This document shows, piece by piece, positions 1-64,000 of a DNA stretch of 64,000 bases. The stretch is from contig JACOUL010000008.1 of assembly GCA_016177875.1 (NCBI GenBank), forward strand, positions 15,432 through 79,431, read 5' to 3'. A program made the position numbers and the translations under genes. The notes beneath the pieces are model-generated. The model did not search any database. It worked only from the letters and a program-made list of their open reading frames with translations, and had not been told where the DNA came from. The number at the start of each line of letters is the position of its first letter. The stretch's first letter is position 1. Source of the DNA: Burkholderiales bacterium. Lineage in GTDB: Bacteria > Pseudomonadota > Gammaproteobacteria > Burkholderiales > Burkholderiaceae_D.

Positions 1-120
1 TTTTCCGGTCAGCATTGTTTTCGCTAAATTTTCAGGGTGTTTGATACGCATTGCCACAATAGCCGCAATATGCAATGCGACTGAGGTTAAAAGTTGAGGA
101 TAAGAACGACGCGCGGCCAT
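1..120 (-). CDS. Partial CDS running out of the 5' edge of the window. Start codon is at 120; reverse-complement translation is MAARRSYPQLLTSVALHIAAIVAMRIKHPENLAKTMLTGK...
   Basis: Manual reverse-complement translation of bases 1-120 gives an open frame from an ATG at 120 to the window edge, with a hydrophobic N-terminus. It is absent from the ORF track because it is truncated. I did not recognise the family. Confidence 0.25.
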   Translation of the reverse strand, partial: MAARRSYPQLLTSVALHIAAIVAMRIKHPENLAKTMLTGK

Positions 121-476
121 TCCATGGGTGTGCAGAACGTCACGTATCGCGTCAGCAACTGTACGCCTTAAAGGTAACTGAAATTATATGGTTAAAAAAG
201 AATCTTTCTCGGATAAAATTCCCTATATATAAAGCGGCCCCGGTGATTTATCGCTGATGAGCCTACGCAGTGAAAAGCTTGCCGTATCGACCGAGGTTGC
301 CGACACTAGTATCGCGATCTTGAAAATTTCTAGAAGCGGCGAAGAAAAATTGCGACCAAGGCAGGCGGCTCGCTTTGTGTCGGGTCAACGGGTAAGAAAA
401 ATTAATCGATTATGATAGCTAACATTATCTAAGCCGCTTTGATTCTGTTTTTTGCAGCCCCAATAATACTCACTCA

Positions 477-1457
477 ATGCAGAATTTTTCCTCATCAATT
501 CAATCCCACAATGGCTTCATTCAAGCGTATCGCAAGGATGAGGATGGAATTCGTGCCGAACTAAGTGAGGGCTTGTTGGCTTCGCCGGCGGTTACTTCTC
601 CGAAATATCTTTATGACGCACTTGGCTCACGTTTGTTCGCGGCGATTTGTGAACTGCCGGAATACTACTTAACCCGCACCGAAGCTGCAATTTTCCAAGC
701 GCATCTGCCTGAAATGGCGGAAGCAATCGGACCCGGGCGCACTCTCATCGATCTAGGAGCAGGCAATTGTTCCAAGGCAGCGCGCTTGTTCTCTGCATTG
801 AGTCCGCAGCAGTATGTGCCCGTCGACATTTCGGTTGAATTTCTGCGCGATTCGGTTGAGTTGTTGCGGCAACGTTTTCCGGAGATAGAGATCACCGGCG
901 TCGGTTTGGATTTCTCGACGACCTTGGATTTGCCCGATGCCGTCAACAAGCGCAATCGTTTGTTTTTTTATCCGGGCTCGTCGCTCGGTAACTTTATGCC
1001 GGAAGACGCCGTTGAATTTCTGCGCGGTGTACATCAGGCTTGCGCGGGCGAGGGTGGCTTGTTAATCGGCGTCGATTTGGTGAAGGATAAACAGATTCTC
1101 GATGCCGCTTACGACGACGCGCTGGGTGTGACGGCTTCTTTTAATCTCAATTTGCTTCTGCATTTAAATAGGTTGCTTGGTGCGGATTTTAATGTGCGGG
1201 ATTGGGCTCACCGTGCGTTCTTCAATGAGAACAAGAGCCGGATCGAAATGCATCTCGAAGCGCGTCGAAGCGTGACGGTAAGCTGGTCGGGTGGGAAGCG
1301 GCAATTTGCCGAAGGCGAGCGCATTCACACCGAGAATAGCTACAAGTACACACGCGAGTCGTTCGTTCGCCTGTTGGAGCGAGCCGGATTCGGCGAGACA
1401 AAGGTGTGGACCGATCCGCGCGGATGGTTCATGGTCTGCTACGCGAAGCTTGTATGA
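477..1457 (+). CDS. egtD: L-histidine N-alpha-methyltransferase (hercynine synthase) EgtD
   Basis: 326 aa with the EgtD-type SAM methyltransferase hallmarks: YLYDxxGSxLFxxIxxLPEYY near the N-terminus and LIDLGAGNCSK. It is followed with an ATGA overlap by an EgtB-like gene. Confidence 0.85.
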   Translation: MQNFSSSIQSHNGFIQAYRKDEDGIRAELSEGLLASPAVTSPKYLYDALGSRLFAAICELPEYYLTRTEAAIFQAHLPEMAEAIGPGRTLIDLGAGNCSKAARLFSALSPQQYVPVDISVEFLRDSVELLRQRFPEIEITGVGLDFSTTLDLPDAVNKRNRLFFYPGSSLGNFMPEDAVEFLRGVHQACAGEGGLLIGVDLVKDKQILDAAYDDALGVTASFNLNLLLHLNRLLGADFNVRDWAHRAFFNENKSRIEMHLEARRSVTVSWSGGKRQFAEGERIHTENSYKYTRESFVRLLERAGFGETKVWTDPRGWFMVCYAKLV

Positions 1458-2719
1458 ATGCGCAAACAGAACAGCACTTTCTGACTGGCGCCGACACGTT
1501 GCGCCAGCATTACTCTGCGGTGCGGACCCAGACCATGGCGCTGTGCGAGCCTTTGTCGCCGGAAGATTGCTGTGCGCAATCCATGCCGGATGCAAGCCCC
1601 ATTAAATGGCATATCGCGCATACGGCCTGGTTTTTTGAAACCTTTGTACTTGAACGATACGAGCCGGATTTTCAAGTCTTTCAGCCGGCTTTCCGCATGC
1701 TTTTCAATTCGTACTACAACGCTATCGGAAACAAGCATCCGCGTTCGCATCGCGGCCTACTGACGCGCCCTTCAATGACGGAGGTGACGGAGTATCGGCG
1801 CAATGTCGATCAGCGCATAGGGAATTTGCTGGATCAAGAGGATGTTGTCGCCGATATTCTGCCCTTAATCGAGTTAGGCTTGCACCATGAACAGCAGCAT
1901 CAAGAATTGATGTTGACCGATGTGAAGCATCTGTTGTCTTGCAATCCGATGCAGCCCGCTTATGTTGATGAGCCGCTGAGATCGAATCAGAAGGCGCCTC
2001 CCATGGATTGGTTGGGCTTCGATGCCGGAGTAATAGAAGTTGGGCATAGTGGAATCGGATTCTGCTTCGACAATGAAATGCCGCGCCATCGGCAATTTGT
2101 CGAAGCGTTTCAGTTCGCCACACGCCTGGTGACCAATGGTGAGTATCTGGCGTTTGTACGCGCCGGCGGATACAGCAATCCGGCGCTGTGGCTGTCGGAA
2201 GGGTGGGACTGGGCACAAGCCAATCGATTGAGCTGCCCCCTGTACTGGCGTGCCGAGGAAAATGAGCATCACATCGATTGGTTTGAATTCACGTTGCATG
2301 GGTTGCAGCCGCTCGATTTGCACCGACCGGTTACTCACCTGTCCTATTTTGAAGCAGACGCCTACGCGCGTTGGGCCGGCGCACGTCTGCCGACCGAAGC
2401 AGAATGGGAAATCGCGGCTGGCAATTGCAATGCATTGACGATCGAAAGCCTGCATCCGCAGACCGCAACCGAGCGCGGACTCACACAAATGTTCGGCACC
2501 TGCTGGCAATGGACCTCGAGCAGTTATGCGCCGTATCCGGGGTATTCGCCGGCCGTGGGGGCAATCGGCGAGTACAACGGTAAGTTCATGTCCAACCAGT
2601 ATGTATTGCGCGGCTCGTCGTGCGTGACGCCGTTTGGCCATACCCGCAAGACTTACCGCAATTTCTTTCCAGCGGCCGCGCGCTGGCAGTTCAGCGGCAT
2701 TCGTCTGGCAAGATCTTAA
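1454..2719 (+). CDS. egtB: Ergothioneine sulfoxide synthase EgtB (DinB_2 domain plus FGE-sulfatase-like domain)
   Basis: N-terminal DinB_2 region with the HX3HXE iron motif (HHEQQHQE) and a C-terminal FGE-sulfatase-like region (RGSSCVTP...YRNFF). The start was chosen at the in-frame ATG at 1454, which overlaps the egtD stop (ATGA). The ORF track's longer 1406 start would overlap egtD by 52 nt. Confidence 0.85.
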   Translation: MNAQTEQHFLTGADTLRQHYSAVRTQTMALCEPLSPEDCCAQSMPDASPIKWHIAHTAWFFETFVLERYEPDFQVFQPAFRMLFNSYYNAIGNKHPRSHRGLLTRPSMTEVTEYRRNVDQRIGNLLDQEDVVADILPLIELGLHHEQQHQELMLTDVKHLLSCNPMQPAYVDEPLRSNQKAPPMDWLGFDAGVIEVGHSGIGFCFDNEMPRHRQFVEAFQFATRLVTNGEYLAFVRAGGYSNPALWLSEGWDWAQANRLSCPLYWRAEENEHHIDWFEFTLHGLQPLDLHRPVTHLSYFEADAYARWAGARLPTEAEWEIAAGNCNALTIESLHPQTATERGLTQMFGTCWQWTSSSYAPYPGYSPAVGAIGEYNGKFMSNQYVLRGSSCVTPFGHTRKTYRNFFPAAARWQFSGIRLARS

Positions 2720-2720
2720 G

Positions 2721-3449
2721 ATGGCATACGAACTTTATTACTGGCCGAATATTCAAGGCCGCGGCGAATTTATCCGTCTCGCACTGGAAGAGGCGGGCAC
2801 GGATTACATTGATGTCGCGCGTTTACCGAAGCATTCGGGCAGAGGAATGCCGGCATTGTTGCATTATCTTGCCGATGCCGAGTCCATACAGCCGCCCTTT
2901 GCCCCGCCTTTCTTGAAGGATGGTGATTTCGTTATTGCGCAGACCGCCAACATTTTGTTTTATCTCGGGACGCGGTTGGGATTGGCGCCGCGCGCGGAGC
3001 ACGAACGCCTGTGGGCGCACCAGCTGCAGCTTACTGTGGCGGATTTGATCTCGGAAGTGCACGACACCCACCACCCGATTGCAAGCAGCCTCTATTACGA
3101 AGATCAGAAAAAAGAGGCGAAGAAGCGCGCCGCTGATTTCATCGCCAAGCGATTGCCGAAGTATCTCGCTTATTTCACTCAAGTATTGGAACAAAATCCG
3201 CGCCGCGGCGGCTTTATGGTGGGAGGGCGCTTAAGCTATGTCGATTTATCGATGTTTCAAATCATAGAAGGACTGCGCTACGCTTTTCCCAAGGCGATGC
3301 AAAGACTGGAACCGGAACACAGTGGATTGACGCGCTTGCATGACCGCGTCGCAGAGCGGCCAAATATCGCCGCGTATCTGGCTTCAGACCGGCGTTTGCC
3401 GTTTAGTGAAGAAGGGATCTTTCGCCGTTACCGCGAACTCGATACTTAA
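2721..3449 (+). CDS. Glutathione S-transferase family protein
   Basis: N-terminal thioredoxin-like GST domain (MAYELYYWPNIQGRGEFIRLALEEAG) and a C-terminal alpha-helical GST domain. The ATG lies 2 nt after the egtB stop, so it is probably the third gene of the egt operon. Confidence 0.8.
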   Translation: MAYELYYWPNIQGRGEFIRLALEEAGTDYIDVARLPKHSGRGMPALLHYLADAESIQPPFAPPFLKDGDFVIAQTANILFYLGTRLGLAPRAEHERLWAHQLQLTVADLISEVHDTHHPIASSLYYEDQKKEAKKRAADFIAKRLPKYLAYFTQVLEQNPRRGGFMVGGRLSYVDLSMFQIIEGLRYAFPKAMQRLEPEHSGLTRLHDRVAERPNIAAYLASDRRLPFSEEGIFRRYRELDT

Positions 3450-4471
3450 AAAAGGTCGATGTCGCCTGATTCTGCGGCCTTATTTTGCAGTTTGCCTTCG
3501 TCGATCAGTTGTTCGTAGAAAGCGACTCGATTGCGTCCATTCTCTTTGCAGTAATAAAGCGCTTGGTCTGCGCGGTCAATGATTGTGCCGGGCAAATCAT
3601 TGGGATGTATGAAGGTCACGCCGATACTCGTTGTAATTTGGCCCACTTGCGGGAAATAACGAGTTTCCACCGCGCGCCGGAATCGTTCCATGACAGTTTT
3701 GGCTTGTTCCGTTTCGACGTTGCGCAATACCACCACAAATTCTTCGCCGCCGACGCGGAATAACAAATCATATTCGCGGAAGGTTTCGTTCATACATTGA
3801 GAAAAATGCAGAAGTACTTCGTCGCCCATCAAATGGCCGTAGGTATCATTGACGCGCTTGAAGTGGTCGATGTCGAGCACTGCTAAGCAGTATTGTGCCT
3901 TGTCGGCATTGCGCTTATTCGCGGCGGACAGCGACAAGATGATTTTCATGATTTTGTCGTCGAAGCACTTACGGTTCAACAAACCGGTCAAGTGGTCTCG
4001 TTGGTTATCGTTGAGCAGCGATACGTAGTTGCGGAAGAAACCGAGCAATATGTTCGCGAGCTCTTGGTCGCGTTCAATATGCTCACGCGCCTTAATCACC
4101 AAAAATCCAGTGACGGCTTTCATGTTTTGGACCGGATGAATGAAGCGCAACGAGTCCCCTGGATTGACGCGTGTCGATACCGCCATATTTTTCGTTTCCA
4201 GGCATTGGACAAAAAGCGGATCGTCCTTTAACAAAATAGGCGGTAAATCGTCGTCATCGACCGTGTCGTCATAACCGACAGGGATCAAAAAGTCTTCTGC
4301 ATTTTCCGCGCCGATTTGCTTCAGGCTGCGAATATCGAATAGCTCAATCGACTCGGCGGCGATCAATTGCTGCAAGGTTTGAATCAAGGAGCACTGGAGC
4401 GCCTTGATCTCGGGTTTCTCGATGAGTTTGGCAAGCGAACGTAATAGCTTCGGAGTGTCGTCGTTAATCAT
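3446..4471 (-). CDS. Diguanylate cyclase (GGDEF domain) with an N-terminal sensory region
   Basis: C-terminal GGDEF domain with an RVGGEEF active-site motif and the upstream LTGLLNRKCFDDK inhibitory-site region. The N-terminal ~170 aa are unassigned. Confidence 0.8.
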   Translation of the reverse strand: MINDDTPKLLRSLAKLIEKPEIKALQCSLIQTLQQLIAAESIELFDIRSLKQIGAENAEDFLIPVGYDDTVDDDDLPPILLKDDPLFVQCLETKNMAVSTRVNPGDSLRFIHPVQNMKAVTGFLVIKAREHIERDQELANILLGFFRNYVSLLNDNQRDHLTGLLNRKCFDDKIMKIILSLSAANKRNADKAQYCLAVLDIDHFKRVNDTYGHLMGDEVLLHFSQCMNETFREYDLLFRVGGEEFVVVLRNVETEQAKTVMERFRRAVETRYFPQVGQITTSIGVTFIHPNDLPGTIIDRADQALYYCKENGRNRVAFYEQLIDEGKLQNKAAESGDIDLF

Positions 4472-4744
4472 AGAGGCTCATATAGTTCTTCGTGGCGCCG
4501 CTGAAAACCCGATAAAAAAACTTCGGAGGTGCTTTTCCCATAGACTAAGTGGCCTTGCCTTGCGCGTCAACAGCTAGTCATTTTTTATGGGCGGCCGCCA
4601 ACGCACAAATCGGACACAAACGGTCAACTTGCGAGACTCATGGTTAAAGAAGGTTAAATCTGGTCGTTCGGCCAGTGGGAAACTTGGACGATTTGATTAT
4701 CATTTGGCTAATTCTATAACGACAATATTTTCCTTCCTAGGCTC

Positions 4745-5329
4745 ATGACTGCTTCGAATACTGCACTCAGTGACATTCTTATCACCGACGAGCTGCAACG
4801 TCGTCCAAGGCGACTCGCGAACATACAGAAAGAGTTGTCGGCGTTACGAGAAATCAGTCGTCATGTTGAACAACGTTCCACGACTTTGGTGTCCATGCTC
4901 TGCGAATTAGCGGCGTCTATGTGCGAGGCGGGATCCGCCGGCATTAGTATTGTGCACAACGCGGGCAATGAGGAATTTTTCGGTTGGGACGTTGTTGCGG
5001 GGAAGGCGGCTTCGTTCGCCGGCGGGAAAGTGCCGCGCCACGATAGCCCTTGCGGCATTTGTCTCAAGTTTAAAGAGCCTCAGCTTTTTCGTCAGCCGGG
5101 ACGATATTTCAATTGGCTGAACATAGTCAGCATTCCCGTTGCTGAAGCCTTAGTGATTCCGCTTTACCTGTCCAATGCAAAACCGCTGGGTACGATATGG
5201 ATTTTGTCCCATGAGGAAGAACGCAACTTCGACAAAGAGGATGTACGAATTTTGCGTGAACTAGGCGACTATGTAATCAAGGCATATTCGCTGCAGGAAC
5301 AAAGGCCGTTGGCAGAAGCGGCCCGCTGA
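4745..5329 (+). CDS. GAF domain-containing protein
   Basis: 194 aa cytoplasmic protein with a GAF-like fold signature and no output domain. It is divergent from the GGDEF gene. Confidence 0.55.
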   Translation: MTASNTALSDILITDELQRRPRRLANIQKELSALREISRHVEQRSTTLVSMLCELAASMCEAGSAGISIVHNAGNEEFFGWDVVAGKAASFAGGKVPRHDSPCGICLKFKEPQLFRQPGRYFNWLNIVSIPVAEALVIPLYLSNAKPLGTIWILSHEEERNFDKEDVRILRELGDYVIKAYSLQEQRPLAEAAR

Positions 5330-5338
5330 CTGGCATTT

Positions 5339-6955
5339 CTAACTTTGTTGCCGAATTTTTCGCCATAGCGTCGTACGGCTGATGCCGAGATGGCGTGCAG
5401 CCGCTTCGCGATTGCCGCCAAAGCGCGCCAGCACTTCTGCAATCGTTTCTTGTGCAGCATCGGCGTTAGAAGCCGAGAGACTGATTGCGTCAGCATCGCC
5501 TGGACGCTTCGCAAATTCCGGCGCCACCGATATGACGAAACTTGGCGTGAGTGCTTGTAGCGGCTGCGCGGCCAAAAATAGCGCCAGCCTTTCCATCATG
5601 TTGCGCAATTCACGCACGTTGCCCGGCCAATCGTAGTCGGACAGCAGCGGTGCGCACGCCACTACTTCTGCATGTAGGTTGGCGTGAGGACGCGCACCCA
5701 ATGAGGCCAAAGCATTTTTCAAACACCACTCGGCCAGCGACACCAGATCGCTGCGCCGTTCGCGTAGTGCAGGCAAAGTCAAACGCAAGACACCGAGCCG
5801 GTAAAACAAGTCGGCGCGGAAGCGTCCATCTTTAATGCGGGTATCCAAGTCGCAGTGCGTGGCGCTGATGATGCGCACGTCGACCGGGATCGGCCGCGTG
5901 CCGCCGACGCGAACGACTTCACGTTCTTCCAGTACGCGCAAAAGACGCGTTTGCAGTTGCAGTGGCATCTCGCCGATCTCGTCAAGGAAGAGGGTGCCGC
6001 GGTTGGCAGCCTCAAAGAGACCGGCATGGCCGCCGCGGCGCGAACCGGTGAACGCACCTTCCTCGTAGCCGAATAATTCCGATTCCAGCAAGGACTCGGC
6101 GACGGCACCGCAATTGATGGCGACGAAGGGCTGGCGCACTCGCGGGCTTTCGCGATGAATGGCTTGGGCGACCAATTCTTTTCCGGTGCCGGTTTCGCCC
6201 TGAATCAAGACGGTGGCCGGCGATTTGGCAAATAAAGCAATTGATTGACGCACGTTTTGCATCGCGGGGGAGTCGCCGCGCAAATCGTTCAAGCCATGCT
6301 TGGCGCGCAATGCGTCGGCGTGCGGATGCAGGCGCCCGCGGCTGGATTCGAGCTGGGTGAAGCGGGCCATCTCCAGGGCGTCCTCGAACGCTTTGCGTAT
6401 GGTGGCAGCCGAGTAAAGGAAGACGCCGGTTAATCCGGCTTCTTCCGCCAAGTCGGTGATCAAGCCCGCGCCTACGACGGCTTTGATGCCTGCGGCCTTC
6501 AATTCTCTAATTTGCGCGCGCGCATCCTCTTCCGTAGCGTAGGTGCGTTGTTCGATGCTTAGGCCGAAGGTGGCTTGGAATTCCGCCAGTTCCGGCATGG
6601 TTTCCTGATAAGTGACTAGGCCGATTTCGTTCGTGACTTTGCGCGCGCGCGTCAGTGCTTGCAATACATCGAAGCCGCTCGCCTTGGCGATGACGACAGG
6701 TACTGCGGATATTCGGCTCTTCAAATATGCGGCGTTGGAGCCGGCGGCGATGATCGCATCGCAGCGCTCGTTGGCCATGCGCTCGCGGATATGCTGAACT
6801 GCTTCTTCAAAGCCTAGATGAATCGGTTCGACCACCGCGCGATCGTCGAACTCGACCATGATGTCGCGGAAAAGATCAAACAGGCGCGAAATGGATACTG
6901 TCCAGATGACCGGTTTATCGCTCGTATCACGAAGAGGGAAAGCTTGTTTCGCCAT
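5339..6955 (-). CDS. prpR: Propionate catabolism operon regulator PrpR (sigma-54-dependent activator)
   Basis: PrpR-type N-terminal propionate-sensing domain, a central AAA+ sigma-54 interaction domain (GESGTGKE, GAFTG, ESELFGY) and a C-terminal HTH. It is divergent from prpB. Confidence 0.85.
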
Positions 6956-7115
6956 GTTTCACAATGCGTTTCAAATGTTCCAAATGTAACACATTTTGGA
7001 ACATTTGAAATATGCCCATGCTTTTTCGCCCACGCGTCTTCTCCTGGCTTAAGCACATGATTTTTCTAGAATTATTGCGCTTCTCATAGGGGTATTAGTA
7101 ACCCAAAGCAAGGTG

Positions 7116-7131
7116 TGGCACACCGATTGCA
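7116..7131 (+). promoter_or_regulatory. Sigma-54 (-24/-12) promoter for prpBC: TGGCAC-N5-TTGCA
   Basis: Exact TGGCACaccgaTTGCA match about 55 bp upstream of the prpB ATG, next to the divergent sigma-54 activator gene prpR. Confidence 0.65.
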
Positions 7132-7185
7132 ATATCGGATCACATTCGCAGCCGTGAAACGGTTGCCCACTTCAAGGGAGCTGAT

Positions 7186-8076
7186 ATGACGCATTACTCC
7201 GCAGGTGCCGCCTTTCGCAAGGCAGTGAAAGAAGAATCTCCGCTACAGGTGGTCGGCACCATCAATGCCAATCACGCATTATTGGCCAAGCGTGCCGGCT
7301 TCAAAGCTATTTATCTCTCCGGCGGCGGCGTTGCGGCCGGCTCGCTGGGTTTGCCCGACCTGGGCATTTCCAATCTCGATGATGTGCTGACCGACGTGCG
7401 CCGCATTACCGACGTGTGCGATTTGCCCTTGCTGGTCGATGTCGATACCGGCTTCGGCTCTTCCGCGTTCAATGTGGCACGTACGGTCAAGTCCATGGTC
7501 AAGTTCGGCGCGGCGGCAATTCATATCGAAGACCAGGTGGGGGCGAAGCGCTGCGGCCATCGTCCGAATAAGGAAATCGTCACCAAGCAGGAAATGGTCG
7601 ATCGCATCAAGGCTGCCGTGGATGCGCGTACCGATGACAACTTCGTCATCATGGCACGCACCGATGCGCTCGCCGTCGAAGGCTTGGAAGCCGCGCTGGA
7701 CCGGGCGATCGCTTGCGTCGAAGCCGGTGCCGACATGATCTTCCCCGAAGCGATCACCGAACTGGCGATGTACAAGACTTTTGCGAATGCGGTGAAAGTG
7801 CCGGTGCTGGCCAACATCACCGAATTCGGCGCAACGCCTTTGTATACGACCGAGGAATTGAAATCGGCCGACGTCGGTCTGGTGTTGTATCCGCTGTCGG
7901 CGTTCCGCGCCATGAACAAGGCGGCGGAAAACGTCTTTACGGCGATCCGCCGCGACGGCACGCAGAAGAATGTGGTCGACACCATGCAGACCCGCATGGA
8001 ACTGTATGAGCGCATCAACTATCACGATTTCGAGCAAAAGCTGGACGCGCTGTTTGCGCAACAGAAAGCCAAATAA
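7186..8076 (+). CDS. prpB: 2-methylisocitrate lyase PrpB
   Basis: 296 aa isocitrate-lyase/PEP-mutase superfamily protein with the KRCGH catalytic loop. First gene after the PrpR-dependent promoter. Confidence 0.9.
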
Positions 8077-8103
8077 CCTTCCTACATCATTAAGGAGAAC
8101 TCT

Positions 8104-9258
8104 ATGAGCGAGCAACAAGCTTCCGGTTTCAAACCGAAAAAATCCGTCGCACTGTCCGGCGTCACCGCCGGCAATACCGCGCTGTGTACCGTTGGCCGCA
8201 GTGGCAATGATTTGCACTATCGCGGTTACGACATTCTCGATGTGGCGGACGCTTGCGAATTCGAGGAAATCGCTCATCTGCTGGTGCACGGCAAGCTGCC
8301 GACCGCTTCCGAATTGAAGGCCTACAAGATCAAGCTGAAGTCCTTGCGCGGTTTGCCGGCCAGCGTAAAAGCCGTATTGGAAGCCCTGCCTGCCGCGTCG
8401 CATCCGATGGATGTGATGCGCACCGGTGTTTCCGCGCTCGGCTGCGCATTGCCGGAGAAGGACGACCACAATGTTCCGGGCGCACGCGACATTGCCGACA
8501 AGCTGATGGCATCGCTCGGTTCCATGCTGCTGTATTGGTACCACTTCAGCAACAACGGCAAGCGCATCGAAGTGGAAACCGACGATGACTCCATCGGCGG
8601 TCACTTCCTGCACCTGTTGCACGGCAAGGCGCCGTCCGAGCTGTGGGTCAAGGCCATGCACACCTCGCTCATCCTGTACGCGGAGCATGAGTTTAATGCT
8701 TCCACCTTCACCGGCCGCGTCATCGCCGGCACGGGTTCCGATATGTACTCCGCCATCACCGGCGCGATCGGCGCATTGCGCGGTCCCAAGCACGGCGGCG
8801 CCAACGAAGTCGCTTTCGAAATCCAGAAGCGCTACGACAATCCGGATGAAGCGGAAGCCGATATCAAGAAGCGCGTCGAGAACAAGGAAGTCGTGATCGG
8901 CTTCGGCCACCCGGTGTACACCATCTCCGATCCGCGCAACAAGGTCATCAAGGAAGTCGCGCGTGACCTGTCGAAGGAAGCCGGCTCGATGAAGATGTTC
9001 GACATCGCCGAGCGCCTGGAATCCGTCATGTGGGAAATCAAGAAAATGTTCCCGAACCTCGACTGGTTCTCCGCTGTTTCGTATCACATGATGGGCGTGC
9101 CGACCGCGATGTTTACGCCGCTGTTCGTGATCTCCCGTACCTCCGGTTGGTCCGCGCACATCATCGAACAACGCATCGACAACAAGATCATTCGTCCGAG
9201 TGCCAACTACGTCGGCCCGGAAGATCTGAAGTTCGTACCGATCCGGGACCGTAAGTAA
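8104..9258 (+). CDS. prpC: 2-methylcitrate synthase PrpC
   Basis: 384 aa citrate-synthase family protein ([11 protein letters not shown] motifs) in the prp operon. Confidence 0.9.
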
Positions 9259-9353
9259 TAGCGTCGGCAACATGCTGTTCGACGCTCCGAGTCGGTCATG
9301 CAAGCATGACCGACTCGAGCACCTAATAATTGCCAACTTTCTGGACAATAGCC

Positions 9354-11957
9354 ATGAACACCGCATACCGCAAAAACCTGCCCGGCACCACACTGGATTA
9401 TTTCGATGCACGTGCTGCAGTAAACGCGATCCAGCCCGGCGCTTGGGACAAGCTTCCGTACACCTCGCGCGTGCATGCCGAGAACCTGGTGCGCCGCTGC
9501 GACCCGGACATCCTCGCCGATTGCCTGAAGCAGCTCATCGAGGTGAAGCGCGAGCGCGACTTCCCATGGTTTCCGGCGCGCGTTGTGTGCCACGACATTC
9601 TCGGTCAGACAGCGTTAGTCGACCTCGCCGGCTTGCGCGATGCGATCGCCGATCAAGGGGGAGACCCGGCCAAGGTTAATCCGGTTGTGCCGGTGCAGCT
9701 GATCGTCGACCATTCCTTGGCTGTCGAGTGCGGCGGATTCGACCCGGAAGCGTTTTCGAAAAATCGTGCGATCGAAGATCGCCGCAACGAAGACCGCTTC
9801 CACTTCATCAACTGGACCAAGCTCGCCTTCAAAAATGTCGACGTGATCCCGCCGGGTAACGGCATCATGCATCAGATTAATCTGGAGCGCATGTCGCCGG
9901 TGATACACGCCCAAGACGGCGTGGCATTCCCCGATACGCTGGTCGGCACCGACTCTCACACGCCGCACGTCGACGCGCTGGGCGTGATCGCTGTCGGTGT
10001 CGGCGGCCTGGAAGCCGAGAACGTCATGCTGGGCCGTGCGTCGTGGATGCGTCTGCCCGAAATCGTCGGCGTGGAACTCTCCGGTCGTCCGCAGCCGGGC
10101 ATTACTGCGACCGACATCGTGCTGGCATTGACGGAATTCCTGCGCAAATCCAAAGTGGTCGGCGCCTACCTTGAGTTTTATGGCGAAGGCGCGGCTGCAT
10201 TAACCTTGGGCGACCGCGCAACCATCTCCAACATGGCGCCGGAATATGGCGCGACTGCTGCGATGTTTTCGATCGACCAGCAAACCATTGAATACCTGAA
10301 GTTGACCGGCCGCACCGATGAACAAGTCAAGCTGGTGGAAACCTATGCCAAGGAAGCCGGCTTGTGGTCGGATACCCTAAAAAATGCCGAATATGAGCGC
10401 GTGCTTAAGTTCGATTTGTCTACCGTTGTGCGCAATATGGCCGGCCCATCCAACCCGCATGCGCGTTTGGCCACCAGTGACTTGGCAGCCAAGGGCATAG
10501 CCGGCAAATGGGAAGAAGTGCCCGGCCAGATGCCGGACGGCGCGGTGATCATCGCGGCAATTACCAGCTGCACCAACACCAGCAATCCACGCAACGTGAT
10601 TGCCGCCGGCCTCTTGGCGCGCAATGCCAACAAGCTGGGATTGGTTCGTAAGCCTTGGGTGAAGAGTTCTCTCGCGCCCGGGTCCAAAGTGGTCGAGCTG
10701 TATTTGAAAGAAGCGGGATTGCTGTCGGATTTGGAAAAGCTTGGCTTCGGTGTGGTTGCGTTTGCCTGCACTACTTGCAACGGCATGTCCGGCGCACTCG
10801 ATCCGAAGATTCAACAGGAAATTATCGACCGCGACTTGTACGCGACCGCCGTCCTGTCCGGCAATCGCAACTTCGACGGCCGTATCCACCCGTACGCCAA
10901 GCAAGCATTCCTGGCTTCGCCTCCGCTGGTGGTGGCTTATGCGATCGCCGGTACGATTCGCTTCGATATCGAAAAGGATGTGTTGACCGTGGTCGACGGC
11001 AAGGAAATTCGCCTGAAGGATATCTGGCCTTCCGATGCTGAGATCGACGCGATCATGAAGTCCAGCGTCAAGCCGGAGCAGTTCCGTAATGTCTACGAGC
11101 CTATGTTCGCGATTCAATCGGACAAAGGCGAAAAAGTCAGTCCGCTGTACAACTGGCGTCCGCAATCGACTTACATTCGCCGTCCGCCGTACTGGGAAGG
11201 CGCGTTGGCGGGTGAGCGTACATTGAAGGGCATGCGCCCGCTGGCCGTGCTGCCGGATAACATCACGACCGATCACTTGTCGCCGTCGAATGCGATTCTA
11301 CCGAACTCGGCTGCCGGCGAGTATCTCGCCAAGATGGGTTTGCCGGAGGAGGACTTCAATTCTTACGCGACGCACCGTGGCGATCACCTCACGGCGCAAC
11401 GCGCCACCTTCGCCAATCCGACGCTGAAGAACGAGATGGTGCGCGATGCCGAGGGCAAGGTAAAGTCGGGTTCGCTTGCGCGCGTCGAGCCGGAAGGCAA
11501 AGTCATGAGCATGTGGGAAGCCATCGAAACCTACATGAATCGCAAGCAGCCTCTGATCATCGTCGCCGGGGCCGACTACGGTCAAGGTTCTTCGCGTGAC
11601 TGGGCCGCGAAAGGTGTGCGTTTGGCGGGCGTGGAAGTTATCGCCGCCGAAGGTTTCGAGCGTATTCACCGCACCAATTTGATCGGCATGGGTGTGCTGC
11701 CTCTGGAGTTCAAGCCGGGCACGAACCGCCTGACTTTGAACATCGACGGCACCGAGACCTATGATGTGATCGGTGAACGCAAGCCGCGCGCCGACTTGAT
11801 CCTCGTGATCAATCGCAAGAACGGCGAGCGCGTGGAAGTGCCGATGACTTGCCGTCTCGATACCGCTGAAGAAGTGTCGATCTATGAAGCCGGCGGCGTG
11901 TTGCAGCGATTCGCGCAGGACTTTCTTGCATCGTCTTCCTCGGCAAAGGCAGCTTAA
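9354..11957 (+). CDS. acnD: Fe/S-dependent 2-methylcitrate dehydratase AcnD (aconitase family)
   Basis: About 868 aa aconitase-family protein. Start chosen at the ATG giving MNTAYRKNLPGTTLDYF; the ORF track's longer 9330 start is an upstream extension. It lies between prpC and prpF, as in acnD-prpF type clusters. Confidence 0.85.
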   Translation: MNTAYRKNLPGTTLDYFDARAAVNAIQPGAWDKLPYTSRVHAENLVRRCDPDILADCLKQLIEVKRERDFPWFPARVVCHDILGQTALVDLAGLRDAIADQGGDPAKVNPVVPVQLIVDHSLAVECGGFDPEAFSKNRAIEDRRNEDRFHFINWTKLAFKNVDVIPPGNGIMHQINLERMSPVIHAQDGVAFPDTLVGTDSHTPHVDALGVIAVGVGGLEAENVMLGRASWMRLPEIVGVELSGRPQPGITATDIVLALTEFLRKSKVVGAYLEFYGEGAAALTLGDRATISNMAPEYGATAAMFSIDQQTIEYLKLTGRTDEQVKLVETYAKEAGLWSDTLKNAEYERVLKFDLSTVVRNMAGPSNPHARLATSDLAAKGIAGKWEEVPGQMPDGAVIIAAITSCTNTSNPRNVIAAGLLARNANKLGLVRKPWVKSSLAPGSKVVELYLKEAGLLSDLEKLGFGVVAFACTTCNGMSGALDPKIQQEIIDRDLYATAVLSGNRNFDGRIHPYAKQAFLASPPLVVAYAIAGTIRFDIEKDVLTVVDGKEIRLKDIWPSDAEIDAIMKSSVKPEQFRNVYEPMFAIQSDKGEKVSPLYNWRPQSTYIRRPPYWEGALAGERTLKGMRPLAVLPDNITTDHLSPSNAILPNSAAGEYLAKMGLPEEDFNSYATHRGDHLTAQRATFANPTLKNEMVRDAEGKVKSGSLARVEPEGKVMSMWEAIETYMNRKQPLIIVAGADYGQGSSRDWAAKGVRLAGVEVIAAEGFERIHRTNLIGMGVLPLEFKPGTNRLTLNIDGTETYDVIGERKPRADLILVINRKNGERVEVPMTCRLDTAEEVSIYEAGGVLQRFAQDFLASSSSAKAA

Positions 11958-11971
11958 TAAGGAATATTCGC

Positions 11972-13162
11972 ATGGCACACGTACCTCAAATCAAAGTTCC
12001 CGCCACTTATATACGCGGCGGCACAAGCAAAGGCGTGTTCTTTCGCCAGCAGGATTTGCCCGAAGCTGCGCGAGTGCCGGGTGCTGCACGTGATGCACTT
12101 TTATTGCGTGTCATCGGCAGCCCCGACCCTTACGGCAAGCAGATCGATGGCATGGGCGGTGCAACGTCGAGTACCAGCAAGACGGTGATTCTGTCCAAGA
12201 GCAGCAAGGCCGATCACGACGTCGATTACCTGTTTGGCCAAGTGTCGATCGACAAGGCGTTTGTCGACTGGAGCGGCAACTGTGGCAATCTCTCCGCTGC
12301 AGTGGGCTCGTTTGCCATCAGCAGCGGACTGGTCGACACCGGCCGCATTCCGCAAAACGGCATGGCGACCGTTCGCATTTGGCAAGCCAATATCGGCAAG
12401 ACCATTATTGCGCACGTCCCGATTACCAATGGCGAAGTGCAGGAAACCGGCGACTTCGAGCTCGACGGCGTCACTTTCCCCGCCGCTGAAGTACAACTGG
12501 AATTCATGGACCCGGCAGCCGAGGAAGAAGGCGCGGGCGGCGCAATGTTCCCGACGGGGAATCTGGTCGACGATCTTGAAGTGCCCGGCGTCGGGACACT
12601 CCGGGCCACCATGATTAACGCCGGCATTCCGACCATTTTCGTGAATGCGGAAGATATCGGCTACACCGGTACCGAATTGCAGGACGCGATCAACGGCGAT
12701 AGCAAGGCCTTGACCATGTTCGAAACTATCCGCGCGTACGGCGCAGTTCGTATGGGCTTGATCAAGAACGTCGATGAAGCTGCCAAGCGTCAGCACACGC
12801 CCAAAGTTGCCTTCGTCGCCAAACCAAAAGATTACGTCGCCTCCAGCGGTAAGAAAGTCGCCGCTTCCGATATTGATTTGCTGGTGCGCGCGCTATCCAT
12901 GGGTAAACTGCATCACGCCATGATGGGCACCGCGGCGGTAGCTATCGGTACCGCCGCAGCGATACCCGGCACGCTGGTAAACCTTGCCGCCGGCGGCGAT
13001 GCGCGCACCGCGGTACGCTTCGGCCATCCTTCCGGCACCTTGCGGGTCGGCGCCGAAGCCAGCCAAATCAACGGTGAATGGAGCGTGACCAAGGCGATCA
13101 TGAGCCGCAGCGCGCGCGTGCTGATGGAAGGTTGGGTGCGCGTGCCGGGCGACGCCTTTTGA
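11972..13162 (+). CDS. prpF: 2-methylaconitate isomerase PrpF
   Basis: 396 aa PrpF/AcnX-associated isomerase family protein (MAHVPQIKVPATYIRGGTSKGVFF) immediately after acnD. Confidence 0.8.
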   Translation: MAHVPQIKVPATYIRGGTSKGVFFRQQDLPEAARVPGAARDALLLRVIGSPDPYGKQIDGMGGATSSTSKTVILSKSSKADHDVDYLFGQVSIDKAFVDWSGNCGNLSAAVGSFAISSGLVDTGRIPQNGMATVRIWQANIGKTIIAHVPITNGEVQETGDFELDGVTFPAAEVQLEFMDPAAEEEGAGGAMFPTGNLVDDLEVPGVGTLRATMINAGIPTIFVNAEDIGYTGTELQDAINGDSKALTMFETIRAYGAVRMGLIKNVDEAAKRQHTPKVAFVAKPKDYVASSGKKVAASDIDLLVRALSMGKLHHAMMGTAAVAIGTAAAIPGTLVNLAAGGDARTAVRFGHPSGTLRVGAEASQINGEWSVTKAIMSRSARVLMEGWVRVPGDAF

Positions 13163-13210
13163 GCGCGCAGGTGTGCGGAACAATGGCCTTGATTTTCATG
13201 TCTCATTGAC

Positions 13211-14653
13211 ATGAATTTCGCCAAGCGTCCCAATTGGGACAGGGTTCTGACCGATATCGCGGACTATGTCCAGGGCTACGAGATCAAGTCCGACCTCGCG
13301 TATGAAACCGCGCGCAATTGCTTGATCGATACGCTCGGTTGCGGTCTTGAGGCGCTTGAATATCCGGCTTGCACCAAACTGCTTGGACCCATCGTGCATG
13401 GCACGATGTGTCCCAACGGCGCCAAGGTGCCGGGCACGCAGTTTCAGCTCGACCCGGTGCAAGCGGCATTCGATATCGGGACGATGATCCGCTGGCTTGA
13501 CTTCAACGATACATGGCTCGCCGCAGAATGGGGACATCCCTCCGACAATCTCGGCGGCATTCTGGCGATTGCAGATTGGCTATCGCGCAACGCGGTTGCG
13601 ACCGGCAAGAAGCCGCTGACCATGCGCGACGTATTGACCAGCATGATCAAGGCGCATGAGATTCAGGGATGCATTGCGTTGGAAAATGCATTCAACAAGG
13701 TCGGCCTGGATCATGTCGTGCTGGTGAAGGTAGCTTCCACCGCAGTCGTCGCACAAATGCTAGGCCTGTCGCGTGAAGAAATTTTGAGTGCAGTGTCGTT
13801 AGCATGGGTGGATGGCCAACCGCTGCGCATTTATCGGCAGGCGCCAAACACCGGTTCGCGTAAGTCGTGGGCTGCCGGCGACGCGACTTCGCGTGCTGTT
13901 CGTCTTGCATTGATGGCTAAGACCGGGGAGATGGGGTATCCGTCGGCATTGACCGAGAAGACTTGGGGTTTCTACGACGTGCTATTCAAAGGAAATTCTT
14001 TCAAGCTCCGGCGTCCGTATGGCAGCTATGTCATGGAAAACGTATTGTTCAAGATTTCTTATCCGGCGGAGTTCCATGCGCAAACTGCGGTTGAAGCCGC
14101 CATGATCTTGCATGCGACATTAAAGAAAATAGGCAAGTCGGCGGAAGACATTAAGAGGATCACGATACGGACGCATGAAGCCTGCATCCGTATCATCGAC
14201 AAGCGAGGACCGTTAAGCAATCCTGCCGATCGCGATCATTGTATTCAGTACATGGTCTCAGTGCCCCTCTTATACGGCCATTTAACTGCGAACGATTATG
14301 AAGAGGACGCAGCCGCCGATCCGCGTATCGATGTCTTGCGCGACAAGATCAAGTGCGTGGAAGATCCCGGCTTCACCAATGACTATCACGATCCCGAAAA
14401 ACGTTCCATCTCCAACGCATTGTCGGTGGAGATGAATACAGGCGAACTGCTGGAAGAAGTGGTGGTGGAATATCCGATTGGCCACGCTCGCCGCCGCAAG
14501 GAAGGCATACCGCTTTTGGAAGCGAAGTTCAAGACCAACTTGGCTCGTCGATTTCCGGCCAAGCAGCAAAACGTGATTCTTGATGTGTCGCTCGATCAGG
14601 TAAAACTCGAAGCGATGCCGGTCAACGAGTATGTCGATCTGTATGTGATTTGA
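13211..14653 (+). CDS. prpD: 2-methylcitrate dehydratase PrpD
   Basis: 480 aa MmgE/PrpD family protein in the same operon. Confidence 0.85.
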
Positions 14654-14823
14654 TTTGTAGGTGTAGTCGTAGTTGTTGTAGTAAGTAGTAAGGGGGAGCG
14701 CTACGGCAGGGGTGCCGTAGCGCTTTTTTGTTAAAGCGCAGCAGTGATCGCGTAAGTGCAGAGTAAGCTGGCATGTGCATACTGTGCCCATATCCCAAAA
14801 AGAATTCGCAATAGGAGACCCCG

Positions 14824-16713
14824 ATGGACTACGCCGACCTGTATCGCCAATCTATTACCGATCCACAGGAATTCTGGGGCAAAGAAGCGCGCCGCATCGA
14901 CTGGCGCCAACCGTTTTCGCGTGTACTGGATTTTGCCGATCCGCCCTTTGCCAAGTGGTTCGTCGATGGTCAAACTAATCTTTGCCACAATGCGGTGGAT
15001 CGCTGGGTTGCGCAGCAAGGCGATAAGCCGGCGCTGATCGCCGTCTCAACCGAGACCAATAGCGAAAAAACCTACACCTTCGCTGAATTGCAGGCCGAAG
15101 TCATGCGTACCGCGGCCATGATGCAAGAGCTAGGCGTGGGAAAAGGCGACCGCGTTTTGATTTATATGCCTATGATCGCCGAGGCGGTGTTCGCCATGCT
15201 GGCATGCGCGCGCATCGGCGCCATTCATTCGGTCGTATTTGGCGGCTTTGCCTCCAATAGCTTGGCATCGCGCATCGACGATGCACGGCCCAAGCTGATC
15301 GTTTCGGCGGATGCCGGTTCGCGCGGCGGCAAGCGCATTCCTTATAAGCCTTTGCTGGATGAAGCGATTCAGCTCGCCGAACACAAGCCTGATCGGGTGT
15401 TGCTGGTCGATCGGGGATTGGCACCGATGGTATTGGTACCCGGACGCGATATTTGTTATGCCATGCTGCGCGAGCGCCATATGCAAGCCGATGTGCCGAT
15501 CACCTGGCTGGAATCGAACGAGCCGTCTTACATCCTTTACACATCGGGTACCACCGGCAAGCCCAAAGGCGTGCAGCGTGATGTCGGCGGGTATGCGGTT
15601 GCCTTGGCTTCATCAATGCAGCACATCTACTGCGGGAATGCCGGCGAAACTTTTTTCTGTTCGTCAGACATCGGCTGGGTGGTCGGTCATTCGTATATCG
15701 TGTACGGTCCGCTGATTGCCGGTATGGCTACCGTCATGTATGAAGGCTTGCCGACTTGCCCGGACGCCGGCATCTGGTGGAGCATCGTTGAGAAGTACAA
15801 GGTCACCCGTATGTTTTCTTCGCCGACGGCGATACGTGTTTTGAAAAAGCATTCGTCGGAGTTCATGACGAAGCACGATTTGTCCTCACTAAAGGCTTTG
15901 TATCTTGCAGGCGAGCCGTTGGATGAACCGACTGCCGCATGGATATCCAATCAGCTGGGCGTGTCGATCATCGACAATTACTGGCAAACGGAGACCGGTT
16001 GGCCGATTTTGTCGATTGCGCGCGGCCTGGACGAGCGGGTAACCCGTCTGGGAAGCCCCGGCATTCCCATGTACGGTTATCAGGTCAAAATTCTCAATGA
16101 AGCCACCGGCGAGGTATGCGGCGACAATGAAAAAGGTGTGGTCGTCATTGAAGGCCCATTGCCGCCCGGCTGCATGCAAACCGTGTACGGGGATGATGAG
16201 CGCTTCATCAAGACTTACTGGAGTAACTTCAAAAACGTTCAAGCCTACTCCACCTTTGACTGGGGCATTCGAGATCAAGATGGGTACTACTTCATCTTAG
16301 GACGCACTGATGACGTCATTAATGTTGCAGGCCATCGTTTGGGAACGCGCGAAATCGAAGAAAGCATTTCTAGTCACCCGAATGTGTCGGAAGTGGCGGT
16401 AGTGGGCGTTGAAGATAAGTTGAAAGGCCAAGTTGCGGTAGCTTTCGCCATACCGAAGGATTCCGACAGCATTGCGACGGCAGATGGCAGCAGGGAATTA
16501 GAAGCTGAAGTGATGGCGACTGTTGATAAACAATTGGGCGCGATCGCGCGTCCGGCGCGTGTTCATTTCGTTTCGATGTTGCCAAAAACGCGTTCCGGAA
16601 AATTATTGCGTCGGGCAATTCAAGCGATATGCGAAGGTCGTGATCCCGGCGAACTGCCGACCATCGAAGACGCTTCTGCTTTAGAAAAAATCCGGGCGGC
16701 GTTATCACTTTAA
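14824..16713 (+). CDS. prpE: Propionate--CoA ligase (propionyl-CoA synthetase) PrpE
   Basis: 629 aa acyl/acetyl-CoA synthetase family protein (YTSGTTGKPKG AMP-binding motif) in the prp cluster. Confidence 0.8.
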   Translation: MDYADLYRQSITDPQEFWGKEARRIDWRQPFSRVLDFADPPFAKWFVDGQTNLCHNAVDRWVAQQGDKPALIAVSTETNSEKTYTFAELQAEVMRTAAMMQELGVGKGDRVLIYMPMIAEAVFAMLACARIGAIHSVVFGGFASNSLASRIDDARPKLIVSADAGSRGGKRIPYKPLLDEAIQLAEHKPDRVLLVDRGLAPMVLVPGRDICYAMLRERHMQADVPITWLESNEPSYILYTSGTTGKPKGVQRDVGGYAVALASSMQHIYCGNAGETFFCSSDIGWVVGHSYIVYGPLIAGMATVMYEGLPTCPDAGIWWSIVEKYKVTRMFSSPTAIRVLKKHSSEFMTKHDLSSLKALYLAGEPLDEPTAAWISNQLGVSIIDNYWQTETGWPILSIARGLDERVTRLGSPGIPMYGYQVKILNEATGEVCGDNEKGVVVIEGPLPPGCMQTVYGDDERFIKTYWSNFKNVQAYSTFDWGIRDQDGYYFILGRTDDVINVAGHRLGTREIEESISSHPNVSEVAVVGVEDKLKGQVAVAFAIPKDSDSIATADGSRELEAEVMATVDKQLGAIARPARVHFVSMLPKTRSGKLLRRAIQAICEGRDPGELPTIEDASALEKIRAALSL

Positions 16714-17068
16714 CGATGCGCTTGAACGATGCCGTAAATTTGCTACTTTTTGGAGCAAAATTGCCGAAAGGAACACATCTCATTGCTTCCATGACAGGAA
16801 TTGAATAAAAAATTAAAAAAACTGTCTGAAAAGTGAGGGTTCGCCCATACCAGAAATGTGGGGAATAAGTTAAATTAACAACCTTGACGAAAGGAAACTG
16901 GCAATCCCTTCGTTTTCGTGCCGTTTCCGACGCAAATCGGGCCGGCGTTGGTAGCTGAAGTTGGCAGTTGGATGTGCAATGTCATTGAATCAGATTTGAG
17001 GATTGGCTTGTCGCTCTAGTTCTGCATAGCTTTGCTTAGTTCATTTGTTTAAGTTCCAGGGAGATTCA

Positions 17069-17809
17069 ATGCGACTCGCGAATAAGGTATCTATCATCAC
17101 CGGTGCAGCTCAAGGTATTGGTCAAGCAACTGCTCTGAAGTTTGCGCAAGAAGGCGCCAAGGTTGTCGTGTGCGACATGAACCAGGCAGGCGTCGACGCT
17201 GTGGTCAATCAAATTCGCGAAGCGAAGGGTGAGGCTGTCGGCTATGCAGTCGACGTTACCAAGCCGGACACCATCAATGCCATGGTCAAAGGCGTCATGG
17301 AGAAATATGGCCGTATCGATACCTTGGTCAACAACGCCGGTATCGTGATGGATTCGACTCTGAAGAAAATGACCGAAGCCCAGTTCGACAAGGTGATCGA
17401 CGTCAATCTCAAGGGCGTATTCAACTGCACCAAGGCAGTGGTCGACATCATGCTCGAGCAAAAGTCTGGCGCCATCCTGATCACTTCCTCGATCGTCGGC
17501 CTGTTCGGCAACTTCGGTCAAACCAACTACGCCGCAACCAAGTTCGGCGTGATCGGCATGGCCAAGACCTGGACCCGCGAACTGGGCCGCAAAGGCATCC
17601 GCGTCAACTGCGTGTGCCCGGGCTTCATCGCCACCAGCATCCTGAAAGACATGCCAGCTGACGTGATCAAGTCGATGGAAGAGCGCGTGCCGATGGCGCG
17701 CCTGGGTAAGCCGGAAGAGATCGCCAACACTTACGCGTTCCTCGCTTCCGACGAAGCCAGCTACATCAGCGGCGCAACCATCGAAGTGACCGGCGGCCTG
17801 ACGCTGTAA
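17069..17809 (+). CDS. Short-chain dehydrogenase/reductase (FabG / acetoacetyl-CoA reductase-like)
   Basis: TGAAQGIG Rossmann motif and catalytic YxxxK (YAATK). Start chosen at the ATG giving MRLANKVSIITG behind a GGGAG RBS. Confidence 0.75.
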   Translation: MRLANKVSIITGAAQGIGQATALKFAQEGAKVVVCDMNQAGVDAVVNQIREAKGEAVGYAVDVTKPDTINAMVKGVMEKYGRIDTLVNNAGIVMDSTLKKMTEAQFDKVIDVNLKGVFNCTKAVVDIMLEQKSGAILITSSIVGLFGNFGQTNYAATKFGVIGMAKTWTRELGRKGIRVNCVCPGFIATSILKDMPADVIKSMEERVPMARLGKPEEIANTYAFLASDEASYISGATIEVTGGLTL

Positions 17810-17826
17810 TCGCGATTCGATGTAAA

Positions 17827-17857
17827 GAAAAAGCGCGGGTCTCCCGCGCTTTTTTTA
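17827..17857 (+). terminator. Rho-independent terminator after the SDR gene
   Basis: GC hairpin AGCGCGGGtctcCCGCGCT followed by T7. Confidence 0.65.
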
Positions 17858-18005
17858 TGCCTCTACGCTTTTTCCTCGATGCGATTTGGCCATAATTGTG
17901 CAACTTATCTCTGCGCGGCACCTTATTGTGGTTTTGACATAAGTCAACTACGGAACATGAGTCTGCCGCACACTCGGACATCTTTTCAAAATTCCGTGGG
18001 CTTTC

Positions 18006-20693
18006 ATGACTGTCAGGAACCTTCATTACTTATTCGCACCGAAGTCGGTCGCCATCATCGGCGCCTCGAAACGCCCATATAGCGTCGGTGCGACCGTTCT
18101 GCGCAATATCGTTGCTGCGGGATTCCATGGAAAGATATATCCGGTCAATCCGAAGTACGACAATTTGGCCGACTTAAAGACTTACCCGAACATTTCTCGT
18201 CTGCCTGAAGCTCCGGAGTTGGCTGTTATTTGCACGCCGCCCGCAACGATTCCGGAATTGGTCGAGGAGTTGGGACGGCGTGGCACCAAAGCGGCAATCG
18301 TCTTGACCGCAGGTCTTGGTGCGATCAGGGATGCGAAGGGAAAAACCCTCAAGCAGGCGATGCTGGATGCCGCAAAGCCGTATCTGCTACGCATCCTTGG
18401 CCCCAATTGTGTTGGATTGCTGGTGCCTGGGATTGGTTTGAACGCGAGCTTTGCGCATACGGATGCCATCCCAGGAAAAATTGCCTTCGTCTCGCAATCG
18501 GGAGCACTCGTCACCGGTATTCTGGATTGGGCCAAGACGCGCAACATCGGATTCTCACGATTCATTTCCTTGGGCGACAGCGCCGATGTCGATTTCGGCG
18601 ACGTGCTCGATTTTTTGGCGAGCGATGCCGATACCAGCGCGATCTTGCTGTATGTAGAAGATATTAAAGCGGCGCGCAAGTTCATGTCGGCGGCGCGCGC
18701 GGCGGCACGCAGCAAGCCGGTGCTGGTATTGAAGGCAGGTCGTTCGCCGGAAGGCGCCAAGGCTGCGGCATCACATACCGGCGCACTGGCCGGTGCCGAC
18801 GACGTATACGACGCCGCCATTCGCCGTGCCGGCATGCTGCGCGTGTATTCCACGGAAGATTTGTTCGACGCAGTAGAAACCCTAGCACGCGCCAAACCCA
18901 TGAAGGGCGACCGGCTTGCCATCGTCACCAATGGCGGCGGCCCGGGCGTGATGGCAACCGATGCGTTAATGCTGGAGCAAGGAAAGAAAGCGGCATTGTC
19001 CGACGACACGCTCGCAAAGTTGAATGAGATTTTGCCTTCGACTTGGTCGCACGGTAATCCCATCGACATCATCGGCGATGCGCCGCCTGAGCGTTACGTA
19101 AAAACAATGGAAGTGCTGATGAACGATCACGACGCGGATGCGCTGTTGTTCATACACGCACCGACAGCGATCGTGCCCAGTCTAGATATTGCTCGGGCAG
19201 TAGCGCCGCTTGCCCAACAATCCGGACGCAATATTCTTTCTTGCTGGCTGGGCGGGAATTCGGTAGCACCGGCGCGCGCACTATTTGCCGAGGCCGGCAT
19301 TCCGACCTACGATACGCCGGAAGATGCGGTCCGAGGCTTCATGCAAATTGTGCGATATCAGCGCAATCAGGATTTGCTGATGCAAGTGCCGGCGACAGCG
19401 CATGACGACTTTGTGCCGGATCGAGTGAAAGCGCGTTCCATCGTCGCCAAGGTAATCGGCGAGGGCCGAGACTTGCTGACGGAAGCGGAAGCCAAAGATG
19501 TGCTCGCCGCTTACGGTGTCCCGATTGTCGCTACCCGCGTTGCGCAAGATCCTGAAGAAGCGGCTCGCTTGGCGGGCGAATTAGGATTTCCGGTCGCTTT
19601 AAAAGTTCTGTCGAAAGAAATTACGCACAAGTCGGATGTGGGCGGCGTGGCGCTTGATCTTGAGTCGGCCGATGCGGTCCGCGCCGCGGGCGCCGCCATG
19701 AAAAAGCGCATCGCAGAGCTGCGGCCAACGGCCGTCCTGCAAGGCTTTACCGTGCAAGCTATGTTGCGCCGTCCGGATGCGCACGAGCTGATCGTCGGTG
19801 TTACCACCGATCCTGTATTCGGGCCGGTCATCATGTTCGGGCAGGGCGGTACGGCTGTCGAGGTCATGGCGGATCGCGCAATTGCCTTGCCTCCTTTGAA
19901 TATGACGCTGGCTCGCGATTTGATCTCGCGTACCCGCGTGTCGAAGCTGCTCGCCGGATATCGCAATCGTCCGCCGGCGGATATGGACACGATTTCACGC
20001 ACACTCATTCAAATCTCGCATCTCATTACCGATATCGCGCAAATTGCCGAACTCGATATCAATCCTCTGTTGGCGGATTCTCATGGCGCGATCGCATTGG
20101 ATGCGCGTATTCGGGTGATGGAGGCAGGCGAGTCGGCAATCGAACGGATGGCGATTCGCCCCTATCCGAATGAGCTGGAAGAAAGAATCATGTGGCACGG
20201 AGAGCCGCTGCTGTTGCGGCCGATCATGCCTGAAGACGGGCCGGCGCATATGACGTTTTTCCAAGCTTTGGCCCCTCAGGATGTGCACTACCGTTTCTTC
20301 GGCAGCATGCGCGAGCTGTCACCCGCGCAATTGGCACGCTTAACCCAAATCGACTACGACCGCGAGATGGCATTCATCGCGAGCCGGCAATCCGAAGAAG
20401 GGCGGCACGAGACATTAGGCGTCGTTCGTGTCGTGACCGATCCCGACAATGTTCAAGCCGAGTTTGCCGTCATCGTTCGCTCGGATGTGAAAGGGTTGGG
20501 GCTCGGTACACTGCTCATGAAAAAGATGATCGCGTACTGCAAGGCGCGCGGCACGGTAGAGATGATAGGCGAAGCACTGGCGGAAAATCACGACATCATC
20601 GAGCTGGTGAAATGTCTAGGCTTCGAAGTGCATGCCTCGCCGGAAGCCGATACGGCGTTTTTGAAATTGCCCTTGAATTTTGCAACCAGTTAG
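18006..20693 (+). CDS. Pat-type protein lysine acetyltransferase: NDP-forming acyl-CoA synthetase-like domains fused to a C-terminal GNAT domain
   Basis: 895 aa. N-terminal CoA-binding and succinyl-CoA-synthetase-like/ATP-grasp regions; C-terminal GNAT fold (about residues 700-880). The architecture matches Pat/PatZ. Confidence 0.8.
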   Translation: MTVRNLHYLFAPKSVAIIGASKRPYSVGATVLRNIVAAGFHGKIYPVNPKYDNLADLKTYPNISRLPEAPELAVICTPPATIPELVEELGRRGTKAAIVLTAGLGAIRDAKGKTLKQAMLDAAKPYLLRILGPNCVGLLVPGIGLNASFAHTDAIPGKIAFVSQSGALVTGILDWAKTRNIGFSRFISLGDSADVDFGDVLDFLASDADTSAILLYVEDIKAARKFMSAARAAARSKPVLVLKAGRSPEGAKAAASHTGALAGADDVYDAAIRRAGMLRVYSTEDLFDAVETLARAKPMKGDRLAIVTNGGGPGVMATDALMLEQGKKAALSDDTLAKLNEILPSTWSHGNPIDIIGDAPPERYVKTMEVLMNDHDADALLFIHAPTAIVPSLDIARAVAPLAQQSGRNILSCWLGGNSVAPARALFAEAGIPTYDTPEDAVRGFMQIVRYQRNQDLLMQVPATAHDDFVPDRVKARSIVAKVIGEGRDLLTEAEAKDVLAAYGVPIVATRVAQDPEEAARLAGELGFPVALKVLSKEITHKSDVGGVALDLESADAVRAAGAAMKKRIAELRPTAVLQGFTVQAMLRRPDAHELIVGVTTDPVFGPVIMFGQGGTAVEVMADRAIALPPLNMTLARDLISRTRVSKLLAGYRNRPPADMDTISRTLIQISHLITDIAQIAELDINPLLADSHGAIALDARIRVMEAGESAIERMAIRPYPNELEERIMWHGEPLLLRPIMPEDGPAHMTFFQALAPQDVHYRFFGSMRELSPAQLARLTQIDYDREMAFIASRQSEEGRHETLGVVRVVTDPDNVQAEFAVIVRSDVKGLGLGTLLMKKMIAYCKARGTVEMIGEALAENHDIIELVKCLGFEVHASPEADTAFLKLPLNFATS

Positions 20694-20794
20694 TAAGGGA
20701 GAGGCGTCGCACGGAACTTCATAGTTTGCCCTTTATCAAATAGAAACTCTGAGCGTTCGCGTTTTTCAGAGCACTAGCGTGAAGGAGCTTCATC

Positions 20795-21121
20795 ATGATG
20801 CAAGTTAATGAAATCAGGCAGCAATTCAACCATATCGATCAAACGATCGATCAAGCAATGCAGGCATGCAGTTCGGAATCGAATATTCCTCAGGATTTGC
20901 AGCAATGCCTACAACAAATGGATCAGCAATCGGATCAAGCAAGACAAGTCTTGCAATCGCAAGATGAAAGCCAAATCATTCAATGCGTCGATGATTTGGA
21001 AGAGTTAGGGGATCGTGCATTGCGTGCCTGTGAACAGGCCGACGGCATAAGCGATCAGGTGAGAAGTGCGGTAACGCAGGCACATCAGGAGCTGTCTCAA
21101 CTGAAACACCAACTGCACTAA
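20795..21121 (+). CDS. Hypothetical Gln/Asp-rich small protein with four Cys
   Basis: 108 aa, highly Q/D/E-rich (QQCLQQMDQQSDQARQVLQSQDESQIIQCVDDLEEL), no recognisable domain. An RBS-like GAAGGAG lies upstream. Confidence 0.45.
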   Translation: MMQVNEIRQQFNHIDQTIDQAMQACSSESNIPQDLQQCLQQMDQQSDQARQVLQSQDESQIIQCVDDLEELGDRALRACEQADGISDQVRSAVTQAHQELSQLKHQLH

Positions 21122-21171
21122 GAATATGAATTGAGTCCCTCTCCCGAGCGGGAGAGGGGAAGTGACGCGCC

Positions 21172-21510
21172 TTAGGCTGCGTGTGTTTTTACGTCGCCGC
21201 GGCGGCGCTGAACGAACTCTTCCAGTTGCCGCGTCGCTGCTTCGAAGCTATCGCGCACGGCGACATAAGCATCCTCATTCATGGTGCGGTGGCCATCGAC
21301 CACCAGTTCGCTTCCCGGCACGGTGACGTCGACACGCACTTTGTAAAGCTTGCCCTGATGCTTGTGTTTGGCATCCTGTTCGACTGAAACCAGACAACTG
21401 ACGATATCGCCACATACCTTTTCTAGCTTGCCGACGCGTTTGTGAATTTCAGCTTCGATCGCATCCGAAGGGGGAATTTCGCGGAACAGAATTTGGAGTG
21501 TGTTTTGCAT
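21172..21510 (-). CDS. hpf: Ribosome hibernation promoting factor / RaiA (YfiA-HPF family, short form)
   Basis: 112 aa with the family pattern: I..REI..S.AIEA.I..KV.KLEK, then a beta-rich VRVDVTVPG..L segment and a C-terminal helix with DAY.AV.D.F. The family match comes from the overall pattern, not a single diagnostic motif. Confidence 0.5.
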   Translation of the reverse strand: MQNTLQILFREIPPSDAIEAEIHKRVGKLEKVCGDIVSCLVSVEQDAKHKHQGKLYKVRVDVTVPGSELVVDGHRTMNEDAYVAVRDSFEAATRQLEEFVQRRRGDVKTHAA

Positions 21511-21675
21511 GATATTCGACTCGTTAGTTGAGAAATGAAGCTCGGGACCAGCACTTCAATCTTACACCAAGCGTATTGGATTGCAATCAACACCAATATA
21601 GGCCGGAAGAACTACGTGCTTCAAGAAAAACGGCAGGAAAACATTCATTAGAATTGCACGCTATCATTGGCGATT

Positions 21676-21921
21676 ATGGGAGAAATTTTTCAACTATGGA
21701 TCGATACGCTGCGCAAAAATTGGGCGGCCGGAAAGACCCAGTGTTTTCATTGCGGGGATTCCATGCGTCAAAGTCGCGCAGTCGAAGTGGAGTTCGCAGG
21801 CGAGCGCCGGAAAGTGTGCTGCCACGGTTGCGCTTCCGTATTGAAAACGGTCGAACAGATGGGCATGCAGAAGCAATACTTCGCACAAAAAGCGCAAGCC
21901 GCTTCTCAAGATGAAAAATGA
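21676..21921 (+). CDS. Stand-alone metal-binding N-terminal domain of a CcoI-type ATPase (CxHCG...CCHGC; ATPase-cat_bd-like), in a different frame from ccoI
   Basis: 81-84 aa ORF with CFHCGDS and VCCHGCAS Cys clusters typical of the N-terminal domain normally fused to FixI/CcoI. Its last 11 nt overlap the ccoI start in another frame at a GAAAAATGA tract. Either a separate small gene or a frameshifted 5' end of ccoI. Confidence 0.5.
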   Translation: MGEIFQLWIDTLRKNWAAGKTQCFHCGDSMRQSRAVEVEFAGERRKVCCHGCASVLKTVEQMGMQKQYFAQKAQAASQDEK

Positions 21922-24103
21922 TATGCCGTCATTGGCGCACGAAAAACTTGCCATCGGCGGCATGCGTTGCGCCGCGTGCTCGCAAATCATTGAATTTCGT
22001 TTAAGCCGTTTGCCGGGCGTGAGCGAATTTCGGATTAATTCTGCCTCACATCGTGCCGACGTGAGTTGGAATCCTCGGCAAGTCTCCTTGCACGACATCA
22101 TTGAATCGATCACTTCGCTAGGTTATAGCGCCTTGCCATCCGGTGCGAAAGATACTTCGCAAGAGAAGCAAAGCAAGCTAGATCTATGGCGCTTATTCAT
22201 CGCCGGATTCGCGATGATGCAAGTGATGATGTATGCCTTTCCGGCATACTTGGTGCCGGTACCTACGCCGGATGGCGATTTAACGCCGGATATCGATCGC
22301 CTTCTAAAGCTGGCGAGCTTAGTGATCGCTACGCCGGTCACTTTTTTTTCCGCGAATCCTTTTTATCGCTCAGCGGTGCGGGCGATTCGAAATCGGCGCA
22401 TCGGCATGGATGTGCCGGTATCGATCGGGGTGATCGTCACATACCTTGCCAGTTGTTGGGCCACGTTCGCCGGCGGACCGGTGTATTTCGATTCACTCAT
22501 CATGTTTGTTTTTTTGCTGCTGTCGGCTCGGATGATCGAAGCGCGAGTGCATAGCAAGAGTACTGCTGCTTTGCGCGCATTGACTGAACTGGTCCCGCTG
22601 ACAGCAGAAAAGCTAGTCGATTATCCGGCCTCGCGCCGTACGCTGTCTACGCCTGCCGCCGAACTGCAAATCGATGACTGCGTACAGATCGCCCCGGGCG
22701 CGCAAATTCCAGCCGACGGTGCGGTAGTGGAAGGTGAAAGCGAGTGCGATGAATCGCTGATGACCGGCGAATCGCATCCGGTGCCGAAAAAAGCCGGCGC
22801 GAAACTGATCGGCGGCGCGATGAATCTAGGCGGCTTCCTGGTAATGCGCATCGAACGCGTCGGCGATGCGACGCAATTGTCCACGCTGGTTCGTATGATG
22901 GAAAATGCCGCCAATGAAAAACCGCCGCTCGTTGCATTAGCGGATCGCCATGCCAGCGTTTTCATGACGGTGATTTTGGTATTGGCCATGCTAGCCGGCG
23001 TGGCGTGGTGGTGGATCGATCCATCTCGCGCATTGTGGATCGCCGTAACGGTGATGGTGATTACTTGTCCTTGCGCGCTCTCGCTCGCGACTCCCGGCGT
23101 AATGTCGGGAGCGGTGGGGCAGTTGGCCAGAAGAGGCGTGCTGGTTGCGCGCGGCAGGGCAGTTGAGACCTTGGCACGCGCGACGCATTTTGTATTCGAT
23201 AAAACCGGCACGCTCACCGAAGGCAAGCTGCATTTGGTGAAGATGCAGATTTTGCGGTCAAATGTCGATGAGGCCGCTTGCTTGAAATTGGTGGCTGCGG
23301 TAGTTGGCGCATCGTTGCACCCTGTCGGAAAAGCATTGGCGCGTGCTACTGCCGATCGCGCAATCGCCCTGGAAAACGAAGGGCCTGCATACTGGCAGGA
23401 AATTCCTGGACAGGGTATTGAAGCGCATTTAAATCAACAGCGTTTGCGTCTTGGAAATATAGGCTTTGTGCAAGCCTTAAGCAATGCAGATCTCAATGTG
23501 CCGGAAGAGTTTGCTGGCAAGACTCTTGCTGCGTTAGGCGATGCCCAAGGTTGGATCGCGCTATTTGCTTTTGAAGATGTACTTCGAGCCGATGCAAAAA
23601 ACTGCATTGAATTCTTGCAGCAGATGGGAAAAAAAGTGCTGCTCCTTTCCGGCGACAAGGAAGATGTGGTGGCGCAATTTTCTCAAAAATTAAATATTTC
23701 TGCCGCATATGGAGATTTGCGTCCCGAACAAAAGCACGACATGGTCAAGGCGCTTCAGCAACAAGGCGCGGTAGTTGCGATGATAGGCGACGGCATGAAC
23801 GACGGCCCGGTGCTATCGCTTGCCGACGTGTCAATCGCCATGGGTCAGGGCGCGCCGATCTCGCAGGCGAGAAGCGACTTGGTGCTGATGTCGAGCCGCT
23901 TACAGGATTTGCAAGCGGCGGTACAAGTTACCGGTAAATCGCTTAAGCTGATTTACCAAAATTTGTCTTGGGCGGTGCTGTACAACGTGATCGCGATTCC
24001 GGCGGCGGTAGCAGGTTTATTGCTGCCTTGGCAGGCGGCGATCGGCATGTCGCTTAGTTCGCTGATTGTGGTGATGAATTCACTAAGAATCCTGAGAGAC
24101 TAA
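21911..24103 (+). CDS. ccoI: Copper-translocating P1B-type ATPase CcoI/FixI (cbb3 oxidase maturation)
   Basis: HMA domain GMRCAACS at the N-terminus, CPC transmembrane metal site, DKTGTLT phosphorylation motif and GDGMNDGP hinge. It sits directly upstream of ccoS-ccoNOQP. Confidence 0.85.
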   Translation: MKNDMPSLAHEKLAIGGMRCAACSQIIEFRLSRLPGVSEFRINSASHRADVSWNPRQVSLHDIIESITSLGYSALPSGAKDTSQEKQSKLDLWRLFIAGFAMMQVMMYAFPAYLVPVPTPDGDLTPDIDRLLKLASLVIATPVTFFSANPFYRSAVRAIRNRRIGMDVPVSIGVIVTYLASCWATFAGGPVYFDSLIMFVFLLLSARMIEARVHSKSTAALRALTELVPLTAEKLVDYPASRRTLSTPAAELQIDDCVQIAPGAQIPADGAVVEGESECDESLMTGESHPVPKKAGAKLIGGAMNLGGFLVMRIERVGDATQLSTLVRMMENAANEKPPLVALADRHASVFMTVILVLAMLAGVAWWWIDPSRALWIAVTVMVITCPCALSLATPGVMSGAVGQLARRGVLVARGRAVETLARATHFVFDKTGTLTEGKLHLVKMQILRSNVDEAACLKLVAAVVGASLHPVGKALARATADRAIALENEGPAYWQEIPGQGIEAHLNQQRLRLGNIGFVQALSNADLNVPEEFAGKTLAALGDAQGWIALFAFEDVLRADAKNCIEFLQQMGKKVLLLSGDKEDVVAQFSQKLNISAAYGDLRPEQKHDMVKALQQQGAVVAMIGDGMNDGPVLSLADVSIAMGQGAPISQARSDLVLMSSRLQDLQAAVQVTGKSLKLIYQNLSWAVLYNVIAIPAAVAGLLLPWQAAIGMSLSSLIVVMNSLRILRD

Positions 24104-24253
24104 ATGGATATTTTGTATTTGCTGGTTCCGTTGAGTGTTGTGCTGGTATTCGCCATCGGCGGATTGTTTTGGTGGGCGCTCAGCCATCGTCAATTTGATA
24201 ATTTGGATGACGCCGGAGAGCGCGTTATTCGCGACAAAGATTCCCCCGATTAA
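24104..24253 (+). CDS. ccoS: cbb3 oxidase maturation protein CcoS/FixS (49 aa; below the ORF-track length cutoff)
   Basis: Manual translation gives MDILYLLVPLSVVLVFAIGGLFWWALSHRQFDNLDDAGERVIRDKDSPD*. This is a single-TM peptide with a CcoS-like N-terminus (MxILYLLIPLS). The ATG overlaps the ccoI stop (TAAATG). Confidence 0.7.
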   Translation: MDILYLLVPLSVVLVFAIGGLFWWALSHRQFDNLDDAGERVIRDKDSPD

Positions 24254-24283
24254 AACACTAATTGCATTTTGGGAAATATCGGA

Positions 24284-24297
24284 TTGATCTGGATCAA
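24284..24297 (+). promoter_or_regulatory. Fnr/Anr box TTGAT-N4-ATCAA upstream of ccoN
   Basis: Perfect TTGATctggATCAA palindrome centred about 65 bp upstream of the ccoN ATG. Confidence 0.65.
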
Positions 24298-24355
24298 GGG
24301 AATTTCAAGATCTGTCCGATAGAGTGGCGGCGAAACCCACTTTCGAAGCCACCTC

Positions 24356-25810
24356 ATGAGCCAAGCTAATTCTTCCACTTATAACTATCGCGTCGTTCGC
24401 CAGTTCTCGATCATGGCCGTTGTTTGGGGCGTGGTCGGCATGCTGGTCGGCGTTTTTATCGCTGCCCAACTTGCTTGGCCCGAGTTAAATTTCGGTATAC
24501 CTTGGCTGAGTTACGGGCGACTGCGGCCGTTGCACACGAATGCCGTCATCTTTGCTTTCGGCGGCTGCGCCTTGATGGCGACATCTTTCTATACCGTGCA
24601 GCGAACTTGCAATACGCGCCTGTTTTGCGACAAGCTGGCCGGATTCGTGTTTTGGGGGTGGCAGGCGGTGATCGTCGCCGCGGCGCTGTCGCTGCCGCTG
24701 GGTTATACCTCCGGTAAGGAATATGCGGAGCTGGAGTGGCCGATCGATATCTTGATCGCCTTGGTGTGGGTGGCTTACGCAATCGTATTCTTCGGCACGC
24801 TTGCCAAGCGTAAGGTGGAGCATATCTACGTCGCCAACTGGTTCTTCGGAGGCTTCATTGCGACGGTAGCGATTCTGCATATCGTCAATAGCGCCGCGAT
24901 GCCGGTGTCGTTCATGAAATCCTATTCGGCATATGCCGGTGTGCAGGACGCCATGATTCAATGGTGGTATGGCCACAATGCGGTGGGTTTTTTCCTGACC
25001 GCGGGATTCCTGGGCATGATGTATTACTTCGTTCCCAAGCAAGTGGGCCGTCCGATTTATTCGTATCGCTTGTCCATCGTTCACTTCTGGGCACTGATTT
25101 TCACCTATATGTGGGCGGGTCCGCACCATCTGCACTACACCGCTTTGCCCGATTGGGCACAGTCGCTCGGCATGGTGTTTTCCCTAATTTTGTTGGCGCC
25201 TTCCTGGGGCGGCATGATCAACGGCATGATGACTTTGTCCGGCGCCTGGGACAAGCTGCGCTCCGACCCGATCCTGCGCTTCTTGATCGTGTCCTTGTCG
25301 TTCTACGGCATGTCGACCTTCGAAGGCCCGATGATGTCGATTAAGACGGTGAACGCACTGTCGCACTACACCGACTGGACCGTAGGCCACGTGCACTCCG
25401 GTGCGCTCGGCTGGGTCGGCTTCATTTCCATCGGCAGCTTGTACTACCTCGTGCCGCGCCTGTTCGGCCGTGCCGAAATGTACAGCAAGAAGCTGATCGA
25501 AGTGCACTTCTGGATCGCTACCATCGGCGTGGTGCTGTATATCGCGTCGATGTGGATTGCCGGCGTGATGCAAGGTTTGATGTGGCGCGCAGTGAACGGC
25601 GACGGCACGCTGACTTACACCTTCGTCGAAAGCGTGAAAGCGACCTTCCCGTATTACGTGATTCGCTTGACCGGCGGCGCGATGTACCTCGCGGGCATGC
25701 TGTGCATGGCTTACAACGTGATCAGAACCGTCGCCGGCGGCACGCCTACCGAAGCGAAAATTCCCGTGACATCTGCCTCGGTCGCCGGTCACGCGGCTGT
25801 CCATGCGTAA
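24356..25810 (+). CDS. ccoN: cbb3-type cytochrome c oxidase subunit I CcoN
   Basis: 484 aa, 12+ TM helices, heme-copper oxidase His ligand pattern. Followed by ccoO, ccoQ and ccoP. Confidence 0.95.
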
Positions 25811-25828
25811 TCGAGCCAGGAGAAGAAT

Positions 25829-26446
25829 GTGAAAAAAATTACCCATGAAATGATTGAGAAAAACATCGGCTTGATGCTGGTGTTGTCCATCCTCGTTGTG
25901 AGCGTCGGCGGTTTGGTTGAAATCGTGCCGCTGTTCTTTCAAAAATCGACCACCAAGCCGGTGGAGGGCGTTAAGCCCTACACTGCGCTGCAATTGGCTG
26001 GACGCGATATTTATTTGCGCGAAGGCTGCTACAACTGCCATTCGCAAATGATCCGCCCGTTCCGCGCCGAGACCGAACGCTACGGCCACTACTCGGTGGC
26101 AGGCGAATCGGTGTACGACCATCCTTTCCAGTGGGGCAGTAAGCGAACCGGCCCCGATTTGGCACGCGTCGGCGGCCGCTACAGCGACGACTGGCATCGC
26201 ATTCACTTGAACAATCCGCGTGACGTTGTGCCGGAGTCGAATATGCCTGCTTATCCGTGGCTGGCCAAGTCGAAGATGGAACCGGCTGATATTGCGCCGA
26301 AAATGCGCGCCATGAAACGGCTAGGCGTGCCGTACTCGGAAGAAGAAATTGCCAAGGGTCCGGAGGAATTGAAGGATAAGACTGAGCAAGATGCTTTGGT
26401 TGCGTACCTCCAGATGCTGGGCACAGCGATCAAGAACAAATATTGA
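25829..26446 (+). CDS. ccoO: cbb3-type cytochrome c oxidase subunit II CcoO (monoheme c)
   Basis: 205 aa, N-terminal TM anchor, single CYNCHS heme-binding motif. Confidence 0.9.
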
Positions 26447-26493
26447 TAGCCATTACGGGACGGAAGGCTTTCATTTGAGGGCAGAGTTAAGCG

Positions 26494-26554
26494 AAGCGGT
26501 AATCTGTCCTCAACAGAATAGGCTAAGGCGGTGCTCTGTCCCCAACAAATTAGG
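26494..26554. repeat. Imperfect tandem direct repeat (two copies of ~29 bp, period ~32 bp) in the ccoO-ccoQ spacer
   Basis: AAGCGGTAATCTGTCCTCAACAGAATAGG versus AGGCGGTGCTCTGTCCCCAACAAATTAGG, 23 of 29 identical, separated by 3 nt. Confidence 0.6.
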
Positions 26555-26561
26555 AACTGAG

Positions 26562-26726
26562 ATGGACTTCACCCAATTAAGCAACATTTTCACAGTCTTG
26601 AGTTTTGTGACTTTCATCGGCATTGCGCTGTGGGCGTATAGCAGCAAAAACAAGGCACGCTTCGAGAAAATCGGACGCATGGAAATGGATAACGATACCG
26701 AAATGACAGGAACGAATCATGGCTGA
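26562..26726 (+). CDS. ccoQ: cbb3-type cytochrome c oxidase subunit CcoQ (54 aa)
   Basis: An internal ATG of the 26391..26726 ORF gives MDFTQLSNIFTVLSFVTFIGIALWAYSSKNKARFEKIGRMEMDNDTEMTGTNHG. This is a single TM peptide between ccoO and ccoP that overlaps the ccoP start. Confidence 0.6.
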   Translation: MDFTQLSNIFTVLSFVTFIGIALWAYSSKNKARFEKIGRMEMDNDTEMTGTNHG

Positions 26727-27717
26727 TTTTTTCAATGAATGGTGGGGCATTTGGATTACGATCCTGGTGGTGGTGAGTATTGCAGGCTGCGCCTTGCTGC
26801 TGTGGTCGCAATCGAAGATGAAGGTTAAGGTGGATGCCGACGGCAAGCCGCTGCCGGTCGAGACGACTGGTCATGTCTGGGATGGCGATTTAATGGAGCA
26901 CAACAATCCGCTGCCGCGTTGGTGGAGCGTTATGTTCTACGCAACCATCGTTTTCGGCGTCGCGTATCTTGTGCTTTTCCCTGGGCTGGGAAGCAACCAG
27001 GGCAAGCTCGGTTGGAGCTCCACACAGGAATATCAAGATGAAATGAAGGCAGGCGAAAAGCAATACGGCCCGCTCTTCAACAAATACGCCGCAATGGACA
27101 TCAAGGAAGTCGCCAAAGATCCGCAAGCCAAGGCCATCGGCGAGCGTTTGTTTCTTAATTCATGCGCGCAATGCCACGGTTCGGATGCGCAGGGCAGTAA
27201 GGGTTTCCCGAATCTTACCGATCAGGATTGGCTTTATGGCGGTGCGCCTGACACCGTTAAAGCATCCATCCGCGATGGCCGCAACGGCATGATGCCGCCG
27301 ATGGCAGCGGCGGTCGGCTCCGATGACGATGTGCGCAATGTCGCCAATTTTGTATTGAGCCTATCCAATTCCGCACATGACCCTATCAAAGCTGCGCTCG
27401 GCAAATCGAAATTTGCCGCTTGTGCGGCTTGCCATGGTCCGGAAGGGAAGGGCAATCCGGCGTTGGGCGCGCCTAACCTAACTGATAAAGTTTGGCTGCA
27501 TGGCGGTGGTATCGACAACGTGATGGAAACCATCAATAAGGGTCGCAACGGCCGTATGCCTGCGCACACCGGCATTTTGAGCGAAGCCAAAATTCACCTG
27601 CTTGCCGCTTATGTTTGGGGCTTGTCGAATTCCGGCGCTTCGGCCGCGCAAGTTACGGCAGAGGAAACCAAGGTGGCAAACAGCTTAACGAGTGCGAGCG
27701 CGCCGCCGCAGAAGTAA
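26719..27717 (+). CDS. ccoP: cbb3-type cytochrome c oxidase subunit III CcoP (diheme c)
   Basis: 332 aa, N-terminal TM, two CxxCH motifs (CAQCHG, CAACHG). Confidence 0.9.
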   Translation: MADFFNEWWGIWITILVVVSIAGCALLLWSQSKMKVKVDADGKPLPVETTGHVWDGDLMEHNNPLPRWWSVMFYATIVFGVAYLVLFPGLGSNQGKLGWSSTQEYQDEMKAGEKQYGPLFNKYAAMDIKEVAKDPQAKAIGERLFLNSCAQCHGSDAQGSKGFPNLTDQDWLYGGAPDTVKASIRDGRNGMMPPMAAAVGSDDDVRNVANFVLSLSNSAHDPIKAALGKSKFAACAACHGPEGKGNPALGAPNLTDKVWLHGGGIDNVMETINKGRNGRMPAHTGILSEAKIHLLAAYVWGLSNSGASAAQVTAEETKVANSLTSASAPPQK

Positions 27718-27723
27718 ACGCTA

Positions 27724-29136
27724 ATGGATAGTGCCCCTTTAAAGCAATTTACTCCGCAAGAGGTTGAACAAACTCTCTTCGAAGTCCAAAAAAAAATCTA
27801 CCCGCGTGCCCTGACTGGCTGGTTTGCCACATGGCGCTGGGTTCTGGTGTGGTTCACGCAAACTATTTTTTACGGTGGTGCCTGGCTGACCTGGAACGGT
27901 AGACAGGCTATCCTCTTTGATCTAGCGGCGCGCAAATTTCATATTTTCGGGCTCGTGCTGTGGCCGCAGGATTTCATTTATCTTGCGGTGCTCTTGGTCG
28001 TTTCGGCCTTGTCGCTATTCTTGTTTACGGCGATCGCGGGCCGATTGTTCTGCGGCTATGCGTGCCCGCAAACCGTCTACACCGAAATTTTCATGTGGGT
28101 GGAGCGCAAGATCGAAGGAGATCGTAGCGCCCGTATGCGTTTGGATCGTCAGCCGCTGTCGGCCAAGAAATTCGGATTGAAGTCAGCCAAGCATGCGACT
28201 TGGGCGGCAATCGCGTTATGGACCGGTTTTACTTTCGTTGGCTACTTCACGCCGATTCGCGAACTGGGGCATGAAGTCTTGTCCTTGTCGCTTGGCCCTT
28301 GGGAAAGTTTCTGGATTCTCTTTTATGGGTTTGCCACATATGGCAACGCCGGCTGGATGCGCGAGCAAGTATGCAAATACATGTGCCCGTACGCACGGTT
28401 TCAAAGTGCAATGTTCGATAAGGATACGTTAACTATCACTTATGACGCGGCACGTGGAGAGCCGCGCGGGCCACGTAACAAGAAGGCCGATCTATCTACC
28501 TTAGGGCTCGGCTCTTGCATCGATTGCGGAATTTGCGTGCAAGTGTGTCCGACAGGTATCGATATTCGCGACGGTTTGCAATACGAATGCATCGGATGCG
28601 CTGCGTGCGTCGACGGCTGTGATCAGGTCATGGACAAGATGGGCTATGCCAAGGGGTTGATTCGATATGCGACCGATAACGCCATGGCAAACAAGCTGGA
28701 TAAACGCGCCATGTGGCGTCGTGTGTTCCGTCCGCGCATCTTGGTCTATAGCGGTATTCTTATGCTCATCGTTTTGATAACGAGCGCTACGCTGGCATTG
28801 CGTTTGCCGCTGAAAGTCGATGTGATTCGCGATCGCGGCATTCCGCGCGTGGTGGAAGACGGGTCAGTCGACAATGTCTATCGCTTGCAGATCATGAATA
28901 CCGAAGAAAAGCCGCATCGCTACACGATTGCCCTAAAGGGATTGCCCGGCGCCGTCATTGTGTCAGGTGCCGATGCCGAAGTTCCATCGGCGACGACCAA
29001 AGCCATCGCGGTACGCGTACGGGTGCCGCCCGGCCAAGCAAGTATCGGCTCGAACCGAATTTCATTTGTTGTAACCGATCGCGAGAATCCCAACGTAACG
29101 GTGACTGAAAAAGCGGCGTTTCTCATGCCGCGTTAG
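27724..29136 (+). CDS. ccoG: cbb3 oxidase accessory protein CcoG/FixG (membrane 4Fe-4S ferredoxin)
   Basis: 470 aa, TM helices, two 4Fe-4S cysteine clusters (CxxCxxCxxxCP pattern: CIDCGICVQVCP, CIGCAACVDGC). Confidence 0.85.
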   Translation: MDSAPLKQFTPQEVEQTLFEVQKKIYPRALTGWFATWRWVLVWFTQTIFYGGAWLTWNGRQAILFDLAARKFHIFGLVLWPQDFIYLAVLLVVSALSLFLFTAIAGRLFCGYACPQTVYTEIFMWVERKIEGDRSARMRLDRQPLSAKKFGLKSAKHATWAAIALWTGFTFVGYFTPIRELGHEVLSLSLGPWESFWILFYGFATYGNAGWMREQVCKYMCPYARFQSAMFDKDTLTITYDAARGEPRGPRNKKADLSTLGLGSCIDCGICVQVCPTGIDIRDGLQYECIGCAACVDGCDQVMDKMGYAKGLIRYATDNAMANKLDKRAMWRRVFRPRILVYSGILMLIVLITSATLALRLPLKVDVIRDRGIPRVVEDGSVDNVYRLQIMNTEEKPHRYTIALKGLPGAVIVSGADAEVPSATTKAIAVRVRVPPGQASIGSNRISFVVTDRENPNVTVTEKAAFLMPR

Positions 29137-29139
29137 GAG

Positions 29140-29679
29140 ATGAAAATGGATGCACTACCTATCATGCAAAAACCGGTGACTGTCCGCTGGTATCGCGAAC
29201 CTTGGACTTGGCTCGTGCTGGGTGGGCCGCTTCTAGTAGTATTTGCCAGCATGTATACAGCATTCCTAGCCTATCGCGGCGCTGATCGGGTGGTCGCCGA
29301 AGATTATTATCGGCAGGGCCTGGCGATCAATAAAGATATTCGTCGGGACAGCGCAGCACGCGCGCAGAAAATCAGCGGCGATATGCAGCTCGATCGCTCG
29401 ACCGGTGCGATCTCATTTAAGCTGGAAGGCGAGGGGGCGCTTCCCTCCGTATTGCTGCTAACCATTTCTCATGCGCCAAGATATGGCAATGCAGATGTCA
29501 TCAGCCATGTCCGTTTGGTGCAAGTCAGCTCCGGCCGGTACGCCGGCGCGCCGCAAGAGAAATTTGATGCTGATGCCATGGCCTTGTGGCATGTCAAAGT
29601 CGAAGCCCCTGATTGGCGTTTAGCCGGCGAATGGGCGGATCCTTTGCATGCTTCTTTACGCCTCAAGGCGGCACAGTGA
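29140..29679 (+). CDS. ccoH: CcoH/FixH family protein
   Basis: 179 aa, single N-terminal TM, FixH-like N-terminal region (WYREPWTWLVLGGPLLVVFASM), immediately after ccoG. Confidence 0.7.
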   Translation: MKMDALPIMQKPVTVRWYREPWTWLVLGGPLLVVFASMYTAFLAYRGADRVVAEDYYRQGLAINKDIRRDSAARAQKISGDMQLDRSTGAISFKLEGEGALPSVLLLTISHAPRYGNADVISHVRLVQVSSGRYAGAPQEKFDADAMALWHVKVEAPDWRLAGEWADPLHASLRLKAAQ

Positions 29680-29690
29680 TCCCAGTGGAT

Positions 29691-29960
29691 ATGAAACCCG
29701 TCAATCCGGAAACGAGGAAAGGCCGCTTGTCGCGCATCGCGATGGCCGTGCTGTGGCCGTCTTTTCTGATGGCTTGCGTGAGCAGCGGTCTCCTGTTCAG
29801 TTTGATCGATCCGATGGAGTTAATCGTTCTCGATGATCGCGTTCATTTAAGTTCCTTGGGCACCTATACCGTCGGATTTTTTCTATTTTGGTTTCTCGGT
29901 TCGATCGCTAGCAGCTTAACTGCGCTGTTGTTGGTCGAGATCGACGAGCGAGATACTTAA
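29691..29960 (+). CDS. Small hypothetical membrane protein (about 89 aa, 2 TM) in the cco cluster
   Basis: Internal ATG (MKPVNPETRKGRLSRIAMAVLWPSFLMACVSSGLLFSLIDPMELIVLDDRVHLSSLGTYTVGFFLFWFLGSIASSL...) just after the ccoH stop. The longer 29613 start would overlap ccoH. No family recognised. Confidence 0.35.
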   Translation: MKPVNPETRKGRLSRIAMAVLWPSFLMACVSSGLLFSLIDPMELIVLDDRVHLSSLGTYTVGFFLFWFLGSIASSLTALLLVEIDERDT

Positions 29961-29964
29961 GGCC

Positions 29965-30684
29965 ATGCTGACCGTGCCGCTTCTTGCCGCTGCTGCTTCT
30001 GCCGGCCTGCTGGGTGGCGTTCATTGCGCCGGCATGTGCGGCGGAATTGCGGCCATGCTGTCCGGGCGTGATAAGCACGCGGGGAAAGCGTTCGCGGCCA
30101 GAGTAATTCCCATCGCCGTCGAGCAAACAAATCGGCATAGCGGCACGTATTTATTCACACTCCATGCCGGCCGCTTGACCAGTTATGCATTGATGGGTGC
30201 CGTAGTCGGATTGCTTGGCGGCACCGGCATGCTGTTCACGCCTTCGCACGCCCTGCATGTATCGCTGCTTGTTTTCGGTAACTTAGCGCTGATTTGGCTT
30301 GGTTTGCATATTGCAGGTTATGCACCGACCGTGCCGTTGATAAGCTCTTTGGTTGGTCGGCTAAATTCAGCCATGCGCGTGCCGCGCCGTCATCCATTTG
30401 CGACCGGTATGGCGTGGGGATGCTTACCTTGCGGATTGCTCTACAGCGTTTTGCCGTTTGCCCTATTGTCCGGAAGCGCATGGTCGGGGGCTGTGCTCAT
30501 GCTGGTATTCGGCTTAACAGCCTTGCCTTATCTGTTGTTCACACAATGGGCGAGCTCGTGGCGTCATGCCTCAATCGCAATGAAGCGGGTTGGGGCCGTG
30601 GTATTGATCGGGTTTGGTGTATTTGGACTATGGCATGTCGGTGCCGCGGATGCGCCGAATATTTTTTGCTTAGCTAAACTTTAA
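29965..30684 (+). CDS. TauE/SafE-type (DsbD_2-like) membrane protein with HCAGMCGG motif, cco-cluster associated
   Basis: 239 aa polytopic membrane protein with an N-terminal GGVHCAGMCGGIAAM motif, typical of the sulfite-exporter TauE/SafE family proteins that follow ccoGH in many Proteobacteria. Confidence 0.65.
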   Translation: MLTVPLLAAAASAGLLGGVHCAGMCGGIAAMLSGRDKHAGKAFAARVIPIAVEQTNRHSGTYLFTLHAGRLTSYALMGAVVGLLGGTGMLFTPSHALHVSLLVFGNLALIWLGLHIAGYAPTVPLISSLVGRLNSAMRVPRRHPFATGMAWGCLPCGLLYSVLPFALLSGSAWSGAVLMLVFGLTALPYLLFTQWASSWRHASIAMKRVGAVVLIGFGVFGLWHVGAADAPNIFCLAKL

Positions 30685-30707
30685 GTGGCTATCCCGGCGG
30701 ACATTGC

Positions 30708-30974
30708 CTACTGAGATAGCCTCTCAGAAAAATAACGCGGCTCCAATATAAGCGGGCTATCCCATGCACCTGCATTGATTAAGCGGCGCGCTACGCGATA
30801 AATGCGATCTTCATTTTCCCAGAAGATCGCTTTCGGCTGTATTTCGTCACTGTCGTCAAGGCACAGCGACTTCAATGCGTCGCGCGTAATCACGCATTTT
30901 CTATCGGTTGCGCCGACAGTTACGATGAAGCTAATGCCATCGTCCCTGGAAGCGTCTCGTCCGCTATCGCCCAT
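30708..30974 (-). CDS. DUF1488-like small protein
   Basis: 88 aa. The pattern ISFIVTVGATDRKCVITRDALKSL, then an acidic stretch, then KAIFWENEDRIYRVARRLINAG resembles the DUF1488 family. The assignment is from memory of the family, not a search. Confidence 0.45.
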   Translation of the reverse strand: MGDSGRDASRDDGISFIVTVGATDRKCVITRDALKSLCLDDSDEIQPKAIFWENEDRIYRVARRLINAGAWDSPLILEPRYFSERLSQ

Positions 30975-31205
30975 TGCACTCTCCTGACTTCGTGGTGAGT
31001 TTAGCCATTACCGATATTAAGAAGCTGTTCAAGGTCGGCTTTGCGAAGTATCAAAAGAATCGAGACAGCTTGCCAAGCTGGCAACTAATGATCACCAGAA
31101 AAAGACAAATTCTCAATGTTCAAGGCTAAAATGCCATAATCTTTTGCGAGGCAAGCGTTAACAAGCAAAAATAGCTCTACGCATTGAGAATTGGAGGGGG
31201 AGAAT

Positions 31206-31565
31206 ATGCTGTTTATTAAAAGTACAACTAAAACTATCGCACCCAGTATTTATGCTGTGGACGTGGCGGCTAAGCCGCCGGGCAAGACGTATGAAATATT
31301 TTTGGCGGTGGATGCAGACAATCAGCCGGCGCAATTTTTAGAGGCACTTGAGGCGCTCGGGTTTGTCAGAGCATTAGCGTCTACCTATACGCATAGCGAC
31401 GGTAAAAAAGTGCTCGATTTGCATTATCGTAAGTCAGGGACCGATATTTTCGAAGGTTGGAAAGAAAGCGAGCGCGAGCTCAACTTGAAGGGAATCGAAG
31501 AGATTTTTTCGGCGCATGGCTTGGAAATGAAACCGCGCGTGATGAGTTTGGCCGAAGCTTTTTAG
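31206..31565 (+). CDS. Hypothetical protein (119 aa), no recognisable domain
   Basis: ORF with a GGAGGGGGAG RBS 3-8 nt before the ATG at 31206; the ORF-track start at 31191 is a TTG. Acidic, no signal peptide. Confidence 0.45.
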   Translation: MLFIKSTTKTIAPSIYAVDVAAKPPGKTYEIFLAVDADNQPAQFLEALEALGFVRALASTYTHSDGKKVLDLHYRKSGTDIFEGWKESERELNLKGIEEIFSAHGLEMKPRVMSLAEAF

Positions 31566-31592
31566 AATCGCAGGTATCAACTTCCATACTCG

Positions 31593-31892
31593 ATGTATTT
31601 AGATCATCCCAAAATTACCGCCACCAAAGGCGACACCGAAACCGATCGTATCGACAGAGTCAACCGTGTTTACGGTTACGCCGTCGGCATTGCGGACGAA
31701 CGGGGCAATAAAGAATTCATCAACAAGCTCGGGCGCCTTCATGACCACAAGGGTACCTTGATTGTCGTTTGGCGGATCGAGCCGACCGAACAAGAAAAAA
31801 GCTATCTGGTAAAAGCCTGGCAAAGCTTGATCGGCGATGAGTCGACCAATGTTGAGCACGAGATGGAATCGGAAGTCCAGCCTCCACAATAG
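31593..31892 (+). CDS. Hypothetical protein (99 aa), no recognisable domain
   Basis: ORF 27 bp downstream of the previous hypothetical gene, same strand, with an acidic C-terminus. Confidence 0.4.
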   Translation: MYLDHPKITATKGDTETDRIDRVNRVYGYAVGIADERGNKEFINKLGRLHDHKGTLIVVWRIEPTEQEKSYLVKAWQSLIGDESTNVEHEMESEVQPPQ

Positions 31893-31907
31893 TCCCGCAA
31901 TATTTTT

Positions 31908-32156
31908 CTATCCGAAGGGATTTTCGACTCGTTCGATGTCGGGCGACGGCAACTGGTCGGGTAAAGTCTCGCCCTCCAGCGCATGCACTGCAGCGTCGAT
32001 TATTTCCTTGAGTTCCTTCGCTAAGCGCAATCCGGTCTGATCTTTAGTGATTTGCAGCGAGCCGTAAATTTCAAGACGGTCGAGACGGTTCTCAATGGTG
32101 AGATCATCGAGCGCAAGGCTGTCTCGTTCGTTGGCAAAGGGTAAGAATTTTTTCAT
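31908..32156 (-). CDS. Small hypothetical protein (82 aa), translationally coupled downstream of the secreted nuclease; candidate nuclease inhibitor or immunity protein
   Basis: Its ATG overlaps the nuclease stop codon (ATGA, 32153-32156). Acidic, no signal peptide. The function is inferred from context only. Confidence 0.45.
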   Translation of the reverse strand: MKKFLPFANERDSLALDDLTIENRLDRLEIYGSLQITKDQTGLRLAKELKEIIDAAVHALEGETLPDQLPSPDIERVENPFG

Positions 32157-32980
32157 GATGGTTCTTCTTCCTCTTGACGGGCGCCTGGATTGTTCGCTTT
32201 ACCTCGACGTTGGCGACGCGGCTGCGGCGATGGTAACTCCATGGCGGTCGCCTTAATCGCAGAATCGACTGCGGGGAACAGATTGATCCGTATCCGTTTT
32301 TCCAATTCCGCGATCGACACCATACTATAGCGCCAGCCATCCGTATTTTCGGCGATGTAAGCAGCCCCTTGTTTGCGCACGGGGTCATAGATTGCCTTAA
32401 ACACATGTGATGGCACTAGTACGTGGCCGTTTAAGCGTCGCAGAGTATTGCCTTCGAATATCGGACCCGTGATAACGAAGAGTTCGCCACTCTCTTGCGC
32501 CAAATTGCGTGTGCTGTGCTCAATGCCTTCCCAAAGAATCTGGTTGTTTTTGGGATGTTGCGGAACCATGTTTGCCAAGGAAAAACTTTCGTACTGCGCA
32601 TATTCGGTTGACATGTCTGCCGAAGGCGCCATGTGGCCGCGATCGAAACCCGAGCGAACATAGTCTTCCAGTTCCGCGCGATTAAAAGGAAATAACCATT
32701 CCTCGACATGAAAAGCATTTTTGCGGCGCAGGTGGCGAGCTCGCTCGAGTTGCGCTGCGGTTAAATGTTCCGCAGACCATAAAGGTGTACGTGACACACC
32801 TGAATGCAGCACGGCAAATTCATCGTAGCAAATACGCGCAGTGCGACGGGCAAATTGTTTGTCCGAGACTTCCGGAACGGCGCCTTGATAAAAAAGTTGC
32901 GGACAGCTTGCAGGCCACAATTCGCAGCCGGCCAAGCCAAGAGAAAAGAGAACACCAAGAAAAAATCGAATCAGGCGCAT
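32153..32980 (-). CDS. DNA/RNA non-specific endonuclease (Serratia NucA / Endonuclease_NS family), lipoprotein-type signal peptide
   Basis: Catalytic DRGH motif in context (SGFDRGHMAPSADM), a conserved Asn region (NMVPQ) and an N-terminal MRLIRFFLGVLFSLGLAGC signal with lipobox. Start chosen at the ATG (32980); the ORF track extends to a TTG at 33004. Confidence 0.8.
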   Translation of the reverse strand: MRLIRFFLGVLFSLGLAGCELWPASCPQLFYQGAVPEVSDKQFARRTARICYDEFAVLHSGVSRTPLWSAEHLTAAQLERARHLRRKNAFHVEEWLFPFNRAELEDYVRSGFDRGHMAPSADMSTEYAQYESFSLANMVPQHPKNNQILWEGIEHSTRNLAQESGELFVITGPIFEGNTLRRLNGHVLVPSHVFKAIYDPVRKQGAAYIAENTDGWRYSMVSIAELEKRIRINLFPAVDSAIKATAMELPSPQPRRQRRGKANNPGARQEEEEPS

Positions 32981-33165
32981 TGCAATGCTATTGGAAAAAT
33001 GCAATTTGGATAGTAGCTCGTCTGCGAAGTTCGTAATAATCGTTCAAAGCTATTGAACCTTTAAGCGAACCCGTGCATCGTTTGCGAAAACGCAAATATT
33101 ACCCGCCCTCCTTGCCATATGATTTTTCCTGATCCTTCAATACACTCCCCCTGGAGTTGTTTTTT

Positions 33166-33199
33166 GCCCGCAATGCGCCAGCATCGCGGGCTTTTTTTT
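33166..33199 (+). terminator. Orphan rho-independent terminator on the + strand in an intergenic region with no upstream + strand CDS
   Basis: GCCCGC, 14-nt loop, GCGGGC, then T8. The only gene upstream on this strand is more than 1 kb away and the nuclease gene is on the opposite strand. Confidence 0.45.
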
Positions 33200-33307
33200 G
33201 CCTGATACAAATTGTTGCAATAGTTACGGCCTCTCGTCTGGTAACCCGCCCTTCTATGGCGTTTAATGAATACGTAAGCCACACATCCAGTATTGAAGGA
33301 GTAAATC

Positions 33308-33628
33308 ATGAGCAGCGTAACGCGTAATTTAAAAATTCTGATTGGCACGGCAGCATTGGCATGTGCCTCTTTGTCGTTCGCAGGAGAACGTGTCGACTGG
33401 TCCGTCACGGTGGGGTCCGGCGGTTATGGTTATCCTCCGCCAGTGCGCGTTTATACGCCTCCGCCTGCTGTCGTTTATACACCGCCGCCTGTGTATTATC
33501 GGCCTGCTCCCATAGTTGGATACCAATACTATTATTACGGCCGGCCACATTGGGAACAACGGGATTGGCATCGCCGTCACCACCACGGTCACCATAATCA
33601 CGATGATCACCATGGTCACCGACGCTAG
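33308..33628 (+). CDS. Secreted Pro/Tyr-rich protein with a His-rich C-terminal tail
   Basis: 106 aa: a signal peptide (MSSVTRNLKILIGTAALACASLSFA), then PPP/VYTPPP repeats and YQYYYYGRPHW, ending HRRHHHGHHNHDDHHGHRR. AAGGAG RBS. Confidence 0.55.
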   Translation: MSSVTRNLKILIGTAALACASLSFAGERVDWSVTVGSGGYGYPPPVRVYTPPPAVVYTPPPVYYRPAPIVGYQYYYYGRPHWEQRDWHRRHHHGHHNHDDHHGHRR

Positions 33629-33669
33629 GCGGATGGTCGACATCTCTGATATTCGTCATCGAGGAAAAA

Positions 33670-34173
33670 ATGAAAATTCAAACCAAATTCGCCGTATCAG
33701 TTTTTACCTTCGCGGTCAGCTTCATCGCTCAGGCCGCGGACTTTGAAGATTATGCGCGCGTCATCAGTGTCACGCCGCAGGTCGAGCAAGTGAATCGTCC
33801 ACGCCAGCAATGCTGGATGGAGCAAGCGCAAGTTCAGCCGCGTCAACAGCAACGCGGCTCCGGCGGTGCAATTCTCGGCGGATTGGCAGGCGGTTTAATC
33901 GGTAGCCAAGTCGGCGGCGGCAATGGCCGCCTCGCAGCAACTGCGGTCGGTGCAATGGCCGGCGCCATGGTGGGCGATCGCGTGGAAAACGACAATGTTG
34001 CCGTAGCAAGCGAACAGCCCGTCAGGCGCTGTCAAACCGTCGATCATTGGGAGACCCGGAGCAATGGATACGCTGTTACCTACGAGTATCGCGGCCATAC
34101 CTACAATACTGTCGTGCCCTACGATCCGGGCAATCGGATGCCGGTTAGGGTATCCGTTACGCCGCGAATGTAA
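33670..34173 (+). CDS. Glycine-zipper (Gly-zipper_2TM / 17 kDa surface antigen-like) secreted protein
   Basis: Signal peptide followed by a G-rich zipper (GGAILGGLAGGLIGSQVGGGNGRLAATAVGAMAGAMVGD). GAGGAAAAA RBS 41 bp after the previous gene. Confidence 0.6.
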   Translation: MKIQTKFAVSVFTFAVSFIAQAADFEDYARVISVTPQVEQVNRPRQQCWMEQAQVQPRQQQRGSGGAILGGLAGGLIGSQVGGGNGRLAATAVGAMAGAMVGDRVENDNVAVASEQPVRRCQTVDHWETRSNGYAVTYEYRGHTYNTVVPYDPGNRMPVRVSVTPRM

Positions 34174-34275
34174 GCCTTATTCGCATATTCCGGGCCGGCC
34201 GCAGCCCGGAATTAGACTTCCCTCTTAAGAGCCGGTAAACTTGAAGGCTTTTCGCAATCTCCGCAAAGCCGTTTC

Positions 34276-35943
34276 ATGTCCACCGATTCCGTTCCAAATT
34301 CAAGCGATGCTTCCTCCGAAGTCACCGAAATCCGCCATGTGCCTTCGGAGCAGATCGCGCGCGAAGTGGCGCGGCGTCGCACTTTTGGCATCATTTCTCA
34401 TCCTGACGCAGGTAAGACGACCTTGACGGAAAAGCTCTTGCTGTTTTCCGGTGCCATTCAATTGGCGGGCACCGTTAAGGCGCGTAAGAGCGGGCGGCAT
34501 GCAACCTCGGATTGGATGGAAATCGAAAAGCAGCGCGGTATTTCGGTTGCTAGTTCCGTCATGCAATTCGAGTATCGAAATCATGTCGTCAATTTGCTCG
34601 ATACTCCGGGCCATCAGGATTTCTCGGAAGATACCTATCGCGTGTTGACGGCAGTCGATTCGGCGCTGATGGTAATTGATGCGGCAAAGGGCGTCGAAGA
34701 GCAGACCATCAAATTGCTCAACGTGTGCCGCATGCGCAATACGCCGATCCTGACGTTCATGAACAAGATGGACCGCGAGACGCGTGATCCCTTAGAGTTG
34801 TTGGATGAAGTCGAGTCGGTATTGAAAATTGAATGCGCGCCGGTGACGTGGCCGATCGGCATGGGAAAAACCTTTCGCGGCGTCTATCATTTATTGCGCG
34901 ACGAGATCTTATTGTTCTCTGCGGGCAGCGAGCGTGCCGATCAGCAATTTGAAGTAATTAAGGGCATCGACAACCCGCGCCTTGCGGAAATGTTTCCGTT
35001 GGAAATCGAACAGTTAAAGATGGAAGTGGAACTGGTTCACGGCGCATCGCATCCGTTTGATTTGGATGCCTATCTTGCCGGTATGCAGACCCCGGTTTTC
35101 TTCGGTTCGGCCATCAATAATTTTGGTGTGCGCGAAATTCTTGATGCTTTGCTTGACTGGGCGCCTGCGCCGCGTTCGCGCGATGCAACGGTACGCCCAG
35201 TCGAACCGAGCGAAGCGCAGTTTTCCGGTTTTGTATTTAAGATCCAAGCCAATATGGATCCCGCTCATCGGGATCGCATCGCTTTTCTGCGGGTATGTTC
35301 AGGGCGTTTTGAGCGCGGCATGAAGATCAAGCATTTGCGTTTGAATCGCGAAGTGAAAGTATCCAGCGTCGTCACGTTTATGGCGGCGAGCCGCGAACAA
35401 GTTGAAGAAGCGTATGCAGGAGATATCATCGGCTTGCCCAATCACGGCAATATGCAAATCGGCGATAGTTTTTCCGAAGGAGAGCTTCTACAGTTCACCG
35501 GCATTCCTTACTTTGCACCGGACTTTTTCCGCGTGGTACGAATCCGCAATCCGCTTAAAATTAAGCAATTGCATAAAGGTTTACAGCAACTCGGCGAAGA
35601 AGGCGCAGTGCAAGTATTTAAGCCGATTCACGGTAGTGATCTCATTCTCGGCGCGGTTGGTGTGCTGCAATTTGAAGTCGTCGCAAGCCGATTGATGAAC
35701 GAGTACGGCGTCGATGCCGTATTTGAAGGCACGAGCATTAGCAGTGCGCGCTGGGTGACGAGCGATGATAAGAAAGCGCTCGCGGATTTCGAAAAATCAA
35801 CAGCAGGCAACAACATTGCTTATGATGCCGCAGGAAATATGGCCTATCTTGCGACTTCTGCCGTCAACCTCAGGCATGTACAAGAGCGCTGGCCCCTGCT
35901 CACTTTCCACGCGACACGCGAACATGCGGTGAAATTCGACTGA
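34276..35943 (+). CDS. prfC: Peptide chain release factor 3 (RF3)
   Basis: 555 aa translational GTPase: G1 motif [21 protein letters not shown], and RF3-type C-terminal domains. Confidence 0.9.
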
Positions 35944-36096
35944 TTTTCCTGTCGTCAATTCCTGCGGCATCGGTATTTTTTTCACTCTAGCAGGCAAACT
36001 TTTCATTCATTGCGCATTCTCAAACTGAAAATGCGTTGAATTTTTATACTCTACACACGGTCTGAACATGACCGGCGAATAACTATATTGTTGTAA

Positions 36097-36120
36097 ATAT
36101 CCATATCCATATCCATATCC
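36097..36120. repeat. Hexanucleotide repeat (ATATCC)4 immediately upstream of the 36156 gene
   Basis: Four perfect tandem ATATCC units at 36097-36120, running directly into ATGG. This is 36 bp before the ATG of the downstream gene. Confidence 0.8.
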
Positions 36121-36155
36121 ATGGCTGGAAAGAAGAAAGCGGAAAAGGAGCTGAA

Positions 36156-36692
36156 ATGCTGACTGCAACTTATTCACTCGCCACTCTCTCTGCCGAACAA
36201 AAAAATACGCGCAGCATCCTGTTCAAGTTACAGCAACATATCAAGAGCATTCTGTATGACCTGCATAACTTGAACCGGAATTGTGTAGAAAATGTATTGG
36301 TGAAGTTAGAGCAGTTCGAGGAGTATTGTCATCGCCGTAAAGTAGAAATTTATGTCATCCCGGCGATCCGCAAAGTAACGCATGAAGCGGATCCGATTTT
36401 GGAGGAGCTGGAATCGCTGAGCTTTAAAGCGGTAGGTATCTTGCGCGCATTGCGTGAGCAATTGATCAATGCATTCGAGCAAGGCATGATTGAAGTAAAT
36501 AAGGTCTGTTCGTCAATCGAGCAGTACTGCGGTAATTTGATGAAGCGTTTGACTAAGGAAGAGGATGAGCTTCTACCGATGGCGAGAGGTTTGCTGCCCA
36601 TTGAGGAGTGGTTCAATATTGCATCGAAATTGCTTTCGGAGGAAGGCAGCAAAAAATCCTTGCCTCCCGCGATCGCGCAATTGCCTGCCTAG
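36156..36692 (+). CDS. Hypothetical protein, possibly hemerythrin-like (HHE cation-binding) domain
   Basis: 178 aa helical protein with spaced His/Glu residues (H..., EEDELLPMAR) reminiscent of hemerythrin-like domains; weak. AAGGAG RBS. Confidence 0.35.
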   Translation: MLTATYSLATLSAEQKNTRSILFKLQQHIKSILYDLHNLNRNCVENVLVKLEQFEEYCHRRKVEIYVIPAIRKVTHEADPILEELESLSFKAVGILRALREQLINAFEQGMIEVNKVCSSIEQYCGNLMKRLTKEEDELLPMARGLLPIEEWFNIASKLLSEEGSKKSLPPAIAQLPA

Positions 36693-36695
36693 TTT

Positions 36696-37160
36696 TTAGG
36701 CGCCTATCCAAGGCAAGCCTGCCTTGCACCAGCCGGTCACTGTTTTACGGTGGCCGGCTTCGTTTTTATCCCCTTCGAATCCTTCGAGAATATCGAAACA
36801 CTGAGTGAATCCATTTTCTGTCGCGAGTTTGGCGGCATGGCGCGAACGTATGCCGGAGCGGCACAGAAACAAGAGAGGTGTTCCCTTATCCGCTGCTTGC
36901 ATCAATTGCGCCAAGAAATCCGGATTAGGAACACCGCCGGGATACAGGTTCCATTGAACGGCGATGTGCTGGGATGCCGGAATCGTGACACGTCCGACCC
37001 AATCGCGCTCGGCATTGGTTCGAACATCAACCAGCTTAATGGCGGGATCGGCTTGCAAAAGTGCGTACGCTTCCTGGGGTGTGACAGCACCCGCATAGGG
37101 ATAGCTGTGGTCAGCTGCGCGTTGCCGGGCTTGAGAAAAAACGTCGTTTTTCGCGGTCAT
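36696..37160 (-). CDS. Rhodanese-like sulfurtransferase (single domain)
   Basis: 154 aa with the active-site Cys loop CRSGIRS and surrounding rhodanese fold residues. Confidence 0.7.
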   Translation of the reverse strand: MTAKNDVFSQARQRAADHSYPYAGAVTPQEAYALLQADPAIKLVDVRTNAERDWVGRVTIPASQHIAVQWNLYPGGVPNPDFLAQLMQAADKGTPLLFLCRSGIRSRHAAKLATENGFTQCFDILEGFEGDKNEAGHRKTVTGWCKAGLPWIGA

Positions 37161-37252
37161 GGAGGAAGAACTATAAGGGACAGTTACTCATTATAGCGGT
37201 GCCGCTCGCGCTGCCAGGTTGCCGCTTGAATTCGTATGCCATATGCTGAAAT

Positions 37253-37309
37253 TCACCGAATTGGTGCAATTCATGATGTGTACGGCTTGAATGCACTAAA
37301 TTGGTGCTA
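37253..37309 (+). promoter_or_regulatory. Two NtrC-type enhancer sites (TGCACC-N5-GGTGCA-like) upstream of glnA
   Basis: tTCACCgaattGGTGCA (37253-37268) and TGCACTaaattGGTGCT (37292-37309), centres about 40 bp apart. They lie 140-190 bp upstream of a -24/-12-like element. Confidence 0.45.
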
Positions 37310-37444
37310 AGTGATATGACTGCACCACGATGACGCATTGCACTGAATTTTTATTTCTAAAGCAAAGCGTGAAACTAAATGATAAGTCCTTGCAAATTCA
37401 GGGCTTTCCGCAATCAAGAAATAGACGACTTTCGCTTAGGGTTG

Positions 37445-37460
37445 TGGCATGGAATCTGCT
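37445..37460 (+). promoter_or_regulatory. Candidate sigma-54 promoter for glnA (TGGCAT-N5-CTGCT)
   Basis: The GG and GC dinucleotides have the correct 10-nt spacing, about 115 bp upstream of the glnA ATG and downstream of the NtrC-like sites. Confidence 0.45.
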
Positions 37461-37574
37461 ATCATCTCGGGCTGAATTTTTGATCTCACTCAAATTCGTT
37501 CGTGCTGCAGTATTCGCACGTTCATGATCGCACTACCGATTATTCTGTTTCATTTCCCTTTTTAGGAGATTCGC

Positions 37575-38990
37575 ATGGCACTGACGGCCGCAGACGTCTT
37601 AAAGATGGCAAAGGAAAACGAAGTCAAATTCGTTGATTTCCGTTTTGCTGATACCCGAGGCAAGGAACAGCACGTGTCCGTGCCGATTTCGCAATTTGAC
37701 ATGAGCAAATTCGAAAGCGGTCACGCGTTCGACGGTTCTTCCATCGCAGGCTGGAAAGGCATTGAAGCGTCCGACATGTTGCTGATGCCGGATCCGAATA
37801 CCGCGAACATCGACCCCTTCATGGAAGAGACCACGATGTTCATGCAGTGCGACGTCATTGAGCCGTCCGACGGCAAGGGTTATGACCGCGATCCGCGTTC
37901 CATCGCCAAGCGCGCAGAAGCCTATTTGAAAGCATCCGGCCTGGGCGATACCGCTTACTTCGGCCCGGAACCTGAATTCTTCATTTTCGATTCCGTACGC
38001 TGGAAAATCGACATGTCCGGTTGCATGGTCAAGGTCGATTCCGAAGAAGCTTCCTGGTCTACCGACCGCGAATTCGAAGGCGGTAATACCGGCCATCGTC
38101 CGTCAGTGAAGGGCGGCTACTTCCCGGTTCCCCCGGTCGACAGCTTCCAAGACATGCGTTCCGAAATGTGCCAAATCCTGGAAGCCATGGGTATTCCGGT
38201 TGAAGTGCACCACCACGAAGTAGCCGGCGCCGGTCAAAACGAAATCGGTACCAAGTTCTCGACGCTGGTACAACGCGCCGACTGGACCCAGAACCTGAAA
38301 TACATCGTGTGGAACGTTGCTCACACCTACGGCAAGACCGCAACCTTCATGCCGAAGCCTATCGTCGGCGATAACGGTTCCGGTATGCACGTTCACCAAT
38401 CCGTTTGGAAAGACGGCAACAACCTGTTCGCAGGCGACGGCTATGCCGGTCTGTCCGAATTCGCGCTGTACTACATCGGCGGCATCATCAAGCACGCTCG
38501 CGCGCTGAACGCCATCACCAACCCGGGTACTAACTCCTACAAGCGTCTGGTTCCTGGCTTTGAAGCACCGGTGAAGCTGGCTTACTCTTCGCGTAACCGT
38601 TCGGCTTCGATCCGTATTCCGCACGTGCCGAGCCCGAAAGCGCGCCGTATTGAAACCCGCTTCCCGGATCCGTCCTCGAATCCGTACCTGTGCTTTGCTG
38701 CCCTGTTGATGGCAGGTCTGGATGGCGTTCAGAACAAGATCCACCCAGGCGATCCGGCTTCTAAGGATCTGTACCATCTACCGCCGGAAGAAGATGCGAA
38801 GATCCCGACCGTGTGCTCCTCGCTGGACCAAGCGCTTGAGTACCTGGACAAGGATCGCGAGTTCCTGACCCGCGGCGGCGTGTTCAGCGACACCATGATC
38901 GACGCTTACATCGAGTTGAAGATGCAAGAAGTGACACGCTTCCGCATGACGACTCATCCGATCGAGTTCGACATGTACTATTCGCTGTAA
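37575..38990 (+). CDS. glnA: Glutamine synthetase type I
   Basis: 471 aa with the GSI signatures, including the adenylylation-site region (NPY) and the ATP-binding motif [16 protein letters not shown]. Confidence 0.95.
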
Positions 38991-39016
38991 TCCTTAGATT
39001 TTTAAGGCAAAAATTG

Positions 39017-39047
39017 AAAAGGGCGGGAATTTCCCGCCCTTTTTTTG
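39017..39047 (+). terminator. Rho-independent terminator after glnA
   Basis: GGGCGGGAATTTCCCGCCC hairpin followed by T8. Confidence 0.7.
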
Positions 39048-39202
39048 TTCTATAGCTTGCCTGCCGGAAGCTATCCTAAAGGTAAGAGTGGTTGTGGTAA
39101 GAATGCATTACAAATTATTAAGATTGTCTGCAAACAATTGTAAATCCTTGATTCTTATCCTAAACTGACATTCCGCAATAATAGTTTCGTTTTGGAAATA
39201 TT

Positions 39203-39694
39203 ATGAAGCAGCTCATTTTTGTCCCCTTTCTGTTTGCCATCCTGGGCAGTTATGCGCATGCGCAAACCGACGTCTATGTCTGCACGGATGAGCGCGGCAA
39301 CAAGGAATACAAGAACACCGCCGCCGGCAGCACTAAGGGCTGCAAGCGTGTCGAATTACCGGGTATTACCACTGTCCCCGCGCCGAAGCGCCCGGTTGTG
39401 GCGCAAACAGCCTCTAAATCGGCTTCGACCCCTGCAGATTTTCCTAAGGCCGACGGTAGTGCGCAAAAGGCACGTGACAATGATCGGCGTCAGATTCTCT
39501 TGGACGAATTGAAAAATGAAGAGCAGAAGCTCTCCGTGCTGCAAAAAGAATTCAACGGCGGTGAGCCGGAACGCCGTGGCGACGAAAAGAATTTTGCTAA
39601 ATACCAGGAGCGGGTCGGTCTCATGAAGGAGGATATGAGCCGTACCGAGAAAAATATCGAAGCGCTTAAACGCGAGATTTCCAATCTTAAGTAA
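39203..39694 (+). CDS. DUF4124-type secreted protein located between glnA and ntrB
   Basis: 163 aa: signal peptide, then the DVYVCTDERGNKEYKNT motif characteristic of DUF4124, and a C-terminal coiled-coil region. Confidence 0.6.
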   Translation: MKQLIFVPFLFAILGSYAHAQTDVYVCTDERGNKEYKNTAAGSTKGCKRVELPGITTVPAPKRPVVAQTASKSASTPADFPKADGSAQKARDNDRRQILLDELKNEEQKLSVLQKEFNGGEPERRGDEKNFAKYQERVGLMKEDMSRTEKNIEALKREISNLK

Positions 39695-39716
39695 GCAGGT
39701 ATGACCCTTGCATAAA

Positions 39717-39746
39717 GTTGGCCGCGCAAGCGGCCGATTTTTTTTT
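39717..39746 (+). terminator. Rho-independent terminator after the DUF4124 gene, immediately before the ntrB start
   Basis: GGCCGCGCAAGCGGCC hairpin followed by T10. The ntrB ATG follows at 39748. Confidence 0.55.
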
Positions 39747-39747
39747 T

Positions 39748-40827
39748 ATGGACTCCAATAGAAACACAATTTCTCTAGACGGATTGGATTTGCTGGCATC
39801 GGCCGTCATGATCCTTGATGCGGACGATCGTGTCGCGTACGTCAATCCGGCTGCCGAGCATTTGCTTGAGAGTTCGATAAAGGCGCTCACGCATCAGAAA
39901 TTCGCGGATCTTTTTTCGAATGCAGGCAATCTCTCTGCGGTTTTTCAACAGGCGGCGAATCACGTATTTGCCGATAAGCGTCAAGACTTGACCTTGGAGC
40001 GGCCGGGGCGTGAGCCCCTGCATGTGCACGTGATCGTTACGGCGCTCGATAATCCAGCGACGCCCATTTTGATCGAGCTGCGCGAAAACGAACAGCAGTT
40101 AAAGCTCGATCGCGAAGAGCGCTTGATCGATCAGAGTCTGGCGAACAAGGAATTGATCCGCAATCTCGCGCATGAAATCAAAAATCCCTTAGGCGGCATT
40201 CGCGGCGCGGCGCAATTATTGGAATTGGAACTCCCCGAGCGGCATGTGCGTGAGTTGCGCGAATACACGCAGGTGATCATTAAGGAAGCGGATCGCTTGC
40301 AAACTTTGGTGGATCGCTTGCTTGAGCCGCATCGCAGTCCGCACATTGTCGGCGACGTCAATATCCATGAGGTATGTGAACGGGTGCGCAGTCTGATCGT
40401 CGCCGAATTTCCGAACGGCCTAACAATCAAGCGCGACTATGATTTGTCGGTGCCGGAATTCCGGGGCGACAAAGAACAGTTGATTCAAGCCGTGTTGAAC
40501 ATTGCACATAATGCTGCCCAAGCGCTGTCGGAAAGAATTCAGGTCGGTGATGCACAATTGACATTGCAGACCCGAATCGCGCGTCAAGTCACCCTTGCTA
40601 AGGTGCGTTACCGGCTGGCATTAGACTTGCATATCATCGATAACGGACCAGGTATCCCACCCGAAATCCGAGACCGCATTTTCTATCCATTGGTATCAGG
40701 GAGAGAAGGTGGCAGCGGCTTGGGGCTGACGTTGGCGCAAACCTTTGTGCAGCAGCACTTAGGGGTGATTGAATGCGAAAGCAGGTCGGGATGCACGGAT
40801 TTCCGGATTTTGATACCGTTGCCTTGA
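39748..40827 (+). CDS. ntrB: Nitrogen regulation sensor histidine kinase NtrB (GlnL)
   Basis: N-terminal PAS region, H-box (LAHEIKNPLGGIRGAAQLL) and a HATPase_c domain; followed by ntrC. Start chosen at the internal ATG after the terminator. Confidence 0.85.
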   Translation: MDSNRNTISLDGLDLLASAVMILDADDRVAYVNPAAEHLLESSIKALTHQKFADLFSNAGNLSAVFQQAANHVFADKRQDLTLERPGREPLHVHVIVTALDNPATPILIELRENEQQLKLDREERLIDQSLANKELIRNLAHEIKNPLGGIRGAAQLLELELPERHVRELREYTQVIIKEADRLQTLVDRLLEPHRSPHIVGDVNIHEVCERVRSLIVAEFPNGLTIKRDYDLSVPEFRGDKEQLIQAVLNIAHNAAQALSERIQVGDAQLTLQTRIARQVTLAKVRYRLALDLHIIDNGPGIPPEIRDRIFYPLVSGREGGSGLGLTLAQTFVQQHLGVIECESRSGCTDFRILIPLP

Positions 40828-40879
40828 ATAGGCCTAAGCGTCACGAGCGCGCGGGCTGTGTCTGGACTACTGGGAAAAT

Positions 40880-42430
40880 ATGAAGCCAATCTGGATTGTA
40901 GACGACGACGAATCGATTCGCTGGGTGCTTGAGAAAGCCCTCGCTAGAGAGAACCTCGCCACAAAAAGTTTTTCCAATGCGCGTGACGCAATGGACGCGC
41001 TGCAGACCAGCACTCCGCAAGTTTTAGTGTCCGACATTCGCATGCCGGGCGAGTCCGGTCTCGATTTGCTCACCGCTGTCAAAGCCAAGCATCCCGGCCT
41101 TCCGGTCATCATCATTACAGCATTCTCCGATTTGGATTCGGCCGTAGCGGCGTTCCAGGGCGGCGCTTTCGAATACCTTGCCAAACCCTTCGATGTCGAT
41201 AAGGCGGTCGAACTCATTCGGCGCGCGCTAGAGGAGAGCCTGCGCGAAACCAGCGTTGAGCAGATCTCGGCGGATACGCCCGAAATTCTCGGCCAGGCGC
41301 CGGCGATGCAAGACGTATTTCGCGCGATCGGCCGCTTGTCGCAATCGAATGTCACCGTGCTGATTACGGGAGAATCCGGTACCGGCAAGGAGCTGGTGGC
41401 ACGCGCATTACATAAGCATAGCCCGCGTGCGGATCAGCCGTTCATCGCATTGAATACCGCGGCGATTCCCAAGGACTTACTGGAGTCGGAGCTATTCGGC
41501 CACGAGCGCGGCGCGTTCACCGGGGCACAAGCTACCCGGCGTGGGCGCTTCGAGCAGGCGGAAAACGGCACACTCTTCCTCGATGAGATCGGCGATATGC
41601 CCTTTGATTTGCAGACGCGTTTGCTGCGTGTGCTGTCGGATGGACACTTCTATCGTGTCGGCGGTCATCAGCCCTTGAAGGCGAACGTGCGCGTGATCGC
41701 AGCGACCCATCAGAACTTGGAAAATCGCGTCAAGGAAGGCTTGTTCCGGGAAGACTTGTATCACCGCTTGAACGTGATTCGTCTGCGCTTACCGAGCCTG
41801 CGCGAGCGCCGTGAAGACATTCCTATTTTGACGCGCTACTTTCTCGCGCAAAGCGCCAAGCAATTGGGCGTGGAAGCCAAGCGTATGTCGGACAGCGCCA
41901 TGCAGTTTCTGTCCAGCCTGGACTTGCCCGGCAATGTGCGCCAACTGGAAAACTTATGCAACTGGATCACGGTAATGGCGCCGGGCCAAGCCGTCGAGAT
42001 CAAAGATTTGCCGCAAGATTTGATCAATGAAAAGGGCACTGCACCGGCCAATTTTATGCCGCCGACCGCTACCGGCTTTGGATCGTCGCAGCTTCAAAAT
42101 GGTGCGGCGGCCAACTATGACGCACCGAATGGGAGCGGGTTTCCGTCTGGAATCACCAATTCTGTACCAGCCGTCTTGTCCCATGCAAACGGCTCACATT
42201 CGGATAGTTGGATCAGTTTGCTGGAATCTGAAGCGGCTCAAATGTTGTCGGCGGGTCAACCCGAAGTGATGGATGCACTTGGCCGGCAATTTGAATCCGC
42301 CTTAATCAAGACCGCTTTGAAACATACTCATGGCCGCAAGAACGATGCCGCGGTACGCCTAGGCATCGGCCGCAACACCATCACGCGCAAGATTCAAGAG
42401 CTGGGCATTTCCGGCGTTAAGGACGAATAA
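40880..42430 (+). CDS. ntrC: Nitrogen regulation response regulator NtrC (GlnG), a sigma-54 activator
   Basis: Receiver domain (IWIVDDDESIRWVLEKAL, conserved D), AAA+ sigma-54 interaction domain (GESGTGKE, GAFTGA, ESELFGHE) and a C-terminal Fis-type HTH. Confidence 0.9.
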   Translation: MKPIWIVDDDESIRWVLEKALARENLATKSFSNARDAMDALQTSTPQVLVSDIRMPGESGLDLLTAVKAKHPGLPVIIITAFSDLDSAVAAFQGGAFEYLAKPFDVDKAVELIRRALEESLRETSVEQISADTPEILGQAPAMQDVFRAIGRLSQSNVTVLITGESGTGKELVARALHKHSPRADQPFIALNTAAIPKDLLESELFGHERGAFTGAQATRRGRFEQAENGTLFLDEIGDMPFDLQTRLLRVLSDGHFYRVGGHQPLKANVRVIAATHQNLENRVKEGLFREDLYHRLNVIRLRLPSLRERREDIPILTRYFLAQSAKQLGVEAKRMSDSAMQFLSSLDLPGNVRQLENLCNWITVMAPGQAVEIKDLPQDLINEKGTAPANFMPPTATGFGSSQLQNGAAANYDAPNGSGFPSGITNSVPAVLSHANGSHSDSWISLLESEAAQMLSAGQPEVMDALGRQFESALIKTALKHTHGRKNDAAVRLGIGRNTITRKIQELGISGVKDE

Positions 42431-42498
42431 GCGCCAGGCACGACCGCATGACGCGGTCGTGTGTCTTCTCAGCAGCACGGCCGTTTCCTCGGTAAAAT

Positions 42499-43458
42499 AT
42501 GTCGAGGCATTTGGTCATGATCTCACTTCTTCGCGGGCGTTTCGCCCTTCATTCTGCCGACGGTCGTTTATATGCAGTGCTTGCTGCATGCGGCTTTTCG
42601 CTTAAAGCGGTTTTCGTCAAGCTGGCTTATGCTGCCGGCCCGGTCGATGCGCTGACTCTGCTTGCTCTGCGCATGGGCTTCGCTTTGCCCATATTTCTCT
42701 GGTTATTGCACAAGAGCGCAAATGTATCGGCACCTCGCCTTACGCGAGTCGATATGGGCCACGTCCTGTTGCTCGCGTTTTTAGGATACTACCTATCGAG
42801 CCTGTTCGACTTTCAAGGCTTGGTCTACATCACCGCGGGGCTGGAGCGTTTGATCCTGTATGTGTATCCCACTTTGGTGCTTCTCATGCAGGCGTGGATG
42901 AACAAACGCCGTCCGGACGCCAAGGTCGCGTGGGCGCTGGCGATTTGTTATCTTGGTTTAGCCATTGCATTTGGCCATGACATTCAGCAGAGCGGGCACG
43001 GCGCCAACGTGCTCACCGGCGCGGCGTGGGTGTTTGCCAGTGCCGTCACCTATGCGCTTTACTATTTGGGTACCGGCGCGGTCGTCACTCGATTAGGGTC
43101 GACGCGTTTAGCCGGTCTTGCGGGAAGTGCGTCTTGCGTGTTGGTGATTGCCCATTTTTTATTGCTTGGCCGTATAGAAGTTTTATCGACGCTGCCTCTC
43201 GCCGTATGGACGTACGCGCTTCTGATGGCATTGATATCCACTGTACTGCCGATCTGGTGGTTGTCGATGGCGATTCAGCGGCTAGGTGCAGAGCGTGCGG
43301 CCACTGTCGGCACCCTAGGGCCGGTTCTCACCATTTTTGCCGCTTGGCTTCTCCTGGCGGAACCGTTGTCGGTCTTGCAGTTGGTGGGTTTGGGCCTCGT
43401 TATGCTGGGAGTGCTTCGATTGAAGCCGCCCGCATCGACAGTTAAACCGGAAGTGTAA
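42499..43458 (+). CDS. EamA/DMT-superfamily transporter
   Basis: About 10 TM helices in a duplicated EamA-like arrangement. The start may be at a downstream ATG. Confidence 0.55.
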   Translation: MSRHLVMISLLRGRFALHSADGRLYAVLAACGFSLKAVFVKLAYAAGPVDALTLLALRMGFALPIFLWLLHKSANVSAPRLTRVDMGHVLLLAFLGYYLSSLFDFQGLVYITAGLERLILYVYPTLVLLMQAWMNKRRPDAKVAWALAICYLGLAIAFGHDIQQSGHGANVLTGAAWVFASAVTYALYYLGTGAVVTRLGSTRLAGLAGSASCVLVIAHFLLLGRIEVLSTLPLAVWTYALLMALISTVLPIWWLSMAIQRLGAERAATVGTLGPVLTIFAAWLLLAEPLSVLQLVGLGLVMLGVLRLKPPASTVKPEV

Positions 43459-43498
43459 TGAATGTTGCATTCTTATCGCATACTCAATTAAGGAACAT

Positions 43499-44509
43499 AT
43501 GACCGGTTTCATCCTTGAACTGGCGGCAATGTTGCTGGTTATTCTCGCTGCTTCCGAGTTGTTTACCAATGCGCTCGAACACCTCGGCGAAAAATTGAAA
43601 ATTTCCGAAGGCGTCACCGGTTCCTTGTTCGCCGCTGTCGGCACCGCGCTGCCTGAAACGATGGTGCCCTTGCTTGCATTATTTGCCGGCACCAGCAACA
43701 TGAAGGTCAATGAAGAAATCGGTGTCGGCGCTATTCTCGGCGCGCCTTTGATGTTATCCACCTTATCTACATGTTTGATGGCGATGTCGATTTGGAAGCG
43801 GCGCGGCGCTACCGGGATTGTCGCTCCCGAACGCAGCGGATTTGTCCGCGATCTGCATTTTTTTCTCTTTGCCTTTGCATTGGCTGCAGCAGCGATGTAC
43901 GTGCCCCAAGAAGACCGATACCTGCGCGGCACGTTGAGCCTGGCATTACTGTTGACTTACTTCATATACATCATGCTCACGCTACGCGCATCGGCGCAAT
44001 TGGTCGACGAAGGCCATGGCACGGAAGCGAACGACAAGATGTTCTTCTCGCGAATCGGACTGCCGACGAATTTTTTGACTATCCTGATTCAATTAGGCGC
44101 CGGCTTAGGCTTGTTGATTTTCGGGGCGAAGGGATTTATTAACGGCGTGGAAGGACTGGCGCACATATTAGGCGTGTCCGCGCTTTTGCTTTCCCTTTTA
44201 ATCATTCCTATCGCGACCGAATTGCCCGAAAAGGTGAATAGTATTCTTTGGATACGGCGCGGCAAAGATACGCTCGCTTTCGGCAATATCACGGGCGCCA
44301 TGGTGTTTCAAGGCACGCTGCTTCCCGCTATCGGCATTATGCTGACGCCTTGGCAGCCGCGTATTGAGGTGCTAGGCGGCGTAGCGATCACCTTGCTTGC
44401 CGCTGCTTGGCTCCGTCTTAACGCGCGCAATAACGGATTGCCGGTTTGGACGCTCTTCGTCAATGGCGCGTTATACGTGACATACCTTACGATCACGCTG
44501 AAAGGATAA
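43499..44509 (+). CDS. Sodium/calcium exchanger (CaCA family) membrane protein
   Basis: Two alpha-repeat regions with GS(L/A)F...ELP/ETMV-type motifs (GVTGSLFAAVGTALPE, ATELPEKV). Confidence 0.7.
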   Translation: MTGFILELAAMLLVILAASELFTNALEHLGEKLKISEGVTGSLFAAVGTALPETMVPLLALFAGTSNMKVNEEIGVGAILGAPLMLSTLSTCLMAMSIWKRRGATGIVAPERSGFVRDLHFFLFAFALAAAAMYVPQEDRYLRGTLSLALLLTYFIYIMLTLRASAQLVDEGHGTEANDKMFFSRIGLPTNFLTILIQLGAGLGLLIFGAKGFINGVEGLAHILGVSALLLSLLIIPIATELPEKVNSILWIRRGKDTLAFGNITGAMVFQGTLLPAIGIMLTPWQPRIEVLGGVAITLLAAAWLRLNARNNGLPVWTLFVNGALYVTYLTITLKG

Positions 44510-45274
44510 GCGATTGGTCGTGAAAGTGATGCGCGCGGTCAGGGTCGCGGCGGCGCCGGTCGCCAGCAAGTGCTTTAGTGTATGGCCGCTGATGATGCCG
44601 GTTGTTTGCAGAATGCCGTGATCATGTAATTCCGCAGCTTTGGCGGCGATATATAAAACGATGGCGCCGCCAAAATAAATCCAGTCGATGCGCGGCGACC
44701 GGTATATCCACAACCATAATGGAATCAACACCAGCGGAAGCGCTTGCAGCAGCAGGTAAGGGCGCAAGTCGCCTGCGCCGTTGCGCTCGGTGATATACCA
44801 CCAGAAGACGCTGACCACAGCGGCGGACGCAAACAGCTGGACGTCATATTTGGCGCCTCCGTGCGTTTGGGTGCGCACACCGGCGAGCAAGCCGGCGCAG
44901 GCCAGGGCGATCGGCAGCCTGTCCCACAATAGGCGATCGTTATCCGGGGCGAGATGGTAAAAGCCGGAACCGGCGGCGGTCAAAACCAAGGCGATCAAGA
45001 ATAGCCGATAGCCCGATAAGCCGGGCAGCGTCGGCGCGGCTGAACGAAGACGCGCGAGCCCCCAAACGCCCACGACAAAAAAACCGAGGTTGGAAAGGAC
45101 GTCTGCGGCATTGGGTACGCCGAGCCAGGCATGTTGATCGGCGAAGTCATGGTAATGCGGAAGCTGTGCAATCGGCCCATGCAGGAGCATGGCGATGGCA
45201 GCGCCGAGCGTTACGAGAAGCGGTAAGCGAAGCAGGAAGGTTTGCATGGCATTGTTTAGAAATGAGAGGTGCAC
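44471..45274 (-). CDS. Polytopic membrane protein, possibly ceramidase-like family
   Basis: 267 aa, about 7 TM helices, conserved His/Asp (HYHDFAD). The family call is tentative. Confidence 0.4.
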   Translation of the reverse strand: MHLSFLNNAMQTFLLRLPLLVTLGAAIAMLLHGPIAQLPHYHDFADQHAWLGVPNAADVLSNLGFFVVGVWGLARLRSAAPTLPGLSGYRLFLIALVLTAAGSGFYHLAPDNDRLLWDRLPIALACAGLLAGVRTQTHGGAKYDVQLFASAAVVSVFWWYITERNGAGDLRPYLLLQALPLVLIPLWLWIYRSPRIDWIYFGGAIVLYIAAKAAELHDHGILQTTGIISGHTLKHLLATGAAATLTARITFTTNRLSFQRDRKVCHV

Positions 45275-45528
45275 TCATGTTATCCAATGCCATGCAATAT
45301 GCCACAACGGCAAGCTATGTCTTAGGGCTTGCACCTAATAGCGGCATGTCGCGATACTAAGAGCTTCTATCACAATGAAACCGACCTGCCTGCCAGCCAA
45401 ATGCGGTGTCTGCGTCGTTGCGCTCCTCGCCAAGGGGAACCACCCTTGGCTCGTCGCGCGTCTAGCATCCATCCGCATGTGGCAGCCAGACAAATCGGCC
45501 TCATTATGTTAGAAGCTCTAAGTCCGCG

Positions 45529-46020
45529 TTAGCGGGCACCGGGAGCGCCTGCGCCGCGATGGCCGTGGCGATGCATCGGACCTTTGGCAACGTTGTCGTC
45601 AAAGATTTTCTTTTGCTCCGGCGTTAAGGTCGCATAGAAAGTCTTGGTGGCGGCGATTGCATTCGTCAAATGGACCTCCGCTTGTTTCAGGCGTTCCAGC
45701 ATTTTTTCCATGCGTTCCGGCGCAGTGAGTTTTTCCCATTGCGCTTTGTCCGGGCGTGCCGGCCGCTCGGCGGGCGTAAGGGCTGTAATATAGGTCTTCC
45801 AAGCAGCTTCCTGGCCGGCATTCAACTTGAGTTTGTCGTGTAGCTCGGCTTGGCGTTTGGCGAAGTGCTCGCGGAATTTTCCTTCGTGAGGGCGTCCCAT
45901 CATGGCGCTGGCGGCACCGTCTTTGCCTTCCGGTGCCTTGTCGCCCGGAGCGGCGATGGTGCCTAAACTGATACCGAATGCCGTTGCGCCGAGGAGCAAG
46001 CTTTTGCAAAATTTATTCAT
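45529..46020 (-). CDS. Spy/CpxP-family periplasmic protein (LTxxQ motifs)
   Basis: Signal peptide (MNKFCKSLLLGATAFGISLGTIAA), two LTxxQ/LTxxE motifs (LTPAERP, LTPEQKKIF), helical. Start chosen at the internal ATG of the 45529..46101 ORF. Confidence 0.65.
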   Translation of the reverse strand: MNKFCKSLLLGATAFGISLGTIAAPGDKAPEGKDGAASAMMGRPHEGKFREHFAKRQAELHDKLKLNAGQEAAWKTYITALTPAERPARPDKAQWEKLTAPERMEKMLERLKQAEVHLTNAIAATKTFYATLTPEQKKIFDDNVAKGPMHRHGHRGAGAPGAR

Positions 46021-46247
46021 GGCGATTCTCCTAAAATGTTGAGGACAGAGTACCGCTACGCATAACTCTTTCCCCAATCGGTTAAAAGTGAAGATGTGCA
46101 AAGCACACGATATGCATTGTGCTTGTCCTTTGTATCGCCAAAGTTTCGGGAGTCATGGATTTTGTATCAAAATATTTCATTGCCGAGGATACAAAACGAT
46201 ACAAAATTTGCGGTAATCGACGCATTTCGCCCTGCATAATACATAGC

Positions 46248-46976
46248 ATGGAACCAACATCGACATTGCTGATAGTGGATGACGATGCCGGCATTAGAAC
46301 GCTGCTGGCAGACTATTTGGAAGACAACGGTTATCGTGTCCATACTGCGCAAGACGGCGCGGCGATGGCGCGCGTGCTGGAGAGTGAGCAAATCGATTTA
46401 ATCGTGCTCGATTTGAATTTGCCGGGCACGGACGGCTTGACGCTGTGCCGAAATTTGCGCGTTGGATCGAGCCTGCCGGTGATCATGTTGACGGCGCGCG
46501 GCGAGCCGCTGGATCGCATTCTCGGGCTTGAGATGGGCGCGGACGATTACTTGGCCAAGCCGTTCGAGCCGCGCGAGTTATTGGCGCGCATACGCAGCGT
46601 GCTGCGCCGCAGCCAGTCGCAATCGGTTGCCGTTGAGGCAGGGGAACGCGGGACTTTGCATTTTGATGGTTGGACGCTCGATCTCACCGCACGCCATCTC
46701 GTCAATCCGGAAGGCGTGATCATTATGTTGTCCGGTGCGGAGTTTAAGCTGCTGAAAGTTTTTCTCGATCATCCCAATCGCATATTGAATCGCGATCAAC
46801 TGATGAATTTCACGCATGGACGCGATGCCGAAGCGTTTGACCGGGCAATCGATATTCAGATTAGCCGACTACGCCAAAAATTGAATGAAGATGCGCGTGC
46901 GCCGCGCATCATTAAGACCGTTCGAAACGGCGGCTACACGCTGGCGGTACCGGTGACGGCAGGAGCGGCATCGTGA
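46248..46976 (+). CDS. OmpR-family response regulator (OmpR/CpxR-like)
   Basis: Receiver plus winged-helix domains; very OmpR-like (LLIVDDD, LDLNLPGTDGL, ADDYLAKPFEPRELLARIRSVLRR). Start chosen at the ATG giving MEPTSTLLIVDDD. Confidence 0.85.
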   Translation: MEPTSTLLIVDDDAGIRTLLADYLEDNGYRVHTAQDGAAMARVLESEQIDLIVLDLNLPGTDGLTLCRNLRVGSSLPVIMLTARGEPLDRILGLEMGADDYLAKPFEPRELLARIRSVLRRSQSQSVAVEAGERGTLHFDGWTLDLTARHLVNPEGVIIMLSGAEFKLLKVFLDHPNRILNRDQLMNFTHGRDAEAFDRAIDIQISRLRQKLNEDARAPRIIKTVRNGGYTLAVPVTAGAAS

Positions 46977-48346
46977 TCGCTTTCTTCCGTTCCATGGGCG
47001 GACGGGTTTTTCTGATCCTGGTACTGGGAGTTGCGGCGGCAACGTTTTTGACTTGGTGGCTCGCGTTCGGCGAGCGGCAGCGGATGATCGGGCAGTTTCG
47101 CGAGAATCGCGCGCTTGAGCAAGCCGAGCAATTCATTCTGACGTTAGATGCCATTCCTCCTGCCGGTCGTCAAGTCTTCATGGCTACTGCGAGGCGCTTT
47201 GGTCTTAAAGGCGAATTGGAGAACGAAACAAGCGCGCCAGCCGGTGCCGTGCAAGCCGAAACGCCGTTCATGCAAGCGTTGGGCGAGCGCTTAGGTAAAG
47301 ATTTTCAATTGAGCTCGCTGCCGACAAGGCAGTTCGAATGCGGGCCTATGCGCGAACGCCGGGCGGATTCGCCGCCGCGCATGGTGCGAGGTGTATGCGA
47401 AACCGTTGCAGTGCGTTTGCGCGACGGTTCCGGTGCGCGCGTGACGGTCTTGCCGCCGCGTCCTTTGCCGCCGCCGCGCGGAGACTTTCTCTATTATCTA
47501 GCGCTCTTCCTGGCGATCATAGGCATATTGGCTTTTGCGGTTTCGCGTATGACGATGCGCCCCTTGAATCGCCTGGCGCAAGCTGCCGAGGACATTGGCA
47601 AGGATATCGACCATCCGCCCTTACCGGAACGCGGCGCGACGGAATTGCGCCAAGCCGCCGCCGCATTCAACGCCATGCAAGCGCGTATTCGCGATCATAT
47701 CCGGCAGCGCACCCAAATGCTGGCGGCGATCACACACGACTTGCAGACGCCGCTGACGCGTTTGCGTTTGCGTCTGGAGAAGGTGACGGATACGGAATTG
47801 CGCGAGAAGCTGATTGAAGATTTATCGCAGACGCAAGCAATTGTGCGAGAAGGCTTGGATTTGGCGCGCAGCATCGATGTTGCCGAGGCCTTGCAAGCCT
47901 TGGATTTGGATTCCTTGCTCGACAGCGTATGCACCGACGCCGTGGAAGCAGGGCAAGCGGTTACGCTGGAAGGAAAGACCGGTGTTCGCATCATGGCGCG
48001 CCCGGTGGCATTGCGCCGCTGTTTGATCAATTTAATCGATAATGCGGTCAAGTACGGTCAGCGTGCTGAAGTCAGTGCGCGTAAAGAAGGAATAGACGGC
48101 GCAATGTTCGTACGCGTTCGCATTCGCGACCATGGCCCGGGAATACCGCAAGAAGAAATGCAAAAGGTGTTCGAGCCGTTTTATCGCTTGGAGTCTTCGC
48201 GTTCGCGCCAAACCGGCGGTACCGGATTAGGGCTGACCATTGCGCGCAACGTGGCACAGCAACACGGCGGCAGTATCGCGTTGACCAATCTGGATGACGG
48301 AGGATTGGAAGTCGTTTTAACGCTGCGTATTCAGGCCACCGTTTGA
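46973..48346 (+). CDS. EnvZ/CpxA-like sensor histidine kinase
   Basis: Two TM helices flank a periplasmic domain of about 150 aa, followed by HAMP, H-box (ITHDLQTPLTRLRL) and HATPase_c (GTGLGLTIAR). It overlaps the regulator gene by 4 nt. Confidence 0.8.
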   Translation: MIAFFRSMGGRVFLILVLGVAAATFLTWWLAFGERQRMIGQFRENRALEQAEQFILTLDAIPPAGRQVFMATARRFGLKGELENETSAPAGAVQAETPFMQALGERLGKDFQLSSLPTRQFECGPMRERRADSPPRMVRGVCETVAVRLRDGSGARVTVLPPRPLPPPRGDFLYYLALFLAIIGILAFAVSRMTMRPLNRLAQAAEDIGKDIDHPPLPERGATELRQAAAAFNAMQARIRDHIRQRTQMLAAITHDLQTPLTRLRLRLEKVTDTELREKLIEDLSQTQAIVREGLDLARSIDVAEALQALDLDSLLDSVCTDAVEAGQAVTLEGKTGVRIMARPVALRRCLINLIDNAVKYGQRAEVSARKEGIDGAMFVRVRIRDHGPGIPQEEMQKVFEPFYRLESSRSRQTGGTGLGLTIARNVAQQHGGSIALTNLDDGGLEVVLTLRIQATV

Positions 48347-48542
48347 TCATTCCTACATAAGCTTGACCTAAGGAACTTCCTCTCCTAGTATGGATTCAGG
48401 CCGCTTGCTGCCTGTCGTCCCCGCCGGATTCCGGTATGGTGAAAGCAAGGCTTTAAATTTCCACGTTGGTTAACTTGTTGCCAGCGTCGAGAATGGGGAC
48501 TCCGACACCGATATCGGCTTGCTGGCGATAAGGAAGACCATC

Positions 48543-48956
48543 ATGTACAGCAGAGAAGAGTTCAAGGCAGAAGCGCGTCGCTTGCGTGCCCATCTTTCAG
48601 TTAAACACGGATTGGAGTTGTCGATCGGGCATGCGCTCGAAGCGATCGCCGCGGTCCACAATTATCCCAATTGGGACGCCGCTTCGGCTTCAGCAAAAGG
48701 CGAGCAGCCTGCGAGCGATATCAGGCCGTATAAGGAAGTGCAAGTCATCGTCTCGGATGGTGTGGCGACGGATGAAGTGTACAAGCAAGTATGCAATCTT
48801 ATGCGCGTCAATCCCGATCACTTTGCTTTTCTCGTGGAAGAGACCGACGCGCGTTCAAGCGTCGATTGGGAAAAAATCACCGATATCATCACGCAGTGCG
48901 AGATCAGCTTTTCTCGCAGCTATGTCACGGCGGAATATTTAACGCCGTCTATCTAG
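48543..48956 (+). CDS. Hypothetical protein (137 aa)
   Basis: AGGAAG RBS 7 nt before the ATG. The N-terminal segment (EARRLRAHLSVKHGLELSIGHALEAIAAVHNYPNWD) resembles a small conserved domain often annotated as a 'glyoxalase superfamily protein'; from memory only. Confidence 0.4.
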   Translation: MYSREEFKAEARRLRAHLSVKHGLELSIGHALEAIAAVHNYPNWDAASASAKGEQPASDIRPYKEVQVIVSDGVATDEVYKQVCNLMRVNPDHFAFLVEETDARSSVDWEKITDIITQCEISFSRSYVTAEYLTPSI

Positions 48957-49012
48957 TTCCGGTCCGCGGCCTCTTGCATAGCCCCTTCGCTAAGCCAGAG
49001 GCCGATCTTAGG

Positions 49013-51460
49013 CTAGTCTGCAGGCAGAGTAGAGGAGCCGCTTCCCGATGCACTGCTTGCACCGGCATCGTCGGAATTACCTTCGCTAACGGCGCCGTTG
49101 TCGATACGTTCGCCGCTGACCGTGTCTCGTCCCATGCGGGTTAAGGCGCGGCTGAGTTCGTCTGCGCTCACGTTTCCGGCGCGCTCGTCTTTACGCATGA
49201 ACTCTTCGATGCCGCGTGCATCGCCGAAATAGATTTTTCTGCCATCGCTACGCACGATCACGCCGGAGCCGGGAGGCGGCATTGAAGAAGGAGGATTCTC
49301 GTTTTCCGGCGGCTGCGCTTGCGCGTCCGGTTCAGGTTGTTCATACAAAGCCATCATCGTGCTGCGCCAAGGGCGAGGAAATTGCGCAATGGGGTCGACG
49401 TCCCCCGCTATGACGACACGCTGGAAAAAATCGCCCACCAGCCTGATCGCATTGTGTCCGCCCTGGCCCCAGTAATTACTGCGCATCGTGACGCGCTGGT
49501 CGTTGAATCCCACCCACGCGCCGACCACCAGATTGGGATGCATCATAACGAACCAGCCATCCGTATTATTTTGTGTGGTACCTGTTTTGCCTGCGACATC
49601 GGCATTGATGCCGAATTGCTTGCGGATGGCTTGCCCGGTACCGCGGTTCACTACCGCGCGCAAAATGTCGATCAACTCCAGCGCGGTCGATTCGGACATG
49701 ACGCTTTGGCGCGGCTGATTGCTAAAATCGGCCAGGACATTGCCCTTGCTATCCGTGATACGCTTGACAAAAATCGGCGGCCGGTATTCGCCTACATTTG
49801 CCAGCGTCGTGTACGCGGAGGCGAGTTCCAGCAGCGTCACGGGACTGGTGCCAAGCGCCAGCGAAACAACCGGATCGAGGCGGCTTTGCCGAATCCCCAT
49901 CGATTGCGCTAAACGCATGACGCTGTCGACACCTACGTCTAGCATGACTTGCGCGGTAATGACATTGCGCGAATGAATCAGACCCTCGCGCATGGTCATA
50001 GGACCGCTGGGGCCATCCATATCGGTGGGGCGCCAGCGCGTGCCATCCTTCAATCGGATATTAAAAGGATTGCCCGAATAAGTGCGAAACGGGCTAATGC
50101 CTTGTTCGAGCGCGGCACCGTAGACAAAAGGTTTAAAAGTCGATCCTGGCTGACGCGCGGCTTGAGCGACATGATCGTATTGATCCGTCTGGAAATTGCG
50201 GCTTCCCACCCAAGCTTTGATTTCGCTGGTAACCGGGTCGATGGCAATGAATCCGGCTTCCAAGCGTGTTTTATCGGCACGCAATTTTTTCATGAAGGCG
50301 GCATCGGCACGAAGCTTCTCCAGCGCGGCTGAATCGGTCCCCCATTTGGCGCGCGCTTTTTTGAACTCTGCCGTTTCACGTATAAATGCATCGAGCAATT
50401 CCGGTTGAGAATCCCAAAAATAGCGGAATGAGTCGGATGCCTTTGCCGGAAAAAGCTCATCCGGCTCCTTGCGTATGCGGTGCGTTGCACGACGGCTCCA
50501 TTCCGCATTGGCAATACGCTGCAGCTTTTCTGCTTGCTTTTCGACGGCTTGCGTCGCCGTATGCTGGAGCTGAGGATCGAGCGTCGTCTCGATCACCAAT
50601 CCATCGGCGGTCAAATCCATTCCGTGTTCGGCAGTCCAGTTTTCCAGCCATTTGCGAACGTGAGCAACGAAATGCGGAGCGATTCCAGGCGGTTCTGTTT
50701 GGCGGAATAGGCCGGCACCGAGAGCTTCATCGCGCAGACGGTCAAACTCGTCTTGCGTCAACGATCCGCGCCTGACCAATTGCGCGAGAACGACGTTGCG
50801 CCGCGCCAGTGCGCGTTCGGGATTCGTTACCGGATTGTAATGACTGGATCCCTTTAACATACCGACCAGCGTCGCGCTTTCCAGCAAATTTAATTGGGCG
50901 GCGGACTTATCGAAATATATGCGCGCCGCCATGTCGATGCCGTACACGTTGTAGAGAAAGGGAACCGTGTTGAGATACGTTTCCAGAATTTGCGGCTTGC
51001 CGTAATTACGTTCGATCTTTACCGCCGTAACAATTTCTTTCAACTTGCGCTCAATGCTGCGCGAGCGCCCCACTTTTTCAGGAAATAAGTTGCGTGCGAG
51101 TTGCTGCGTAATGGTCGAACCGCCTTGATCGTTTCCTGCGAGCGTATGCATGATCGCCGCCGCGGTTCGTCTAACATCCACGCCGCGATGCTCATAGAAA
51201 CGATGATCTTCGGTCGCGATCAAGGCGTTGATTACATGCGGTGAAATGTCATCCAGGGGCACTGCTTTTTGCCAGGCGCGCCGGAAGGTCGCGAGCGTTT
51301 TTCCGTCGGACGCCAACAGCACGCTTGGTTGCGCAATCCGGATTTTTTGCAAATCTTGAATAGTCGGTGTATTACGCCAGAGCCAAGATATGCTTGCGGC
51401 AGCGGTCAAACCCAACAAGAAAAAAGCGACCGCAATGAAGTAAAGGACATTTCGTTTCAA
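49013..51460 (-). CDS. Class A penicillin-binding protein (PBP1A family; glycosyltransferase GT51 plus transpeptidase)
   Basis: 815 aa: N-terminal TM, GT51 motifs (EDHRFYEHRGVD, GGSTITQQLAR), a transpeptidase STFK, and an acidic/Ser-rich C-terminal tail. Confidence 0.85.
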   Translation of the reverse strand: MKRNVLYFIAVAFFLLGLTAAASISWLWRNTPTIQDLQKIRIAQPSVLLASDGKTLATFRRAWQKAVPLDDISPHVINALIATEDHRFYEHRGVDVRRTAAAIMHTLAGNDQGGSTITQQLARNLFPEKVGRSRSIERKLKEIVTAVKIERNYGKPQILETYLNTVPFLYNVYGIDMAARIYFDKSAAQLNLLESATLVGMLKGSSHYNPVTNPERALARRNVVLAQLVRRGSLTQDEFDRLRDEALGAGLFRQTEPPGIAPHFVAHVRKWLENWTAEHGMDLTADGLVIETTLDPQLQHTATQAVEKQAEKLQRIANAEWSRRATHRIRKEPDELFPAKASDSFRYFWDSQPELLDAFIRETAEFKKARAKWGTDSAALEKLRADAAFMKKLRADKTRLEAGFIAIDPVTSEIKAWVGSRNFQTDQYDHVAQAARQPGSTFKPFVYGAALEQGISPFRTYSGNPFNIRLKDGTRWRPTDMDGPSGPMTMREGLIHSRNVITAQVMLDVGVDSVMRLAQSMGIRQSRLDPVVSLALGTSPVTLLELASAYTTLANVGEYRPPIFVKRITDSKGNVLADFSNQPRQSVMSESTALELIDILRAVVNRGTGQAIRKQFGINADVAGKTGTTQNNTDGWFVMMHPNLVVGAWVGFNDQRVTMRSNYWGQGGHNAIRLVGDFFQRVVIAGDVDPIAQFPRPWRSTMMALYEQPEPDAQAQPPENENPPSSMPPPGSGVIVRSDGRKIYFGDARGIEEFMRKDERAGNVSADELSRALTRMGRDTVSGERIDNGAVSEGNSDDAGASSASGSGSSTLPAD

Positions 51461-51600
51461 CTTTGCTCCGCGCTGATGATCTCCCTTTTTGAGGGTAGTG
51501 GTGAAATCATCAGGAGCGGAAAAAATCTACGTCCTTCTGTGGGCTAACTCACATAGAAATTTGATTGTTTAGGTGGGCAACCGGAAAACTTTGCGGTAAA

Positions 51601-52659
51601 TCAGAGAGACACTTGCACCCTGGCGGAACCAGACACCATTTCGCCAACGACCGCAGCCTCGTTAAAACCATCGCGGCGGAATATTTCCAAGACCTGGTCA
51701 ACCGCGCCAGGTGCGCAAGATACCAATAGGCCTCCCGAGGTTTGCGGGTCGGTGAGCAGCATTTGCTGAACCGGGGTAATGGCGTAGGACAAATCCACAT
51801 CATCGCCGTAGCCTGCCCAATTGCGGCCGGACGCGCCGGTGATGCAACCATTTTCGGCCAGCGCCTGTACGCCCGGCAGCAAAGGGATGCGTTTCATGTT
51901 CAATTTTGCAGTCAGTCCCGCGCCGCGGGCCAATTCCAGGGTATGGCCGAGCAAGCCAAAGCCTGTAACGTCGGTCAATGCGTGCACGCCGGGCAAATCG
52001 GAAAGGGCTTTCCCCGGTTTATTGAGTTTGGTGGTATTGGCGATCATGGCGGCATAACCGGCGGCGTCCAGCGCTTCTTTTTTTAATGCGGCCGATAGAA
52101 TGCCGACGCCGAGCGGTTTGCCGAGAATGAGTTTGTCGCCAGCTTGCGCATCGGCATTGCGTTTGACTTTTGAAGGATGCACAAGCCCCATCACCACCAG
52201 GCCGTAAATCGGTTCCACCGAGTCAATGGTATGGCCGCCGGCGATCGGAATGCCGGCTTCGGCGCACACCGCTTCGCCGCCGCGAATGATATTGCCGATG
52301 ACATCGAGTGGCAGCTTGTTGACGGGCATGGCAACCAGGGCCAATGCCATGATCGGCGTGCCGCCCATTGCATAAACGTCCGAGATCGCATTCGTTGCAG
52401 CAATGCGGCCGAAGTCGAATGGATCGTCGACGATCGGCATGAAGAAATCGGTGGTGGCGATTAAGGCTTGCTCATCGTTGAGTTGATAGACGGCAGCGTC
52501 ATCCGCGGTTTCGATGCCGACCATCAGTTCTTTCGGAACAGGAAATCCGCTCGATTTTTTTAAAATTTCCGCCAGCACGCCCGGCGCGATCTTGCAGCCG
52601 CAACCGCCGCCATGAGAAAACGAAGTGAGCTTGATTCCTTCTTGCGTTGCCGAATTCAT
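51601..52659 (-). CDS. selD: Selenide, water dikinase (selenophosphate synthetase), Cys form; SenC-like
   Basis: 352 aa with the N-terminal GGGCGCKI motif (Cys at the Sec/Cys position) and the PurM-like fold. It overlaps the upstream glycosyltransferase gene by 4 nt. Confidence 0.8.
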   Translation of the reverse strand: MNSATQEGIKLTSFSHGGGCGCKIAPGVLAEILKKSSGFPVPKELMVGIETADDAAVYQLNDEQALIATTDFFMPIVDDPFDFGRIAATNAISDVYAMGGTPIMALALVAMPVNKLPLDVIGNIIRGGEAVCAEAGIPIAGGHTIDSVEPIYGLVVMGLVHPSKVKRNADAQAGDKLILGKPLGVGILSAALKKEALDAAGYAAMIANTTKLNKPGKALSDLPGVHALTDVTGFGLLGHTLELARGAGLTAKLNMKRIPLLPGVQALAENGCITGASGRNWAGYGDDVDLSYAITPVQQMLLTDPQTSGGLLVSCAPGAVDQVLEIFRRDGFNEAAVVGEMVSGSARVQVSL

Positions 52660-53660
52660 GCGCTGCGTTCCTTCTTAAGTGTTTGACGCAAAGTATTATC
52701 CACCAAGTTCAACAAGGCCGTCCGTTCCCGCTCGGGTGCGAAGAGCGGGGCACGCGCGCGGCATTGCCGATACAAATGCTGATAAAAGCAAGGGTCGGTA
52801 GCGGCACGATCGATCAGCCGCGCGAGTGCGGCGGCATCGCCGACCGGAAAATAGCCTGCATAGTTCTTTCCCAGCATGCCGCGATTTCCGGAAATATCGC
52901 TCGCCAAAACCGGCACACCGCTCGTGACGGCTTCGATGATGACGTTGGCGCCGCCTTCCATTTTCGACGCGATGACCATCAAGTGGCTGCGTTTGAGCAA
53001 TTGGCGAGTGGCGGCGTGCGGCAAATCGCCCTGCCAGCGGTAACAAGCATGGTGTTCCTGGGTTTGTCGAGCTAGTTTGGCAAGCTTGGGAGCTTGAGCT
53101 TCACTGCCGATATGCGTCAGGCGAACTTGTTGCGTGTTCAGCAGGGCGGCAGCATGCATGAAGGTCGCGGGATCTTTTTCTTCACGAAAATGGCCGATCA
53201 TGCAGACGTCGAAATGGCGCATGCGGCGCCTCGTTTCCAATTCAATCGGCGTAAGGCTTGGTGCGGATTGATAAATCACGCTGGTTTTTTTTCTCAAACG
53301 GGGAGCGAGTTCTTCTATACCGGCCTCCTGTAAAACCACCAAGCGGTTGGCGATTGCCAGCGAATGTTGCGCCGCGTCGTCGACCTGAATGTCGCGATAG
53401 AGGTCGGTGCCCGTCAACACTAGAATGATGGGGGCGGTCGGCACGCGAGAAGCGAGTGCCGCCAGCGCCTTGGCGGAACGCCGCGCGTGCAAGGCAATGA
53501 TTAAATCCGGCTCGATCGATGCAAGAGGCGTATCCGTCGCAGCCACGACCGACAGTCGGTAGTGCGGCCGCAAAAAACGCGCCCAGCGACTGGCTGTTTG
53601 CCAGTTTCCGTTGTTGGCATTTGCCAGAGCCGGGCTGATTATGACAATATGTTTTTTCAC
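52656..53660 (-). CDS. GT-B fold glycosyltransferase (GT4-like); candidate selenosugar synthase SenB
   Basis: 334 aa with GT1/GT4-type organisation. It is translationally coupled to selD and divergent from the EgtB-like gene. The start codon is GTG. Confidence 0.65.
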   Translation of the reverse strand: MKKHIVIISPALANANNGNWQTASRWARFLRPHYRLSVVAATDTPLASIEPDLIIALHARRSAKALAALASRVPTAPIILVLTGTDLYRDIQVDDAAQHSLAIANRLVVLQEAGIEELAPRLRKKTSVIYQSAPSLTPIELETRRRMRHFDVCMIGHFREEKDPATFMHAAALLNTQQVRLTHIGSEAQAPKLAKLARQTQEHHACYRWQGDLPHAATRQLLKRSHLMVIASKMEGGANVIIEAVTSGVPVLASDISGNRGMLGKNYAGYFPVGDAAALARLIDRAATDPCFYQHLYRQCRARAPLFAPERERTALLNLVDNTLRQTLKKERSA

Positions 53661-53681
53661 GAGTGACGATGTTTAGAATTC

Positions 53682-54878
53682 ATGTCCGAGAACAGCGCTT
53701 CATTCCGCAATTTTTCACCGGCCGAGCTCGCGCGCGCCATGCGCGATGCGCGTGAGACGACGCTTGCGCTGTTCGATTGCTTTAAGGCAGCTGGGCTCGA
53801 TAATCCACGGCAAGTGCCCTACCTTGCCATCATTAATCCGCCTTTATGGGAGCTGGGTCACGTTGCCTGGTTTGCCGAATGGTACATTTTGCGCGAAGCG
53901 GCGTCGAGCGCTCCCGCTTCGGCTAAACGCAGTTCGCTGTTGACCAAGGGTGACGATTGGTTTGATTCCAATACCGTGCCGCATAAGACGCGCTGGTCGC
54001 TCGATTTGCCGAGTACCGGCGCGCTCAAGACCTATTGTCATGAAGTCTTGGATCGTGCTTTGGATAAACTCATGCACTTAGAGAATAGGCATGAGCTGCT
54101 GTATCCCTATCGCTTGGCGCTTGCGCACGAAGACATGCACGGCGAAGCATTTGCTTATACCTTGCAGACGCTGGGCATCAAACCGCCGCCGATGTTGGCG
54201 AATCGGCGCACGCGTCCGTGGGGCCAAGGCGAGATTCGATTTCCGGGGCAAACGATCCAGCTCGGCAGCACCCCCGATCTCGGCTTCGTATTCGATAACG
54301 AGAAGTGGGCACATCCATGCTACGTGCCGGCATTTATCATGGACTCTACACTGGTTTCGAATGCGCAGTTTTCCGAATTTGTCGCGGACGGCGGTTATGA
54401 GCGCGCGCAGTTTTGGTCGACCGCGGGGCGTCAGTGGTTAATCCAACAAGAACGCTCGACACCGACCGGATGGCAAAGCGACGGCAAGCAATGGCTGGCG
54501 GAGCGTTTCGGCGAATTGGCGGTGATGGCGCCGCATGAACCCGTGCGGCACGTCAGCTTGTATGAAGCGCAGGCTTATTGCGCTTGGGCCGGGCGGCGCT
54601 TGCCGACCGAGATGGAATGGGAATGCGCGGCCTTGTCGGGCCATCCGGCGTTTCGCTGGGGAGATTTATGGGAGTGGACGTGTACGCCGTTTGAACCCTA
54701 TCCAGGATTCGAGGCGGACGCTTATCGTGAATATTCGGTGCCGTGGTTTTCCACGCACCAGACGCTGCGCGGCGCATCGTTTGCGACGCGCGAGCGTATG
54801 CGTTCCATCAAATATCGCAATTTCTATCGGCCGGAACGCAACGATATCTTCGTTGGGTTCCGGACCTGTGCGATTTAG
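53682..54878 (+). CDS. EgtB-like sulfoxide/selenoxide synthase paralog (DinB_2 plus FGE-sulfatase-like); candidate selenoneine synthase SenA
   Basis: 398 aa with the HX3HXE motif (HEDMHGE) and a C-terminal RGASFAT...KYRNFY region. This is a second copy, distinct from egtB at 1454..2719. Genomic context: selD plus a glycosyltransferase. Confidence 0.7.
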   Translation: MSENSASFRNFSPAELARAMRDARETTLALFDCFKAAGLDNPRQVPYLAIINPPLWELGHVAWFAEWYILREAASSAPASAKRSSLLTKGDDWFDSNTVPHKTRWSLDLPSTGALKTYCHEVLDRALDKLMHLENRHELLYPYRLALAHEDMHGEAFAYTLQTLGIKPPPMLANRRTRPWGQGEIRFPGQTIQLGSTPDLGFVFDNEKWAHPCYVPAFIMDSTLVSNAQFSEFVADGGYERAQFWSTAGRQWLIQQERSTPTGWQSDGKQWLAERFGELAVMAPHEPVRHVSLYEAQAYCAWAGRRLPTEMEWECAALSGHPAFRWGDLWEWTCTPFEPYPGFEADAYREYSVPWFSTHQTLRGASFATRERMRSIKYRNFYRPERNDIFVGFRTCAI

Positions 54879-56254
54879 CTATTACCGAAAGAACGTCGTG
54901 CGCTGCCATCCTTGTGCGGACCGCTGGGTTTGCTGAAGGTGCGTTGTCCAGGTTTGGCGCCGCCACTGCCTTTGCCATTGCCGTTACGATTGGTGCCCGG
55001 CTTCCAGCCCGCGGGTTTGCGCGAAGTACGCGGTGCCGCAGCGCTTTTCTTCGGTTCCAAGCCCTCGATCACATCCACCGGGATGAGTTGCTTGGTAAAG
55101 CGCTCGATGCGCTTGACGTTCATGTTCTCGGCATGGTTGACCAGCGAAATCGCCAAGCCGTTGCGTCCGGCGCGGCCGGTGCGGCCGATGCGGTGCACGT
55201 AATCTTCCGGAAATTTCGGCAAGTCGTAATTGAACACGTGCGTGATGGTAGGTACATCGATGCCGCGTGCGGCAACGTCGGTCGCTACCAGCACTTGCAC
55301 TTGACCGCGGCGCAGCGCATTCAAGGTGCGATTACGCGCGCCTTGATGCATGTCGCCATGCAATGCGGCGGCAGTAAAGCCGGCAATAGTCAAACGGTCG
55401 GCCAGCGTATCGGCATCGCGCTTGGTCGCAGTGAAGACGACGGCTTGGTCGATCGTCGTATCGCGCAGCAAATGATCGAGCATGCGGTTCTTGTGCGACA
55501 AGTCGTCAACGAAGTGCACGCGCTGCTGAATGTTTTCGTGCTTGGTTGTGGTACTGGCGATTTGAATCACCATCGGATCGCGCGTAATGCGGCGCGCCAT
55601 ATTGCCGACCACGCCATCCAGCGTTGCGGAAAACAGCATGGTCTGGCGCGTATCCGGCGTGGCGGCGATGATTTTTTCAATGTCGTCGATAAAGCCCATG
55701 TCCAGCATGCGGTCGGCTTCGTCAAGCACCAGAACTTCCAACTGCGAGAAATTAATCTTGCCGGATTCCATATGATCGATCAGGCGGCCGGGCGTCGCGA
55801 CCAGAATTTCCGGATTGCGAGCGAGCAACTGCATCTGCTTGGGATAAGGCATGCCGCCCAGAATCGACACTGCCTTCACACGACGCATAAAAGCGCCGTA
55901 TTTGTCGGTGGCGGTGGTGACTTGCAAAGCCAATTCGCGGGTCGGAGTCAATACCAGCATTTTCGGCGTTGCCGCTGCAAAGCGCGGACGCTCGCCGCGT
56001 GCTTTGGCAGACTGGCGTTCCTGATTTGCGGTTTTGGCGCCGGCAGGTGCCGCTTCTGCAGAAGCGAACTTGTGCAGCGACGGCAGCATGAATGCCGCAG
56101 TCTTGCCGGAACCTGTTTGCGAAGATACCAAGAGATCGCGGCCGAGAATGGCGGCGGGAACGGCTTCTTGCTGAACCGGCGTCGGCTGAGTATAGCCGGC
56201 TTCGGCGATCGCCTTGAGTATGGACGCGTGTAATCCTAATGCTTCAAAAGACAT
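54875..56254 (-). CDS. DEAD-box ATP-dependent RNA helicase (RhlE-like)
   Basis: Q-motif, GSGKT (motif I), DEAD, SAT, HRIGRTGR, and an Arg/Gly-rich C-terminal tail. Start chosen at the ATG giving MSFEALGLH. Confidence 0.85.
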   Translation of the reverse strand: MSFEALGLHASILKAIAEAGYTQPTPVQQEAVPAAILGRDLLVSSQTGSGKTAAFMLPSLHKFASAEAAPAGAKTANQERQSAKARGERPRFAAATPKMLVLTPTRELALQVTTATDKYGAFMRRVKAVSILGGMPYPKQMQLLARNPEILVATPGRLIDHMESGKINFSQLEVLVLDEADRMLDMGFIDDIEKIIAATPDTRQTMLFSATLDGVVGNMARRITRDPMVIQIASTTTKHENIQQRVHFVDDLSHKNRMLDHLLRDTTIDQAVVFTATKRDADTLADRLTIAGFTAAALHGDMHQGARNRTLNALRRGQVQVLVATDVAARGIDVPTITHVFNYDLPKFPEDYVHRIGRTGRAGRNGLAISLVNHAENMNVKRIERFTKQLIPVDVIEGLEPKKSAAAPRTSRKPAGWKPGTNRNGNGKGSGGAKPGQRTFSKPSGPHKDGSARRSFGNS

Positions 56255-56588
56255 GGTTTCTTTCGTGAAAAAGTCAGCGCCACGCGTTTTCAACAGAAAA
56301 CACGCACGCAAAAGTGCAACGCTAACCAACGAAACAAGAAAACCGACGAGGTTTCTATAAAACTCGAAGAGATTTCGGCACAGTAAGCTTTGCGCCGGAA
56401 CGGTGTTTGATGACTACACCAAAGGGCGGGAGGGCTTTAACGACCTGCTAAGGGTGGTTTGCGATGCTGCTCAGTGCGACAAATTCGCACAGGCGCCATT
56501 GTACAGGGGAATCGGAATCACTGCCGAAGTATTTGGAAGCGCTGGATGAGGTCATGGCGGCACGGCATGCCGCCATGGATCGTTTTAT

Positions 56589-57380
56589 TTACTTGTAATC
56601 GGCTTCGTTCAAGCCCATGCCATGCGAGAACCCGCAATCGACGTAGGTAATTTCGCTGGTCACGCCGCTGGACAGATCGGACAAGAGGAAGGCGGCGACA
56701 TTGCCGACTTCTTCGATCGTCACGTTACGGCGCAGCGGTGCATGCGACTCGACAAATCCGAGCAGCTTGCCAAAATCCTTGATGCCGGACGCAGCCAGGG
56801 TCTTGATCGGACCGGCAGAAATACCATTGACGCGCACGCCTTTCGAGCCGAGCGATTCGGCCAGGTAGCGCACGCTGGCTTCCAGCGACGCCTTAGCCAG
56901 ACCCATGGTGTTGTAGTGCGGGATGGCACGAATGGCGCCGAGGTATGTCAGTGTGAGCAACGAAGCCTTATCACTTAACAACGGCTTAGCGGCCTTTGCC
57001 ATAGCCGGAAAGCTGTAGGCAGAAATATCGTGCGCAATCTTGAACGCTTCGCGCGACAATCCATCCAAGAAATCGCCTGCAATCGCTTCCCGCGGCGCAA
57101 AACCGATCGAGTGCACCAAGCCGTCGAGCTGATTCCAAGACTTACCGAGGTCGGCAAACAAGCCATTGATTTGATCGTCGCTGGAGACATCGCAATCGAA
57201 AATAAGGTCGCTGCCGAACTCATTCGCAAATTCCGTGATGCGATCCTTGAAGCGTTCACCGACATAAGTGAAAGCCAACTCGGCGCCTTCGCGTTTGCAA
57301 GCCTGGGCGATACCATAGGCGATCGAGCGGTTGGATAAGAGACCGGTAATCAGGATTTTTTTGCCGTGCAAGAAAGCCAT
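56589..57380 (-). CDS. fabI: Enoyl-[acyl-carrier-protein] reductase (NADH) FabI
   Basis: 263 aa SDR-type FabI with Tyr/Lys catalytic residues in the expected positions ([23 protein letters not shown]). Start at the ATG giving [13 protein letters not shown]. Confidence 0.9.
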
Positions 57381-57559
57381 GTGCGACTCCAGAGATAAAC
57401 TGAGCGTGATTGTATTGGCAAGCGGCCATAGTATCAACTAAGGTATGGCCAAGGCGTAAGTATAAAGGTTCGCGCAAACGCAAGATGCATTTGGGTAAAA
57501 TACGCCAAACTTTCGATAATTGTCCCGATCAGGGCATAAATCAGTCCGTAAATCGGCGA

Positions 57560-59347
57560 ATGATTAAATTCTTATTTTCTATTTTTCTGATCTGCCTGAC
57601 GGCGGCGGGCAATAGCGCTTTTGCCGCGCATGCCTTTACCCTGCATGGCGAGCCTAAATATCCTGCCAATTTCGCGCATTTCGATTATGTGAAGCCGGAT
57701 GCGCCGAAGGGCGGTCAATTGAACCTGTCCAACCTGGGCAACTTCGACAAGCTCAATCCATTTACGCTAAAGGGCGTGACGCCGGCTTTGCTGTCGGCGC
57801 TGCTGTTTGAAACGCTTACCGTATCTTCCGAGGACGAAGCTGCAAGCGTGTATGGATCTCTCGCAAACGACATCGACGTTGCCAAGGACCGCTTATCCGT
57901 AACATTCCGACTCAATCCCGCGGCACGTTTTTCAAACGGCGATCCGGTTACGGCGAATGATGTTAAATATTCTTATGACACGCTCACCAGCAAGCGGGCA
58001 CACCCTGTCTATCGCCAATACTACGCGGACGTCAGCCGTGTCGTTGTCGTCAACGCCGGCACCGTTCGGTTCGAATTCAAGCGCGTCAATCGCGAGTTGC
58101 CGCTCATCGTCGGGCAGATACCTATCTTTTCTCCTAAGTGGGGCGCGGGTAAGGCTTTTGATCAAATCGTGACCGACACACCGGTCGGCAGCGGCCCCTA
58201 TATCGTTGAGCGTTACGACGTCGGCCGCTATTTGGTCTACAAGCGCAATCCGAATTGGTGGGGGCAAAATCTGCCGACTCGGCGCGGCATGTTCAACTTT
58301 GATCGCATTACGGTGCGCTATTACAAAGACGAGTTGGCCCGCATGGAAGCGTTTAAAGCCGGCGAGTTTGATTTTCTATATGAGAACTCCGCAAAAAATT
58401 GGGTTCGTTCGCACAAAGGTTCGCAATGGGATCGCGGCGAGATTATTAAAAAACTGTTTGAACACCAGAATAATTCGGGCATGCAGGGCTTCGTGTATAA
58501 CACCAGGCGTCCGCAATTCCAAGATGTCCGCGTCCGCAAGGCATTGGCACTGGCCATGGATTTCGAATGGATGAACAAGCAGATATTTCAAAACAGTTAT
58601 ATCCGCAGCTACAGCTTTTTCACCAATTCCGAGTTGGCGGCAACCGGCAAGCCCGATACCGCTGAGCTCAAATTATTAAACCCGTTACGCAGTAAGCTTG
58701 ACCCAGCCGTTTTTGAGGAGGTGCCGCAGCCGCCGGTGACGACACCGCCGCATTCGCTGCGCGACAATTTGCGCCAGGCGCGCGAACTGTTGGCTGCGGC
58801 GGGCTGGACTTATCGCGACGGTGCCCTGCGCAATGCAAAAGGCGAGCCCTTCGTATTCGACATGATCCTGCAGACCAAGACCTTCGAGCGCGTGGCGGCG
58901 CCGTTTGCGCGGAATTTGGAAAAGCTGGGAATCACCATGCGCTATCGCGCGGTCGACAATGCGCTCTATATCAAGCGCGTGGATTCGTTCGATTTCGATT
59001 CCGTCATCGACTGGTTCCTGACCGGCCAAAGCCCGGGAAATGAGCTGTATTCCTGGTTCCATTCACGTTCGCGCAACGAAGAGGGTTCGGACAACCGGGC
59101 CGGCGTGCGCGATCCGGCTGTCGATGCATTGATCGAACATATCGTGCAAGCGGAAACGCGCGAAGATCTCGTGACGGCTTGCCGCGCGCTGGATCGTATT
59201 CTGCGCGCGGGCTGGTACTTCACGCCGCATTTCCATAGCAGAACGCATCGCGTATCCTATCGCAACAAATTTGGCATTCCGGCAGCACTGCCTAAGTACT
59301 ACACAGCCGAGCCTTGGGCCGTGCGCATGTGGTGGAGCAAGCAATAA
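57560..59347 (+). CDS. ABC transporter periplasmic substrate-binding protein, family 5 (YejA-like peptide/microcin C-type)
   Basis: Signal peptide followed by an SBP_bac_5 domain. It is the first gene of a four-gene yejABEF-like operon. Confidence 0.8.
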   Translation: MIKFLFSIFLICLTAAGNSAFAAHAFTLHGEPKYPANFAHFDYVKPDAPKGGQLNLSNLGNFDKLNPFTLKGVTPALLSALLFETLTVSSEDEAASVYGSLANDIDVAKDRLSVTFRLNPAARFSNGDPVTANDVKYSYDTLTSKRAHPVYRQYYADVSRVVVVNAGTVRFEFKRVNRELPLIVGQIPIFSPKWGAGKAFDQIVTDTPVGSGPYIVERYDVGRYLVYKRNPNWWGQNLPTRRGMFNFDRITVRYYKDELARMEAFKAGEFDFLYENSAKNWVRSHKGSQWDRGEIIKKLFEHQNNSGMQGFVYNTRRPQFQDVRVRKALALAMDFEWMNKQIFQNSYIRSYSFFTNSELAATGKPDTAELKLLNPLRSKLDPAVFEEVPQPPVTTPPHSLRDNLRQARELLAAAGWTYRDGALRNAKGEPFVFDMILQTKTFERVAAPFARNLEKLGITMRYRAVDNALYIKRVDSFDFDSVIDWFLTGQSPGNELYSWFHSRSRNEEGSDNRAGVRDPAVDALIEHIVQAETREDLVTACRALDRILRAGWYFTPHFHSRTHRVSYRNKFGIPAALPKYYTAEPWAVRMWWSKQ

Positions 59348-60399
59348 TGTTGTTTTACATATTTAAACGCCTGCTGCTCATAATCCCGACCTTGTTCGGT
59401 ATTCTGCTGCTCACGTTTACCGTCATTCAGTTCGTGCCGGGCGGTCCGGTTGAACAGATCGTGCAAGAACTGCGTGGACGCAACACGGGCGGCGGCGGTG
59501 AAGCCAGTGGTGGCGCGGTGCGTGAATATCGGGGAAGAGAAGGCGTCGATCCTCAGCGTCTCGAAGAAATCAAAAAGCTCTACGGCTTCGATAAGCCGGC
59601 ATATGAACGCTTCTGGGTCATGCTGAAGGGTTTTGCCCAATTCGATCTGGGCAAAAGCTTTTTCCATCACAAGGATGTATGGCAGCTCGTGGTATCCAAG
59701 CTCCCGGTTTCCATCAGCCTGGGGATGTGGACGTTCTTGCTCACCTATTTGATATCGATTCCTTTAGGCGTAGCGAAAGCGGTGCGCGAAGGTTCGCGTT
59801 TTGATGTGTCGACCAGTGTCGCGGTGTTGGTGGGATATTCCATTCCAGGTTTCGTGCTGGGCGTGGTGTTGCTGGTGCTATTCGCGGGCGGCAGCTTCGT
59901 GCAATGGTTCCCGCTGCGCGGCTTGACCTCCGACAATTGGGAGCAGCTCGACTGGTTTCACAAGATGACCGACTACCTGTGGCATATCGCTTTGCCGGTG
60001 ACCGCGTCCGTGGTGAGCAGTTTCGCCATGATGACCTTGCTCGTCAAAAATACCTTTATCGAAGAGATTCGCAAACAGTATGTGACGACGGCACGCGCCA
60101 AGGGTTTGCCGGAGAAACAAGTGCTGTACAAGCATATTTTTCGCAACGCTTTGCTGCCTTTGATCACCGGCTTCCCCGGCGCGTTCATCGGCGCCTTCTT
60201 CGCCGGGAGCGTGTTGATCGAAACGTTGTTTTCATTGGATGGATTGGGACTTCTCTCTTACGAGTCGATCATCAAGCGCGACTATCCGGTGGTGATGGGG
60301 GCCTTGTATTTATTTACCTTAATCGGGCTTGTGGCCAAATTGCTGGCTGACCTTGCCTATGTGTGGGCTGATCCGCGCGTCAAATTCGACAATCAATGA
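59347..60399 (+). CDS. ABC transporter permease (YejB-like)
   Basis: BPD_transp_1 permease. The ATG overlaps the SBP gene stop. Confidence 0.8.
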   Translation: MLFYIFKRLLLIIPTLFGILLLTFTVIQFVPGGPVEQIVQELRGRNTGGGGEASGGAVREYRGREGVDPQRLEEIKKLYGFDKPAYERFWVMLKGFAQFDLGKSFFHHKDVWQLVVSKLPVSISLGMWTFLLTYLISIPLGVAKAVREGSRFDVSTSVAVLVGYSIPGFVLGVVLLVLFAGGSFVQWFPLRGLTSDNWEQLDWFHKMTDYLWHIALPVTASVVSSFAMMTLLVKNTFIEEIRKQYVTTARAKGLPEKQVLYKHIFRNALLPLITGFPGAFIGAFFAGSVLIETLFSLDGLGLLSYESIIKRDYPVVMGALYLFTLIGLVAKLLADLAYVWADPRVKFDNQ

Positions 60400-61463
60400 G
60401 CACGTTAACGACAACAGTTTACGAGTCCAAACCGCTGTCGCCGCGCCAGCAGATGTGGGGCCGGTTCAAGCGCAACCGCCTGGGGTACGTCAGCTTGATC
60501 GTCTTCACGATTTTGTTCGTGCTCAGTCTCTTTGCCGAAGTGCTCTCCAACGACAAGCCGCTCTTGGTGCATTACCAGGGGCAGTATTACACGCCCTTGT
60601 GGCATGACTATCCGGAAACGACGTTCGGCGGCGATTTCCCTACGCCTGCCGATTATCTTGATCCGTTTATTCGCACGCGCTTAACCCAGGGCGACAATTG
60701 GGCAATCTATCCGGTTAATCACTATCGCTATGACACGCTGAATTATTTTGCGTCATCGCCCAATCCCGCGCCGCCTTCGAAGGATAACTGGCTGGGCACG
60801 GACGATCGCGGCCGCGACGTGTTGGCACGCGTGCTCTACGGCTTTCGCATTTCCGTTTTATTCGCGTTTGCGTTGACCTTCATCGGCGTCGTAGTCGGCG
60901 TGGTCACCGGCGCGATACAAGGTTACTTCGGCGGTAAAACTGACTTGTTCTTCCAACGCTTCATGGAAGTGTGGGGCTCCATGCCGGAACTGTATTTGCT
61001 GCTGATTTTTGCCGCAATTTTCCAGCCCAGCATTAGTCTGCTGCTGGTATTGCTGTCTTTGTTTGGCTGGCTCGGGCTATCGGATTATGTGCGCGCAGAG
61101 TTCTTGCGTAACCGTAATCTGGATTATGTGACCGCCGCTAGGGCGATTGGGCTGGGAGATCGGCAAATCATGTGGCGGCATATTCTTCCCAACAGCATGA
61201 CGCCGGTGATTACCTTTTTGCCTTTTCGTATGAGCGCGGCCATTGTTGCACTCACCAGTCTCGATTTTCTCGGCCTTGGCGTGCCGCCATCGACGCCCAG
61301 CCTCGGCGAATTGCTGGCACAAGGTAAAGATAATCTCGATTCATGGTGGATAGGCTTATCGACATTCGCTGTGCTGCTGATCACGCTGGTTCTCTTGGTC
61401 TTCATCGGCGAAGCGCTGCGCGACGCCAACGACACCAGAAAGACGGGGAATATTGCCCGATGA
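60396..61463 (+). CDS. ABC transporter permease (YejE-like)
   Basis: Second permease; 4-nt overlaps on both sides. Confidence 0.8.
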   Translation: MSTLTTTVYESKPLSPRQQMWGRFKRNRLGYVSLIVFTILFVLSLFAEVLSNDKPLLVHYQGQYYTPLWHDYPETTFGGDFPTPADYLDPFIRTRLTQGDNWAIYPVNHYRYDTLNYFASSPNPAPPSKDNWLGTDDRGRDVLARVLYGFRISVLFAFALTFIGVVVGVVTGAIQGYFGGKTDLFFQRFMEVWGSMPELYLLLIFAAIFQPSISLLLVLLSLFGWLGLSDYVRAEFLRNRNLDYVTAARAIGLGDRQIMWRHILPNSMTPVITFLPFRMSAAIVALTSLDFLGLGVPPSTPSLGELLAQGKDNLDSWWIGLSTFAVLLITLVLLVFIGEALRDANDTRKTGNIAR

Positions 61464-63052
61464 CGCTGCTCTCGATTGAAAATCTGTCGATCTCCTTCGG
61501 CGACCCGGCGCAGGCTAAGCGCGTGGTCGACGACGTCAGCTTCACCATTCAAGCCGGTGAAAAATTCGGCTTGGTGGGCGAGTCGGGCTCCGGAAAAACG
61601 GTAACCGCCTTATCGATTCTCCGGCTGTTGCATGCCAATGTCAGCGGGCACATTCAATTCGGCGGCATGGATCTCGTCAGCGCAAGCGAACGCGCGTTGC
61701 GCGGTATTCGCGGCAAGGAGATCGCGATGATTTTCCAGGAGCCGATGAGCGCCTTGAATCCGCTTTATACCATCGGCAACCAAATCGCAGAAGTGTTGAC
61801 CTTGCATGAAGGCCTGAACGCTAAAGCGGCCGCTTTGCGCGCGGTGGAATTGCTGGATAAAACCGGCATCCCCGATCCGGCGCGGCGCGCATTGTCGTAT
61901 CCGCATCAGCTCTCCGGCGGCCAGCGCCAACGCGCGATGATTGCGATGGCCTTGGCCTGCAAACCCAAGCTCTTGATTGCGGATGAGCCGACCACTGCGC
62001 TCGATGTGACGATCCAGGTGCAGATTCTCGAATTGCTCAATCAGTTGCAGCGCGAAGAGAACATGGCGGTGCTCATGATTTCGCATGACTTGAACATGGT
62101 GCGGCATTTCGCCGACCGCGTCGGTGTCATGGAAAACGGCAAATTGGTGGAAGCCGCGCCGACTGCGGAATTATTCGTCAATCCGCGCGAAGCGTACACC
62201 AAGAAGCTCTTGGCTAGCCATCCGCAACGCATCGTATCGGAAGTATCCGACGGTGCGCAGCCCTTGCTCGACGCCAAGCAAGTTCATTGTATTTTTCCGA
62301 TTAAGCAGGGCTGGTTCCGTGAATCGGCTTTTGTGGCCGTCGACAATGCCGATGTGCAGTTGAAACCGCATGAAACGCTCGGCATCGTCGGTGAATCCGG
62401 TTCCGGAAAATCGACCTTGGGCATGGCGCTGCTGCGACTGTCGACCGCTAAAGTGCAAGGACAAATTCGTTTTGCCGACAAGACGATCAGCGGCATGACG
62501 AGCCGCGACCTGCGTCCCTTGCGTGCCAAGATGCAAGTCGTTTTCCAGGATCCGTTTGCTTCACTGTCGCCACGCAGAACCGTCGAACAAATCGTCGGCG
62601 AAGGCTTGGCTTTGCATCAACCGCATTTAAGCGAGGAGCAGTTGCGCCAAACGGTCGCCGCAGCGCTGGAAGAAGTGGGCTTGAAGCCGGCGATGATGTC
62701 GCGCTATCCGCATGAATTTTCCGGCGGTCAGCGCCAGCGCATCGCAATTGCGCGGGCCTTGGTGTTGAAGCCAGAATTGCTTCTGTTGGACGAACCTACT
62801 TCGGCGCTCGACGTCTCGGTGCAGCAGCAAGTCTTGCAGTTGCTGGCAGAGCTGCAGCGTAAATACGGTATGGCCTATATCTTCATCAGCCATGATTTGG
62901 CCGTCATTCGCGCCATGGCGCATCGGGTGATGGTGTTGAAGGATGGGAAGGTGGTGGAGAGCGGCTCGACCGAGGCGATCCTGAATAATCCCACGCAAGA
63001 CTATACCAAGCGCTTGTTGGCGGCATCCCAGTATTCGACGATGACTGCGTAA
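61460..63052 (+). CDS. ABC transporter ATP-binding protein with duplicated ATPase domains (YejF-like)
   Basis: Two Walker A motifs (GESGSGKT twice), two signature motifs ([16 protein letters not shown]) and two Walker B motifs. Start at the ATG overlapping the previous stop. Confidence 0.85.
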
Positions 63053-63064
63053 GCGTTCGAAATC

Positions 63065-64000
63065 TTATCGCCGCTTCACGGGTTTTTTAACGGCCTTTGC
63101 CGCGGGTTTGCGCGCGACGACTTTTTTAGCCGGCGCTTTTCGGCTTGCCTGCGGGCGTTGCGGCGCGCGCCGCACTGCCATCACCTTATTCGGCACTTGC
63201 AGTTCCAGTCTTTGTCCTGCGCTCAGCTTGTCATGCTTTAAGTGGTTCCATGCCTTGATTTGATTCGTGCTGACCTTGTAACGGTTCGCAATCGATGCGA
63301 GCGTGTCGCGCTTGCCGACTTTCACATAAATGCGGCGTCTTTCAGGCACGTCGGGCATCACGACCATGGTCGCGTTGTCCGCAACTTCCGGCGCGATGTC
63401 GGTCTCGGCGTTCATGCCGTTCTTCGGCACCAGGATTGTCGAGCCTTGTTTCAACACCATCTTGGGCGGAATGTTATTGATCTCGCGGATTACTTGCGGC
63501 GTAGTGTTGAATCGCTTGGCGATGTTCTCGATTTTTTCACGCGCGTTGGTCACTTTATGAGACGTCCATGAGGAGAGCGCATGTCCCCATTTAGACATGT
63601 TTTCCTTGAACTTCTCCGCGTTGCTCTTGGGTAGAAGGATTTGCGTTTCGCTATTGCCGATAATCACGGGTTTAGTGAATTGCGGATTCAGCGCCTTGAA
63701 TTCATCGACTGATAATTCAGCTAATTGCGCCGCTACCTTGATATCGATGTCGCGTGTTTTGCCGATGGTGACGAAGTAGGGCGCATTGTCGACCTTGGGT
63801 AAGGTCAGGCCATACTGCCCGGGATTCGCGATGATGTTTTTCACCGCTTGGAGTTTCGGCACATAATTTTGCGTTTCCGCCGGCATGTGACGCGACAGCG
63901 AATTGAAGTCGGCGGGCAAGCCGGCCGCGCGATTTTTATTGATGGCGCGCTGCACCGAGCCTTCGCCCCAGTTATACGCCGCCAGCGCCAATTGCCAGTC
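63065..64000 (-). CDS. Membrane-bound lytic murein transglycosylase D-like protein (LysM repeats); partial, N-terminus beyond the window
   Basis: C-terminal LysM-type segments (DTLASIANRYKVSTNQIKAWN; GSTILVP) and a Lys/Ala/Pro-rich tail. The upstream part near the window edge (AYNWGEG) is the SLT-domain end. The ORF is open at position 64000. Confidence 0.7.
   Translation of the reverse strand, partial: DWQLALAAYNWGEGSVQRAINKNRAAGLPADFNSLSRHMPAETQNYVPKLQAVKNIIANPGQYGLTLPKVDNAPYFVTIGKTRDIDIKVAAQLAELSVDEFKALNPQFTKPVIIGNSETQILLPKSNAEKFKENMSKWGHALSSWTSHKVTNAREKIENIAKRFNTTPQVIREINNIPPKMVLKQGSTILVPKNGMNAETDIAPEVADNATMVVMPDVPERRRIYVKVGKRDTLASIANRYKVSTNQIKAWNHLKHDKLSAGQRLELQVPNKVMAVRRAPQRPQASRKAPAKKVVARKPAAKAVKKPVKRR

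What the first reader, a model, noticed from the sequence alone, without database searches (positions are those of the whole stretch)
51601..54878. SelD + glycosyltransferase + second EgtB-like paralog: a selenoneine-type (senC-senB-senA) biosynthetic cluster in the same window as egtD
- Seen in sequence: a Cys-type selenophosphate synthetase (GGGCGCK motif) is translationally coupled (4-nt overlap) to a GT-B glycosyltransferase.
- This pair is directly divergent from an EgtB-like protein carrying the DinB_2 HX3HXE iron motif (HEDMHGE) and an FGE-sulfatase-like C-terminal domain.
- This is a second EgtB-family copy, clearly distinct from the egtB that overlaps egtD at 1454-2719.
- Established knowledge (from memory): a three-gene pathway was described in 2022 in Variovorax and other bacteria (Kayrouz et al., Nature 2022). 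It consists of a selenophosphate synthetase (SenC), a selenosugar synthase glycosyltransferase (SenB) and an EgtB homolog (SenA), and converts hercynine to selenoneine, the Se analog of ergothioneine.
- Inference: this organism likely makes both ergothioneine (egtD-egtB) and selenoneine, with EgtD supplying hercynine to both.
- No Sec-incorporation genes (selA, selB, tRNA-Sec) or selU are in the window. This fits a SelD dedicated to small-molecule selenium metabolism, but those genes may lie elsewhere.
Basis: partly seen in the sequence, partly recalled or inferred. Interest (0 to 1): 0.8.

Follow-up and report, generated by a model that had tools for sequence, protein, structure and literature searches.

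The report
Canonical selenoneine (senCBA) biosynthesis cluster

Summary
selD/senC is at 51601-52659(-). A glycosyltransferase at 52656-53660(-) overlaps the selD start by 4 nt (ATGA). An EgtB-like gene at 53682-54878(+) is divergent across a 21-bp spacer.

Curated NCBIfam equivalog models name all three above their cut-offs: SelD 547 bits (cut-off 299), SenB 423 (300), SenA 526 (420). The SenA candidate fails the EgtB model (271 against 360).

The closest solved structures are Variovorax SenA (325 bits, 44% identity) and SenB (263-273 bits, 49%). Every mutationally or structurally defined residue I could map is present. Its composite motif, NEH--HRHMHYYNFYR, fits the published SenA rule and not the OvsA, EgtB-I or EgtB-II rules.

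The second copy at 1454-2719 is a type II EgtB, coupled to egtD. The senC-senB/senA-DEAD helicase-fabI arrangement is conserved in about 50 related Oxalobacteraceae loci.

Verdict: a bona fide, apparently functional sen cluster. Interest is low.

Side note from relatives: SenA-like genes that lack an adjacent senB have degenerate iron-binding sites, yet still pass the SenA model.

The parts
51601..52659 (-). senC / selD: Cys-type selenophosphate synthetase (selenide, water dikinase). It makes selenophosphate from selenide and ATP.
   Evidence: NCBIfam NF002098 547 bits (cut-off 299) and TIGR00476 437 bits (cut-off 125). E. coli SelD 3u0o scores 331 bits. GGGCGCK with C20/K23 corresponds to E. 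coli C17/K20. The motif is identical in 56 of 56 related senC genes.
52656..53660 (-). senB: selenosugar synthase (GT-B Se-glycosyltransferase). It converts UDP-sugar plus selenophosphate to a 1-seleno-sugar. It lies upstream of senC, and its stop overlaps the senC start (ATGA).
   Evidence: TIGR04348 SenB equivalog 423 bits (cut-off 300). PDB hits are RsSenB 8k5u at 273 bits and VpSenB 8rz3/8jjq at 263 bits, 49% identity. Residues N19, T22, H58, T83, T85, Q131, R159, K162 and E235 are conserved.
53661..53681 (.). 21-bp divergent spacer between the senB start (GTG) and the senA start (ATG). The promoters must therefore lie inside the opposite coding regions.
   Evidence: Sequence. Two sigma-70-like matches on the + strand at 53614-53648, inside the senB 5' end, would serve senA. 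The scan is not above chance, with 3 found against 1.9 expected.
53682..54878 (+). senA: selenoneine synthase, a non-haem iron enzyme of the EgtB superfamily. It joins the selenosugar to C2 of hercynine. The selenoxide then eliminates spontaneously to give selenoneine.
   Evidence: NF041186 SenA 526 bits (cut-off 420); EgtB model 271 bits, below its cut-off of 360. VpSenA 8ryz/8k5i scores 325 bits at 44% identity. The composite motif N52 E57 H60 H101 R104 H149 M152 H153 Y348 Y351 N380 F381 Y382 R386 fits the SenA rule.
477..1457 (+). egtD: histidine N-alpha-methyltransferase. It supplies hercynine to both SenA and EgtB and lies 50 kb from the sen genes.
   Evidence: TIGR03438 393 bits (cut-off 291) and Pfam PF10017 E = 1e-106. 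Relatives have egtD next to senCBA.
1454..2719 (+). egtB, type II (cysteine-using sulfoxide synthase) of the ergothioneine pathway. Its start overlaps the egtD stop. It is context, not part of the sen cluster.
   Evidence: TIGR03440 570 bits (cut-off 360); SenA model 383 bits, below 420. Chloracidobacterium EgtB 6o6l scores 456 bits. The composite SHH-YY-RRHQH-I-YNFF-A fits the EgtB-II rule.

Best explanation
The region is an intact three-gene selenoneine biosynthesis cluster of the kind described by Kayrouz and Seyedsayamdost in 2022. I infer the mechanism from homology to the reconstituted Variovorax enzymes.

1. SenC (SelD) phosphorylates selenide with ATP to give selenophosphate.
2. SenB is translationally coupled upstream of SenC. 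It attacks a UDP-sugar (UDP-GlcNAc preferred in Variovorax) with selenophosphate. It then cleaves the Se-P bond using Lys162 and water, releasing a 1-seleno-beta-sugar.
3. SenA is transcribed divergently from a shared 21-bp spacer. It binds Fe(II) through His60, His149 and His153. With O2 it couples the selenosugar to C2 of hercynine.
4. The resulting selenoxide eliminates the sugar spontaneously, so no lyase is needed, and selenoneine is formed.
5. Hercynine comes from EgtD, encoded 50 kb away with a type II EgtB. The organism should therefore make both ergothioneine and selenoneine.

Gene identity, residue conservation and synteny are shown here. Enzyme activities, co-regulation and product formation are inferred.
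For: - **Family models:** the equivalog HMMs are above their curated cut-offs for all three proteins, and the EgtB model is below its cut-off for SenA.
- **Solved structures:** the best hits are Variovorax SenA and Variovorax/RsSenB.
- **SenA residues:** those shown by structure or mutagenesis to bind iron, hercynine and the selenosugar, and the catalytic Tyr, are all conserved. The EgtB Arg87/Asp416 thiol-binding pair is replaced by His101/Tyr382, as in all SenA.
- **SenB residues:** catalytic K158 corresponds to K162. The N20/T23/E231 triad corresponds to N19/T22/E235. The selenophosphate-pocket residues T83/T85 are conserved.
- **Composite motif:** it fits the published SenA rule xNEH--HRHxHYYN(F/Y)(F/Y)R.
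- **Gene overlap:** the 4-nt senB/selD overlap is the signature by which the pathway was discovered.
- **Synteny:** the senC-senB/senA-DEAD-fabI arrangement is found in 49 of 80 related loci, all with canonical motifs.
- **Hercynine supply:** EgtD is present in the window.
Against: - There is no biochemical or metabolite evidence. The source is an uncultured MAG.
- Identity to the characterised enzymes is only 44% for SenA and 49% for SenB.
- SenB reads EGGANV in place of the reported conserved EGGAHV motif, and has Gln21 where VpSenB has Arg22. Both differences are clade-wide (55 of 55 for EGGANV). RsSenB, which is active, also has Gln.
- No selenate or selenite transporter is adjacent.
- The HMM score alone is not proof. 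Relatives with destroyed iron sites still score above 480 bits on the SenA model.
Confidence: 0.92

Rival explanations
1. The cluster makes ovoselenol (N-pi-methyl-5-selenohistidine) instead. On this reading the EgtB-like enzyme is an OvsA that selenylates histidine at C5 using the same SenB/SenC selenosugar supply.
For: OvsA is the nearest sister family of SenA and also clusters with senB/senC. OvsA structures are the second-best PDB hits at 201-210 bits.
Against: The histidine-binding signature of OvsA (M, Q, A) is not present. The window protein has Y351, N380 and F381, the hercynine-binding YNF of SenA. SenA scores 325 bits against 210 for OvsA. No OvsM methyltransferase is adjacent; the neighbours are PBP1A and a DEAD-box helicase. 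OvsA is almost confined to aquatic gamma-proteobacteria.
Confidence: 0.02
2. The linkage is a coincidence. On this reading selD serves selenocysteine or 2-selenouridine synthesis, the glycosyltransferase is a cell-envelope enzyme next to PBP1A, and the EgtB-like protein is a second sulfur-specific ergothioneine enzyme.
For: GenBank names the proteins 'EgtB' and 'TIGR04348 family glycosyltransferase'. The cluster sits among housekeeping genes: PBP1A, helicase and FabI. SelD could serve other selenium pathways as well.
Against: The SenB equivalog is above its cut-off, and the next-best glycosyltransferase family scores 123 bits against a cut-off of 400. The EgtB model is below its cut-off, and the thiol-binding Arg/Asp pair is absent. 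The ATGA overlap of senB and selD is present and the arrangement is conserved across a family. The window has no selA, selB, selU or tRNA-Sec.
Confidence: 0.02
3. The cluster is a decaying remnant that no longer makes selenoneine, as appears to be the case for SenA-like genes in some relatives.
For: 19 of 79 close SenA homologues have lost iron ligands or other key residues, yet remain full-length and score as SenA.
Against: All the degenerate copies lack an adjacent senB. The window has senB and senC, and every key residue in all three proteins is intact. It belongs to a clade of canonical copies.
Confidence: 0.04

Closest known systems
sen cluster (senA-senB-senC) of Variovorax paradoxus DSM 30034 and Amycolatopsis palatopharyngis (Kayrouz and Seyedsayamdost 2022; structures 8RYZ/8K5I, 8RZ3/8JJQ/8FBX)
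   Same: It has the same three protein families, each above its curated cut-off. senB overlaps selD. The iron triad, catalytic Tyr, hercynine-binding and selenosugar-binding residues of SenA are the same. The catalytic Lys and N/T/E triad of SenB are the same. A separate egtD/egtB locus in the genome supplies hercynine.
   Different: Identity is 44% for SenA and 49% for SenB. SenA has Tyr382 where VpSenA has Phe397, which is within the F/Y allowed by the rule. SenB reads EGGANV rather than EGGAHV and has Gln21 rather than Arg22; both are typical of the Oxalobacteraceae clade. senA is divergent from senB-senC across a 21-bp spacer. The orientation in Variovorax was not checked here. The partner EgtB here is type II.
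RsSenB (PDB 8K5U), a functionally characterised SenB-like Se-glycosyltransferase
   Same: It is the best structural-database hit at 273 bits. It shares Gln at the position of VpSenB Arg22, the catalytic Lys and the sugar triad.
   Different: RsSenB keeps EGGAHV, whereas the window protein has EGGANV. In VpSenB the His contacts the phosphate through its main-chain amide, so I infer the change is tolerated.
ovs cluster (OvsA/OvsM with SenB/SenC) for ovoselenol
   Same: It uses the same selenophosphate and selenosugar supply, and a sister non-haem iron enzyme.
   Different: OvsA has the M/Q/A histidine-binding signature and a partner methyltransferase. The window has Y/N/F and no methyltransferase.
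EgtB type I / type II sulfoxide synthases of ergothioneine biosynthesis
   Same: They share the fold and the HX3HXE iron motif, the C-terminal FGE-like domain and the hercynine substrate.
   Different: The thiol-binding residues are replaced: EgtB-I R87/D416 become H101/Y382. The EgtB-II YY insertion is absent. The protein scores below the EgtB cut-off and is 28% identical to the window's own type II EgtB.

Membership tests
SenA (selenoneine synthase) | Scores above the curated cut-off of the NCBIfam equivalog NF041186 and better than on the EgtB model | tested here: met
   526.2 bits against a cut-off of 420. EgtB TIGR03440 gives 271.5 bits against a cut-off of 360. Caveat: degenerate relatives also pass this test, so it is not sufficient on its own.
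SenA (selenoneine synthase) | Three-His facial triad for Fe(II) (VpSenA H71, H167, H171) and catalytic Tyr363 | tested here: met
   H60, H149, H153 and Y348.
SenA (selenoneine synthase) | Hercynine-binding Y/N/F (VpSenA Y366, N395, F396), as opposed to the OvsA M/Q/A | tested here: met
   Y351, N380, F381.
SenA (selenoneine synthase) | Selenosugar pocket: N63, E68 and R120. His replaces EgtB Arg87, and Phe/Tyr replaces EgtB Asp416. R401 is present. | tested here: met
   N52, E57, R104, H101, Y382, R386.
SenA (selenoneine synthase) | Published composite motif xNEH--HRHxHYYN(F/Y)(F/Y)R | tested here: met
   NEH--HRHMHYYNFYR. I deduced the positions from VpSenA numbering, because the paper's column list was not available.
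SenA (selenoneine synthase) | Encoded next to senB and senC | tested here: met
SenA (selenoneine synthase) | [quoted passage not shown] | not testable with these tools
   Needs an enzyme assay.
SenB (TIGR04348 selenosugar synthase) | Scores above the curated cut-off of equivalog TIGR04348 | tested here: met
   422.6 bits against a cut-off of 300. The next family scores 123 bits against a cut-off of 400.
SenB (TIGR04348 selenosugar synthase) | Catalytic Lys158 for Se-P cleavage | tested here: met
   K162. It is conserved in 55 of 55 relatives.
SenB (TIGR04348 selenosugar synthase) | Sugar-donor triad N20/T23/E231 and selenophosphate-pocket residues H58, T83, T85, R155 | tested here: met
   N19, T22, E235, H58, T83, T85, R159.
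SenB (TIGR04348 selenosugar synthase) | Conserved EGGAHV motif | tested here: inconclusive
   The window has EGGANV, as do 55 of 55 related Oxalobacteraceae SenB. The key Glu is kept. The His contact in VpSenB is through its main chain.
SenB (TIGR04348 selenosugar synthase) | ORF overlaps selD (the discovery criterion) | tested here: met
   ATGA overlap at 52656-52659.
SelD / SenC (selenophosphate synthetase) | Scores above the cut-offs of the SelD equivalogs, with the N-terminal Cys/Sec and Lys of the glycine-rich loop | tested here: met
   NF002098 546.9 bits (cut-off 299) and TIGR00476 437 bits (cut-off 125). C20/K23 correspond to E. coli C17/K20. The catalytic role of these residues is from my own knowledge of E. 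coli SelD.
OvsA (ovoselenol selenoxide synthase) | Composite motif xNEH--HRHxHYMQAYR, with a partner methyltransferase OvsM | tested here: not met
   The window has YNF in place of MQA. No methyltransferase is adjacent.
EgtB (types I and II), for the 53682 gene | TIGR03440 above its cut-off, with thiol-binding R87/D416 (type I) or the YY insertion with SHH (type II) | tested here: not met
   271.5 bits, below 360. The window has H101/Y382 and no YY insertion.
EgtB type II, for the 1454 gene | TIGR03440 above its cut-off and composite xSHHYYRRHQHxYNFFx | tested here: met
   569.7 bits against a cut-off of 360. The motif is S48 H53 H56 YY R97 R100 H145 Q148 H149 I371 Y374 N403 F404 F405. Chloracidobacterium EgtB scores 456 bits.
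EgtD | TIGR03438 above its cut-off | tested here: met
   392.6 bits against a cut-off of 290.9.

The most novel reading that the evidence does not exclude
In this organism selD may exist only to feed selenoneine synthesis, with no selenocysteine or selenouridine machinery anywhere in the genome. Its sole specific use of selenium would then be a small-molecule antioxidant. In addition, the clade-specific SenB variant (EGGANV, Gln21) could select a different UDP-sugar from the Variovorax enzyme.
Probability: 0.3. Interest if true: 0.3.

Novelty: already known. Interest (0 to 1): 0.15.

Why it matters
It matters little beyond correct annotation. The GenBank record of this MAG still calls the SenA protein 'EgtB' and the SenB protein an uncharacterised glycosyltransferase. 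The region should be relabelled as a selenoneine cluster, and the organism predicted to make both ergothioneine and selenoneine.

The more useful by-product is a caution. In relatives, SenA-like proteins that have lost their iron ligands still pass the SenA annotation model. Selenoneine capacity should therefore be called only when senB is present and the active-site residues are intact.

Tried and rejected
- **tRNA and RNA families:** I searched the whole window for tRNA and tmRNA and for Rfam families. Neither found anything, so there is no tRNA-Sec, SECIS or riboswitch lead.
- **Promoters and terminators:** 3 promoter-like sites against 1.9 expected, and fewer terminator-like sites than expected. 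This is not informative. I mention the two + strand hits inside the senB 5' end only as candidate senA promoters.
- **Other selenium genes:** I scanned about 50 window ORFs with NCBIfam for selA, selB, selU or a selenate transporter. None was found. Ten small or medium ORFs had no family at all.
- **Rival readings:** I considered and rejected an ovoselenol cluster, a chance adjacency of an envelope glycosyltransferase with selD, and a decayed cluster (see rivals).
- **Could not check:** I could not check the gene orientation of the Variovorax cluster, or the rest of this MAG.
Full report
**Observation**

- 51601-52659(-), 352 aa
- 52656-53660(-), 334 aa, GTG start
- 53682-54878(+), 398 aa

On the minus strand the junction reads ...cgc agc gcATGAat tcg. 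The stop of the upstream glycosyltransferase gene and the ATG of selD therefore share four bases, and an AAGGAA run lies about ten bases upstream.

The divergent spacer between the glycosyltransferase GTG and the EgtB-like ATG is only 21 bp. Both starts are the most upstream ones possible, and both agree with where the family profiles begin. The promoters must therefore lie inside the opposite coding regions. A consensus scan finds two sigma-70-like matches at 53614-53648(+), but the scan as a whole is not above chance.

The senA stop overlaps the stop of a convergent DEAD-box helicase gene.

**Identity of the three proteins**

| Gene | NCBIfam model | Bits | Cut-off |
|---|---|---|---|
| 51601 (selD) | SelD NF002098 | 546.9 | 299 |
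| 52656 (GT) | SenB TIGR04348 | 422.6 | 300 |
| 53682 (EgtB-like) | SenA NF041186 | 526.2 | 420 |
| 53682 (EgtB-like) | EgtB TIGR03440 | 271.5 | 360 |

For the glycosyltransferase, the next-best family reaches only 123 bits against a cut-off of 400. The EgtB-like protein fails the EgtB model.

Against solved structures:
- The EgtB-like protein is closest to Variovorax paradoxus SenA (8RYZ/8K5I, 325 bits, 44% identity). OvsA follows at 201-210 bits and Mycolicibacterium EgtB at 171 bits.
- The glycosyltransferase hits RsSenB (8K5U, 273 bits) and VpSenB (8RZ3/8JJQ/8FBX, 263 bits, 49% identity). Nothing else scores above 30 bits.
- SelD hits E. coli SelD at 331 bits, and its GGGCGCK Cys20/Lys23 aligns with E. 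coli Cys17/Lys20.

**Residue-level test**

I took the functionally defined residues from the published structures and mutagenesis and mapped them onto the window proteins.

SenA:
- iron triad H71/H167/H171 maps to H60/H149/H153
- catalytic Y363 maps to Y348
- hercynine contact N395 maps to N380
- selenosugar-pocket N63/E68/R120 map to N52/E57/R104
- R401 maps to R386

The pair that binds the thiol substrate in EgtB (Arg87/Asp416) is His101/Tyr382 here. All SenA proteins have His at the first position and Phe or Tyr at the second.

The ovoselenol paper gives explicit composite-motif rules for the whole enzyme family. The window protein reads NEH--HRHMHYYNFYR. This fits SenA, xNEH--HRHxHYYN(F/Y)(F/Y)R. 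It does not fit OvsA (...YMQAYR), EgtB-I or EgtB-II.

SenB:
- catalytic K158 maps to K162
- the donor triad N20/T23/E231 maps to N19/T22/E235
- H58, T83, T85, Q131 and R155 are all conserved

There are two differences from VpSenB: Gln21 for Arg22, which the active RsSenB also has, and EGGANV for EGGAHV. Both are clade-wide in the relatives, with EGGANV in 55 of 55. In VpSenB the His contacts the phosphate through its main-chain amide.

**The other EgtB and EgtD**

The gene at 1454-2719 starts at an ATG that overlaps the egtD stop. It scores 569.7 bits on the EgtB model and falls below the SenA cut-off. It is closest to the cysteine-using type II EgtB of Chloracidobacterium (456 bits). It carries the type II composite motif, including the YY insertion. 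It is 28% identical to the window SenA.

EgtD (477-1457) is above its cut-off. No egtE-type lyase is nearby. A glutathione-transferase-like gene follows egtB.

**Context and relatives**

The exact proteins are in GenBank from a Burkholderiales MAG (MBI1889391-93). There SenA is named 'EgtB' and SenB 'TIGR04348 family glycosyltransferase'.

A scan of one genome per species found at least 598 loci encoding relatives. The best 80 (55-75% identity) are mostly Oxalobacteraceae: Herminiimonas, Noviherbaspirillum, Paucimonas, Glaciimonas, Massilia, Duganella and Rugamonas.

In 49 of them senC and senB lie divergently upstream of senA, exactly as in the window. In many the same DEAD-box helicase and fabI follow.

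In Herminiimonas MAGs (L025, L042) egtD-egtB sit directly beside senCBA. In a Gallionellaceae and a Nitrosomonadales MAG (L054, L072) egtD abuts senA. These arrangements support the functional link to hercynine supply.

The window's neighbours are housekeeping genes: OmpR/EnvZ-type regulators, PBP1A, helicase, FabI and a YejABEF-type transporter. The window has no selA, selB, selU, tRNA or Rfam family.

**Mechanism**

By homology to the reconstituted Variovorax pathway:
1. SenC makes selenophosphate.
2. SenB makes a 1-seleno-sugar from a UDP-sugar.
3. SenA couples the sugar oxidatively to hercynine from EgtD.
4. The selenoxide eliminates spontaneously to give selenoneine.

Gene identity, residue conservation and conserved linkage are shown here. 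The activities, co-regulation from the 21-bp spacer, and product formation are inferred.

**Rivals**

- An ovoselenol cluster is excluded by the YNF signature, the lower OvsA score and the absence of a methyltransferase.
- A chance adjacency of an envelope glycosyltransferase and a Sec-pathway selD is excluded by the SenB equivalog score, the catalytic residues, the ATGA overlap and the family-wide synteny.
- A decayed cluster is unlikely, because every key residue is intact.

**Novelty**

The pathway was described in 2022, with 827 clusters reported. Later work counted 1,514 SenA sequences and found SenB-like genes to be mainly beta-proteobacterial. Structures exist for SenA and SenB, and curated annotation models exist for both. 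This locus is a canonical member, and the only correction it needs is to an outdated database name. Interest is low.

**Noticed in relatives**

Nineteen of 79 close SenA homologues have degenerate active sites, for example H149 to Y and H153 to R. All 19 lack an adjacent senB. They form at least two clades, one Noviherbaspirillum-type and one Duganella-type. They have no stop codons in the aligned stretch, and they still score 481-501 bits on the SenA model. Loss of senB therefore seems to go with loss or change of SenA catalysis, and the SenA model over-calls.

Noticed in passing
Related loci, e.g. L005:6001-7176, L028:6001-7188, L044:6001-7191, L053:6001-7182 (not in the window): 19 of 79 close SenA homologues (Noviherbaspirillum-type and Duganella-type clades) have lost iron ligands or other key residues, for example H149Y and H153R. 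All 19 lack an adjacent senB. Seven keep senC, and the Noviherbaspirillum group has egtD-egtB upstream instead. They are full-length and still score 481-501 bits on the SenA model (cut-off 420). They may be pseudo-enzymes or neofunctionalised copies that annotation would mislabel.
   Followed up: partly
window 53661-53681 and 54875-54878: The cluster is packed very tightly. There is only a 21-bp spacer between the divergent senB and senA starts, so the promoters must be inside coding sequence. The senA stop overlaps the stop of the convergent DEAD-box helicase gene, leaving no room for an intergenic terminator.
   Followed up: partly
window 1454-3449: The ergothioneine EgtB is type II (cysteine-using, closest to Chloracidobacterium EgtB). 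It is followed by a glutathione-S-transferase-like gene (2634-3449, weak Atu5508-family hit) rather than an egtE-type lyase. The C-S lyase step is not encoded in the window.
   Followed up: partly
window 52656-53660; related loci: Oxalobacteraceae SenB proteins uniformly carry EGGANV instead of the published conserved EGGAHV motif (55 of 55), and mostly Gln at the VpSenB Arg22 position (49 of 55; the other six have His or Arg). This is a clade-level variant of unknown consequence for sugar-donor choice.
   Followed up: partly
window 5339-16713: There is a complete methylcitrate-cycle propionate operon: prpR, prpB, prpC, acnD, prpF, prpD, prpE. A cbb3 oxidase ccoNOP-ccoG cluster with a P-type ATPase lies at 21911-29136, and glnA-ntrBC at 37575-42430. 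All are ordinary housekeeping content.
   Followed up: no
window 29140-33004, 36156-36692, 39203-39694, 44471-46101, 48519-48956: Several ORFs of 145-283 aa have no NCBIfam family at E <= 1e-6 (48519-48956 at E <= 1e-10). They were not examined further.
   Followed up: no
GenBank MBI1889393.1 / MBI1889392.1 (same sequences as window 53682-54878 and 52656-53660): The public annotation is outdated. SenA is labelled 'ergothioneine biosynthesis protein EgtB' and SenB 'TIGR04348 family glycosyltransferase'.
   Followed up: yes
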